Assembly (NCBI RefSeq): GCF_006345805.1
Contig: NC_043006.1
Span: 94,116,001-94,180,000, forward strand
Reading direction: 5' to 3'
DNA: 64,000 nucleotides
From: Octopus sinensis
Lineage: Eukaryota
The notes beneath the pieces are model-generated. The model was not told where the DNA came from and searched no databases. It worked only from the letters and a program-made list of their open reading frames with translations. The position numbers and the translations under genes are program-made. Numbering within the stretch: position 1 is the first letter of the stretch; each line of letters begins with the position of its first letter. Shown here piece after piece: positions 1 through 64,000 of this stretch.

Positions 1-515
1 CCAACATCACTACACTAACATCAATAACACCACCACCACCACCACCACCACCACCACCACCACCACCACCACCACCACCACCACCACCACCACCACCACC
101 ACCACCACCACCACCATCATCCCCATCAAAACCAATATTTATCAGTACAAGAATCACGTAAACCACATCATACTCATTATCATGACTGCGACTGCCATTA
201 GCATTACCACCACCACCACCACCACCACCACCACCACCACTTGATGAATTTGGTGAAGCGGCGGAAATCACCGAGTGGGAATTCCTGCTGGAAAATATGT
301 TAAAATATTTGGGGCTATATAAAAATAACAAAAACACGTACTCATGTAATGTATGTATGTATATATATACTCATATGTACATATATATATATACACTAAA
401 ATCAATACCACCACCATCCCCATTAAAACCAATATTTATCAGTACAAGCATCACGTAAAGTGTATATATATATATATATATGTATATGTATATATGTACA
501 TATATATATATATGT

Positions 516-546
<31 letters not shown>

Positions 547-657
547 TACATATATATATATATATGTTATATATATATTATATACATGTATATATATATA
601 TGTATATATATATATGTACATATATATATATTGTGTATATATATATGACTATATATT

Positions 658-710
<53 letters not shown>

Positions 711-1126
711 ATGTATCGACACGTACACAAACATATCTGTACATACACATACACCTACATATAATAACATATTCTATTACTTCTGTATGTAGCACGTTAA
801 ACAGACATCCATTTCTGTCAGCAGGAGAAGGTTTCTCTGCCATGCACACCTTATTCAAAGAGTACTTTTATGAGTATAGCGTCTCTGCTATACAGTCTAA
901 GCAATGTAGAAGTCTAACTCGTCTGGCTGGTTCCTGACCACATGTTTTTCTCATTAACATGGATTTTAATCCAAAGCAGCGGGACTAAGCGTGTTTTCAT
1001 ATACATACATGTTACGTCATAAACTGTGATTAGATTAAAACAGAGTAATCCTGTAGAGAAGGGCATAACTTCTCACTTATAAACACATACTCAAACACAC
1101 ACACACACACACATATAGTATTTATT

Positions 1127-1158
<32 letters not shown>

Positions 1159-1178
1159 TATTATTATATTATTATTAC

Positions 1179-1220
<42 letters not shown>

Positions 1221-1233
1221 CATTATTATTATT

Positions 1234-3070
1234 TTCTCTTTATCACAGGTTTTGTTGGAGCACCTGGAGTCTTGCATGCGTAACAGGCTCACTACCTGCA
1301 GCCTACGGTAGCATGTTATTCGTTCTTTTCATCTATCTAATACTATCTAATAGGCAAGCACTAAGAACAAGCTACATAAAAATACAGAATAGACAACACA
1401 GCAGAAAGTGATAAGTGCAGAATCTGTGGACAAAACAGTGTCCAATGGATAAGCCTGGCTAAATTGTCGTTGCGTCTCATATTCCTTCTGGGCAAGTGGC
1501 GTACATTGGCTAGTAATATGCCATACGGTTTCATCGTTTTGTCCACAGATTCTGCACTTATCAGTTTCTGCTGTGTTGTCTATTCTGTATTTTATGTAGC
1601 TTGTTCTTAGTGCTTGCTCTTGGGCAGCACAGACTAGAGCCTCCGCTTCCGGTTTTAAAACACATTTTAGTCATCCACAGCCATCTTTTTTCTGTGCCTG
1701 TCTTATCTTCAACATCCCTATGAAATTGACCACACATTCTTTTCTTTACCCACCTATTTTCAGTTTCATTCGGTTTCAATTTCTTGTATTGTGCTTTATC
1801 TTTGCAATCTTTCATCCTACACAATCCTGACCTTCTTACTTCTAGTAATAGCGGTTCTGAGGAATTTTTTACATACCATGTTGCTTTCTTCTGCTTTAAT
1901 GCTGTGTTTGCATCCATTAAATCTTCTTCCCCCTCATTTTCTTGGTATATACGATCTGTCTGTGTCACTTTTTGGGTGGAGTGACCCATATCTAGTTAGC
2001 AACTTTCTTGTCTTTCTGTCTAAGCTGTTTAGTTCGTCTACTGTCCATGCGATTACCCCTGCTCCATATTTAAGGAGTGAAACCGTCCAGGGGTTGATAG
2101 CTTCGATCTTCTTCCGTCCGTTTAATTTCGACTTAAGGATCAGTCTCAATCTGCACAAGTACTCCATCTAACATTTTTCAGTCATTTCTTTCTCCATCAA
2201 TTTATCCATTTCCGAAAAATCCCCAAGTACTTATAGCCCGTCCCTTCTATCTGCTCCCTAACCTCCCCCGACATGTTAGTCCGTCCATACATTTGATTTT
2301 TGCCTCTCTTCAAGCTTAACACACCACACTTTCTCAGTTCGAACTCTATTCTGATATCAGCACTGAAAGTATACACTGTATCAAAGAGGGAACTGACTTG
2401 GGCTTCATTTTTACCATAAAGTTTGATGTCATCCATGAATAACAAATGGTTGACTTTTTGTTGGCGGCTTTTGAATACATACCCATCTTTTGCTTTCCTC
2501 AGAATCAGTGTCAGTGGTATCAAGCGCAGTAAAAAGATCAGCGGGGACAGGCAGTCCCCTTGGAAGATGCCCTTTCTAATTTCTACTGTCCCTAAACGTC
2601 TTCCGTATGCTGTCAGGTCCGTCCCCCAATTCGCCACACTTTTTCCAAGCATTCGATGCAATCCCAAATAGGTTCATACATTCCATTATCCAAGAGTGTG
2701 GGATCATATCGTACGCCTTACAACAGTCGATCCATGACATGGCTAAGTTATTTTTCCTCCTCTTGCAGTCAATGAATACATTTTTATCTATCAGGAGTTG
2801 ATCCTTGGTACCTCTGCACTTACGCTTGCAACCCTTCTGCTCATGTGGCAGGACTCCATTTTTTCTAGATGTTCGTACATTGACTCTGTGAGTATTCCAG
2901 TCAATAACTTCCACATAAGTGGCAAACAGAATATCTGCCTGTAATTGTCTACCGTATTGCCTCTTTCAATGTTTTTCAGGCACAGCACTGTCCTACCCAA
3001 TGTCAACCATTCTGGTGTTGCTTGGTCGGCATTTAACAAGGTATTGAGTTGCGCAGCTATTCGTGCATGA
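1234..3070 (-). mobile_element. Degenerate R4/Dong-clade LINE fragment (RT to zinc-knuckle region), internally rearranged
   Basis: Broken frames carry [56 protein letters not shown] and HLLFMDDIKLY. The 3' end abuts an (AAT)n/(GAT)n array. Confidence 0.85.
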
Positions 3071-3204
3071 CATTCATGCCCTAACCACTGGACCATTGCG
3101 CCTCCACACACACACACATATATATATATATACATACATATATAAATATACATATCATACATACAACATACATACATATATATATATATATATAGGTGGT
3201 GTAA

Positions 3205-3243
<39 letters not shown>

Positions 3244-3493
3244 CATATATATATATACATATGTATGTATATATATTTATATATGTATGTATTATATATA
3301 TATATTACACATATATATATATACATACATAAATATATATACATACATATATATATATATATGTATATATATTTATATATGTATATATATATATATTATA
3401 TATATAATATATATACATATATATATATGTATATTATATATATATGTATATATAGATATATGTGTATACATATTATAGATAATATATAGATAG

Positions 3494-3568
<75 letters not shown>

Positions 3569-3583
3569 ATATATGTATATATA

Positions 3584-3641
<58 letters not shown>

Positions 3642-3648
<7 letters not shown>

Positions 3649-3972
3649 CAAATAAGAAAATGGAGAACAATAGTTGGTTCATCAACTTTTGGACATTAAA
3701 AATGTTAACTTATTTATTTATTAAACTGATAATTATAATAACATACATATAGCATGAATATAAATTAGTAATTTATATTCATGTTTTAAATTACTAATTT
3801 ATATTCACGTTTTTTAATAATTACTGGTATCCTTATCTTATATGCATAGAATAATATGCAATATGTATGTAGGTTATTATATTTATCAGTTTAATAAATA
3901 AGTTAACATATATAATGTCCTAAAGTTGATGAACCAAATATTGTTCTCCTCCATTTTCTTATTTCCAATATA
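3642..3972. repeat. AT-rich inverted repeat (arms of about 110 bp) next to (TA)n
   Basis: 3642-3750 is an imperfect reverse complement of 3861-3972. Confidence 0.8.
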
Positions 3973-4192
3973 AATTAATGGTAAATATCTCTTTACCTTC
4001 ACCCATATAATACACAAGGTAATGTAATTGCAATGCAATAAAAAACACCTGCATATTAATAATAGGGTATTCTACCAACAGTATACTGGATAGATATTAT
4101 GTCTTAGTGGGTTGGATTCACAAACCTAACTTTCTTGGAGTTTATATATATATATATATAGGCGCAGGAGTATATATATATATAATATATAT

Positions 4193-4240
<48 letters not shown>

Positions 4241-4366
4241 ATTATGATTTGATTTTGATTTTGATTTTTCCAGTTTCAGCTTATGAGCTGTGGCCATGCT
4301 GGGGCACCGCCATTTGGTGTTGCTAATTGGTTTCACTTCATGAAGGCTTTCTAGCAACTGCTATTT

Positions 4367-4742
4367 GGTGCAGGAGTGGCTGTGTGGTAAGTAGCTTGCT
4401 AACCAACCACATGGTTCCATGTTCAGTCTCACTGCATGGCACCTTGGGCAAGTGTCTTCTATTATAGCTTCGGGCCGACCAAAGCCTTGTGAGTGGATTT
4501 GTTAGACGGAAACTGAACGAAGCCTGTCGTATACATGTATATGTTTGTGTGTCTGAGTTGTCCCCCACCATCTCTTGACGACCGATGTTGCTGTGTTTAC
4601 GCCCCCGTAACTTAGCAGTTCGGCAAAAGAGACCGATAGAATAAGTACTGGGCTTACAAATAATAAGTCCTGGGGTTGATTTGTTCGATTAAAGGCGATG
4701 CTTCAGCATGGCCGCAGTCAAATGATTGAAACCTGTAAAAGG
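4367..4742 (+). mobile_element. tRNA-derived SINE, family A
   Basis: Head GGTGCAGGAGTGGCTGTGTGGTAAG with A/B-like boxes. Near-identical to the 4892 copy. Confidence 0.85.
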
Positions 4743-4891
4743 ATGAGAGGGGGGGGAGAGAGAGAGAGATTGGCAGATAGATATACATATGTGTATACAT
4801 ACATTTCTTTATTCCTTTACTTATTCCAGTCATTTGACTGCGGCCATGCTGGAGCACCAATACGTATATTTACATGAAACATATACACATA

Positions 4892-5283
4892 GGCGCAGGA
4901 GTGGCTGTGTGGTAAGTAGCTTGCTAACCAACCACATGGTTCCGGGTTCAGTCCCACTGCGTGGCATCTTGGGCAAGTGTCTTCTGCTATAGCCCCGGGC
5001 CGACCAATGCCTTGTGAGTGGATTTGGTAGACGGAAACTGAAAGAAGCCTGTCGTATATATGTGTATATATATACGTATGTATGTGTGTGTGTGTTTGTC
5101 TCCCTAGCATTGAATTACAACCGATGCTGGTGTGTTTACGTCCCCGTCACTTAGCGGTTTGGCGAAAGAGACCGATAGAATAAGTACTGGGCTTACAAAG
5201 AATAATCCCGCGGTCGATTTGCTCGACTAAAGGCGGTGCTCCAGCATGGCCGCAGTCAAATGATTGAAACAAGTAAAAGAGTA
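4892..5283 (+). mobile_element. tRNA-derived SINE, family A (full length)
   Basis: GGCGCAGGAGTGGCTGTGTGGTAAG...GGTTCAGTCCC...CAGCATGGCCGCAGTC...GAAACAAGTAAAAGA. Confidence 0.9.
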
Positions 5284-6640
5284 TACTTGTATACGCACAC
5301 ATATACACTCATATCTGCATCTGTTGAATACTTTGCCTTGATCGTTTTCTGTTCCTTACCGTCTGCTAATCTGGATTCGCATGAATATTGAGTGAGGTGA
5401 TCGCCCTAATCTTACACAGCCCCTTCACATAATACACACCTACGTACGTACAAAACACATACATCTGAGTGTATGTATCATGGTTCGGCCCAAACATTTT
5501 TAAAGTTAGATGAAGAAATACATGCAATGTGTCAACGTTTGCAGAATATATTGAGAAAAACAGCGAAGAGAACCAACGATCAAAGTGGACGCTTGTGAAA
5601 GGCAAAAGCGTGGAATTTGTCGGAGCAGTTATCATCTTTGTATGATTGAATTTAAGATCTTGTCTTTACATAGTGTTATGTTGACCATAATGAATGAAAT
5701 CTTTTCCTTTCAGTTCAACACTCGATAACCATAAAAACAACTGCTTGACAGATGCCATTGTATATAAGCACTTACGAACTCCATGTTTTTAACGGACGCT
5801 TAATTACGTATCAAATTTTCTCTCACGATACCGTTTGCCAGCGAGCCATTATCTATAGAAAACTCCTATAAAATGCTGCTCATTAACTTAGTTTCAAATT
5901 TCTCCCAAACTTGAATATTGCGCTTCATTCTATACAACAATGGGTTAATACCCTATTTTGGACTTTTCCTTCTGTATCATCATCATGTCATCATCATCAT
6001 CATCATCTCATCATCATCATCATCATCATCATCATCTAAAGTCCGTTTTCCATGCTGCTATGGGTTGGACAGTTTGACAGAAGCTGGCGAACCGGAAGGC
6101 TGCACCGAGCTCCAGTCGTTTGTTATGGAGTGATTTCTACAGCTGGATGCCCTTCCTAACGCCAAACACTTTATGGGGTGTACTGGGCGCTTTTTATGTG
6201 ACGCCAGTAAGGGAACTTTTTTTTACCTTCGTAAGAATCCATTTGTATTTATAAGCAATCTTTAGATTGCTTTATTTTCAACGAACACTTTATTGTGCGT
6301 GAGATATTTTTTAACATCGTATCTCAGACGGACCGTTATCTACAAAGCCATGTTACAATTTTAATGACTTGACTTGAACAGATAAAGTTTCTAAAAAGCA
6401 ACCAAAAACTAACGAAGACTACAAATGTTTACGCTGTTCGTGTATGAATATCAAAACATTTCTTTGACTTCCATGTTTTGGACTTGGGAAAGCTTCACAC
6501 TTGATAGAAATGATAAATGTATGCACATATATTTGCATACAAGATAACGACAGAATAACTTATGGTCAGTTGAGTTATTTAGCTTAAACAAAAAACAATA
6601 ATATTAGGCATCCGGGCAACTTGAGGTAATTTCCACTGCC

Positions 6641-6660
6641 ATGTGTGTGCTTGATCGTGC

Positions 6661-6691
<31 letters not shown>

Positions 6692-6990
6692 TGTGTGTGT
6701 ATGTGTTGCGTGCGCTTGATCATGCGTCTGTGTGTATGTGTGTGTGTATGTGTTGTGTGCGCTTGATCGTGCGTGTGTGTATGTGTGTGTGTATGTGTTG
6801 CGTGCGCTTGATCATGCGTCTGTGTGTATGTGTGTGTGTGTATGTGTTGTGTGCGCTTGATCGTGCGTGTGTGTGTATGTGTTGTGTGTGCGTTTGTTCG
6901 TGTGTGTGTGTGTGTGTGTGCGCTTGTTCGTGCGTGTGTGCGCGCTTGTTCGTGAGTGTGTTGTGTGTGTGTGTGTGTGTGCGCGCGCGC
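6641..6990. repeat. (GT)n-derived minisatellite with recurring GCGCTTGATC
   Basis: Direct inspection; units of about 40-50 bp. Confidence 0.8.
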
Positions 6991-8693
6991 AGAGGTACAA
7001 GCACAAAAAATCATGGAAGGAAACTAGTTGAAACTATCATAGATAAGGTTTTTTTTTTCATCTTTTAAGGAGGAAAGAAATGTTGAGTGGTCTTAGGGAC
7101 GACGGTTCCTCACTGCAGCAAGGATAAGATTAACAGGAAATCATGTATGGGAATAGTTCAAGCTTGTTCCTGTCTACAAAACACACACACACACACACAC
7201 AAAGAGAGGCGCACACCCACACAGTTACAGAGAGACTTTTGAGAAACGAAACATGTTGTTCTACATTTGGTCTTGAAATGTTGGTAAAATGTAGTCATCG
7301 CTTGTGTCCATCGCGTTTATGTTACACACACACACCAACACACGCACCAACACACACACACACACACACAAAGACGCATACACGCACACATTTCGCTTAA
7401 GCATATCACCACTAGGCGTAATAAGAGATTAAATGAAAGACAAAGGAACAGAAATAATGGACTTCATTCCCAGGACACCGTCAGCCAACGTTTCATTGAT
7501 TTATATGATAACGATGAGGTATGATTTGAGGGAGATTTGGTTGTTACTTGTAACAAGTCGCGCCACCACGCACCGGTTCCATCTTTGTCACGTGACAGTT
7601 TTGTTGTTGTTCTTGCTTCTCTGTAAGTCGAACGTTCTAATGATTTAATGTTTCCAGGCATGACTCTCCCGTCTGTTTCTTACGCATTGTGTATCCAGGA
7701 CTACATAATCTCATGTGACCCTGATTTTTTAAGATGGTAGACTGTGATTTTAGTGATGTTGGCTGTTATTTCTAGCAGATCGACTAACATCGCATTGCCG
7801 TTGATAATGGTGGCGAATGAAGTGGTGATGATAATAACGCTATAATCCATTTTAAAACCTAGATCAACCTTGAACGAACAAACCTATGATCGAAAACAAT
7901 TCCAGCCGTGACTATCACGTTAGTTTTTTTTTTGAGGCATAATGCTTCTGAGAGTACATTACTCAAAACATCATACCTTATTTTTTTCGCAGAGCAGGGT
8001 ATGACATCAGAGATATTTGGCTGCCATTTCTAACAAATCCAGCAGCTTCTTAGAGGCTCTCCCATCGGAACACGCCGTGCACATTCCGTAGATTGAGCCA
8101 AAGAAATGAGTAATAAAAATAAAGATAACACAAACGGCAAACATTTCTAAAGATATCCCAGTCTGGAAAGCGAAATGAAATCCTATGCAAACGTTACCCG
8201 AGTCACAATGGAATGCTATCCTGCTATTAAGGGTGGGCGGGAAGGTTTATCTATCATCTGCTTAAGGCTTATGAAAATAAAGGTGAGCACTGGGCCTTAG
8301 AAAGCTTAAATAGGGCGGGACGCTTGCGGGAGGCTTTTCAAACATTATTGACACAGAGATAAACTTAAGGCGTGCGCACCTAGCTAACAACATAGATACA
8401 ATTTATATGCATAGGTATATGCATACACTCAGACACACAAACACACACACCTATGTATACGCACATACGTAGGACACACACCACATTCATCTGCTTCTCT
8501 GTATGTATATGTGTGTATATATATATATGTGTGTATACATACATACATACATACATACATATATGTATACACACACACGTATATATATGATTGAGGGGAT
8601 GGGTAAAATCTGGGTGATCCCTTCAGCAGCACTTCCATCAAGGAACCTGGATCGCATACTTACATGCACCTACTCGTACACACACACATATAT

Positions 8694-8726
<33 letters not shown>

Positions 8727-9402
8727 CATGCACACACACATGTATACACATACACACATATATACACTCTGACCCCAATGCAAATATATGACATTTAGCA
8801 TGCTTACTAAGGTGTGCTAACGTGATTACTCGACCTGCTAGAAATAGCAACAAAATACACCTCAAATAGCACCCTACTAAGGAAAGAAAACAAACGATAC
8901 ATTGGGCAATAGAGTATAAAGATAAAATAAGCTGAAAACAAAACAGGCTGGTCAAGGCTGGAAAGCTTTGATCATAACTGCATTACGCGTTCAGAATTGG
9001 TCTACTTGGAGTCGGTAAACAACTATAACAGCTTGACATTTGAAATATTTACACAAACCAAACTAGATAGGATAAGTTATGGATTATCGGGTTTGTATGT
9101 ACTTGTGTTAAGTGTAGTACTGTCTATACTATATATAGTTCAAATTTATAGAAAAACAAAGTCGAAGACAGGTGTAAGGGCAACAAGCAAGGGTATTCGT
9201 TTGATGCTCGGGAAAAATTGGAACGTTTCGGGAAAAATTGACGTTTCGAACCTGCGCTCTTCGACAGAAAAGAATAAAAAGAAATAGAGAGAGAATGAGG
9301 AAAAAAAAAACCTGTGTATAAACATTCAACACACCAGAGACGTAGGTAGAAAACACACACACATTTAACATACAAACACGCACGCACACACACACACGAT
9401 AT

Positions 9403-9590
9403 AGGCGCGAGCGGGGCTGTATAGCTAGAAGCTTTCTTCTCAGCTACGTGGTACCGGGTTCAGTTCTATAGCGTGGCACATTGAGAAAGTGTCGTCTACT
9501 ATAGCCTCCGACAAATGGCCAAAGCCTTGCGATTGGATTTGGTAGACAGAAACTGAAAGAAGCCCGTGATATGTGTGTGTCTGTGTGTGT
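9403..9590 (+). mobile_element. SINE family A, 5' half
   Basis: Similarity to the head and core of the 4892 copy. Confidence 0.7.
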
Positions 9591-10199
9591 GTGTAGGGAT
9601 CAATATAGTTTGATTCAAATTCGTTGTTACTCCGAGTTTCAAGCGTGATGCTAGTCTGCAGCCATTTGGAATTTGAATGAAAGAAGCTGATTGTTATTAC
9701 TGTAAAGTGAGCTGCGATTAGTCGAGGAAGGTCATATGGTGTTATATATCGGTATATCAGCGACAACAGTTAGTCGCAAAATACCGCTGATGAACAGAAA
9801 AGCGATCCCGTGGTGGATAGGAAATCGGTCAGGTTGCTGGAGAGGAAGTAGGGAGGAGCGGTAGGTGCAAGTATATAGCTGTATATGTGGATGTGTGGAC
9901 GCGCTCATTTGGTTTTCTGTGCATGCCTGTATTGATGCGAGCGTGCACATATGAACATGAGCGCGCACACCTACACACATATAAATGAATATGCGCGTGC
10001 GCGTACACACATACATGCGCATACACATGTACGCACACACAAAAACACACACACATGCGTATTCATGTATATGTACATATGTATATATGCATGCATATTA
10101 GCCTGTGCACACGCACGCATGCGCGTTCACATGCGTACTCTCTCTCGAGCGCGTGCATGTGTATACATACGCATAACAAGCGTTGGGGATTGGTAATTA

Positions 10200-10715
10200 G
10201 CGGTCCCGCTCATGGGTTTGGTTGGTGACGGTGACCTTGGTGCAGAGGTCAAGCTGGTACTAAGATGGTACATCTGGGTTGTCGGCGGACAGAGGCCTGA
10301 GATTAGCCAGAAGGGCATACCTCTTGTAACAGCACTAAGGTAAATCATATTTCTTGTTGATGGATACTGCACGTTGTTGGAGGTTACGCAGTGAGCTAGC
10401 GGTTGGGGGCGCCGGGTGAATATGGTGGCGCTCTGTCGACGATCGTTCACTTGATGCTAGGTGTTTCATCTCGGAGTTCACGGAGTCTCCAGAGAGAACG
10501 ACCCTGGGAAGCAGGGTTCCCTCTGTCCCTTGATCTGAATAGGTGTATATGCTGGTATGCTGGGAGTATCTTCCCTTGAAATCATTAGCTGCCGTACCCG
10601 TATAGTGTCTAGCAATGCCATCGGATGGTGTAAGGGTGGCTCTGTATACTACGATCCTTGAGACAGAAGATCCTTCTAGAGAGCACATGGTAGGGTCTCG
10701 GTAGTTGCAGGTTGA
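10200..10715 (-). mobile_element. Penelope-like element GIY-YIG endonuclease remnant
   Basis: CNYRDPTMCSLEG..VVYRATLT...HYTGTAANDFKGRYSQH matches the Cys-linker plus GIY-YIG pattern of PLEs. Frameshifted downstream. Confidence 0.7.
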
Positions 10716-10726
10716 GGTTGGGGGTG

Positions 10727-11105
10727 GTGCATGCGTGGCTCTGTGGTAAGAAACTTGCTTTCCAACCAGATAGTTCCAGGTTCAGTCCCACTGTGTGGCA
10801 CCTTGGGCTAGCGTATTCTACTATAATTTCGGGGCGATTAAAGCCTAGTGAGTGGAGTGGATTTGGTGGACGGAAACTGAAAGAAGTATATGTGTGTGTG
10901 TCTGTGTGTGTGTGTGTGGGTGTGTGTCTTTGTGTCAGTGTTTGTCTCCTCGTCACGGTTTGGCAATAGGTGTTGTTGTGTTTACGTTTATGTAACTTAG
11001 CGGTTCGGCAAAAAGGTTCCCAAGTACTAGGCTTTAAAAAAACAATAAGAGGTGCTCCAGCATGGCTGCAGCCAAATGATTGAAATAGTCAAAAAGTAAA
11101 AGAAT
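10727..11105 (+). mobile_element. SINE family A
   Basis: Similarity to the 4892 copy over head, core and tail. Confidence 0.8.
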
Positions 11106-11762
11106 AACAACACACACACACACACATTATGAATAAAGGGTAAAGACTCGCCGTCGGTCTTGAACGACCATGGGATTGCACCTAGCGAGTTCCCATCCAA
11201 AGCACAAGTGGGGGCAAGGTTGTTTATGGAAAACCAACAGAGTCGACCACGCAAACCAGCCTCCCCTCTTTACGCCATCGATGTTACCCAAGGGAAAGGC
11301 AAAGCAAGATAGAGCAACCAGTGACGTTGCAACTCATTTCTGCAGCTGAGTGGTTTGGAGCAACATAAAATAGAGTGCCTTGCTCAAGAACACACAGCCC
11401 AGTCCAAGAACCAAACTCACAACCTCACGATTGTACACCCAAAGCTCTAACCACTGAGCCATGCACCTTCATAAATGTGTGTGTGTGTGTGTTTATCCCA
11501 CACACCACCAATTGACAACTACATGGCCGCAGTCTCATGACTGAAACAAATAAAAGATGAAACATAAAAAATAAAAACAAAAAGACAAACGTCCCTGCCA
11601 TTCCTTAATTTCTCAAGGCTTATCGTTCTTGATAAGTGGACAAGCAACCTCCGCCCACAGCTTTTCCTTCCTCAGACCCCCACTCCAAATTCCTTCTCTA
11701 CGTTCGTACGTACGTGCTCATGTATACATCCACAAACAGATGTTTGTACATGACATATGTAT

Positions 11763-11844
<82 letters not shown>

Positions 11845-12202
11845 CGTGTGTTTGCTTAGATAGATATGCCTCTGGTTCTCCGCCGGTTACTGCGACGAGT
11901 GTTCCAGTTAATCCGATCAACGGAACAGCCTGCTTTTGAAATTAGCGTGCAAGTGGGTGAGTACACCACACTCGTGTCTACACATTAATCTGGTTCTCAG
12001 GAAGATTCAGCGACACACAGAATGTGACAAGGCTGTCTCTTTTCAGTGACGGGAGAACTCATTTTGGCCAGCTGGAGCAACGTGAGATAAAGTGTTTCGC
12101 TCAAGGACACAACACATCATCGAAAATCGAACTCACAACCACATGATAGTGAGCAAAGCGCCCGTCACTGTGTGTGTATGTATGTGTGTATATATATATA
12201 TA

Positions 12203-12430
12203 TTTCTTTATTACCCATAAGGGGCTAACATAGAGGGGACAAACAATGACAGACAAAGGGATTAAGTCGATTACATCGAACCCAATGCGTAACTGCTACT
12301 TTATTTATCGACCTCGAAAGGATGAAAAGCAAAGTCGTCCTCGGCGGAATTTGAACTCAGAACGTAACGGCAGACGTAATACGGCTAAGCGTTTCGCCCG
12401 GCGCGCTAACGTTTCTGCCAGCTAGCCGCC
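12203..12430 (-). mobile_element. tRNA-derived SINE, family B
   Basis: Minus head GGCGGCTAGCTGGCAGAAACGTTAGC...GAGTTCAAATTCC and core TTTCATCCTTTCGAGGTCGATAAA. Other copies near 15400-15572, 42410-42567 and 44005-44230. Confidence 0.8.
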
Positions 12431-12479
12431 TTCATGTATGTATATGTATATGTATGTGTGTGTATATATATATATATAT

Positions 12480-12950
12480 CATCATCATCATCAGCATCGT
12501 TTAACATCCGTTTTCCGCGCTAGCACGGGTTGGACGGTTCGACCGGGGTCTGGGAAGCCAGGGGCTGCACCAGGCTCCAGTCTGATCTGGCAGAGTTTCT
12601 ACAGCTGGATGCCCTTCCTAACACCAACCACTCCGCGAATGTAGTGGGTGCTTTTTACGTGCCACCTGCACAGGTGCCAGGGGGATCCGGCATCGGCCAC
12701 GATCGGTTGGAGCTTTTAACGTGCCACCGGCACGGAAGCCAGCCAAGGCGGCGCTGGCAACGGCCACGTTCGGATGGTGCTTTTTATGTGCCACCGGCAC
12801 AGAAGCCAGTCGGGGCGGCGCTGGCATCGGTCACGTTCGGATGGTGCTTTTTATGTGCCACCGGCACAGAAGCCAGCCGAGGCGGCGCTGGCAACGGCCA
12901 CGTACGGATGGTGCTTTTTATGTGCCACCGGCACAGGTATCACAACTACT
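12480..12950 (-). mobile_element. Retroposon 3' end with (GAT)n tail and internal 67-bp minisatellite
   Basis: Matches 6035-6200. The repeat unit TGCTTTTTATGTGCCACCGGCAC... starts at 12778, 12845 and 12912, with degenerate copies upstream. Confidence 0.65.
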
Positions 12951-14496
12951 ATTTCTATATATATATATATATATATATGTATATTATATATTATAAATGT
13001 GTATGTGCGTATCGGTATGCATAGACACATATATGGGCGATCTTTCGAACTTTGTACATAAAAGATGGTGTACAAAATGAAGCTAAAACTACAAAATCAG
13101 AACGAAAGAGATGAGAAACACAATCGATATTAATTGGCAATCATCGTCAATTATTATAAAACCCGATTTTATACAAAATGCGTTCGATCTATTGATTTAT
13201 TTATTTTTCTAAATTGGTAAACTGAAATATAATAATTATACAGGATAGTAACGTCTAATACATTTGATAAATGCTATTAAAACGTTCAGCTTGTGTGATT
13301 GACACCAAATAATTTTCTTTTGAGTTTTATTGTCGATTAATGCCGATTATTGCCGATTATTAACGATTATTTCTTTATCTTTCATTCGGATTCAATGCAG
13401 TGTGTTTCCCTTTGTCTGCCATCTTAAACGCACCAAGTTCGAAACATCGCCAAATACAAACATACATACAAAAACAAAGACGCGGGCATAGCAGTGTGAT
13501 GGAACCACGGGACTGAGGAATGCAGCCTGCAACCTTGTGGTTTCGGGTTCAGTTCCACTGTGCGTCTTCTTTCTGTTATAGTCTCCAGCCAAGTAATGAC
13601 TTACGCGATCTCATCTATAAGTATCGAGACTGTTGCCATAGTAACGGAGCTAAAGCATGCAGAGTGAAGCCACTTGGTACAGATTGACCATGAATACTGT
13701 TGTGCATGCGTACTAAGTATTAACGTTCTGATTCTCTTCCTCTGTTTACAGTAGTGCTTGGAAGGAAGGTGTGTAGCGCGTGATCGTAGCATTGACCATG
13801 ACAGTATGTTGCGCAGAGAATCTGCATCAAGTTTTGCCAAAAGCTTGGAAATACCTGCTCAGAGGCCTATGCAAAGCTTTCAAAAAGTTTTAATACATAC
13901 ATACATACATGTATATATATATATACACACACATACATATATGTATATATATAAATATATATATATATATACACATGTATGTATGTATGTATGTATGTAT
14001 GTATATGTGTGTGTATGTATCATGTCAGGTCACTCTTGGTATCACTGGTAATATGTAATCCAGTCCAACGTGTCGCATGATTGGTCGGTCGGTGATTAAA
14101 GCAGCAACCCCACCAAAACCCTGCTTGGTAGGGTTAGGGTAGTCTTCGTGGAACACCCTGCAGTGCAAGAAACAATTTCTTAAGGTGAAGGAAATTCATT
14201 GTGAAGGCGGAGCGCTTGCTTGTTTCTGGACTACTTGGAATTGTAGGTGAGGGTCTTAACACGGGTGTTGCCAATAAACGTTGTTCGGCGAATGTGATAG
14301 CAGCAGCAGTTCCATCAAAAAGCGTTGTTGGTGACTGCAGAGGTTTTGGTGGAGGTGGTGGTGGTGATGGATGGCTAGCTGTAGGCTAGCAGCAGTGATA
14401 ATGACAACTGTTTACTTTGGTGTTGGTAGCAGTATTGGTATATACCGGTGACAAGTTGGTGGCAGGTAGTGGCAATAGTCGCCATCGTAGAGGTTA

Positions 14497-14814
14497 TGGT
14501 ATCGATCGCGCCAGCGGCGAACATAGTGCTGATGACAGACAACACCAATCATCATCAGAGTGGCGATGATATTAGTCTTAGCAGCGGCAAAGTTGGGTAC
14601 GATTGGTAATTTGTAGGAGCCACCTGCACAAATTCCGATCGCTGGTGTATCTTCGGCTTAAGTCAGTGAATTAAGAAGGATCTCTTGATGTGGAGGTTTC
14701 CAATATTTCTGTCAGTGACACAATACTATCATCACCACTACGATGATGATTGGTGCTACTGTAAATCATATTGCCTGTAAGCTTTATGTTCGCTGCAGCC
14801 GCAACCGATACCAT
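14497..14814. repeat. Diverged non-microsatellite inverted repeat in an intron
   Basis: GGTATCG...GCGAACATA / TATGTTCGC...CGATACC and CACCAATCATCATC / GATGATGATTGGTG pair in nested order. Confidence 0.7.
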
Positions 14815-15101
14815 CCGGTTGGCCTTCTACCACTACTACTATGGTCTCTGTCGCTTAGATCTGGTTGATATCGTCATACTTGCACAGATAAAATTGATCC
14901 ATCTGCGGTCATGTTATTTTTCTTTCAGACGTTGACAAAGCTGTTCAAAAGAAGTCTTAACCGCACCGATTTTATAGGTGGCGGAAGGACGGCAGGGCTC
15001 TGTTTACAGCCTCTTCTAACAAATAAAAACAATAGAAAAACAACAACAACAGTGATACAAACATTAACAATAAACTGCCAAAGAAACATCTTTGTACTTG
15101 C

Positions 15102-15225
15102 CTGCAACAATGACATTGAATGTGAAGGATAATGTGCCGAGGTTATTGGACACACGGCACGTGTAGTTGCCCGAGTCTTTCATTCTTACGTTTTGCACTG
15201 TTAACGTGTATTTCTGAAACTTTAC
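15102..15225 (-). CDS. FGFR: FGFR-family Ig domain, C-terminal half (VKFQKYTLTVQNVRMKDSGNYTCRVSNNLGTLSFTFNVIVA)
   Basis: Acceptor TTTTACTATTGCAG|, D-x-G-x-Y-x-C motif, 124 nt, phase 0 to 1, donor CAG|GCAAGT. The K|V phase-0 intron and the phase-1 end match the exon layout of vertebrate FGFR D2. Confidence 0.9.
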
Positions 15226-17192
15226 CTGCAATAGTAAAAGAAAAAACATATGATCAGATTTGCACAAACAATGTAAAACAGCAAAAGAAACAGCGCAACG
15301 CATTTCTTCCGACTCCTGAAAGATTCTACCAACCCAATGACCAATTACAACAATAATGATGGTGTCAAATTTCGGCACAAAGCCGGCAGTTTTGAGAAAA
15401 AGTTAAGTCAATATCATCGATCCCAGTGCTCAACTAACACTTATTTTATTGACCCCGAAAGGATAAAAGGCAAAGTCGATCTTGGCAGAATTTGAACTCA
15501 GAACGAAAAACCGGGAGAAATTCTGTAGAGCATTTTGTCTATCGTGTTTACGATTCTGTCAGGCCGGCGCCTCACTAATAATAATAATAATAATAACAAC
15601 AACAACAACAACGAAATACTTTCCAGAGAATTACAGGAGGGACTTATCAAGTTTCAAAAATAAATATGCTATATAAAATGGGATCAAGAGTGAAATTAAG
15701 AGATATTATATATATAAAAAAAAACAATAATGATATTAATATCTCATCCATAAAAGAAATCTATGATGTTTAATTATGAAGATTATTATTGATTTAAGGG
15801 ATAAATTGTGATAGAGATAACAAATAGAAACAACCTAGGACAATGTGGGATCTGCGATGGGGGAGAGAGTGTAGAGATTGAAAAGGAAGCAATTAGGGGT
15901 TAGAGATTTGTAAGAGAGTAAAAGACAATGGTTTCAAAATAAGTGTAAAGATGGACTTAGCAAGTTTAGGATTAAAGAAATTATAGAAGTAGAGAAGGAA
16001 TGATGGGTGGAGAAAGAGAAGAGATAATCATTAACATAATAGTGAAAACTGATAAAGTTGAAAATCCCAATGATAATCGAATCAAAGAATAACAAAAAAA
16101 AGGTAATAAAAATCTGAGAAGAACTATATTCAAAAGTAAAAAAAAAAAATTCTTCGGTAATGGAATTATGAAAATGAGAGAAAAAGAAAACTTTTAATAA
16201 AAGTGGGGAGGGCATGGCCTGTTGAAGGATAAAAATTAGGAAATATGAAGGTTGAGATTCAAGGCATAGATATGGACCAATAAGGAATCTATAGTTCTCT
16301 CAGTTATTCGTGGGCTTTGCTGTCGTATACGACAGATGAAAGTTCAGTGATTTCTTTTTGAGTGAGTGCAGTACGCTAGTATAAAAAGAGTATAAACGCA
16401 AATATAACATGACTGTGTAGACAAAACAGTGCGTTGCTGAACAACCTGAACAGATGATATTTATATTGAACAAAAGTTCTGTGGAGTACTCAGCCACTTG
16501 CACGTTAATTTCACAATCAGGCTGTTCTGTTTATTGATCGGATCGCCTGAGACACTCGTCGTCGTAAAACCGACGGAGTGCCAGTACATAGTATAAATCT
16601 TTCTTTGTATTTTTCTGTATCTTTTCGAACCCCAATGGATAATAAAGAAAACACTGTTAATATACCACCACCATCACCACCACCACCACCATCATCATCA
16701 TCATCGTCTAACATCCAAATTCACCTTTACCCGATTTTTTCGCCTTTGACTTATTTTTCAAATAAATCAGTTTTATTGATATTTTTTATCTGTAAAATTT
16801 CTCTTACCCAGATCTTCGCCCCCTTTTATCTTATATCTATTATTTTTTACTAGATTTACAGGAAAACCTCTACTATTTTACAATCTTTCTTCAAATCCTA
16901 AGATATTTTTCCAGCTCTTGTTTATATTTCTCTTTAGTTGATTGTCTCATATATCGTTGTTGTTTTTTATTAAATCATTCTTTCTCTCTTTTAACCATTT
17001 TTATCTGTAAGGTTTATTAAAAAACAAAAAAAATTATCGAAAGTCTTACTTTCATACTTAAATTTTCAATTAATTCTTCAGTAATTTATAGCTTTAAAAA
17101 ATACTTTTGAATTGATAAAACTTTGCACTCTGTCTTCCCCACCATTACCTGATTATTCGTGCAATTATCTGCACCAGGATTGCTGTTGTTGC

Positions 17193-17240
<48 letters not shown>

Positions 17241-17416
17241 CTAACTTTCCAATTCACTTTCACTCGATTTTCCACCTATGACTTTATATGTCTTTTCATC
17301 TATGTCTTGTTATCTCTTCATATTTTTTCCTACACACACAAACTTAAAATGCATTTACACACACAACACACACACACACACACACCACACACACACACAC
17401 CACACACACACACATG

Positions 17417-17489
<73 letters not shown>

Positions 17490-17732
17490 TATCCTTCCCT
17501 TTCTTTTATTCCTTACAGTCCGATGTTGAAGACCTTTTGAGTATACATTCATCTGTAATGTCGCATTGTAATACCGTACGTATCTGTTTTATTTTACGAA
17601 ATACTAAATATAAGGTAACCATTTGAATATAAACGCCACATTATCTATAAGAAAACTCTTCTTATATCATCGATTCAAGTTTAAATAGCCCCTCCCTGGT
17701 CTGGGGTATCAATATTTTATCCCATTCTCTAC

Positions 17733-18788
17733 GAATCTTTTCTTTTTGAAGGCCAGATTTTCCTAGTTAACTAAACAATTTGAAACTTCGTATACTGGTA
17801 GAATGTGTCAAAAGAAAACATTATTGTAAACAAAATTGAAAACAAAATTGTAATTCGTAACTTAAACTTGGTTTAATTTTAAGAATTTTAACCAATGAAA
17901 TCGCAGCATTCGAGCTCAAATTATTTACCTCTTCTTCTGTCTTCTACATGTGCTAGAAATAACAGCTATATCTCTTAAATCGATTAATTTCGTCGCCCAA
18001 TAAAAATATTAACGATATTTTTTGAATATTTTCTTTATTTTTTTTACCGAAAAGGCTTCTCCCATGGTTTTGAAGGGCCAGAAACAACAAAAACAAAACA
18101 ATAATATGCCTAAATCGGTCTCGAGTTTGCGCGTGGAGTGTGAGTCATATTGTAAAAATTTGCGAAATACTTTTTCATAAAAGGATGCCCCCAGCTTGTC
18201 GGAAGCTGTGATATAAATTGGGGAAAAAATCCTCGACACCAGTGCGTAATTGGTACTTAATTTATCGACCCCGAAACGATGAAACATTGACCCCCACCCC
18301 GCCTTCTGGTTTATTTACCTTTTGTGCAAATTTGTTGCGGCAAGTGGCAAAACGTGTATTTTTGCTTGTGTGCGTATATGTATATGTCCGTTTGTATGTG
18401 TGTGTACGCTTATATATTAATTACTATGTGTGTGTGTGTGTGTGTACGCTTATATATTAATTACTGTGTGTGTGTGTGTGTATATGTCCGTTTGTATGCG
18501 TGTGTACGCTTATATATTAATTACTATAAGCTTGTGCAAATGTGTGTGTGTGTGTGTGTGTGTGTGTGGTGCGTCTGCTATATTTCTTTATCAATATCGA
18601 TAACGCAGCAATGCTGGGATTTCATTGGTTAAAATTCTTAAAATTAAACTACGTTTAAGTTACGAATTACAATTTTGTTTTCAATTTTGTTTACAATAAT
18701 GTTTTCTTTTGACACATTCTACCAGTATACGAAGTTTCAAATTTTTTTAGTTAACTAGGAAAATCTGGCCTTCAAAAAGAAAATATCC
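17733..18788. mobile_element. Non-autonomous TIR DNA transposon (Merlin-like)
   Basis: TIRs of about 175 bp (17733-17910, 18610-18788), 8-bp TSD TTCTCTAC, ends resembling GGATCT. Confidence 0.8.
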
Positions 18789-19269
18789 TTCTCTACTTCT
18801 TCTTTTAATATGTTCTCCCTTGTCGGTGTACTTCCTCCTAATCTTAACATTCTCCCCTATATTTTACCAAAATTTAAATGTATAAGCAAACTTCAATTGT
18901 CCTTAGAGCTTTAGCATTGTACTTTCCGCATTAACTAATTCTAATTCTAAAATTAACTAATTCTAAAATGTCCTCTCTAACTACCATTTTCTTGCAATAA
19001 CTTTTCTACCCAAACATTTCTATATAGAAATATATTTCTATTCTTAAACGGAGGCAATTTCTGTTATAGAAATAACAAACTCTAATATGACATATATACT
19101 ATATATTCCCTTAATTCAACCAAATTTCATTCGTTAGACGAATTCAGAGGAATGAAACCAACGGCAGTTTGTCATTAATCATCAACACAAATACATACAT
19201 ACATACATACACACATATGTGTGTGTATCTGTATGCGCGCGTGTGTGTATGTGTAAGTATGCGTATGTG

Positions 19270-19270
19270 C

Positions 19271-19335
<65 letters not shown>

Positions 19336-19378
19336 TACATATATATATACATACACACACACATATATATATATACAC

Positions 19379-19411
<33 letters not shown>

Positions 19412-19412
19412 G

Positions 19413-19452
<40 letters not shown>

Positions 19453-19632
19453 TACATATATATATATATATAATATATATATATACATACACACACATAT
19501 ATACACACACACACATATATATTGTATGAATAAATCTATACATATAATTTGCTATTTTTGTAGGTATGTACGCACACACACGTACAATATATATATATTA
19601 TATATATGTATATATGTATGTATATATGTATG

Positions 19633-19672
<40 letters not shown>

Positions 19673-19699
19673 CATATATATATACACACACACATATAT

Positions 19700-19733
<34 letters not shown>

Positions 19734-19802
19734 GTATATATATATATATATATAGATATATACATACATACATATATACATATATATATGTATATATGTA
19801 TG

Positions 19803-19848
<46 letters not shown>

Positions 19849-19869
19849 CACACACACATATATATACAC

Positions 19870-19910
<41 letters not shown>

Positions 19911-19935
19911 AATTATATATATATATATATATATA
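19270..19935. repeat. (TA)n/(CA)n compound microsatellite; similar arrays at 340-710, 3105-3645, 33470-33575, 48350-48600
   Basis: Direct inspection; source of the Y/I/C/V-rich spurious ORFs. Confidence 0.95.
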
Positions 19936-21169
19936 CAATAGATACAATATCCATGGATAAACAGGAAGCTATCTGTCTATTTTTCTCTCTCTTTTCCTCT
20001 CTCTCTTTCTTTTTTTCTTTCTCTCTCTCTGTCTATATATATGTGTGTGTGTGTGCGTGTGTGTGTGTACACTCAGATGTGTGTGTGTGTATATATATAT
20101 ATCATGTATATAAACATATTAAATTTTTATTAACATATTATGTATATACACATGTTATATATATATATATACATCGACAGATAGATACTAGACTAGATAG
20201 AGAAATAAAAAGAGGGGGAGAGGGAGGAAGGGAGAGAACTGACTTCAAAGTATATTAATTTTGTAGCGATCGATAGCAGGTATTTTGGAAAGAAAGCTCT
20301 CTTCCCCAACCATCACAGAATGAAGACTATTAGAGAGTAAAAAACTTCTGTAAACAAGAATTTGAGCGGAAAAAAATAATAAAATAAAACTGTGCTCATC
20401 CTCCGCCTTCTCCACCTCAATGAATTTACTGAATGAACTCGAAGCTTCGTTAGTTAATCTATCTTTCGGAAAGTTACTTAGTGAAGTTTCTTATCATTAA
20501 TTCAAGCTCTGCTACAGCTATTGTGTTTTGCACTCCGTAACATTTCTGGCCTTCTGCCACTGTAGAAAGAAATCCTCACTATTTATTAGAGATAATTCAG
20601 GATAAATTCTTCAGAGAAAGAAAAGAACCCGTTCTTTTAGAGTTTGTCTTGGTTGAGTATTGCTGACGTTGTGGGGTTATGGAGAACAGCTGGTATCATT
20701 GTCGACTGTAGGACAGGTCCAGCTCTCAACCGAGTGAAAAGCATCGCAAGGACGGTACTTAAGGTTCGGCATATCCCAGTTTTAAGCAGTTTTGACATAG
20801 CTAATAGGTTAGGAAAAATTTGTGCCACCCATGGAAATATGGAATTTACTGTGCCCTACAACGGGACCCCAAAGTCTTTATATAACAGACCCAAAAGTGT
20901 CACCCAGAGAATATTGCCTCACAATAATCTTTAAAATGATATCATATGGTGTATGTAAATGGTTCATCTCTCCCAACATGAATACTTTGCTGTCTTCCAT
21001 GCACACTGGCACCACAAAATAATCAAGAGTGTCACAGCAGGTGTCCGGAGCTCTAACCGTCCCAAGTCCAGTGGCATAGGTACAGTGTGTACTGCCCAGG
21101 GAAGCCCTTCAGTTTACCACCCTCCTGTCTCTTCGACCCAATAGAAGCTTATACTGCAGACCATAAAGC

Positions 21170-21618
21170 GGATCTCTTCTGTTTGACCGGCAGTTTTTTT
21201 AAAATAATTTCCACGTAACTAAACACTTTTAAACTTCGTATACTGGTAGAATGTGTTTATAAAACATCTTTTTCTCTTGGCTTTATTGAGAAAATTCTAT
21301 AGTTTGTAAGATATTTGTTGTTATTTTCTTCAATTTCTGCAATTTCAACCAATCAATGACGTCTATTGAGGTGAAAACATTCTGTGCCGTATGAATATGT
21401 CCCTCATTTAAGAAACAGATTGGGTTTATTTACATTTCTGAAGAAAAAAAGATATCCTTCCCCTCACCCCTAACCCTAACTAACGCTAACTAACCCTAAT
21501 TCTAACCCTAACCCTAAAACAGATTGAAATGCAATAGATCGATACTAGGGTCATAATTATAGGTGACAATTTCATATGACACCGCTAGAAAAAACTGCCG
21601 GTCAAACCGAAAAGATGC
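21170..21618. mobile_element. MITE (Merlin-like) with internal CCCTAA-like repeats
   Basis: TIRs of about 30 bp (GGATCTCTTCTGTTTGACCGGCAG...), 8-bp TSD CATAAAGC. Shares AAACTTCGTATACTGGTAGAATGTGT with the 17733 element. Confidence 0.85.
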
Positions 21619-23311
21619 CATAAAGCCTCTCAAAAGCGTCACCCCAGGCCCCACGACCTCCCGCTAGCTACGTTACACCCCAACTACTCACTCATATCCC
21701 AGTCGACACAAGTATGTTCCTCCCCTGATTTTGTTTCCTCATAACTTCCAGAAAATTGAGTATTTTTTTCATAAAACTTTCTATAAATATATTTCAGACA
21801 GTGCAGATTCCGAATATATCGGAAGTTTTCTGTGAGGAGAGGGGTTTCAGAGAATTCACACGAGTCGGTTTTGCTTCCTCATAACTTTCAGAAAAATGGG
21901 TAATTTGTAACGAACATTTCAACTAATACTTTCCAGAGTGTGCAGATTACAAGTACATCGGAGTTTAAAATTAAAATGAAAAAGAAAAAAGAAAAATGGT
22001 GGGTTCACACACGTACATACTGACAACACATCACATATCTACAAAATGAAACTTAAAAAAATTGGGTCAGTATGTATGTGCGCGTGCTCACCATTTTTCT
22101 TTTCGCATCAAATTCTAGTATAATCTTAATTTACGCAATTTGAAAGGTATTTGTAGAACATTTCATTACAAAATACCCATTTTTCTGAAAGTTATGAGGA
22201 AACGAAAGCGATTTTTGTGCGATTTTTTAAAAACTCCTCTCCCTGAATTCCGGAAAATTTTTTCTCAGCAAATTACGATATAATCTGAAGCATATTTCAA
22301 GAAAATTTCACTAACAAAACAGTCATTTTCATGGACGGTGGAGGCACGTTTGTGTGTGCCTCTCACGCTGGGTTTCCTTACTACTGTCTCTATGCCAACG
22401 GCTGTAGGTAAATCACACCAAAATACAATAACTGCCAGTCATTGCATTACTGTCCTTTGTCTAGCTACTTCCATTTTCACAATAATCTGGTTACTACGTA
22501 TTTCATACAGAGAATTATGAGCCCCACAGCGAATGTTGCTGGCCGTTCTCCGGGGCAATGCTTGCGCAGTCATGTCCACGAGACGCGTCTGAACACGCCA
22601 TTTTTTCTGGGGTACACAACCCGTCATTCCCACCCCGCCCATCTCTGGTAGTTTAATCCTCCATTTTCTTTTTTTTCTTTATTTGTTTCCTTGGTGTGGT
22701 ATCTATGGATTTTTCTTATACTTCTAATAATTTTTCATCCTTTTCTTGTAAAAATTTATTGTTAATAAAACACCTGTATATGTGAAAAAATAAATTGGGC
22801 GGTAAGCAGATGAAATTCTGACCTTAACGAGAAAATATATTTGCGTTAATGAAAAGGATTTTCATAAAGAAGCTTAGAAAAGTGTGTGTTGATGTTTGTG
22901 TATATGCCTGTATATGTGTGTATATGTATGTCTGTGTAGGCACACATGTGTGTATATGTGCGTTTAAGTGTGTGTATGTGTGTATACGCGTATGTATCTA
23001 CGTATCCATGTGTATGTGTTTATATGTGTGTGCATGTATGTGGGTGTGTTGTGTATGAATATGCAAATCACCTTGCTTGACCGCTAAATCCATAACTTTT
23101 AAAAATTCCCTCTCCGTTTATTATCTCTTATTCCTTTCTGTTAAAGAGCGTAGGCTCAAAACATAATAGACTTTTTTCATTTTCCCGAGTGTCAAACCAA
23201 TACATCAGCTTGCTGTTCATACACCTGTCTTCGTCTTTTGTTTTTCTATAAATTTCAACAATACGTATATATACACGTGTATGTGTGTGTGTGTGTGTGG
23301 GGGGTAATTAC

Positions 23312-23484
23312 CTTCAAATTTGGTATACGTTTGATATCGTCTCCATCTCTTGCCCAAGTGATGTTTGGTTTTGGTATGCCGTTAGCCGAACAATCCAGTT
23401 TCAAGTTCTTCTTTACCGCCACTGTCACGAGCGACTCTCCTTTCTTTGGTGGGGATCGCTTTTTCCACTGGGGTTTTCTGGGTG
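23312..23484 (-). CDS. FGFR: FGFR-family Ig domain, N-terminal half ((A)PRKPQWKKRSPPKKGESLVTVAVKKNLKLDCSANGIPKPNITWARDGDDIKRIPNLK)
   Basis: Polypyrimidine acceptor TTCTTTCTTAG|, donor AAG|GTAATT, 173 nt, phase 1 to 0. Ig I-set motif L-x-C-x-A-x-G-x-P-x-P-x-I-x-W. Confidence 0.9.
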
Positions 23485-26400
23485 CTAAGAAAGAAGAAGA
23501 AAATAAATAAATACCCATATTTGAAAATATCTGTGCTGGAGCACCGCCTTTGATGCGTTTAATTGAACAAATCGCCCCAGTACTTCCGTTTTAATTCATT
23601 ATATTGCAACTTGCTCCGTCGTCTCTTTTACTGAGACACTAAGTGACGGAAAAGTCAGGAAACCAGCACAGGTTATCAAGTGTTGGGAGTGGCACACATG
23701 CGCGCGGGCGTGATGAGCTTCTGAATAGTCTCTGTCTACCAAATTCATCGACAAAGCATCTGTCACCCTGGGGCCAATGTAGAAGATACTCGCCGAAGAT
23801 GACTGTGCTGTGGAACTTCACTCGAAACCACGCGTACACAGACACACAGACACATATATACACACATACGCGCACCTCAAACTTTGTGTAGGTATGAATG
23901 TTAAGCGTGTATGCATGGTCAGAGAACTTACGGTCATAGCTCTAATTGCCTCACTATTATAAAATATTGTGACACCTCGCACGTTTTCGATTCCTATTGT
24001 GGTCAGTACCCTATTTTATTCACTCTTTCTGATTTAGTCACAATGCCAGCAATTTTATGGGCAGGGGTAAAGCAGAGCACATCCACGGGTACTTTTGCTT
24101 ATCCTCCAAAAGCGTGAAAGGCTAACTTCACCGCCGCAGAATTTGAACTCCGACCACAACGAGTTGGAAGAAAAACTGTAAAGCATTTTTAGCGATGCTC
24201 AGACAATTCACTCTAACGGTTTCAAATTTTGGTAGAGTCGGTTAGTCGATCACATCGACTCCTGTGCTTAACTGGTACCCGTTTTAAATAATACAAGAGT
24301 GAATTTCGCATTCGTTTCTACCCGTCACATATATACACAATGGAATTTTCAAATTCGTTTATTATGATACATACATTTGTGGCAAAAATTACCCTGGTTA
24401 TTTTTTTTTTCTATCATTTGAAACTCTTGCACAGCTTTGTCCGTTCCATTCTGTTTAGTCACAAAACGACCAGATAGAACATTCACTTCTCGAAAATATT
24501 TTCGTCAAAGGAAAGTAAGTTGGGCAATTGTTATGATGAATGTAACTGATAGCGAAATCCACTTCATACCGTTAAAAGTTGTTCAGTATAAAGTGAGAAA
24601 CAAGAAGTTCTATTGATAATTGATGTATGTATAAGGAGAATACATCTCATGTGAGCACTACATGTCAAGCGTGTTGCACTGACAAGAATAGGGAAACTGC
24701 GGAAACAATTCCAGTGTTGCTTCCTCAGCTACTTATGCAGCTCTTCAGTGGAGAGGAGGAATAAAACGTGCTTGGAACTGACAATGGAAGCCATCTTCAA
24801 GCGAAACTAAGGAGAAAGAAAAAAATGCGTTGAAGCCCCCGTATGCAGCCCTTTTATTTAAACCTATGGAAGAGGACAACAAAAGAAGGATTACTGAAAA
24901 AGTTAGTGACACGTAGCAAGTACGGCAGTCGCAGATTGATAGGATAATGGAATTCAAAAATGCATTGGCCTACAACAGATATTATTAACGAGTAATAAAT
25001 AAATGAATGAAAGAATACAGAAAAAAACTGGAAAAAGTACAAAACGAAATTAAGAAGAACGATAATGAATAATTTAGTAAATGAATTGTATTCAAAAGCC
25101 ACGACGAAATTAAAACCGAGGCGCAATTACAAGGCATTAAGAGATTAGATGAGCAGTAATAATCTCTGAACTTAACGTGATAATTAGGATGGTGATTGGA
25201 AAAAAAAATCAATAAGCTTGATAGAATAGCGAGAAAATTAATGACAACAATTAGAAAATACTTCCCTGAAACCAAAACAATGAAGCCATTTGTATTTTCT
25301 ATTTGAAGATTCACAGAACTGCATTACTATAGTCACGTGAGAAAGGTCCCTATCATTCTTAGTGGCGAAATTCTAGAAGATATTGATTGATTCAAATAAC
25401 TTTGGTTCTACCTTCACTGATGTAAGGTCAGGACAGAGATGTGACGTTTGTCCGCATCAACCGTATCTACCATCTTTAAACCTGGTTTTGGTTAAGGTCG
25501 AAGATCCTTGTAACCATAACAGTTCGTATCTAGTCTGCACACTCCTTCATGTTATCCTGCTGAACGACTGCAAGACCAAAGACAGTGACGGACTTAAACG
25601 AGCTGGAAGTGTTTGTCTACTTTACATTAAGTAGACAAATGCATTCATGCATTGGATTCTGTGTCAAGCTCAGAAATTTGTTTTCATCAGGCCAGTTTCC
25701 TTCAACGAATCTTGCTCAAAAGGTGCACCTCCATTGGTTTAGTCAGCATGCAGGGCGAACTCACACACGATGCAACAAGGCCAGGACAACTTCCTGGGCT
25801 GGAGTAAATGATGTGGTGGGTAGCTGAAAACGTACTTTAGTTCGGTCAAATCAAATTCTGAGTCGACGTAAAGTTCCCAAATGCATCGTCACGGCCGCTA
25901 GAATCTTGACAGGGTGACTATCTCCACGTCAGATGTCTATGATATCCGGTGGGGTAAGTTAACCTTAGTAGTACTGTGAATTTGCTGGTTGGAATTGGCT
26001 CAGCACAACTCATAAGAAGGCCGATTCAAGTACTGCTGCAAGTACTTTTTAAGATTTATTTATGGAGAGTGGTTTGGAGAAGAAACGGTTATAAATCAAT
26101 AGGCTTCAGAGAAATACTTAGTGAGAAACTCTCATATATAAATGGTTAGCACCAGACGTAGATTTTGTTTGGTCACACATTTGTCCTAATGCAGAAGACC
26201 TTCGACCAAAGGCGTTCCATTGACGGCCAAGCAGTCTTTTTGTCAGTGATATCAGTGTTTTTAAGAGTACCTTTTTATCTGATGTGTTCTTCCTCTTTTA
26301 AGAAGCTACAGAGTGGTTTGAGAAAGATTTGACTGCTACGCGTCGAGGTTCCTTCATTGGCTCCTTTAGAGCCCGACGAAAATGTGTGGCCATCTGGTGG

Positions 26401-26573
26401 TGTCCGTCAGTTTTAATAAATTTAAATACAAAATAGTTTATTATATACAAGATTAATTCAAACTAGGTTAATCAATTTCTTTGCAGTGGTTTCCCGAGAC
26501 TAACCAGAGGAACTGATTTCGGGGCTAAAAATAAAGAACAATGTTAAGAAATCAAAATAAAAAGTGAACGTAC

Positions 26574-26670
26574 CTTTCTTTCTTGCTTTTGGTGATCTTT
26601 CACATAAGGCCAGCACCACCAAACAGAAACACAATAACAGAGAAATCCAGTATTTCTTTGGTATCAACAT
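26574..26670 (-). CDS. FGFR: FGFR-family Ig receptor, first coding exon (signal peptide MLIPKKYWISLLLCFCLVVLALCERSPKARKK)
   Basis: ATG in ACAAAA-ATG context, hydrophobic signal peptide, phase-1 donor G|GTACGT at 26573. Acceptor TTTATTTCAG| at 26906 suggests the exon spans 26905-26574 including 5'UTR. Splices in frame to the next exon. Symbol is family-level only (FGFR vs FGFRL unresolved). Confidence 0.85.
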
Positions 26671-27525
26671 TTTTGTCTTTTATAGCTCGATATAGGTACG
26701 GATATACTTATATTCTGTGTTTATGTATGTATATATATATAAATATATATATTGTCTTTTAATTACGGCTATTTTTGAGATAGTTCCAGTTTCGGTTATA
26801 CGATTTATCGTATGCTACTTTGGTTTGTCAGAAGTTAGAAGAAATCCAAAGAAGGGACAGCAAAGCAGACAGACGGCGTGAAATGGTTATTCCATCATTG
26901 ACATTCTGAAATAAATATGAGAGACGATTAGTAAAGTGAATGTATATACACACATACATGTATACACCCCCCACACACATATACATATAAAATTAACAAA
27001 AACGCAATAGAGGACGGTAAAACATTCGGACAAATGAACGATACAAAAGCAGACAGGAGACACAATAATTAGAAGGACAGGGGAAAAGGACCGGTCATTC
27101 GTGACCTCTCTTCAGTCAACTTACCAGATGTCCTTACTGTTTCGGGCAACATATATATGCAAGCACACACAAACACACAACCAGACAGATTGACAGACAG
27201 ACACACACACACACACACATACATACACAGTGAGTTATACAATTATACAATCAGACATATACAACTGCTTAAATATAGACATAAATTTTTCACGCTCTAC
27301 AATATTAATCCCGAAACGTTACACATGAGTAGATATCTATATGAAATACAACGTTTCGGATAGAGTCCTTCTTCAAAGAAAATTGATAGAAGGGAAACCA
27401 CAGAAAAACTCTGTCAAAAACGTCGGATTTTCCACTTGCCACGGCTAATTCACGGCATTGTTTTTGTCAAATTTTTAAAATGAAAAACTCTTGCCAATGC
27501 AAACCAACACTAGCTGTATATGCGC

Positions 27526-27569
<44 letters not shown>

Positions 27570-27579
27570 GCACGCACAT

Positions 27580-27610
<31 letters not shown>

Positions 27611-27829
27611 AATCTGCAAGAGAGCACAATGAAGTAGATTTAATGCGATATCACTCAACATCTTAACGTATAGAGTAGATGAATAAAAACAAAATGAAAT
27701 GAAAAACATATACATGGGGATCTTTTGTGTGTGTGTTTGTGTGTGCACGCGCGCACGTGTATGTGTTGCCCAATCAGGACAATCGCGGGACAGCGATCTC
27801 TCCCTAATTTCAACCCCATTCCAAATGTA

Positions 27830-28250
27830 CAAGCGCATATTTAAAAAAGGCCGACTGAGCAAGCCAAGCACTGCTCTCTTCATTCCTACATTTCTTTTCA
27901 CGTGTGACCTGAAAATGGCGAAGTCTTCAGCAGAAACAGCAGCTCTCTTTTCTCAGTCACTCAGTTTTGTATACCACACTATATCCTTTGCCACACCCAC
28001 CAAACGAGATCTGTTTATCCTTCCCTGTCAAAGAAATGTCACAGAGCGATATTCCATGATGGACTCCGCTAATACCGGGATCCATCGAACATTCGATAAA
28101 AGATCATATATTTATCAGAGTAGAGGAACATGGTCTATAGATTCACTCATCAAGTGCATGACTGGTAAACTATATGGATTACTTAACAAATCATCACCGA
28201 AAATACTTTGGCGAAGAGACTCTTCAAGTGAGAACACCTTCGAATTTGCA
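27830..28250 (-). mobile_element. Degenerate L1/Tx1-like ORF2 C-terminal remnant
   Basis: Minus frames give ESIDHVPLL* (eroded CCHC knuckle) and LVGVAKDIVWYTKL...FRSHVKRNV, with many stops. Confidence 0.45.
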
Positions 28251-28574
28251 GAAACGTAAAGACACCAGACAAAATGCTTAGCGGCACAGTCAGGGCGGAG
28301 CCGACATTGCCTTTCATCTATTTGCTACGATAAAGCATGTACCTTTCGGTTACTGGGTCCACGTCGTTGAATATCCACTTCCCAATCAAATTTTAGGTTT
28401 TGTGCGAGGGGATCAACGATCACCAATCAACCGCAGAACTTTACGCTTTCCTTTTAAAGGTGGTGGTCGTTAGAATCTTTATTATGCTTAGATTCTTTTC
28501 TTTATACATTCACAATAAAGATGATTATATGAAAGGAATAGATTTAGTTATCTCATTTTCATCTTATTGTTTGC

Positions 28575-28965
28575 GTGTTTCAGTCTTTAGACTGCGGCCA
28601 TGCTAGGGCACCGCCTTGATCAATTTTTTTAGTCGCATGAATCGACCCCAGGGCTTATATGTTTCTAAAGCTTGGCATTTATTCTATCGGCCTCGTTTGT
28701 CGAACATCTAAGTTACGGGGACGTAAGCGCACCAACACCGGTTGTCAAGAAGTGTGTGGGGGGGGGGCGGTGGTGATGGTGAACAGACACAAACACACAC
28801 ACACATATATTAGGACAGGCTTCTTTCAGTTTCCGCCTACAAAATCCATCACAAGACTTTGGTCGGGCCGAGGCTCTTGTAGAAGGCACTTGCCCAAGGT
28901 GCCTCGCAGTGGGTCTGAACGCAGAATCAATGTGCTTAGGAAGCAAGCTTCTTACTGCAATGCCA
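28575..28965 (-). mobile_element. SINE family A (diverged)
   Basis: Reverse-complement similarity to the 4892 copy. Confidence 0.75.
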
Positions 28966-29348
28966 CGCATAATTAAATCTATTGTGGGCTGGGCTGAGCT
29001 GAGCAAGGGTGGGCTGAGCTGAGCAAGGGTGGACTAAGCTGAGCTGGGCTGAGCTGAGCTGAGCAGGGCTGGGTTAGTGATTGATCAGGTAGAACTGACG
29101 GAATTGATGATCTGGAATGACAATTCTGAGGAGACGATTTTTTTTTCCTTTATAGTTGATTTTAATTTTATTGATCGTGGTTGGTCGATTAGTAAGGTTT
29201 ATTTCAGCGAGATTACATCTGAGGGATTTAGATGGCTGTAACAGCATAAAACTAGATCGGGGGCTGAATTTATGTAGGGACGATGATGTAAATTAAGGGG
29301 TTAAGGGAAAAAAAAATTAGATATTTCCTTCCAAGATATAAATATAAA

Positions 29349-29413
<65 letters not shown>

Positions 29414-29519
29414 CACACACACACACACACCACAACACACATATATATATATATATATAATATATATATATATAGATGTAGATATATAGAGACAGGCAGA
29501 CGGACAGATAGATAGATGA

Positions 29520-29589
<70 letters not shown>

Positions 29590-29799
29590 TATAGAGAAAT
29601 AGGTAGTGGTATGCTACAAGAAAGTGAGAGGGGACATGCAAGGGAGACAGAGGGAGAGAGCATATGCAAGGGAGAGAGAGGGAAAAATAAAAAAGAAAAA
29701 GAGTTAATGAGAAGAAGAGTGTGCTGAAAGTTGGGGGAGACATAGAAAAACAAACACACAGACAAGCATTATGAGTACATGTGTTCGTGTGTATGTCTC

Positions 29800-29834
<35 letters not shown>

Positions 29835-29844
<10 letters not shown>

Positions 29845-30224
29845 AAAGTCAGTTGTGTGTCTGTCTCCTATGATTTAGATTCCTAACTACTCCCCATTTT
29901 GCGGTGCAGTTTAACCAAAACCGGTTGATCTATAGTCGTGATTCATATCGAGCCTTCTGGGTATTAGCGGCGTCTACGATGAGTCTACGATTTAAAAAAA
30001 AATTTACCATCATTTTTTTCCATTTCAATGCATTTTTTTCGCTATTATATAAGGGAAGTAACTCTCTAAAAATGTCTACGATGAGTCAACGATTTAGAAA
30101 AAAAATTTACTATCATTTTTTTCCATTTTTAATGCATTTTTTTGCTTTTTTTGGCTATAACTCTAAAAATGCTTATATAGTTATTTCCCTTACAAACACG
30201 AGCAACGCCGGGCGATACTGCTAG
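29835..30224 (+). mobile_element. Non-autonomous Helitron-like element
   Basis: Starts in ...ATATAAAAG, has a subterminal GC hairpin (CGAGCAACGCCGGG) and ends CTAG followed by T. No TIR or TSD. Confidence 0.6.
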
Positions 30225-30245
30225 TATATATATATATATATATAT

Positions 30246-30313
<68 letters not shown>

Positions 30314-31355
30314 ATGTGTGTGTACATGTTTTCACATATTAGTGTACATGTACGTACGTGTATTACGTAGATAATATGTGAGCATGTGTATAAATGCATG
30401 TGTGTGTGTGTATACATATGTGTATTAAGACATCAAAGCTATTCCGAAACGAAAGCAGAAACTGTAACAATGCAGTAATGGTTAATTTAGTTTTCATCTG
30501 TTAGGGAGATAATGTTGTAGGTTTTGAGGTAACGATAACGAAGGTGGTGGTGATGGCTGCAGCGGTGGTGGGGATGATGGAAGAAGAGGACGAGGAAAAG
30601 GAGATAAATGGTAGTAGTGGTGCAGGTGTGATAGCGATGGGAGAACGAGGGTGCAGGATGCTGTGGTGCGGATCTAATGACGAAAAAAGCTGTAGCAGCA
30701 GTGGGGAAGTGGACGATATGGTGGTGGTGGTGGTGGTGGTGGTAGAGGTGAAGGTGGTCTTTACACGTCAGCTTCACATCAGCGCTGATCGAGCAAATCT
30801 AAGATCAAAGAAACTCCAAACGTGACCATCTCGTCATGCTTGGAGGAAAGCGAGGTTTCTAATATGCACTACTTATTTATCCAATGTGTCTTTCAATGAA
30901 TGTGATTTCAGAGAGATTTGGCTGATGTTTCTAGCAAAACGAACGGCAACTCCTTCATTATGTCGTGATGGTCATGGTTAGTGGAGATGTTGTGGTGGTG
31001 GTGGTGGCGATGAACTGGATGTCACGATGGTGTCGGAGAGGATGTAGGGGTGATGTGGTGGCAGTAATTGTGATCGGAGAGGGGTCTGTGGAATCCAAAC
31101 AAATACTTATAGAGCAATGGTTACCATAAAGCCGTAGACACATAATGCAGGGGCACGGACAAACAGACAGACACGCTTTCACATACACACATACACACGA
31201 TAACAAATGAGCATCTACATTCGCACGCACATACAAAAATGCATACACATACATACACACTCAGGCATGTACAGATGTATAAAAATGGTGAACTAAAAGA
31301 AAGTTACAAACACACACAATATTTACTGTTTCTCTCTCTCACACACACATATGCA

Positions 31356-31468
<113 letters not shown>

Positions 31469-31508
31469 TTCTATAGCTATCTCTATCAATCAATACACAC
31501 ACACATAC

Positions 31509-31568
<60 letters not shown>

Positions 31569-32297
31569 CACATATGTATGTATTTAATATAAACGTATAT
31601 ATGTAGCTATATATGATTTATATGTGTATTAAACATACAATGTGTACGCGTATGCGCATACATACATACAGAGAGAGAGAGAGAGGAGAGAGAAGTAGAG
31701 ATGTGGAGGAGAATAACGACAAAGGAGACACGAAAAGATAGTAAATATATCAGATTGAAAGGGAAAATATTTACTAATACACAAAATAAAAAATAAAAAA
31801 AAACAAAACCACCACCACCATTACCACTACCATTGCAACTAAAATCACTACCAACAACAACAAGACGACAACAGTAACAAGAACAACACTAAAAGATTAG
31901 CAACAACAAGAAGCAAGCAGCCAACTTTTATACAACACTATATTATATTGTATTCATAAAGTATAATAACCACCGGAATCAGATGAATAACAGCAGTCGC
32001 AAAACTAATGAAAGCGTTATGCGAAATGGTAATATATAAACGCAGAACAACAAGAACAACAACTGTAATGATAATAATACCGACAATAAAACAAGGTGAG
32101 ATTAAAAGAAAAAAAAATCAAATGAGATACAAAAAAATGAAGACAAATTGATAAAACTAATGAAAACAAATAAAGGAAAAATCTGCAAACGAAAAGCAAA
32201 GTACACAGAAACGAAATGAAAAATAAGATACAGTCAATCTCTAAATGACGGTGGTGGTGGTGATGATGATGATGATGATGATGATGATGGGGTGGTG

Positions 32298-32328
<31 letters not shown>

Positions 32329-32688
32329 CGGTAGTGATGGTAAATCATAGACGTTTGAATAAGCGAAGAATAAAATATATAAATGTAAAATTATAAAAAA
32401 TAATAATAAAATAAAACCTTAGAAAAGTAAAACAAGAAAAAAAAACAAACAAACGACACCCGGTCAAATGATGATGGTGATAATGATGACGATGATGACG
32501 ATGATGATGATGATAATGTTGACGATGATGATGATGATGATGATTTGTTTGATAATAGTGACACTTTTAATCATAAAATAATAATGATAGTGGTAATAAT
32601 AGTAAATATAATAATAATGTTGATGGTGATGATGATACTGCTACCGCTGATGATGATAATAATAATATTAATAATAATAACACATTAC

Positions 32689-33112
32689 CTAACACTGAGT
32701 ATTTGTTTGTGTGCGATTTATTTCTATGTTTAAAAAAACAAAGGGAAACACTTTTCCCCCAAACAAACAAATTTATAAATAAAACAGAACAAACAAACAA
32801 CGACGAGGATAAACAATGACAACAATAATAAAAACAAAAACAACAATGAATAACATCAACAAAAGTTTTCGCCACACACATTCACACACACAAAAAAAAA
32901 ACATAAGCCTCCAACGAAACACTAATTTACTAATTTCAACTGTGAACTTTTAACACGCAAAGTTAAAAACAAAATGGCGTCGACGTTGGAGTTAAACGAA
33001 GTGTCTGATTGGTTGGTTTGATTGATTGGTTGTTTAGTTGGTTTGAAGACTTCCACTCTGTCTGAACTCATCCTCCTCCTCGCCACCACCGTCACAATTC
33101 CCGCCTCCGCCT
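32689..33112 (-). promoter_or_regulatory. Candidate promoter and non-coding first exon of the FGFR-like gene
   Basis: On minus: GC box (GGCGGAGGCGGG), two CCAATC boxes, YY1-like CGCCATTTTG, then a donor AG|GTAATG at 32688. Inferred from motifs only. Confidence 0.4.
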
Positions 33113-33500
33113 TCTATTGAATTTAAGCTGTCAACGAAACCCTGGCTATAAACATTGGTTTATGAATGGACATTTAAAACTCAGCAGCTATTTATTTGAT
33201 TAAAGCAACAATTTGTTTTAACACAAAGCGAAAGCAAAATGAACAGAAATCAAGCATCATTCAAGAGGGAGGCTCGAGACACATACACAAACATTAATGT
33301 GTGTGTGTGTGCGTGCGTGTAACTATCAATATACATATGCTTTTATATTTTTGTTTCAGTCATTTGACTGCGGCCATACTGGAGCGCAGCTTTTAGTCGA
33401 ACAAATCGCGCCGCTCGATCAAGCGATCGCAAGTGCTACTGCCTAGCCACTAGGCCATGCGCCTTTATACATACATATACATATATATATATATATATAT

Positions 33501-33578
<78 letters not shown>

Positions 33579-33629
33579 GTATAGGAAAGAATGGAGCTGA
33601 ACGAAGATTTAACAAAATTCCTTTATTTT

Positions 33630-33715
33630 ATTTTCGACATATGTTTCGAAGTCTGCAAAGTCACTAATTCCGATTGAATAAGGAGTCCATTATGCAGCTT
33701 TCTCTTCAGGAAAAT
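33630..33715 (-). ncRNA. Type I hammerhead ribozyme, canonical core
   Basis: AUUUUC-CUGAAGA-[GAAAGCUGCA...UGCAGACUUC]-GAAAC-AUAU-GUC|-GAAAAU: 6-bp stem I, long stem II, palindromic stem III. Confidence 0.85.
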
Positions 33716-33749
33716 CCAGGAACTTATATACACATATTATATACACATA

Positions 33750-34158
33750 GTAGCAGCTAAGCCCGGTTTCACCCGGTCTGTTTGGATGATGTGGCTGTGG
33801 TCGTTTTCCGGTCAGGCATAATCTATAACAGCGTTTCTCAACCTTATCATTCCGGGTCCCTGTTTCGATTGGACCCTCCAGCTTTATGAAAATTTCCTGA
33901 CCCCATCCCATCAGAAAACAGCTTCTAAGCAACTGGTTGTTTTAATGGTGGAAGAAAGAGGGGAATTCCATTAGAAAAAGTTTTAATCGGTTTTCTCGGT
34001 AAGTATGGATGCTAGAAAAAAATACAAACCGCATTCCAATCTATACACCCGTCTGCACATGTGTGCCATTCTTCACGCGAATCCACCCAGCCGTTTGGCT
34101 GTGAACCTCAAGTCAAGAAAGAATACAACGATCGCCCATGTCCAATTTATATTATAGA
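33750..34158 (-). mobile_element. Non-autonomous Helitron-like element
   Basis: Minus 5' end A|TCTATAATATAAA, 3' hairpin CCGGGTGAAACCGGG then CTGCTAC|T (eroded CTAG). Confidence 0.55.
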
Positions 34159-34980
34159 TATAACACACACACACGCGCTATGATTAGCGATGCCAGCAAA
34201 GCTGCCGTTATTGGTCTTGCTATTAACGCTGTTTGAAATGTCAATTATTTTCTCCTGTGTTACACTGTAATTGCATGATGTCTTCACGTATTGAATAGTA
34301 TCGATATAATATTGAAATTTCTTGTTTGGAGGCGTAGTTGGAGCTATCTTCTTTGTTGCTGTTACATTTTCTATTTCTACAAAAGAAACCGTGCAACAAT
34401 TAGTGATATATAGTAAGCCTCTTAAACGTGGATATTTCGTAGGAACGGACATTAAGTGCTATTTTTAATCTCAGCAGGACACGACAACATCACTTCTCAA
34501 AATAGTTACTATTTTCATCCCTTATGGAGGTCGTCTAACTCGCTAATTTGTTTGCTGCCAGATCAGTGGCTGTGTGTCGCTTGTTTTCTGTATAATGCGA
34601 GCTGGATTGAACTACCCCTATCACTAGCGGACGAATATCTACCACCACGGATGATCACAGAGAGGTCGAAACCGTACAGTCGGGTGGTTTCGTGGCTGGA
34701 AATTGGTAGGGGTTCACCCCACTGCTTACAATATGTATTGGGTGCAGATTGCATCGAATAGCCAACTGGTGGAGGCGTTTCCCAGGATTAAAACAGCAGT
34801 AAAGTCGGGTCCTACGGAACAGCCACGTTGGAGTGGCGACAAACCTTACTTCTCTGTATAGTTAATGCTTTCATCTCTTATACAAATTTTCTAACTCGCT
34901 AATTTAATTGTTATACATACATACATACATACATACATACATACATAAATACATACGTACATATGTTTGTGTGTGTGTAT

Positions 34981-35027
<47 letters not shown>

Positions 35028-35035
35028 TTTTCATT

Positions 35036-35396
35036 GTTTTATTTGTTTCAGTCATTTCACCGCGGCCATGCTGGAGCATCGCCTTTAGTCGAACAAATCG
35101 ACCCCATGACTTATTCTTTGGAAGCCTAGTACTTATTCAATCGGTCGCTTTTGCCGAACCGCTTGCTTACGGGGACGTAAGCACACAGACATCAATTGTC
35201 AAGCGATGGTGGGGGCACAAATACACACACATACAACGAGCTTCTTTCAGTTTCCGTCTACCAAATCCACTCACAAGACTTTGATCGGCCCGAGGCTATA
35301 GTAGAAGACGTTCGCCCAAGGTGCCACGCAGTGGGACTGAACCCGGAACCATGTGGTTGGGAAGCGAGCTACTTAGCACACAGCCACTCCTGCGCC
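35036..35396 (-). mobile_element. SINE family A (full length)
   Basis: Reverse complement of the 4892 copy, ending CAGCCACTCCTGCGCC on plus. Confidence 0.85.
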
Positions 35397-35502
35397 TATA
35401 AGCCACTCTCGTGGTGGCTATATATATTATATATATACACACACACGCACACTTATCAATAAATATGCAAATATGTATAGAAATGCACACACACACACAC
35501 AC

Positions 35503-35536
<34 letters not shown>

Positions 35537-35614
35537 CATACACATATAATGTATATATATATATATATATCATACATACATACATACTTACATACATATA
35601 TATATAATATATAT

Positions 35615-35656
<42 letters not shown>

Positions 35657-35660
<4 letters not shown>

Positions 35661-36490
35661 AAGGGTTTGGGGGAGTTGAATCTTTAGTGAGTTGGGTATC
35701 ACAAAGAGGGAGGGTGGTGGGTGCAAAAGGTAGTAAAAGAGTAAAAATTACAAAAGAGTAAAAATTTTTAAATATATAAAAAAGATATAAGAATATAAAA
35801 ATACATAAGAATATAAAAGAAAGGTATCTAAGTATATAAATATATAAATCAATATATAAATGTATAAATATATAAATACACACAGACGTGAAAAAAAACA
35901 TGGTAATATAAATAAGTAGAGATATCTTTATCTCTACTTATTTATATTACCATGTTTTTTTTCACGTCTGTGTGTATTTATATATTTATACATTTATATA
36001 TTGATGAGTAAGATACCTTTTTTATATTCTTATATCTTTTTTATATATTTTTTAATTTTTACTCTTTTACTACCTTTTGCACCCACCACCCTCCCTCTTT
36101 GTGATCCCTAACTCACTAAAGATTTACCCCCCCAACCCCTTCCCTCTCTATCTCAACATCCAAACTTCCTCATTCTACATCGAGTGAAAGACGGGATGGA
36201 CGCTTCGTTTTTGTGCTGGTGCCCCACTCTGTCGTACGCGACTATGAGGAGTTGCATCCCCAACGTAAAACTTATAATGTAATACATGTCCTTGAAGTAG
36301 TAATTGTATGCGGCTGAAGAAGGCCATAGACACACATTATGCATTGTTATAAAACCGTCTAATAAAGGCCCGAAACATATGTACCGCTGAATCCTTGGCA
36401 TCATGTTTTTATTTTGATTAATATACTCTATCACCTACACCACTAAATGGTATAAACAGGTGCTTACAATTATCAAGTATTCACCCTGAA
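35657..36490 (+). mobile_element. Foldback-headed, hammerhead-bearing element in (TA)n
   Basis: Inverted repeat 35657-35924 / 35929-36145 (4-nt loop, some indels), followed by the HHR at 36310-36387. Confidence 0.6.
36310..36387 (+). ncRNA. Type I hammerhead ribozyme, canonical core
   Basis: GCGG-CUGAAGA-[AGGCC AUAGAC...GUCUA..GGCCC]-GAAAC-AUAU-GUA|-CCGC. The first stem II pair is an A-C mismatch. Confidence 0.75.
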
Positions 36491-36526
36491 TTTATATATA
36501 TATATATATAATATATATATTTATTT

Positions 36527-36676
36527 ATTTATTTTATAGAAGAACTTCTACAGGACTAGAACTGTTTCATTCAAAAGAAATCATCAGGAAGTCCAAGTTT
36601 ATTCGTTGAGCTTCCTAATGATTTCTTTTGAATGAAACAGTTCTAGTCCTGTAGAAGCTCCTTCTATAAAATAAAT
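36527..36676. repeat. Inverted repeat (arms of about 65 bp, 19-nt loop)
   Basis: 36527-36591 vs 36611-36676. Confidence 0.85.
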
Positions 36677-36746
36677 TAATTTACTCTGCTATGTATTGAG
36701 TACCTTATTTACTGTGGTTAACCCCGACTCAACCCGGGACCTACAT

Positions 36747-36809
<63 letters not shown>

Positions 36810-36883
36810 ATATACAGATCGCCATGTTGATTCGCTAGCTTCTGCACGCATTTTTTTTGCTCTCCGTGTTTCTTTTCTGTGTA

Positions 36884-36921
36884 TCTTTCTGTTGAAGAGC
36901 GTAGGTTCGAAACGTAAAAGA
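36884..36921 (+). ncRNA. Hammerhead-like motif with U6 core variant
   Basis: UCUUU-CUGUUGA-A-GAGC(GUAG)GUUC-GAAA-CG-UA-AAAGA. Confidence 0.5.
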
Positions 36922-37028
36922 CTTGTTTTATTTATATTCCTGAGCGCCATACTAATACAATTGTTTGTTTGTATTCCACCTGCCTTCGTCTTTTGTTTAT
37001 TTTCATAAAGCTTCCCGTTATATATAAT

Positions 37029-37066
<38 letters not shown>

Positions 37067-37079
37067 TCTATATATTATC

Positions 37080-37115
<36 letters not shown>

Positions 37116-37134
37116 ACTGTGCTTGTGTGTGTAT

Positions 37135-37175
<41 letters not shown>

Positions 37176-38553
37176 TAAGATATATCCACATACATATATA
37201 GATAGGAGGTGTATGCATGTATGTTTATCGAATGTGCTATAAGTAATATTACATAATAAATCAAAATAAACCACAAAAGAAACATGTATATAAAAAAAGA
37301 ACTCGTTGAATTCATAAAACGTGAAACCTTGGCTCTTTCTCTAGCTTTAATCAAGAATGAGTGTATGATTGGTTATCGTTTATTAAAAAGCAACAGTTTT
37401 ATTTTCCCACGTTAAAAAATAAATGGGGAAATGGTAGTTATTTAAACTTCATTGCTCATTTGTTTTGCGGTGGTTGAAACATCGCAATCGCAAAGCCTAA
37501 TTCAAATTCTGGGAAAGAAGGAAAAGCTCGTTTTCGTGCTTCGAAGTCACTAACTGTAATTAAGGAGACCCAGTGGGATTGAAGCAGATCATGTTTTCTA
37601 GGCATGTGATTCTACGATTTACATGCTGAGGAACGAAGACAACAGTTCTTTTATTCGATAATACAGGAAGTCACACTCACTCTCACTGACACACACATAT
37701 AATCGCATGTGTCCACACGCACACACACACACGTGTGTGTGTATTTTCTGTTTGTCGTTATGTTCAACAGACTGAAGCCCTCAGTAAATTTTGAGAGCTA
37801 TATTTTATATCGTATATCTTAAATGCTTACTGACAACAACTTAACTTTTATGTTCCAGGAAAGATATTTGTCTAACGTTACCACAGACTTGCCTCGTCCC
37901 TCTCCAATCATCATACCGCTTTTTACAACACCACCCACGTGTATTTCTATACATACTCATACATATTACATATATGTGTGTGTGTGCTTGTGGATACACA
38001 CATTATATGTGTGTGTGTGCGTGCATATTAATCAATGTGAAATTATCAAGGATTATTTATATGTGGGCTTGGTCCCCCTCAGTCAGTCGACTGTATTTAG
38101 GGCAGGATAGAAAATAATAGGAAAGCACCACACAATGTCAGCAATGTAAAGAGTCAGTTGTTGACTATCTTGCCTCAAGAAGAATTTGTAAACCCATCGG
38201 AAGTCCAAGTTTATTCGTTGATTTTTTTATAAAAATGGAAAGATGGCTGTTGACGTTGAGTTTGTCTTTGAAGCTGTTTTGATAGTAATTTAAATAAGGA
38301 TCAAAGATTTTAACCCCTTCTTTACAGAGAAACCCACCATTGTTCGTCATCTGACTTTAAACACGCTCAAATTCTTCATTGAGATTCGCGAAAAGGACTT
38401 TCACTGATTGATGCATGGCAGCCGACAACCAACGTCTACGCAACTTACAAGTCGTAGATTATATTCTACTTTCCAAACGGAAACTCAGGCCTTTCGGTTG
38501 TAAAATTGCGAATTGGCCATCCATATTATTTATAATTCTCAATTTCATTATTT

Positions 38554-39037
38554 ACATTATTTACATTTATATCTGTCCTCATCTTGTTTGTTGTTAACAC
38601 AACGTTTCGGCTGATATACCCTCCAGCATTCATCAGGGCCATTTCGAACCTGGGTTCTCATTCCTAAGGTATTCTTCGATGATGTCATCATCATCATCAT
38701 CATTATTTTATGTTTGACTTTTGCCTTGCATTTGTACAAGTTGGTCCCAAGTCTCACCCAGAGACCTCAAGAGACAAGTTAGAAGTTCATGTTGTTATTA
38801 AGCCTAGGGTGCCATATATTTGGTTTTGGACTTAGTGTTGTTCTAGAGAATGTTTAAGAAACCATAAGAAAATTATGTGTTTGTTTTAAAATTTGAGATT
38901 ACATAGGGTTATTATTATTATTATTATTATTATTATATTATTATTATTATTATTTTATTATCCAGGTCACTGCTTGGAATTGATCTCAGAATCTTGGGGT
39001 TAGTACCCCGCGCTCTTAACCACTAGGCCATATGTCC
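38554..39037 (-). mobile_element. Second, longer copy of the tRNA-head/(AAT)n/hammerhead element
   Basis: Same head (39037-38961), (AAT)n, an extra internal segment, HHR and AT-rich tail as the 54286-54547 copy. Confidence 0.7.
38596..38638 (-). ncRNA. Damaged hammerhead motif, same family as 54336
   Basis: CUGAUGA-A-UGCUG...CAGCC-GAAACGUU-GUGUU. The 5' strand of stem I is disrupted by a short deletion. Confidence 0.55.
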
Positions 39038-39217
39038 AGCGTGTGATTTCAACAACGGAAATCTTCTAAACTAACAAGGCGAGTTATGTCTAGCCCTAGG
39101 CGCGGTGAAAGCCACTGATGAACATTAAAGGGAATGCGAAATCATTGATGATCTAGCAACGCGTGGATGTGGTACATGTAAAGTATTAGAAGACGCTCAG
39201 GGAAGGAAAGAAAGATG

Positions 39218-39253
39218 GTCTAACGTTTCGAGCAGACGCTCTTCTTCGGAAAC
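39218..39253 (-). ncRNA. Hammerhead-like motif with C4 core variant
   Basis: GUUU-CCGAAGA-A-GAGC(GUCU)GCUC-GAAA-CG-UU-AGAC. Confidence 0.45.
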
Positions 39254-39389
39254 AGAGGTAAGTCCAATAGAAAGAAGACAGAGGAAGAAAATCGCCAACG
39301 ATTCACATGTGGTTACATTTTGAAATATAATATATATAAATATATGTGTGTCACACACATACACAAATATATATATATATATATACATA

Positions 39390-39478
<89 letters not shown>

Positions 39479-41451
39479 TTATACATATATATTTTGTCAT
39501 CAGCATTCAATAGTTACTGGAATTCGAAGAAGCTTTAGTTGTAGATATAATATTGCACAATGTAGATGCATACACACACGCATTTGTGCTTGTGTATGTA
39601 CTTAATGTATGTACTCATACATGTATCCATACACACATACATACATCTACATAGATACACAACCGTGTGTTCGCGTGCGTGTGTCATGTCTATCATCTTC
39701 CCTTGTAGTAGCAGTCAATTCTTTGATCTGAAGAACTCTTTTACTTCAGATTCTGCTAAGTTACGGTGACGGTGGACGACGGAAGGGAAGCAGCTGCGAA
39801 GGTGATTTCAAAATACTTGCGGCAGTGTTTTAAAAAAATGGTAGTTTTTTAAAAAATTTCTGTTGGTAGTTGATTGTTCGTTCGTTGAGTGTTCTGTATG
39901 CGTATGAACGTATGTGTGTGTGTGTGTGTGTGTGTGTGCACGCGCGCGCGCACGTGTGTGAGTGTTCGAAAGTATATAATGTCCTTTGTATCATCTTCTG
40001 ATGAGTCGCTATAAATGTATATATATGCATATATATGTGCATGTATATATATATACAAACACACACATACACAACCATAGGCAGTCATACATACATACGC
40101 ATATATATAGAGATACCGTCACACACACACACAGATGCACGAACGCACGCTCATATTTATACATATACCCTTCATATATACACATAAAACGACACGAAGA
40201 AGAAGAAGAAGAAGAAGAAGAAGAAGAAGAAGAAGAAGAAGAAGAAGAAGAAGAAGAAGAAGAAGAAGAAGAAGAAGAGAAGAAGAAAAAAGAATCACAA
40301 CAACAATAGCTGAAGTAAGAGCAACAACAGCAGGAACATGAAAGACTAATATGAAAAGAAATAAGAATATTTATTTATTATTTTTTTTTTTTCAAAATAC
40401 ACCAATTTAAAACTGGAAGTTCGCCATTTTTTTTATATAATCAGTTTTATTTTCGAATGCAATGATGTGATGAGAATATATGTGTAGTCTTAGAGGAAAA
40501 TTATTTATGAGTTTAAAATATCTAAGAAAACCTGTGGTACCGTTCGCAGTGAACATGCATGAGACGGAATTAGATTAAAACAATCAAGGCGTATCACATG
40601 TTTTTGCACGTTTTCATTGAGTATGAGGAAAAAGAAGAAGGAGAAGAAACATGCGATTGTATTTATGGAGCGTTATGTATGAACCAGTGTACCGAAAGCA
40701 TACATAAGACATTTTATACTTTATATACTAAGCAAAGAGTCTTTATGTTATTGACATGCCTACCCGTTTTGTTCTTGTATTTAGGTGTACCCAGGTCAGT
40801 TGGCATCCCTTTGAACCTGTATAAATTTCTCTTTCTTAACAGAATTTGCACCTGAAAACATTCACGTACGTGTTAGAGTACCTGTTCTCTATTGAACTGA
40901 ATATAGGAAATATTTTCAGCAGACCTTGGGTGGGATAAAACCCATATCGAAGCTGACCAACAGGATTTGAACTTGTCATCAGTCATCGAAATTAATTACT
41001 GCCCTCGTTACCTTGTGTAGTAATAATGGTTTCAAATTATGGTTGATGGCTAATAATTTTAGGGATTGTGGGGTAGTTGCATGAATGTTTATTTTATGGT
41101 TTAAGTTTGCATATTTTCGACATAATTACAGAAGTTAAACGAAGAATCATATTTTATACATTTGGGAGGAATAGTAAAGTTTGTTATTTAGTTATCATTA
41201 GTTGTGTTCTTGCGACAGGTCACTTCTACAAATATTTCTCCATCGCAGCAGAGCAAGTGATCTTGCAAGTATTTTATTATTTTAATTTTGTTTTTATATT
41301 TATTGGGATGAGATCCATGCTGGAAGCACTAGCGTCTAACGTCTGACCTCTGACGTTTGACCTCCGATCTCTGACTTCTGAAATCAGAACGCCATGTTGG
41401 ATCGTTAGCCCCTACACGCAATTTTTTCTCTCCTTGTTTCTTTTCTGTGAA

Positions 41452-41489
41452 TCTTTCTGTCGAAGAGCGTAGGCTCGAAACGTAAAAGA
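41452..41489 (+). ncRNA. Hammerhead-like motif with U6 core variant (PLE terminal repeat family)
   Basis: UCUUU-CUGUCGA-A-GAGC(GUAG)GCUC-GAAA-CG-UA|-AAAGA. Confidence 0.55.
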
Positions 41490-41584
41490 CTTTTTCTATT
41501 TCTGTTCCTGAGCGCCATACTAATACATTATTTGTTTGTACTCCACCTGCCTTCGTCTTTTGTTTATTTTCGTAAACCTTCCGT

Positions 41585-41616
<32 letters not shown>

Positions 41617-44004
41617 TACATACATACATACATACATACATACATACATGCATACATACATACATGCATGCATGCATGCATACATACATACATATATACA
41701 TACATACATACATACATACACACATGTATAGTGAGATAAATGTTAGAAAATGGGATGGACGACATTCGTAAGTCGAAATCACTACAATTGTTTCGGCGCA
41801 TTTTTACACCCGTAGTGCATTGGTGAGATGTATTAACATTGTCATGCATCCAAGGTATAAAATGCGTCACCTCAAGTGCTTGTATAAAGAAGTTCTTCGT
41901 TAGATCCTATCATCATTTCACTGTGGGCTTTGGATATGCATTCTCACAGTCTATGAGTGTCTTTGTGCTTCTCCCACACTGCTTGAAAACCAGTGTTGGT
42001 TTGTTTGCATTTCTATAATTTAAGCGGTTCGATGTTGGTTTCTTTACATCTTTAACTTAAGCGGTTCGACAAAATAATGAAGAAACGAGGGCTAGACTTT
42101 AAAAAAAACAATAATCGACAGGGGGCGGTTTTTCCGACTGAAACCCTTCAAGGTGCCCCAGTATGGCCGCAGTCCAATGGCTGAAACAAGTAAAAGATAC
42201 GATTTATAACAAATAATGATTAAACTAGACTCGCTTTACGAATCAATGACGAGAACTCACAAAGATTCGAACCAGTGTAAGGAGTTCAACAAACGAGCTA
42301 ACACAGGAGAGTGAACGCTGTTGGAAATACATAACAGATACAACGGTAGTTGGACAGACAGATCGATCGATCGGTAGATAGATAGATAGTCAGAGTTCAT
42401 TATTCGATTGTGTCGACCTCAGCTCTCAACTGGTTATGCATTTTATCAACCCCGAAAGAATGAAAGGTAAAGTGGACCTCGGCGGAATTTGAACTCAGAA
42501 CGTGGAGACGGACGGAATGTTTAGCATTTCAAACGGCATGCTTAACGATTCTACCTGCGTGCCGCCTGAGATAATGATAAAATATTGCATCTATAAAGGT
42601 AGCGAGGAAGAAACGGACATAGATGAACAGTGAATGGGCAGAGTAGAAGCGAGAGAGGGAGATATAAAGTGGAAAGGAGGAGGACGTCTGAAACCAGGAG
42701 GTTGTCAAAGAGGCAGCTGATTATTCGATCTGCGTGGGCTGAGTTATTAAGAGAGATGGGAAGTGCTTAAATAGCCAGCAGACCATTGGGTCGATGGAAG
42801 CCAGCTGAGAGTAGGTTTTATGCAATCAAAACTACAGCTGAAATATTATATTCGAAAAGATGTCGCTGGGAAAAGGAAAACATTCGCATTGATAATTTTT
42901 CTCCTATTTGCTCTGATAAACGTTTTGAAAAATCTAAGCGTTTTAAATCATTTATGCAGGCAAAAAGATAGAAACTCTGAATGGCGGTTAAGAAGATAGA
43001 GGTGGGAAAATAACGCTGCATAGCATTTAGAAATACAAAGTATACAAAACTTGTTGGAATGGTTGCAAGGTTTGGCAAAGCATATTAATCTCCATTTGAT
43101 ATCATAGTTCGAGTTATTAAATTTAAGATTCCAGATAAATGTAGATAAACTCGTGTTTCTGCTTCTAAGCTGATGGCAAAAAGTTTAAAAGATGTTGATT
43201 GTAACGTAATTTGAATAAAATCGAAGTTTAATCAAATGTATGATTTAGAAGCTGTGTACATTTCTGCAGTAACGCAGTAAATAATCTCTTTAGAAGTATA
43301 TTCATGGTCGAATGCACAATTATTCGGGTGGAAGCGTTTGTAAGTCTTAGAACGTTGGGTCGAGGAAGAAGATCTACGTTTTATGCCGTTCGTGTTAGAT
43401 AAAGATGGAGCAAAGTTATTTGTAAAAGAATAAGAAACTTTTATATAATTCTGTGAAAAATTTTGTAGTTCATACGCACAAAAGCCTATTTATTTTGCAA
43501 TATTCTTCCTTCTGATAGTTCTGAGACAAGAATTAATGCAAGCATTCAAGTTATATCTGACTAGATAAAGCATTTGTAGATTCTGTTAACTTACCCGGTG
43601 TGTGTGTGTGTGCGTGTGTGTGTGTATACATATATATGAAATATGCATATAGATACATGGACACACACACACACATACATAAATATGTATATATTTGTGA
43701 AATCTCTCATAGGTTTTTGATAATCACTCCATGTACACGTGAATTTGTTTATAATATCGATACATTTTGTATGACTGAAAAATGAAAAGAAAAAAAAACT
43801 AATATTTAACGATGGTTGTGAACTTTTTCAAGTAAGTGGGACAATCCGCGCAATGGCAACATTTGAAAAACTTTCTAAAAAATCTCTTCTTCAATTCATT
43901 GATTTTTGCCTTGCTTTCTAATTGTTGAATACATGAAATATACAGAATGCTATGCATATTTAAAAATTTACAACATTTGTACTGAAGCAGTTTGGTATTA
44001 TTTA

Positions 44005-44230
44005 ATTCTTTATTGCCCACAAGGAGCCAGATATAGAGGGGACAAACAATGACAGGTAAAGGGACTAAGTTGATTACATCGATCCCAGTGCGTAACTGGT
44101 ACTTATTTAATCGACCCCAAAAGGATGAAAGGCAAAGTCTACCTCAGCGGAATTTAAACTCAGAACGTAACGGCAGACGAAATACGGCTACGCATTTCGC
44201 CTGGCGTGCTAACCTTTCTGCCAGCTCGCC
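44005..44230 (-). mobile_element. tRNA-derived SINE, family B
   Basis: Close match to 12203-12430. Confidence 0.8.
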
Positions 44231-44318
44231 TTACACACACACACACACATACACACACACGTGTGATATATATTTATGTATGTATGTATGTATAAGTATA
44301 CACACACACATATATATA

Positions 44319-44380
<62 letters not shown>

Positions 44381-44450
44381 CGGGAAGCTTTATGAAAATA
44401 AACAAAAGACGAAGTATTAGTATGGCGCTCAGGAATAGAAATAAAACAAG

Positions 44451-44488
44451 TCTTTTACGTTTCGAGCCTACGCTCTTCAACAGAAAGA
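44451..44488 (-). ncRNA. Hammerhead-like motif with U6 core variant
   Basis: Reverse complement UCUUU-CUGUUGA-A-GAGC(GUAG)GCUC-GAAA-CG-UA-AAAGA. Confidence 0.55.
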
Positions 44489-44535
44489 TACACAGAAAAG
44501 AAACACGGAAAGAAACAAGGAAAGAAACAAGGAGA

Positions 44536-44601
<66 letters not shown>

Positions 44602-47248
44602 CGATGTGCCTGTGTATGTGCGTAATTATAGAAACATACACCCACATACATACGCATATGCGAAACAGATATACATAGTTACACATTTTTTTCTTTTCTC
44701 TCGCAAGTTTGTTGTTGGGGCGTATTCTCATTAGTGAAGAAACCGGTTAAAAATTGTAATTAGGTGATACTAATTATACGACAACATAGGCGAAATAAGG
44801 TGTGCATGAATGTGCGAGTGTGTATGTGACATTTTGATATTTTTAATCTATTTTTCAATCCATAAACTTATTTTCACCTTCGTAAAAAATAATTACGAAG
44901 TTGATTTATTAGTAATTTTCAATAACTGGGATCGTGTTTTATAGAAAAAGACTTCGATAAAAATGTTGCGCAGAGCGTGTGACTGAACTCTATAATGAGG
45001 TGTTTAGTAGATGTGTGAATAGTCATCTGTTGGGGGGTAGCGGTGAGAGATAGAAATGAGAGAAAGTAGAAGAATAGGAGAAGGAGGAGATTAAACAGAA
45101 AGGTGTGGGTGTGAGAGAGAGAAATAGTGAGAAAATTTGATTTTATGAGGGAGCGGTGGTTTTGTAGACTTGATGTAGGTGTGATGGTAAAAATGGAAGA
45201 TTGAGCAAGAGAGACAGAGAGACAGAGAGAGAGAGATTATAGATAATGAAAGAGAGAGAGAGGGAAAGTGAAATAAGTAGAGAGAGTGATAGATGTTTGG
45301 GGAGAAAAAGAGAAAGCATGAGAGTGCGACAGAGAGGAGGAGAGAGAGGGGAAGAAAGAGAGGAAGTGAGAGAGGCGGGGAAAAGAAAAAGTAGAAAAGT
45401 AAGAGTAAATGGAAAGGGAAAAGAGAGAGAAGGAGATTGTGTGTATGGTAGCGGAGGTGGTGGGGTGTTATCTTCTTTCTGAAGATGGCAGAATCGGTAG
45501 AGCGACGATGAGTTACATACCTGGTAGTATATAACGCTGTTCGTTTACGATCTGTGTTCAATTCCTGTTGTCTGGGTCAATAGAGTAGGAAACAGGTAGT
45601 GGGTGGAAAAGGGGTGTGTGACTTAACCGTTTTCGCCGTCTACGAAAATGGTGTCTGGGTCAGTTGAGGAAAAGGCGGTGGGGTGGGGTGGGGTGGAACA
45701 AGATGAGAAATGGTAAATGGACGTTGGTCAGTGGATTCGATTATGATTGGGTCGTCGCTTCCATCATGTGAAATATCCCGTTCATACCGCAGACACGTGA
45801 GGTCGATAGAGATGGGATAAAACTGGATATTAGATCCATGAATTACAGGTGCAATTCAAGTGGAAGGCTTCTGCATAGTTTCCGTTTATCTAATTTCATT
45901 GAAAAGGTTATTAGTCAACTCAGGGTTATCGTAAAGACATTTGCTCAAGGTAACACGGTAGGGCGATCGAACCCGGAACATGGTTTGAAACCCATTTCTT
46001 AATTTTTCCGCCATACTCTACTGGGATAATCTCTTGTTCACTAGAGTTAATCTAATGAGTTCCTAAGCCAATGTTTGATCTTTCTTGTAGTCAATATATG
46101 GACAAAGTCTAAGGCTGAATCGTTAGCACGCCTGGCAAAATGCTTAACAGCATTCCGTCTGTCTTCACATTTCTGAGTTCTAAAATTCGTCTGTCTTCAC
46201 TAACTATTCTCCCAACCCACCACCCGTTGCATATTGTATATATAATAAGAATTAGCACACTATTCAGGACAGTGGCCTGGCAAACTTATTAGAGCGTCGG
46301 GTAAAATACCCGGCCCTTTAAGTTCTGAGTTCAGATCACACTAGAGTCGGTTTAACCTTTCATCCCTCCGACGTGAATGAAACAGAGTATCGCAGAGGGA
46401 TCAGTGTGCCAATAGAGCCAACGATTTTAAAACGCGATCTATTGAACAATTTTGCTGTGGATGACAATGTAAAGAGGGCGAGGTGTTCGTATTAACTAAA
46501 AGTTTTCAGTGAAAATCATTTTATTTAATTTTAGCCTGAAAACTAAGGTGTCTCTGAGGAACTCTGCTGTCAGGCAATCGGCCGGGATGACACACAAACC
46601 AAATACTTGTGTACCAACTACGACGTCAGCCACTCTCTACACTAGCATTTACGAAACAAACATATGTAAAGGAGCTGGAGACTTTCTTTAATTGACAGCT
46701 TCCGTCATATCATTTGAACCTTTTAACCTCTGAATACTTTCATATATTTATACCAAAGTTATTAACACCATCTTGTTCGTTATTAAACCTGACTCCATTG
46801 AAGAAATGGCGATAAATATATTTACACAGCAACCACTATGAATTTTGTATATCATCTGATGATGTTGTTTTGGGTTACAGATATTGCTTAGTTATACTGT
46901 TTATGTAGTCGAGGCAGTTCCTGTTCTTGAAATATAAAAACAAACTACAAAACACAGCCGTCACTCGCAAGCGAATGCGTGACTGGTGGTTTCTTTGTAC
47001 CGTTTGAGTGCAGCAGATATAGACGTATCGTTCATGACTTCTCAGAGGAAGATTACGGATGTGAAGGAGGAGGGGCTCCGCTAGCACTCGATTGTTATCC
47101 GTTTTCGGCTGAGTAGACTGGAGCAACAACGAAGTGCTCAGATCAAGGACACAACGAGCTGCTCAATCCACGAATCGAACCCATGTCATTATGACCGTGA
47201 ATTCAACACCCTAACCACTAAACCAAATACTACACACACACACACACT

Positions 47249-47677
47249 AGGTATTAATGACAGAAGCAACTTTTATAACGAATATTATTTAGCATATCCA
47301 TTTTAAATTGGATGTGTTGTTCATAACACCGTAGACTGTGCTAAACGCCCCGACAAATTTTGTGTAGACGACAAATGCTAAAAGTATCGAAATTCGGTTG
47401 GCACAATTTAGCCAGTGCTGGCACATGGCACTACTGCACTATCTGATTTCACTGGATTGCAGAACGGCAACAGCAGAAAATCAAGCACCAAATGCCAAAC
47501 TGATGTAGAATGATTCTAGCCAATCAGCCAGTAATGTTGCAGAAAGCAGGCCGGCTGTGTTTAAAAGATTATTCGGGACGTTTACCGCAGTCTACAGCGT
47601 TATAAACAACACATCTAGGTGAGTTTGGATGTACTAATTAATATTCGTTACAAAGGCTGTTTCTGTTGCTAATAGCT
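47249..47677. mobile_element. Old MITE-like element with diverged TIRs of about 105 bp
   Basis: 47249-47354 is an imperfect reverse complement of 47573-47677. Confidence 0.6.
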
Positions 47678-48340
47678 AATTTATACACAGCCCGCAAGTT
47701 GTGCTAATTAATACATACACACATACACCCCCCCACACACACACATACCCCCCCACACACACACACACACATACCCCCCCACAAACACACACATCTATAG
47801 TATTTGGCTTATAAACAGGAAATTGCCTTACAGGCAATCCAGCCATGATCACCCCATATTCAAGTACAGTTTATGCAGAGCTACATTTTACAATATGTCA
47901 TGCTTTAAAATATCAAGGTATAATTTGAGTTAAATTTGGCGGTTACTTCTAGCGGGCACCAATATTGGATCCAAAGTAAGTCCGCTTGGTGGAGTGAATG
48001 CTTTACGCTATATTACGATCGAGGGGAAGAACTGGACTTACTACCCTGGGCTAGCAAGCACTCTGTTCACTGTGGATTAAATACTGTTATTCTTAAAGTG
48101 TCCTGCCCATTTACAGCCAGGCGGACTGAGTTTCAAACCCCAAACAGTGTCAGAAAATACGAACTACCCATCCCTCAGATAATGCCTCACAATTTCGTTG
48201 TCTCAGCAATTTCTTTAATCGTTTCCTCCCTCTATCACTCTCTTCCTCCAACGCTCATATATGTGTGTGTGTGTGTGTGTGTCTGTGTCTGTGTGTTTGT
48301 TTGTGTGTGCGTGCGCGCGTGAGTGTGTGTGTCTGTGCGT

Positions 48341-48407
<67 letters not shown>

Positions 48408-49722
48408 GCACACACACATATATACATATATATATGCAGATATAATATTTGTATTTATATATATACATACATATATGAATATATACATATATATACACAC
48501 ATACATATATATACATGTATATGTATATATATGTATGTGTGCGTATGTACACATATATACACGCACATGAATATACATTTACATATATCTATTGTATAAG
48601 GCATAAATACACACTCACATACACAGCATATATACATATATACATACATACGCATATATTTATTTTGCATAGAATTGGTTCCATATGTTACTTTAAGAAG
48701 TATTAGAATTATATACTAACATATTAACACACCCCATATATACATACTCACAAGAACACATAAACGCACATCCACGTATATACACACATATACGGAAACA
48801 TACATCTACATTCCATTACATACGCACTTGTATAAACATACGCATACATAAACAGTACACATTCATACATACACTTGAATATGTATATATAAGTATACAC
48901 ACTCCTAGAGTCTATCTCACGTCTCCATTACTTGCTTATAACAGCTTGGAGTGCCATAAATAGAGTTAATTGCTCGACTTTTTGAACGTGATCTGTCGTG
49001 TTTGACTTTCGTGTGATGCGGAGTCAGGGTTTCTTCCCAACCGCAGGGAGAGGAGAAGAGCTTATTAAATGAAGAGATGGCTGGAAACTGAAACTGGTTT
49101 GCATTATCAGTTGAGTCATCGGAATCACACCGTCCGTCCCACGGTGGCCAGCGTGTCCGTTCACTCAGTGGCCTAGATAGATGTGAGCGGGGTTGAGTGG
49201 GGGTTTGGATAGAAGACCCGAGAGGGGGAGTCGACCCGAGCGGGAGTTTCGTGGGGTGAGGGGACGCTCCAATCTAGGCGGAGCTTCTTTGGGGCCGGCA
49301 CTAATGGTTCGGCTGTATAAGCCTCTACAGAGGCGGAGGGTTAGATGCAGTAAACCTAAGGGTTGCCCCCGGATGGCACACATTTCAAGCTAGGTCAATG
49401 CATTTACTGTTTTTTGTGTTTAAATGTCTTTTTAGTCGCCCACGCTATCTGTGAATGTGGAGGAGTGAGAAGGGAGATAAACCCGATAATAATAATGTTT
49501 CTGGGTAGTAATAAAAAAAGTAACATGCAGACAAATATGAAACCAAGACGGACGAAATGCCGCTGAGCACTTTGTCCGGCCATTCTCCCAGTTCACCACT
49601 TTAGTTGCAATACTAATATTAGAAGCAAAGAAAACAATTAAGAATTTCCCAAACGTCATCTGAGACAAATAACAAGAACACAAGAGGACAAGGGCATTTC
49701 GATGATCTACTATCATAATAAT

Positions 49723-49801
<79 letters not shown>

Positions 49802-49831
49802 ATAATAATAATGATAATGATAATAATAATA

Positions 49832-49897
<66 letters not shown>

Positions 49898-49906
49898 TAA
49901 TAATAA

Positions 49907-50403
49907 CAACGATCGACTCTCTTGTTTTGTCTTGATATAAAAGATGGGCTACAGCAAATATTCTGCTCAATACCACAGATTTGCTTGTCAGTTGTTTGAC
50001 CGTAACCAGTTGAGCATGTCCCTTAGTGGCTGATGATATGTGCATCTCTGATCACGAGCAGAAGTAGTGGGGGAGTATCATAGCCATGTGTTGAGAGGGA
50101 TTCTTTGGGGCTTGAATAATTCACCTCAGGAAACATGGGTGTTTCGTTCAACATCCTTAAACAACCCTTACTCAGGGACCTTTTGAGCAGGATAGGTTAC
50201 TCGACCAGAAGAAAATTCTAACTGGGCCCCATCTATAAGGTCATGTGCTGTTTATCTTGATATGAGATCATCATGTCGCGCACATATGGTTGTGATGCAT
50301 GTGCCTGGTTTACCCTTATCAGACGGGTAGTCATGATGAGTATACTGGGCTTCGTATATTTTACCCCAGTGTCACTTTGATGGCATGCACTGCTCTCTCA
50401 CTC

Positions 50404-50491
<88 letters not shown>

Positions 50492-50996
50492 TAATAATAA
50501 CAACGATCGACTCTCTTGTTTTGTCTTGATATAAAAGATGGGCTACAGCAAATATTCTGCTCAATACCACAGATTTGCTTGTCAGTTGTTTGACCGTAAC
50601 CAGTTGAGCATGTCCTTAGTGGCTGATGATATGTGCATCTCTGATCACGAGCAGAAGTAGTGGGGGAGTATCATAGCCATGTGTTGAGAGGGATTCTTTG
50701 GGGCTTGAATAATTCACCTCAGGAAACATGGGTGTTTCGTTCAACATCCTTAAACAACCCTTACTCAGGGACCTTTTGAGCAGGATAGGTTACTCGACCA
50801 GAAGAAAATTCTAACTGGGCCCCATCTATAAGGTCATGTGCTGTTTATCTTGATATGAGATCATCATGTCGCGCACATATGGTTGTGATGCATGTGCCTG
50901 GTTTACCCTTATCAGACGGGTAGTCATGATGAGTATACTGGGCTTCGTATATTTTACCCCAGTGTCACTTTGATGGCATGCACTGCTCTCTCACTC
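49907..50996. repeat. Direct tandem duplication of a ~497-bp unit separated by (AAT)n
   Basis: 49907-50403 vs 50501-50996; the only difference seen is a 1-bp indel. Confidence 0.9.
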
Positions 50997-51017
50997 AATA
51001 ATAATAATAATAATAAT

Positions 51018-51058
<41 letters not shown>

Positions 51059-51064
51059 GTAATA

Positions 51065-51672
51065 TTACCAGCCAATGTACGCCACTAGCCCAGAAGGAAT
51101 ATAAGAGACGCCACGACAATATAACCAGGCTTGTCCGTTGTTCACTTTGCAACAAGTATGGACTTGACAGAGCAAAAAATTGGTAAGACCACAAACCTGA
51201 AGGCATCGTCGAAAATAGAAATGTAAAGATCGTATGGGATTTTATGATTCAGTACGACCATGAGATGGAGAATAGGAAGCCGGGTATAGTCTTAATTGAG
51301 AAAGAAAACAAACTATACTGGATCATAGATATAGCATGCTCAGCTGACAACAATGTATACTATAAGGAAGAAAGAAAAGTCGAGAGATATGACAGGTTAG
51401 CCTGGGAAGTTAAGCAGCTGTGTTCGATGAAAAAGGTAGCAGTAGTAGCAATAATAGTCGGAGCCCTGGGAACAGTGAGCAAAAACCTCGAGAAGTACGT
51501 GGAACAAATAGGGGCTGCAATAAGGTGGAGTACTTGCAGAAAATAGCACTGCTTGGAACCGCTCGAGTACTCCGAAAGGTGATCGAAAAATAAGAGGTGT
51601 TACCTTAGTTCAAAGGTAGTGAACAGCTGACACCGTAGTACATCGCCAGCGTTAGAAGCTGTGCAAAGGCAA
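51065..51672 (+). mobile_element. R4/Dong-clade LINE 3' fragment (restriction-like endonuclease domain)
   Basis: YKRRHDN...KIVWDFMIQYDHEMENRKPGIVLIEK...IIDIAC...KVERYDRL...IIVGALG, with a stop and a frameshift. Flanked by (AAT)n, the known Dong target. Confidence 0.85.
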
Positions 51673-51756
<84 letters not shown>

Positions 51757-51929
51757 CTGCAGCAACAGCAGCGGCAGCAGTAGCAACAATAATAACAAAG
51801 TCATCGACCTCAACAACAACATCAATCGCAAAAAAGAGCAACAACAGCAGCTGCAACAAGAATTTCTAATTTATTAAATCATAATTGTTCTAAATAATGA
51901 AAATTCTACCATTGCTGCTGCTGCTGCTG

Positions 51930-51950
51930 CTGATGTTGATGATGATGATA

Positions 51951-52040
<90 letters not shown>

Positions 52041-52044
52041 GTGG

Positions 52045-52084
<40 letters not shown>

Positions 52085-52103
52085 AATGATGATGTTGATG
52101 ATA

Positions 52104-52134
<31 letters not shown>

Positions 52135-52185
52135 CGATGATGATGATGATGATGATGATGGTGATAATGATAAATGATGATGATG
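51930..52185. repeat. (GAT)n microsatellite; other trinucleotide arrays (ACC)n 27-115, (GAA)n 40196-40287 and 59845-59977, (AAC/AAT)n 49715-49900, (ATT)n 53261-53380
   Basis: Direct inspection. Confidence 0.95.
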
Positions 52186-53260
52186 AGGAGGAGGTTGGTA
52201 GTGGAAATAATGGTGCAAATGATTTGTAATTTCTACATCATGGAAAAAGATTTTCAATCGTTAATGAGGTTAGTTTGGTGTAGAAATCTGTAGAATATTG
52301 TAAGAAGGTGCAAAAGAGCAAAGAATGCATTTGTGAAATGTTTGAAATAATTGAGCTGACAAAAGCAAACAGCATCAACATCAATATCAACATCAACAAC
52401 AACAGCAAAAATATTTTAGAATTGTCACTTCATCTTTATTAGTTGATTTCTCAGTCTTTCAGCATCCGTGTGTTAATGCGTGCATGCGCATGTGTGTACT
52501 TGTGTGCAGGGATGAGAGAGACGAAGAAAGAAAGAGAGAAAGAGAGAGAGAGGGGGGGAGTTGCTTGTGTGTTATTTGTGCACACCTGCATGCGTGTTAT
52601 AGGTGTGTTTTTCAATGTACATTTAAAGGACGTGCTCCAGGGTTGATATCAAAAGAAATTACAAACAGAGTTGGTATTACACTTACTATTATTAAGATTC
52701 TTAAACAACATGTTTAGCGTAACATGATTTACATAACGCGTAACATTTAAACATGTTAATAAAAGAAAAAGTCAACGACGAATGTGGAAATTAAACAAAC
52801 AGATGGAGCTAACAGTTTTACAATGGCAAACATGAAAGAGAATAGGGTTGCAAGCATTAATTTCAATGAGAGAAAAAAAAAATAGCTATAACTGTAAGAA
52901 ACAGTGCGTATAGCAATGACACCACCACTGCAACCACCACCACCACCACCACCACCACCACCACTACTATCACAACCAACACTATAATCACGACTACCAC
53001 TATCATCACTATAACTACCATTACCACCATTAGAACTACTTTCAACTATGACAACGACACTAAATATCTCATCTTCTGCTAGTGTTGTGGGTCAAAAGAA
53101 GCCTTTAAAACGAGTTTACTGAAGGAAGAGAGCTGAAATGCGTCGGGAATGTATCCTTCGTCAGAGGTTACCATATTCGCTCGAAAGAAAATTTATTGAA
53201 GATGTAATCTACTAGTCTCCTCCCAACAAAAGTATAGGCCTTGTGCCTTTAATAGAAAGG

Positions 53261-53316
<56 letters not shown>

Positions 53317-53327
53317 CACTATTATTA

Positions 53328-53376
<49 letters not shown>

Positions 53377-53514
53377 CATCATTACAGTAGATGGGGGAAT
53401 TCTATCTATATACAGTTCTTTATCTTTCAAATCTTCTCTATCTATATTACTCCCTGATGGGAATTCTCTTTTAGCTGGCATTTAAGGAGAGTAAAGTTAG
53501 CTTTAATGACAGTA

Positions 53515-53548
<34 letters not shown>

Positions 53549-53614
53549 CTCAATAACTGAAGGAAAAGTAAAAAGTAAAAATGTGAATAAAAAACATGTT
53601 CGGTTATTTTTAAA

Positions 53615-53656
<42 letters not shown>

Positions 53657-53758
53657 ACTCACTCCTTTTCTTTTTAAAGTTTTACAGGATCAGTTTTCAG
53701 CATCTGCGGAACCTCATCGGGGACTGTTTCGTGTGAACCTTGTTACGTGCGAAATTCA

Positions 53759-53800
<42 letters not shown>

Positions 53801-54335
53801 GGGGGCTACATTTTTTTATGGATATAAAGGATGTTCCTCTCCTCTAACGAATTCACACGAGGAACATTCTACTGATGATTAATAGCTCTAGATATAAATT
53901 TGTCTTATACACGATCGCAGCGCCGCCATAACTAGATAATTAGATCTACTTCCACTATATAATTATGACAATGTGTGCGTGCGTGTGTGTGTACCCGCAC
54001 CCACACACTCATAGACACATATGCTCATAGAAAGAGGCTCTTCCAATCTAATTTCTGAACTAGACGCATATATTTCTGAGTATATCTCTAAATGTATATC
54101 TTCAGTTATAGGAACAAGAGTGCTGGATACGTACGGGTAGAGTTAGGATAATGTATTCTCACATACATTTAAGAATATGCACGTAATGATAACAGTAGCT
54201 TTAAATTTTGGCACAAGGCCAACAATATCAGGGATGTGAGAGGACTAATCGATCTCATCGACCCCAGTGTTTAACTGGTACTCATGTTACATTATTTGCA
54301 TTTGATGGATATTTGTCCTCATCTTGTTTGTTGTT

Positions 54336-54381
54336 AACACAACGTTTCGGCTAATATACCCTCCAGCCTTCATCAGGTGTC
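54336..54381 (-). ncRNA. Minimal type I hammerhead ribozyme (inverted copy)
   Basis: Reverse complement GACAC-CUGAUGA-A-GGCUG...UAGCC-GAAA-CG-UU-GUGUU. The stem II change keeps a G-U pair. Confidence 0.75.
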
Positions 54382-54411
54382 TTGGGGAAATTTCAAACCT
54401 GGGTGTTATTA

Positions 54412-54476
<65 letters not shown>

Positions 54477-54555
54477 TCACTGCCTGGAATCGAACTCGGA
54501 ATCTTGGGGTTCTTAAACCGCGTTCCTAACCACTACGCCATATGCCCCTTATGAA

Positions 54556-54601
54556 GACACCTGATGAAGGCTGGAGGGTATATCAGCCGAAACGTTGTGT
54601 T
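54556..54601 (+). ncRNA. Minimal type I hammerhead ribozyme
   Basis: GACAC-CUGAUGA-A-GGCUG(10 nt)CAGCC-GAAA-CG-UU|-GUGUU. Confidence 0.75.
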
Positions 54602-55715
54602 AACAACAAACAAGATGAGAACAAATATCCGTCAAATGAAAATAATGTACATAATTCCTCATCTCTTAAATAAACGAGTATATGGTACTCATTTTATCGA
54701 CTCCGAGTGAATGAAAGGCAAAATCGACCTCGGTGGAATTTGACATTCAGAAAGAAAAGGCGGACGAAATACAATCGAGCCTTTTGTTCGGCTAATAACG
54801 TGTCTGGTGAGCTCAACATCTTGTGTTCACGAAAAAATCCTTTCTACTGGAAGCAGAAGGCCTCAAATTTGGGGGAAGGATTTATTAAGTCCATTAGATC
54901 GACCCCAGTGTATAACTGGTACTTATTTAATCGACCCTGAAAGGACGAAAGGAAATGTCGACCTCGGCAGAATAATGCTTTGTGGACGTAGAGAAGGGAA
55001 GATTTGAATGCATGGAGAGCTTCTAGTCTTGCGTAGAAAAACACTTATTCCGCCACCCTTCCAGGTCTGTGTTGGAGAGCAACTGTCCGGGAGTAAAGAC
55101 GATCTATGTTCATGAAACATGAGATGGGTACCGGGCGGTTTCAATAGATTCTCCATTTTTTTAGAGACATCGTTACCTGCATCCATTGACCGTGGTGGTG
55201 ATGGTGATGATGATGATGATGGTGGTGGTGATAGTGATGATGATGATGATGGTGGTGGTGGTCGCCGTCGTCGTCGCCGTAGCTGTGGTGGTGATCGGGA
55301 TGGTGGTGATAGTGGTGGTGGTGGTGGTGGTGATGATAATGATGATGATGAAGATGACGAAGATGATGACGACGACGACGATTACGAGGACGGCAGTGAT
55401 AATGATGATGGTGATGATAATGCAACCGATGAATACGACTAACTGCCATCACCACCGCCACAACCATGATGACAGAAAGTGGTGATTAGAAATGATGAAG
55501 AGGATGAAGAGGAAGGTGATGATGATGATGATGATGATGAGTAGGATGAGGAGGAGAAGGAGAATGAAGATGAGGAGGAGTGTAAGGAGGAGAATTCATT
55601 CTTTGATAATATTTTTCATTTCCTTCCTGTTTCTTCTCTTCTTCGTTCTTTTCCTTTTGCTCAACCGTTGCACGTGCTGGAATCATTTTCTCCCTGTCAC
55701 GTTTTGGAACTTGTA

Positions 55716-55754
<39 letters not shown>

Positions 55755-56016
55755 CTTTCTCATTCTCTTGTTCATATTATGCCTCTTCATTAACCTTTCA
55801 TTTCCACATCATCATCATCATCATCACCACCAAAATGATCGTCGTCGCCAGGAACAGCAACACCATCACTCACATCTTATTGACATTCTCCTCGTCCACC
55901 CATATACACACACGCACTTACATAAAGGCATATATACGTACATACATACAGACACACATACATACATATATATACACACGCACATATATATGTATATGCA
56001 AATATGTGTGTATATA

Positions 56017-56320
56017 TCACGTGATCACGTGACCGACCAGACCATCAGATGTTGCTACACATCGCTGGTCACAATGCGTTCGCATTGTTTTAGCCTTCAA
56101 ATGACGCCACCCCACTGGCTAAGCGAGCAGACCAACAGAAGAAAGAGTGAGAGAAAGAGTGGTGAAAGAGTACAACAGGGATCACCACCTCCTGCCGGAG
56201 CCTCGTGGAGCTTTTAGGTGTTTTCGCCCAATAAACACACACAACGCTCGGTCTGGGGATCGAAACCACGATCCTACGACCGCGAGTCCGCTGCCCTAAC
56301 CACTGGGCCATTGCGCCTCC
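56017..56320 (-). mobile_element. tRNA-Arg-like SINE (octopus OR-type)
   Basis: Head GGAGGCGCAATGGCCCAGTGGTTAGGGCAGCGGACTCGCGGTC with A/B boxes and a TCG anticodon-like triplet. Confidence 0.8.
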
Positions 56321-56351
56321 ACATGTGTGTGTGTGTATATATATATATAGT

Positions 56352-56727
56352 GGAGGCGCATGGCCCAGTGGTTAGGGCAGCGGACTCGCGGTCATAGGAT
56401 CGCGGTTTCGATTCCCAGACCGGGCGTTGTGAGTGTTTATTGAGCGAAAACACCTAAGCTCCACGAGGCTCCGGCAGGGGATGGTGGTGATCCCTGCTGT
56501 ACTCTTTCACCACAACTTTCTCTCACTCTTACTTCCTGTTTCTGTTGTACCTGTATTTCAAAGGGCCGGCTTGTCACTCTCTGTGTCACGCTGAATATCC
56601 CCGAGAACTACGTTAAGGGTACACGTGTCTGTGGAGTGCTCAGCCACTTACACGTTAATTTCACGAGTAGGCTGTTCCGTTGATCGGATCAACCGGAACC
56701 CTCGTTGTCGTAACCGACGGAGTGCTT
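56352..56727 (+). mobile_element. tRNA-Arg-like SINE (octopus OR-type), different tail
   Basis: Same head as the adjacent minus copy. The tail also occurs near 11880-12160 and 16480-16582. Confidence 0.8.
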
Positions 56728-56750
56728 CATATATATATATATATATATAG

Positions 56751-56807
<57 letters not shown>

Positions 56808-56808
56808 G

Positions 56809-58089
<1,281 letters not shown>

Positions 58090-58733
58090 CACACACATAT
58101 ACATGTATGTGTGTTGTATGATTATCTACTTGTGTACCTTTGTGTTTGTCTACCACCAGCACTAACGGCTCAACCAGCACTTGAAAACCGGTGTTGATTT
58201 GTTTACGTCCTTATAACTTAGGGGTTCGGCGAAAAATACCTGATAGAATAAATTACCAGTCTTTAAAAATATCATAAATACTGGGTTGATTTGTTCGACT
58301 AAAACCCTTTCAGGTGGAACCCCAACATGGCCGCATTAAAACAAGGAAAAGATAAGAAAGAACCCTTCGGTCATTCTTACACCAGACGACAAAAACAAAG
58401 AAAAGAAAGAAAGGGAAATGATAAAAGGAAAACAGAAACGAAAGAAGAGGAGGAGAGAGACTGCGAGTGAGAGTCGTCAAGCTCGTATATATTTATCATG
58501 CAATGCAATCCAACTGCCTACCTCCATTGATGAATAAAATGCATCTTATTTATTTGCTTTTCTTCTTCCCTTTATTTCACACACACACACAAGAACGTAT
58601 AGGAATATGTACACATACAAGTGTGTGTGTGTAGCTATACACATAGATGTACACACATATATTGAGAATGTGTGGGCAGAAAGGAATGTGAAGCTATATA
58701 ATAGAAATGATGATGGCGATAATGATAATAATG

Positions 58734-58779
<46 letters not shown>

Positions 58780-61072
58780 CAGTAGTAGCAGCAGCAGCAG
58801 CCTGAGGGTATTATATAAGACTGAAATTGGTGTAAATTACTTTACATAGGAGGGAATTGTCCACGAGAAAATGTGTCTAAAGTAATTTTAACGTTGTACA
58901 CAACCAAAACAGAGACAAACAGACAGACATATATATTGACGGACAAACAAATAAGACAAGGAACAATCAAAACTACTTTTAGTAAACAAGATGGAAAATT
59001 GCTAATTATGAAGCTGCAACTCCCAGCGAATTCAATTTTCAAATGTATCCCATGATCCTCTCCCTGTGTAAATCTTTTCTTTGTTTTTGCTTTTTGTTGC
59101 GGATAGAATCTTATATATAGAAAAAGCTACTTTTTACTTTTTTACAGTTACGAATGTATGCGTGTGAGTCTTTTTACAACCTTCCAGTTTTACTGGAGAA
59201 GTCAGTCGTTTTGTATTCAAGCTGAGTTTCCCAATCATCGCGTAAAACCCAGCATGTCGACCATCGTTTTCAATTTCCAACACGCATCCGCCATTTTGAA
59301 AAATGTCCGCTTTCTCGCTGTGTCCTGCCCTAGCTCTCTATAGCCACATACAGATTGAAAATATACCAATCTATATCATTTTCTAATCAATTCAGGATTG
59401 CTCAGTCCATCAAGTGAATTGTTTTAGAACTTATATTTTTGTTTCACATTTATTTCGTACATAGCACCTGTCCATTTAAAGTTTGAGTATCAATCTGAGA
59501 GGTGCGTGAGGACCGAGATGCAACGAGCTGTGTCAACAACGATTATTAGTTTATTACGTTGGCATCAGGCCATAGGCTTGAATGAACCTTAGTTTATCAA
59601 GTCATTTCTTTTTGGCAAATAAAGTAGAAAAAATCCAAAATGGGGTAGATAGCAGTGCCTGGCAGCTAAATTAGTGGAAGAATTTTACTTGCAAAAAATT
59701 TCGTTAGTGAGTCGAAATCGTACTGGGATTAATTTTGCTGTCAAGTTTCGAGCGATGATGAAATAAATACTGATAAAAGATGAAGGAGGAGATAGATAGG
59801 AGAGGCGGAAATAGAGGAGGAGGAGGGGGAGGAGGAGGAGGAGGAGAAGAAGAAGAAGAAGAAGAAGAAGAAGAAGAAGAAGAAGAAGAAGATGAAGAAG
59901 AAGAAGAAGAAGAAGAAGAAGAAGAAGAAGAAGAAGAAGAAGAAGAAGAAGAAGATGAAGAAGAAGAAGAAGAAGAATGTATTGCTATCAATTCTCAATT
60001 CAATGAAGTATTTTGGGGCCACAGTGAGACATTTCATTCGTAATAGATGATTGAGAAGAAAACACAGGAATGTTAGACAGAATGCCTTTCAGAATTTAGT
60101 CCTGGAATTCATGAATCCAAGATCAAATTCTGCCAAGATGGATTTTAACTGCCGCAACCGTTAGAGATTCAAGTAACCGTACCGATTCCTACTCTTTACG
60201 ATATGTGTGTGAGAATGTGGGTATGTTTGTGCACGTGTGCATTTTAAAGACATATATCTACATAATGATCATTTCAAGTTTCCCTCCGTCAGCTGCTTTT
60301 CATGGTTCAGTTGAATGTGAGAAACTTTTTCCGTTCTATTTTAAACGTAACTCACTCGGTGATGCGCCTAGTTTCGCCTAATTAAGGAAACGTTGTTTTC
60401 TTGCTATCATTTCAGCATGATCTCTCTTTTCCTATAATTTAATACATCGAAATACTGTATCGAGATATGTTTTTGAGTTAAGTAGAAGAGTTAGCACTGC
60501 AAAATATATTATCAGCAAGATATTTGTTTCAGGATTATAACTCTGAGAATATCTGACGTATCCTTAGATAGGGTCACTTTTAACAAAGCTGCTAGTTGTA
60601 CAATGATATCTACGAAAAGAAAGAGTAACAGTTTTAAGTAAGGTTAAATTTTTAGCAGCGCAGCAACCTGAGAAAACGAAATATAATCTGATTCTAACCG
60701 CTGTTCGCTAAAATATGTAATATCAAGTGTAGCTAGAAATATCTTAGGTTAGTCACAAAATATTTTCCAGTCAGACACAAATACTTTCAGATATTCGATA
60801 CAAACACTGTCAGAGTCAGCTACAGTTGCATTCGAAATATCGGTAACGTTAAAAAAAAAAGGTAAGAGAAAGCAACACCAAACATATAATGAAAAACATA
60901 ATGAAATACATCCGAATTTGACTGTAGAGGAACAAAAATATATCACACACGCATGCGCGCACATGCATTCATACGTACACGCATACATACACACAAGGGT
61001 ACAAAGAGAGACTCACTTACTTAAGCGTGTGTGCAAGTACGTACGTAAGTTTAAACATTTGTATGCAAATGC

Positions 61073-61107
<35 letters not shown>

Positions 61108-61338
61108 ATCTATCTTTCTATCTATCTATCTATCTATCTATCTAGCTAGCTACTAGCTAGCTAGCTAGCTGTCTGTCTGTCTATGCATTTATCTGTCTGT
61201 GTATCTGTCTACCTGTCTGCCTGTCCATCTGTCTGTCCGTCCGCCCGTCTGTCCGTCTGTTTGTCTAACTAAAGAAGTCTCTGTCAGTTTCGACGGAGAC
61301 TGGGAAAGGAGTAGGAAGGGAAATCTGGAATGATAGTT

Positions 61339-62430
61339 ATCATCGGGCAAACGGGACATCGCTTGGCTGACCGGTTCGCGGAACACCTCCGAGATATCCG
61401 TCTCGGCAATGACACCGGTCTCGCGCCATTTCCGCTCTATCGGTCACTCTTTGCAGCAGCTGTCTGTGTTCGGATTGTCTTTGCACAGGGGTCATCCGGA
61501 CTCCCGTTTTCGCTGTGAACAGGGATTAATCTTCTCTCTTCGCTCCTTTGCACCACATGGGCTCAACTCCCCTCTCCCCTTCATTTAACCCTCCCCTCTC
61601 CTCTCTCCCTCTCACATCTACTTCCAAACACCCACCTCTCCTCTCTTGCTCCGACTCCTACTGCTTCTCTTCACCCCTACTCTCCTTCTCTCTTCTCTTC
61701 ACTCCTACCCATCTTCTCCCTTACCCCTCTCCCTTCCTCGTGACCCCAAATCTACACAATCCAACCCCACCTTCCCTATCCATCCTTTACACCCACTCCC
61801 ACATACCCAACCTCTACCACCACCCTCAGCCTAACCCACGTACCCCACCTCTACACCACCTCTACCCAACCCTCAGCATAACCCACATACCCCACCTCTA
61901 CTCCCACCCTCAACCTAACCCACACCCCATCTTTGCTTCCCCACTCTTGCCTCCCCCATATCCCAACACCACCACACACCACGACACCACATACCACCAC
62001 ACCATACTACACAACACCACATGACATCACACCACCCCGCACACACTAGCACTGGCCACTTCCCAGCGCCACACCATCGTCTACACACCTACTCATGCAT
62101 ACAAGCACACGTCAAGGTCACCAACCCTCTTCCACACGCACATACATGCTCTCTTATATGTACACACACACGCGCATCTTCGTTTTGGGATCACCACTAC
62201 TTTATTATCTCCGCTTCTTCCTAGCTCTCCTCTGTGACCCCTCTGCTCTGCATTTACCATGATAGATCGCTAGCCACCACACATTCTTTATTTTCTCTCC
62301 TTGTTTCTTTCTGTGGAAGAGCGTAGGCTCGGAACGTTAAAGACTTTTTCCCTTCCCGAGCGTTAAACTAACACATCTGTTTGTTGTTTACACACACTTC
62401 TTCATCTTTTTTTTTTGTGAATTCTCCCCC
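61339..62430 (+). mobile_element. 5'-truncated Penelope-like element: GIY-YIG C-terminus, C-rich 3' region and terminal repeat with HHR-like motif
   Basis: IGQTGHRLADRFAEHLRDI / PVSRHF...GHS...EQGLIFSLRSFAPHGLN* with one frameshift. Ends in the repeat family also at 23100, 36820, 41390 and 44380. Confidence 0.8.
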
Positions 62431-62553
62431 TATAGTCCAATACAGTTCAAATCCCGTAAATCCAATTTATTAACGATTATTTCATTAGGAGAATATAAAA
62501 AATAAAGTTGATATTCCTATGATTACGATTGTGTCACATCCATCATCACAGAA

Positions 62554-62588
<35 letters not shown>

Positions 62589-62950
62589 TAAATTATTTTG
62601 CATGTCTTCAGATCAAACGATATCATGTTTACATCCATTCATCAACTCAGTACTTTCATACAAATGCAGAAAGACATCTTGAAAATAATTATGCAATGAA
62701 ACCAATAATTAATAAATTATTTATCAATTATTGGCATAATTAAATCTCAAAATGAGATTGAAGCAGTAATCGCTCGATAATGTAAAGTATAGAAGCCATC
62801 TTATCATGGCTAACCACATTGGGGAGGGGGTGTTACTGTAGCTTTATAGCCCCAAGAGATCTTCGTCTCAAGCTGGCTTTAGACACAATATCAGTGTGCT
62901 TGGAGTATTTGCAAAGGGAGGCCATCCCTTCCTCGCAAGCCTGAGTGATA

Positions 62951-62993
62951 CGCTCGAACTAGTTTCGGGATTGTTCTCCCTCGTCAACGGGCG
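62951..62993 (-). ncRNA. Mirror copy of the U3-variant hammerhead motif
   Basis: Left arm of the 294-bp palindrome. Differs from the right-arm copy only in the stem II loop. Confidence 0.65.
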
Positions 62994-63155
62994 GTAACCA
63001 CCAGGTAGCGATGAAAGTGAAGGCTTCTTTGCAAATTATATATAAGTTTTTCTAATGGCGTCTGCCACTTTTCGACATGAGTGGCAGACGCCATTAGAAA
63101 AACTTATATATAATTTGCAAAGAAGCCTTCACTTTCATCGCTACCTGGTGGTTAC

Positions 63156-63198
63156 CGCCCGTTGACGAGGGACAACAATCCCGAAACTAGTTCGAGCG
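63156..63198 (+). ncRNA. Type I hammerhead-like motif with U3 core variant
   Basis: CGCCCG-UUGACGA-GGGA(CAACAA)UCCC-GAAAC-UA-GUU|-CGAGCG. Confidence 0.65.
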
Positions 63199-63775
63199 TA
63201 TCACTCAGGCTTGCGAGGAAAGGATGGCCTCCCTTTGCAAATACTCCAAGCACACTGATATTGTGTCTAAAGCCAGCTTGAGACGAAGATCTCTTGGGGC
63301 TATAAAGCTACAGTAACACCTCCTCCCCAATGTGGTTAGCCATGATAAGATGGCTTCTATACTTTACATTATCAATTATTGTTTTCCACAATATCCAGGT
63401 GTGTTTACAATGATCAAATGTATGTGCTGAACATTTGCTCCCTCACTTCATCAAATCAACGTTACCTGAACAGGTGAACGGTGTGCCACACTTCAGGTGT
63501 GAAAGTGATCGCAGGGCAGCAACGTGGGATGAAGTGTTTTGCTCAAGAACACAAAGTCCCATCCGGTCCAGGAATTGAAACTGCGATCTCGCGCTCGTGA
63601 GTGCAACACCCTAACCACTAGGCTACGCACCTCACCTCTCTCTTACACACACATACACCCACCCATCCACACACATACAGACACACTCACATATATATAT
63701 ACATATACACAGACACATATCCACATACACGCACATATATATATACACACACACATATACATATATAAATATATA

Positions 63776-63814
<39 letters not shown>

Positions 63815-64000
63815 GTGACTGTGATTACATACAATTGTATTAATTGTTCGCGTGTCTGCAGGCAGGCGTGGCATTCGAATAACTAAGCGTTCTCTTTTGT
63901 ACAAGTGTGTCGTCTCGTACCTGGGAATATTCAAACCAGCTCTAGCGTAGTCCGGAAGCTCTGCTATCAAAAGCGCAGAATGTTCTTACTGGAAAATTAG

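Follow-up and report, generated by a model that had tools for sequence, protein, structure and literature searches.

The 64 000 nt stretch of Octopus sinensis contig NC_043006.1 analysed here (the window) contains two copies of a composite repeat in which a tRNA-like head is followed by an (AAT)n array, a linker, a minimal type I hammerhead ribozyme (min-HHR) and a short tail (Table 1). The repeat inserts as a unit and is highly abundant, its hammerhead is of the minimal type found in Penelope-like elements (PLEs), and one of the two copies, copy B, carries a PLE-type insertion scar. It is probably a non-autonomous element of Pol III type that owes its HHR–tail portion to a PLE and relies on a PLE protein to copy it in uncut form; with a SINE-like start, a Penelope-like end and Penelope-style scars, it would therefore probably borrow Penelope enzymes, not the usual LINE enzymes.

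Structure of the two copies

The forward unit of copy B is 262 nt long. A first-pass annotation of this DNA had given its order as head, (AAT)n, spacer, HHR and tail, and all of these parts could be placed; the B-box string that it quoted was located at 54497-54486. It had also noticed an inverted HHR-bearing piece on the 5′ side of copy B, which we find at 54554-54682 (plus strand) and which is 96 % identical to the forward copy across 95 nt, and a 10-bp duplication bounding 54286-54682 within an older SINE, which was confirmed. Two other copies of the host SINE in the window, 44062-44185 and 12259-12382, align colinearly with it across the insert (BLAST), and the flank-joined host query exceeds both by exactly 10 nt; the insertion gap was taken from BLAST, the MAFFT alignment having left it unopened. 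A further uninterrupted copy of the host SINE lies at 15408-15538. A 22 nt match to the tail at 62374-62394 (E 0.02) was dismissed as likely due to chance.

Copy A, first placed at 39037-38554, is at that locus, but its limits are extended to approximately 39045-38548, with a candidate target duplication of merely 6 bp, AT-rich, at its ends and no inversion. The two copies share their part order, as had been claimed, but not their spacer: in copy A this holds a foreign repeat of about 220 bp, and in copy B the linker is partly lost. The nested repeat, which we take to be probably the 3′ end of a LINE, has a summed contig depth of 0.3-1.2 million (run X1) versus about 45 for unique DNA. The type I HHR ascribed to both copies stands for copy B, where it is of the minimal PLE type without helix III, but not for copy A, where helix I and G10.1 have been lost.

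Table 1. Positions of the parts of the two copies and of their surroundings in the window
Feature	Position	Strand	Remarks
Copy B tRNA-like head	54472..54547	-	12/12 tRNA invariant positions without gaps; A box 54540-54530, B box 54495-54487
Copy B (AAT)n array	54410..54472	-	
Copy B linker	54382..54409	-	Shorter than copy A linker; includes a second, partial B-box-like motif
Copy B forward min-HHR	54336..54381	-	Predicted cut after 54341
Copy B forward tail, short form	54286..54335	-	End is 52-55 nt past predicted cut
Filler at copy B inversion junction, ~5 bases	54549..54553	unstranded	
Inverted 5′-truncated HHR + tail duplicate, copy B locus	54554..54648	+	HHR 54556-54601; predicted cut after 54596
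34-bp extension (PLE 'tail'), on inverted copy only	54649..54682	+	
10-bp target-site duplication, copy B, one side	54276..54285	unstranded	
10-bp target-site duplication, copy B, other side	54683..54692	unstranded	
Older SINE-like host repeat split by copy B	54180..54790	-	Outer limits approximate
Copy A short leader + tRNA-like head	38962..39045	-	Head from 39037; 11/12 invariant positions; 83 % identity to copy B head
Copy A (AAT)n array	38911..38961	-	
Separate high-copy repeat nested in copy A	38690..38910	-	(GAT)n at its end; missing from copy B
Copy A linker + degenerate min-HHR	38596..38689	-	Core at 38636; 5′ strand of helix I deleted, base at 10.1 no longer G
Copy A tail, short form	38548..38595	-	
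Candidate 6-bp target-site duplication, copy A 5′ side	39046..39051	unstranded	Fits empty-site joints 38545-39052, 38547-39053
Candidate 6-bp target-site duplication, copy A 3′ side	38542..38547	unstranded	

Judged against 12 tRNA invariant positions (a list from established knowledge), both heads have the tRNA/Pol III geometry proposed at first pass, and the 33 nt between the A and B boxes of copy B match the spacing in the window's other SINE heads. The element is non-coding and dispersed, and it resembles SINEs in the position of its boxes close to the 5′ end, their spacing within 30-35 nt, a length within the 80-500-nt size range, a high copy number and target duplications. Copy B retains intact A and B boxes and contains no T4 run. 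ARAGORN called no tRNA in the window at its default setting or at a 90 % threshold (the 30 and 163 calls at 80 and 70 % were mostly noise and were disregarded), and Rfam searches of the two heads gave zero and one weak match, with no tRNA model.

Insertion as a unit and abundance

Target duplications enclose the element from head to tail in both copies (2/2), and no (AAT)n follows the tail. Other loci were examined in contigs from four genome runs. Four of the 15 joint rows listed (of 65) skip copy A entirely and represent its empty sites, two of them at the predicted ends (38545-39052 and 38547-39053). Colinear joins between head and HHR with other breakpoints occur in five of the rows listed (38618-38998, 38637-38992, 38634-38991, 38623-38978 and 38625-38985), at about single-locus depth and with two rows possibly from the same locus. 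No contig crossed an intact head, (AAT)n and linker at another locus, in alignments that skipped microsatellite runs and among the 15 of 65 joint rows listed.

The proposal that head and HHR tail are mobilised together is thus borne out by whole-unit duplications, empty sites and colinear joins at other loci, and the opposite case, in which the two occur independently, is disfavoured by the same observations. In its specific form this case has the head and (AAT)n constitute a tiny SINE on their own, with (AAT)n arrays as insertion targets of a separate PLE end, the HHR piece, so that their pairing would be coincidental. Nesting of other elements in (AAT)n arrays is indeed seen in the window, including inside copy A, and an ATT motif is favoured by a PLE protein in vitro (PMC11167929). 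Only 2/10 (AAT)n arrays in the window carry this head, however, and both forward HHR pieces (2/2) sit behind those two (p ~0.02, with order and strand ignored); of the readings considered here we hold coincidence to be the least probable.

Summed depth is very high in all four genome runs (4/4), although we do not take it as a copy number. Loose ends at 39034 were found in 95-157 contigs per run and have about nine letters in common, with an overall agreement of 0.47; the head of copy A is preceded by a short leader common among copies and then by sequence of low agreement, apparently marking a defined 5′ end. The intact end of the linker is given by a loose-end consensus from 239-368 contigs per run. 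The depth of the HHR–tail portion is 1.9-4.5 times that of the head, so that many tails may lack a head; the excess may reflect truncation, inverted duplicates, headless relatives or alignment bias, which are inseparable here.

This excess is also what would be seen if an ordinary PLE carried the head as passive cargo in its pseudo-LTR or 3′ UTR, the copies being 5′-truncated PLE ends transcribed by Pol II. Such truncated ends are common in the window, and generally (PMC4209133). Protein searches for head–linker read-through or a PLE fusion matched 1/2, 1/2 and 0/11 candidates when word-based, and a HMMER protein search gave five matches, to the HHR part only, in which related HHR reading frames stand as 2-3 tandem copies without a head frame, as passive cargo would also allow. 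We nevertheless consider a cargo origin unlikely, as both copies start at tRNA position 1 or a few bases before it, the agreement past the head is lost after those nine or so letters with no single continuing sequence, and the promoter boxes of copy B are intact. An autonomous PLE with this end was not found by the word-based and HMMER protein searches, which are weak for a non-coding end and gave seven non-PLE matches in all.

Hammerhead motif and insertion scar

The min-HHR of copy B has a helix I of 5 bp, an extra A after A9 and a helix II of 6 bp with G10.1-C11.1, and its helix III is replaced by a palindromic ACGU. The traits described for min-HHRs, namely a base between positions 9 and 10.1, G10.1-C11.1, a palindromic 15.2-16.2, a short helix I and a long helix II (PMC4209133), are found in both HHR copies of locus B but not in the broken HHR of copy A; helix II is 7-8 bp in the schistosome min-HHR examples (PMC4209133), versus 6 bp at locus B. 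A strict min-HHR descriptor has two matches in the 64-kb window, both at locus B, and none in each of six Markov-shuffled 64-kb sequences; seven matches with one mismatch occur in the 64 kb, and headless relics of other families are common in the window. G is present at position 10.1 in 94-96 % of contig depth. The free core position N7 is variable in 12-19 % of depth and is the sole non-CpG core variant among the variant rows listed.

Rfam reported no hammerhead or tRNA model for the whole window among the 150 of 272 matches listed, which were mostly microRNA models on microsatellites, and no hammerhead among nine matches at locus B, where the top match was a microRNA model on the inverted repeat, far under its gathering score. 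A repeat search of the window was also dominated by microsatellites. In free folding, HHR monomers and heads did not exceed shuffled sequences in stability (z -0.06 to -0.74). The motif was found neither in the supplement of Craig et al. nor by a full-text literature search, and not one locus was recovered when viral, prokaryotic and metagenome contigs were each scanned for exact patterns.

The restriction of core variation to N7, among the variant rows listed, hints that catalysis may have mattered in the source copies, which could suit a retrozyme, in which tandem arrays would be transcribed, self-cleave as dimers and circularise, the circles then serving as templates for reverse transcription; this route has been proposed for Sm-alpha and for animal retrozymes. 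Sm-alpha, in the descriptions available, has the same order of promoter then HHR and cleaves out of multimers (PMC6765202). Both octopus copies, in contrast, are dispersed monomers that begin at the tRNA head and not at a cleavage site and contain an uncut HHR, no head-to-tail joint is present among the joint rows listed (15 of 65), and min-HHRs tested in vitro are inactive as monomers and weak as dimers (PMC4209133). We therefore regard the retrozyme or circular-RNA route, which the first-pass annotation had allowed for, as very improbable.

The scar at copy B consists of an inverted, 5′-truncated duplicate of the 3′ end, adjoining the 5′ end of the unit, with a 34-bp tail on one side only; it is seen at this one locus, and a second inversion junction (38600/39022) is present in contigs of 3/4 runs. 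Inverted 5′-truncated duplicates with a 30-40-bp tail have been described for PLEs (PMC8557442), and a scar of this kind, again with a 30-40-bp tail, has been called unique to PLEs (PMC11167929). Neither copy contains an RT or GIY-YIG ORF or a poly(A) end, and none of the window's LINE fragments matches the HHR–tail portion. Because both the HHR and the scar are of PLE type, Penelope and not LINE machinery, as suggested at first pass, seems the best reading of the sequence.

An ordinary LINE-mobilised SINE that once captured a PLE fragment, with the HHR as a passenger and the copy B inversion as a rare accident, would be consistent with the target duplications and the short repeated AT-rich end of both copies and with the lack of inversion at copy A, and in O. 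vulgaris the genome shares of SINEs and of LINEs are ~12 % each (PMC13282606). This is still quite unlikely given that the inverted piece repeats the 3′ end and runs 34 bp beyond it, that another inversion junction occurs in the contigs and that a poly(A) end is absent. To our knowledge, an inverted 3′-end duplicate that extends past the end is not among the products of LINE twin priming when the template is a monomer.

Proposed mechanism and relation to known elements

In the PLE-dependent mechanism that we favour, a tRNA-derived head with its (AAT)n run would have been joined onto the HHR-bearing end (pseudo-LTR region) of a PLE. RNA polymerase III would initiate at the head and, as there is no T4 terminator, read through. 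A PLE RT-endonuclease protein would bind the HHR–tail region in trans and nick AT-rich DNA, so that this region would take the role of the LINE-derived 3′ tail in an ordinary SINE. Reverse transcription would have an internal start in the RNA, with two alternative sites ~34 nt apart, which would make a terminator and a poly(A) tail both unnecessary. The template would be uncut RNA, since a single min-HHR cleaves poorly and the inserted copies keep the HHR whole, and priming off both nicked strands would yield a short-ended forward copy together with a truncated, long-ended one in inverse orientation. Nicking of both strands, internal initiation at two sites and the use of RNA that has not been cut are all seen with a PLE protein in vitro (PMC11167929), and O. 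vulgaris has active PLEs, with 31 recent families (PMC13282606).

The combination of a tRNA-derived Pol III-type promoter with a type I hammerhead has a precedent in Sm-alpha and Sj-alpha of schistosomes, to which the first-pass annotation rightly pointed, and these are likewise non-coding and of very high copy number in the accounts available (PMC6765202, PMC2770079, PMC8490949). As described there, Sm-alpha differs in having a canonical, active HHR with a capped helix III and a head from tRNA-Gln(TTG), and it is often tandem and cut from multimers, whereas the octopus element has a minimal PLE-type HHR, an (AAT)n spacer, dispersed monomers and one PLE inversion-plus-tail scar; the comparison is one of descriptions. 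With the pseudo-LTR ends of endonuclease-bearing PLEs it shares the min-HHR, left uncut, the inverted 5′-truncated duplicate by the 5′ end and a 30-40-bp one-sided tail (PMC4209133, PMC8557442, PMC11167929), but the two copies lack the RT/GIY-YIG ORF and the tandem pseudo-LTR, and where a PLE would have its body they have a tRNA-like head whose 5′ end is apparently fixed. Animal non-LTR retrozymes are also short and non-coding with a type I HHR, and their mobilisation by, or derivation from, PLEs has been proposed, PLE mobilisation of short animal elements being argued in these sources from co-occurrence and pseudo-LTR similarity (PMC7229834; bioRxiv 10.64898/2026.07.22.740005); as described there, they are defined by tandem units and circular RNAs and have no tRNA head, unlike the tRNA-headed monomers found here.

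SINEs are defined as LINE-mobilised (PMC8969392). The tRNA-derived ones, including octopus OK, OR1, OR2 and Ceph-SINEs, resemble the present element, in the descriptions available, in being short, with target duplications, a type 2 Pol III head and a high copy number, but its 3′ end is PLE-like. Helenus, Ajax and Cassandra are likewise non-autonomous, have captured a small-RNA-derived part and do without LINE machinery but, as far as the source describes them, are LTR elements (PMC10886601), whereas the octopus element has PLE features and no LTR. We give an even chance to a broader proposal, that the octopus element is a SINE-type parasite of PLEs with its own tRNA-derived Pol III promoter and fixed 5′ end, present in thousands of copies or more in octopus and undescribed so far, that PLEs are a third retroelement class for small-RNA head capture, after LINE-dependent SINEs and LTR-dependent TRIMs, and that the HHR–tail is the minimal RNA signal for a PLE protein acting in trans. 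A search of the literature, with Repbase, Dfam and SINEBase outside its scope, found no publication on this octopus family or on any PLE-mobilised SINE.

If this proposal is true, a SINE–PLE partnership would gain direct genomic evidence from a tRNA-headed family that bears a PLE scar, and the segment from linker to tail end (~140 nt) would narrow down the cis-signal that the PLE protein needs, for which an in vitro PLE assay exists (PMC11167929). It would also bear on why PLEs retain hammerheads, the motif being kept here although cleavage should be unnecessary for a monomer of Pol III type. We note that 893/900 recent SINE families of O. vulgaris are unclassified (PMC13282606), and some of the 'unclassified SINEs' in octopus annotation may be PLE-dependent.

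Structure of the two copies

Both copies carry, in the same order, a tRNA-like head, (AAT)n, a linker, a minimal type I hammerhead (min-HHR) and a short tail, their heads being 83 % identical, in window DNA that is rich in AT and microsatellites. The shared order proposed in the first-pass annotation thus stands, but the 'spacer' of copy A holds a separate high-copy repeat of its own, about 220 bp between (AAT)n and linker and missing from copy B, and the type I hammerhead claimed for both copies is broken in copy A, where helix I has lost its 5′ strand and G10.1 is gone (G occupies position 10.1 in 94–96 % of contig depth). The nested piece is presumably the 3′ end of a Dong/R4 LINE; other repeats, some of them LINE-like fragments, are also placed within (AAT)n arrays of the window. 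For the family as a whole, the evidence is drawn from four public genome runs (no more than 4 samples, 3 studies and 4 organism labels), the contigs of which were aligned to copy A.

Features in and around the two copies and elsewhere in the window
Feature	Position	Strand	Remark
Copy B head	54547-54472	minus	
Copy B hammerhead	54381-54336	minus	after (AAT)n and short linker
Copy B tail	down to 54286	minus	
Filler	between copy B head and inverted piece		~5 bases
Inverted piece	54554-54682		directly 5′ of head; first 95 nt 96 % identical to forward HHR-tail
10-bp duplication	54276-54285, 54683-54692		around all of locus B
6-bp repeat	39051-39046, 38547-38542		flanks copy A; weak taken alone
Repeat split by copy A	38488-38547, 39052-39165	plus	low depth; short open frame
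Partial B-box-like motif	38656-38647, 54399-54390	minus	linkers
min-HHR, A6 to U	36889 (+), 41457 (+), 44483 (-), 9267 (-)		decayed copy near 62260-62400
min-HHR, another family	39249	minus	
Inverted repeat	62776-63373		arms 294 nt, 99 % complementary, 10 nt apart; HHR-like motifs 62987 (-), 63162 (+)
Another tRNA-headed SINE	56230-56430		two copies back to back, opposite orientation; A boxes 56310 (-), 56361 (+)
Repeats with LINE-like fragment	49900-51000, 51060-51670	plus	
RVT_1 fragments	1347-3276 (-), 56809-57914 (+)		broken LINE reverse transcriptase
Reading frames	15064-15402, 23255-23590	minus	

Counted from the first G without gaps, the established tRNA invariant positions are matched at 12 of 12 in copy B and 11 of 12 in copy A. 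The A and B boxes are 33 nt apart, a gap shared by four further SINE heads in the window (only 56–69 % identical to heads A and B), and this fits the 30–35 nt given in excerpts of PMC8969392. The stems are partly broken, and neither ARAGORN nor Rfam called the heads as tRNA. In copy A, a short variable loop together with ACT at positions 34–36 suggests that the head may derive from a tRNA of class I, possibly Thr. As copy B lacks a stretch of four T, Pol III would read through. At 39034, contigs diverge from the copy A map (95–157 per run) with about 9 letters in common and an agreement of only 0.47 over 30, as would be expected of a fixed 5′ end beyond which the flanks differ from copy to copy. 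In each linker there is also a further B-box-like motif, partial and not preceded by an A box.

Both hammerheads of locus B have an intact core with one additional base between positions 9 and 10.1, a G10.1-C11.1 pair, a helix II of 6 bp, a helix I of 5 bp and a helix III formed by the palindrome ACGU only, traits which excerpts of PMC4209133 ascribe to the min-HHRs of pseudo-LTRs in Penelope-like elements (PLEs). A strict min-HHR descriptor matches twice in the window and in none of six shuffles. Among the variant rows listed (40 more exist), N7, the sole free core position, varies in 12–19 % of depth, and positions 11.1, 15.2 and 16.2 in 13–31 %, every one at CpG; this suggests a motif conserved in source elements and decaying neutrally once inserted.

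Five predicted proteins (database matches P0002–P0006) match the antisense frame of the hammerhead only, in two or three tandem stretches about 40 codons apart, with no head frame and, in most cases, with the amino-acid replacement that N7=A would give; they probably reflect a headless, tandem sister family. Named protein matches to the element are confined to gene models of Octopus sinensis and O. bimaculoides (P0001 and P0007), whose first 25–36 residues are read from the hammerhead and tail (HHR-tail). Octopus gene models P0001, P0007, P0008 and P0010 all start inside the HHR-tail, in two different frames, through either exonisation or mis-annotation; their O. vulgaris relative, P0009, starts differently.

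Unit insertion and abundance

Among the joints listed (15 of 65), that is, contig junctions linking separate positions on the copy A map, four skip copy A whole and join left flank to right, two of them at the predicted ends (38545-39052 and 38547-39053, each in three of the four runs); copy A was therefore inserted from head to tail as one unit. Its flanks are part of an older low-depth repeat, whose unoccupied paralogues are the copy-skipping contigs, and it ends 53 nt past the predicted cut. The open frame of the interrupted repeat stops some 50 nt short of a degenerate HHR-like motif (39115), and the repeat may be a PLE end itself.

At locus B, the inverted hammerhead-bearing copy reported 5′ of copy B was found, and it overshoots the forward HHR-tail by 34 bp. 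The 10-bp duplication claimed within an older SINE was likewise upheld: when the two flanks are fused into one query, this aligns with uninterrupted copies of the host SINE right across the junction and exceeds their length by exactly 10 nt, so that locus B is a single insertion with a genuine target duplication. The predicted cut lies 52–55 nt from the short end and 86 nt from the long end.

Summed contig depth, which is not copy number, peaks at 0.33–2.6 million for the head and 1.5–8.5 million for the HHR-tail. The corresponding figure for unique DNA is 35–47 in three runs, for which, even if overcounting reaches 31-fold, rough lower bounds are about 1,600–2,100 heads and 5,000–6,200 tails. 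Five rows among the joints listed connect head and hammerhead in colinear order with breakpoints elsewhere, each at roughly the depth of a single locus, and two may be one locus. Two opposite-strand joints each occur in three of the four runs; one, 38600/39022, is distinct from locus B, and the other, 38637/39034, may stem from it. An intact crossing of head, (AAT)n and linker was seen at no other locus in a contig layout that skipped microsatellite runs. The HHR-tail depth is 1.9–4.5 times that of the head, which counts against head–tail linkage, and many tails may lack a head; a coincidental pairing of the two is very unlikely given the unit insertion of copy A, and the element is a real composite family.

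Mobilisation and known systems

A tRNA-derived promoter ahead of a hammerhead is already known from the schistosome elements Sm-alpha and Sj-alpha (PMC2770079, PMC6765202 and PMC8490949, in part), which bears out the Sm-alpha precedent of a Pol III promoter with a hammerhead cited in the first-pass annotation. Mobilisation of short hammerhead elements by PLEs has been proposed for tandem retrozymes (excerpts of PMC7229834, PMC7761336 and bioRxiv 10.64898/2026.07.22.740005). According to the accessible text of PMC8557442, non-autonomous PLEs occur in Chlamydomonas, and PLE insertions show an inverted 5′-truncated copy beside the 5′ end and a 30–40-bp tail at one end only. In the accessible sections of PMC11167929, purified PLE protein introduces nicks into both strands of AT-rich DNA and extends them, reverse transcription begins within the RNA at two sites whose spacing is the tail, and hammerhead cleavage is unnecessary for the protein, the hammerhead being cut only in its presence.

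Locus B, with its inverted truncated copy, one-sided tail and two ends, fits each of these points. LINE twin priming inverts the upstream part and leaves the 3′ end unduplicated, and so does not explain copy B; for a LINE-driven SINE with the hammerhead as a passenger, which we consider quite unlikely, copy B cannot be accounted for in this way. Reverse transcription would instead be initiated internally, inside the element RNA, which would then need neither terminator nor poly(A). From the PLE-type scar, the misfit of twin priming and such internal initiation, we infer that a Pol III-type transcript is probably copied, uncut, by PLE protein acting in trans.

A retrozyme moving as circular RNA seems highly improbable: min-HHR monomers show no cleavage and dimers only weak cleavage in excerpts of PMC4209133. 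That the head is cargo within a true PLE end is unlikely.

In a predicted fold, a read-through RNA of locus B would pair its two hammerheads in a single long duplex (−186.6 kcal/mol over 397 nt) and could not cleave. In O. vulgaris, 31 PLE families have been active recently (PMC13282606, in part), but no PLE with the 3′ end of the element was found, including in the accessible text and supplement of that paper.

The only mention of cephalopod hammerheads met with is the figure of 235 given for giant squid (excerpt of PMC6962438), and the family is not described in the accessible parts of PMC8967140, PMC4758252 and PMC10886601. The literature covered, mostly open-access papers, gave no account of an element that combines a tRNA head, a min-HHR and a PLE scar, nor of the family, which may already be listed under a different name in Repbase, Dfam, SINEBase or the Zenodo library of PMC13282606.

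Other hammerheads and repeats in the window

The second min-HHR family, with core A6 changed to U and no tRNA head, probably represents truncated PLE ends; the copies read lie mostly beside (TA)n runs. The large inverted repeat, with an HHR-like motif in each arm, reflects either a recent inversion of the PLE type or a fold-back made in assembly. Two near-identical repeats of about 500 bp and a truncated LINE-like fragment, for which Pfam gave no match, each lie between (AAT)n arrays. The two minus-strand reading frames resemble immunoglobulin-domain exons of a host gene.
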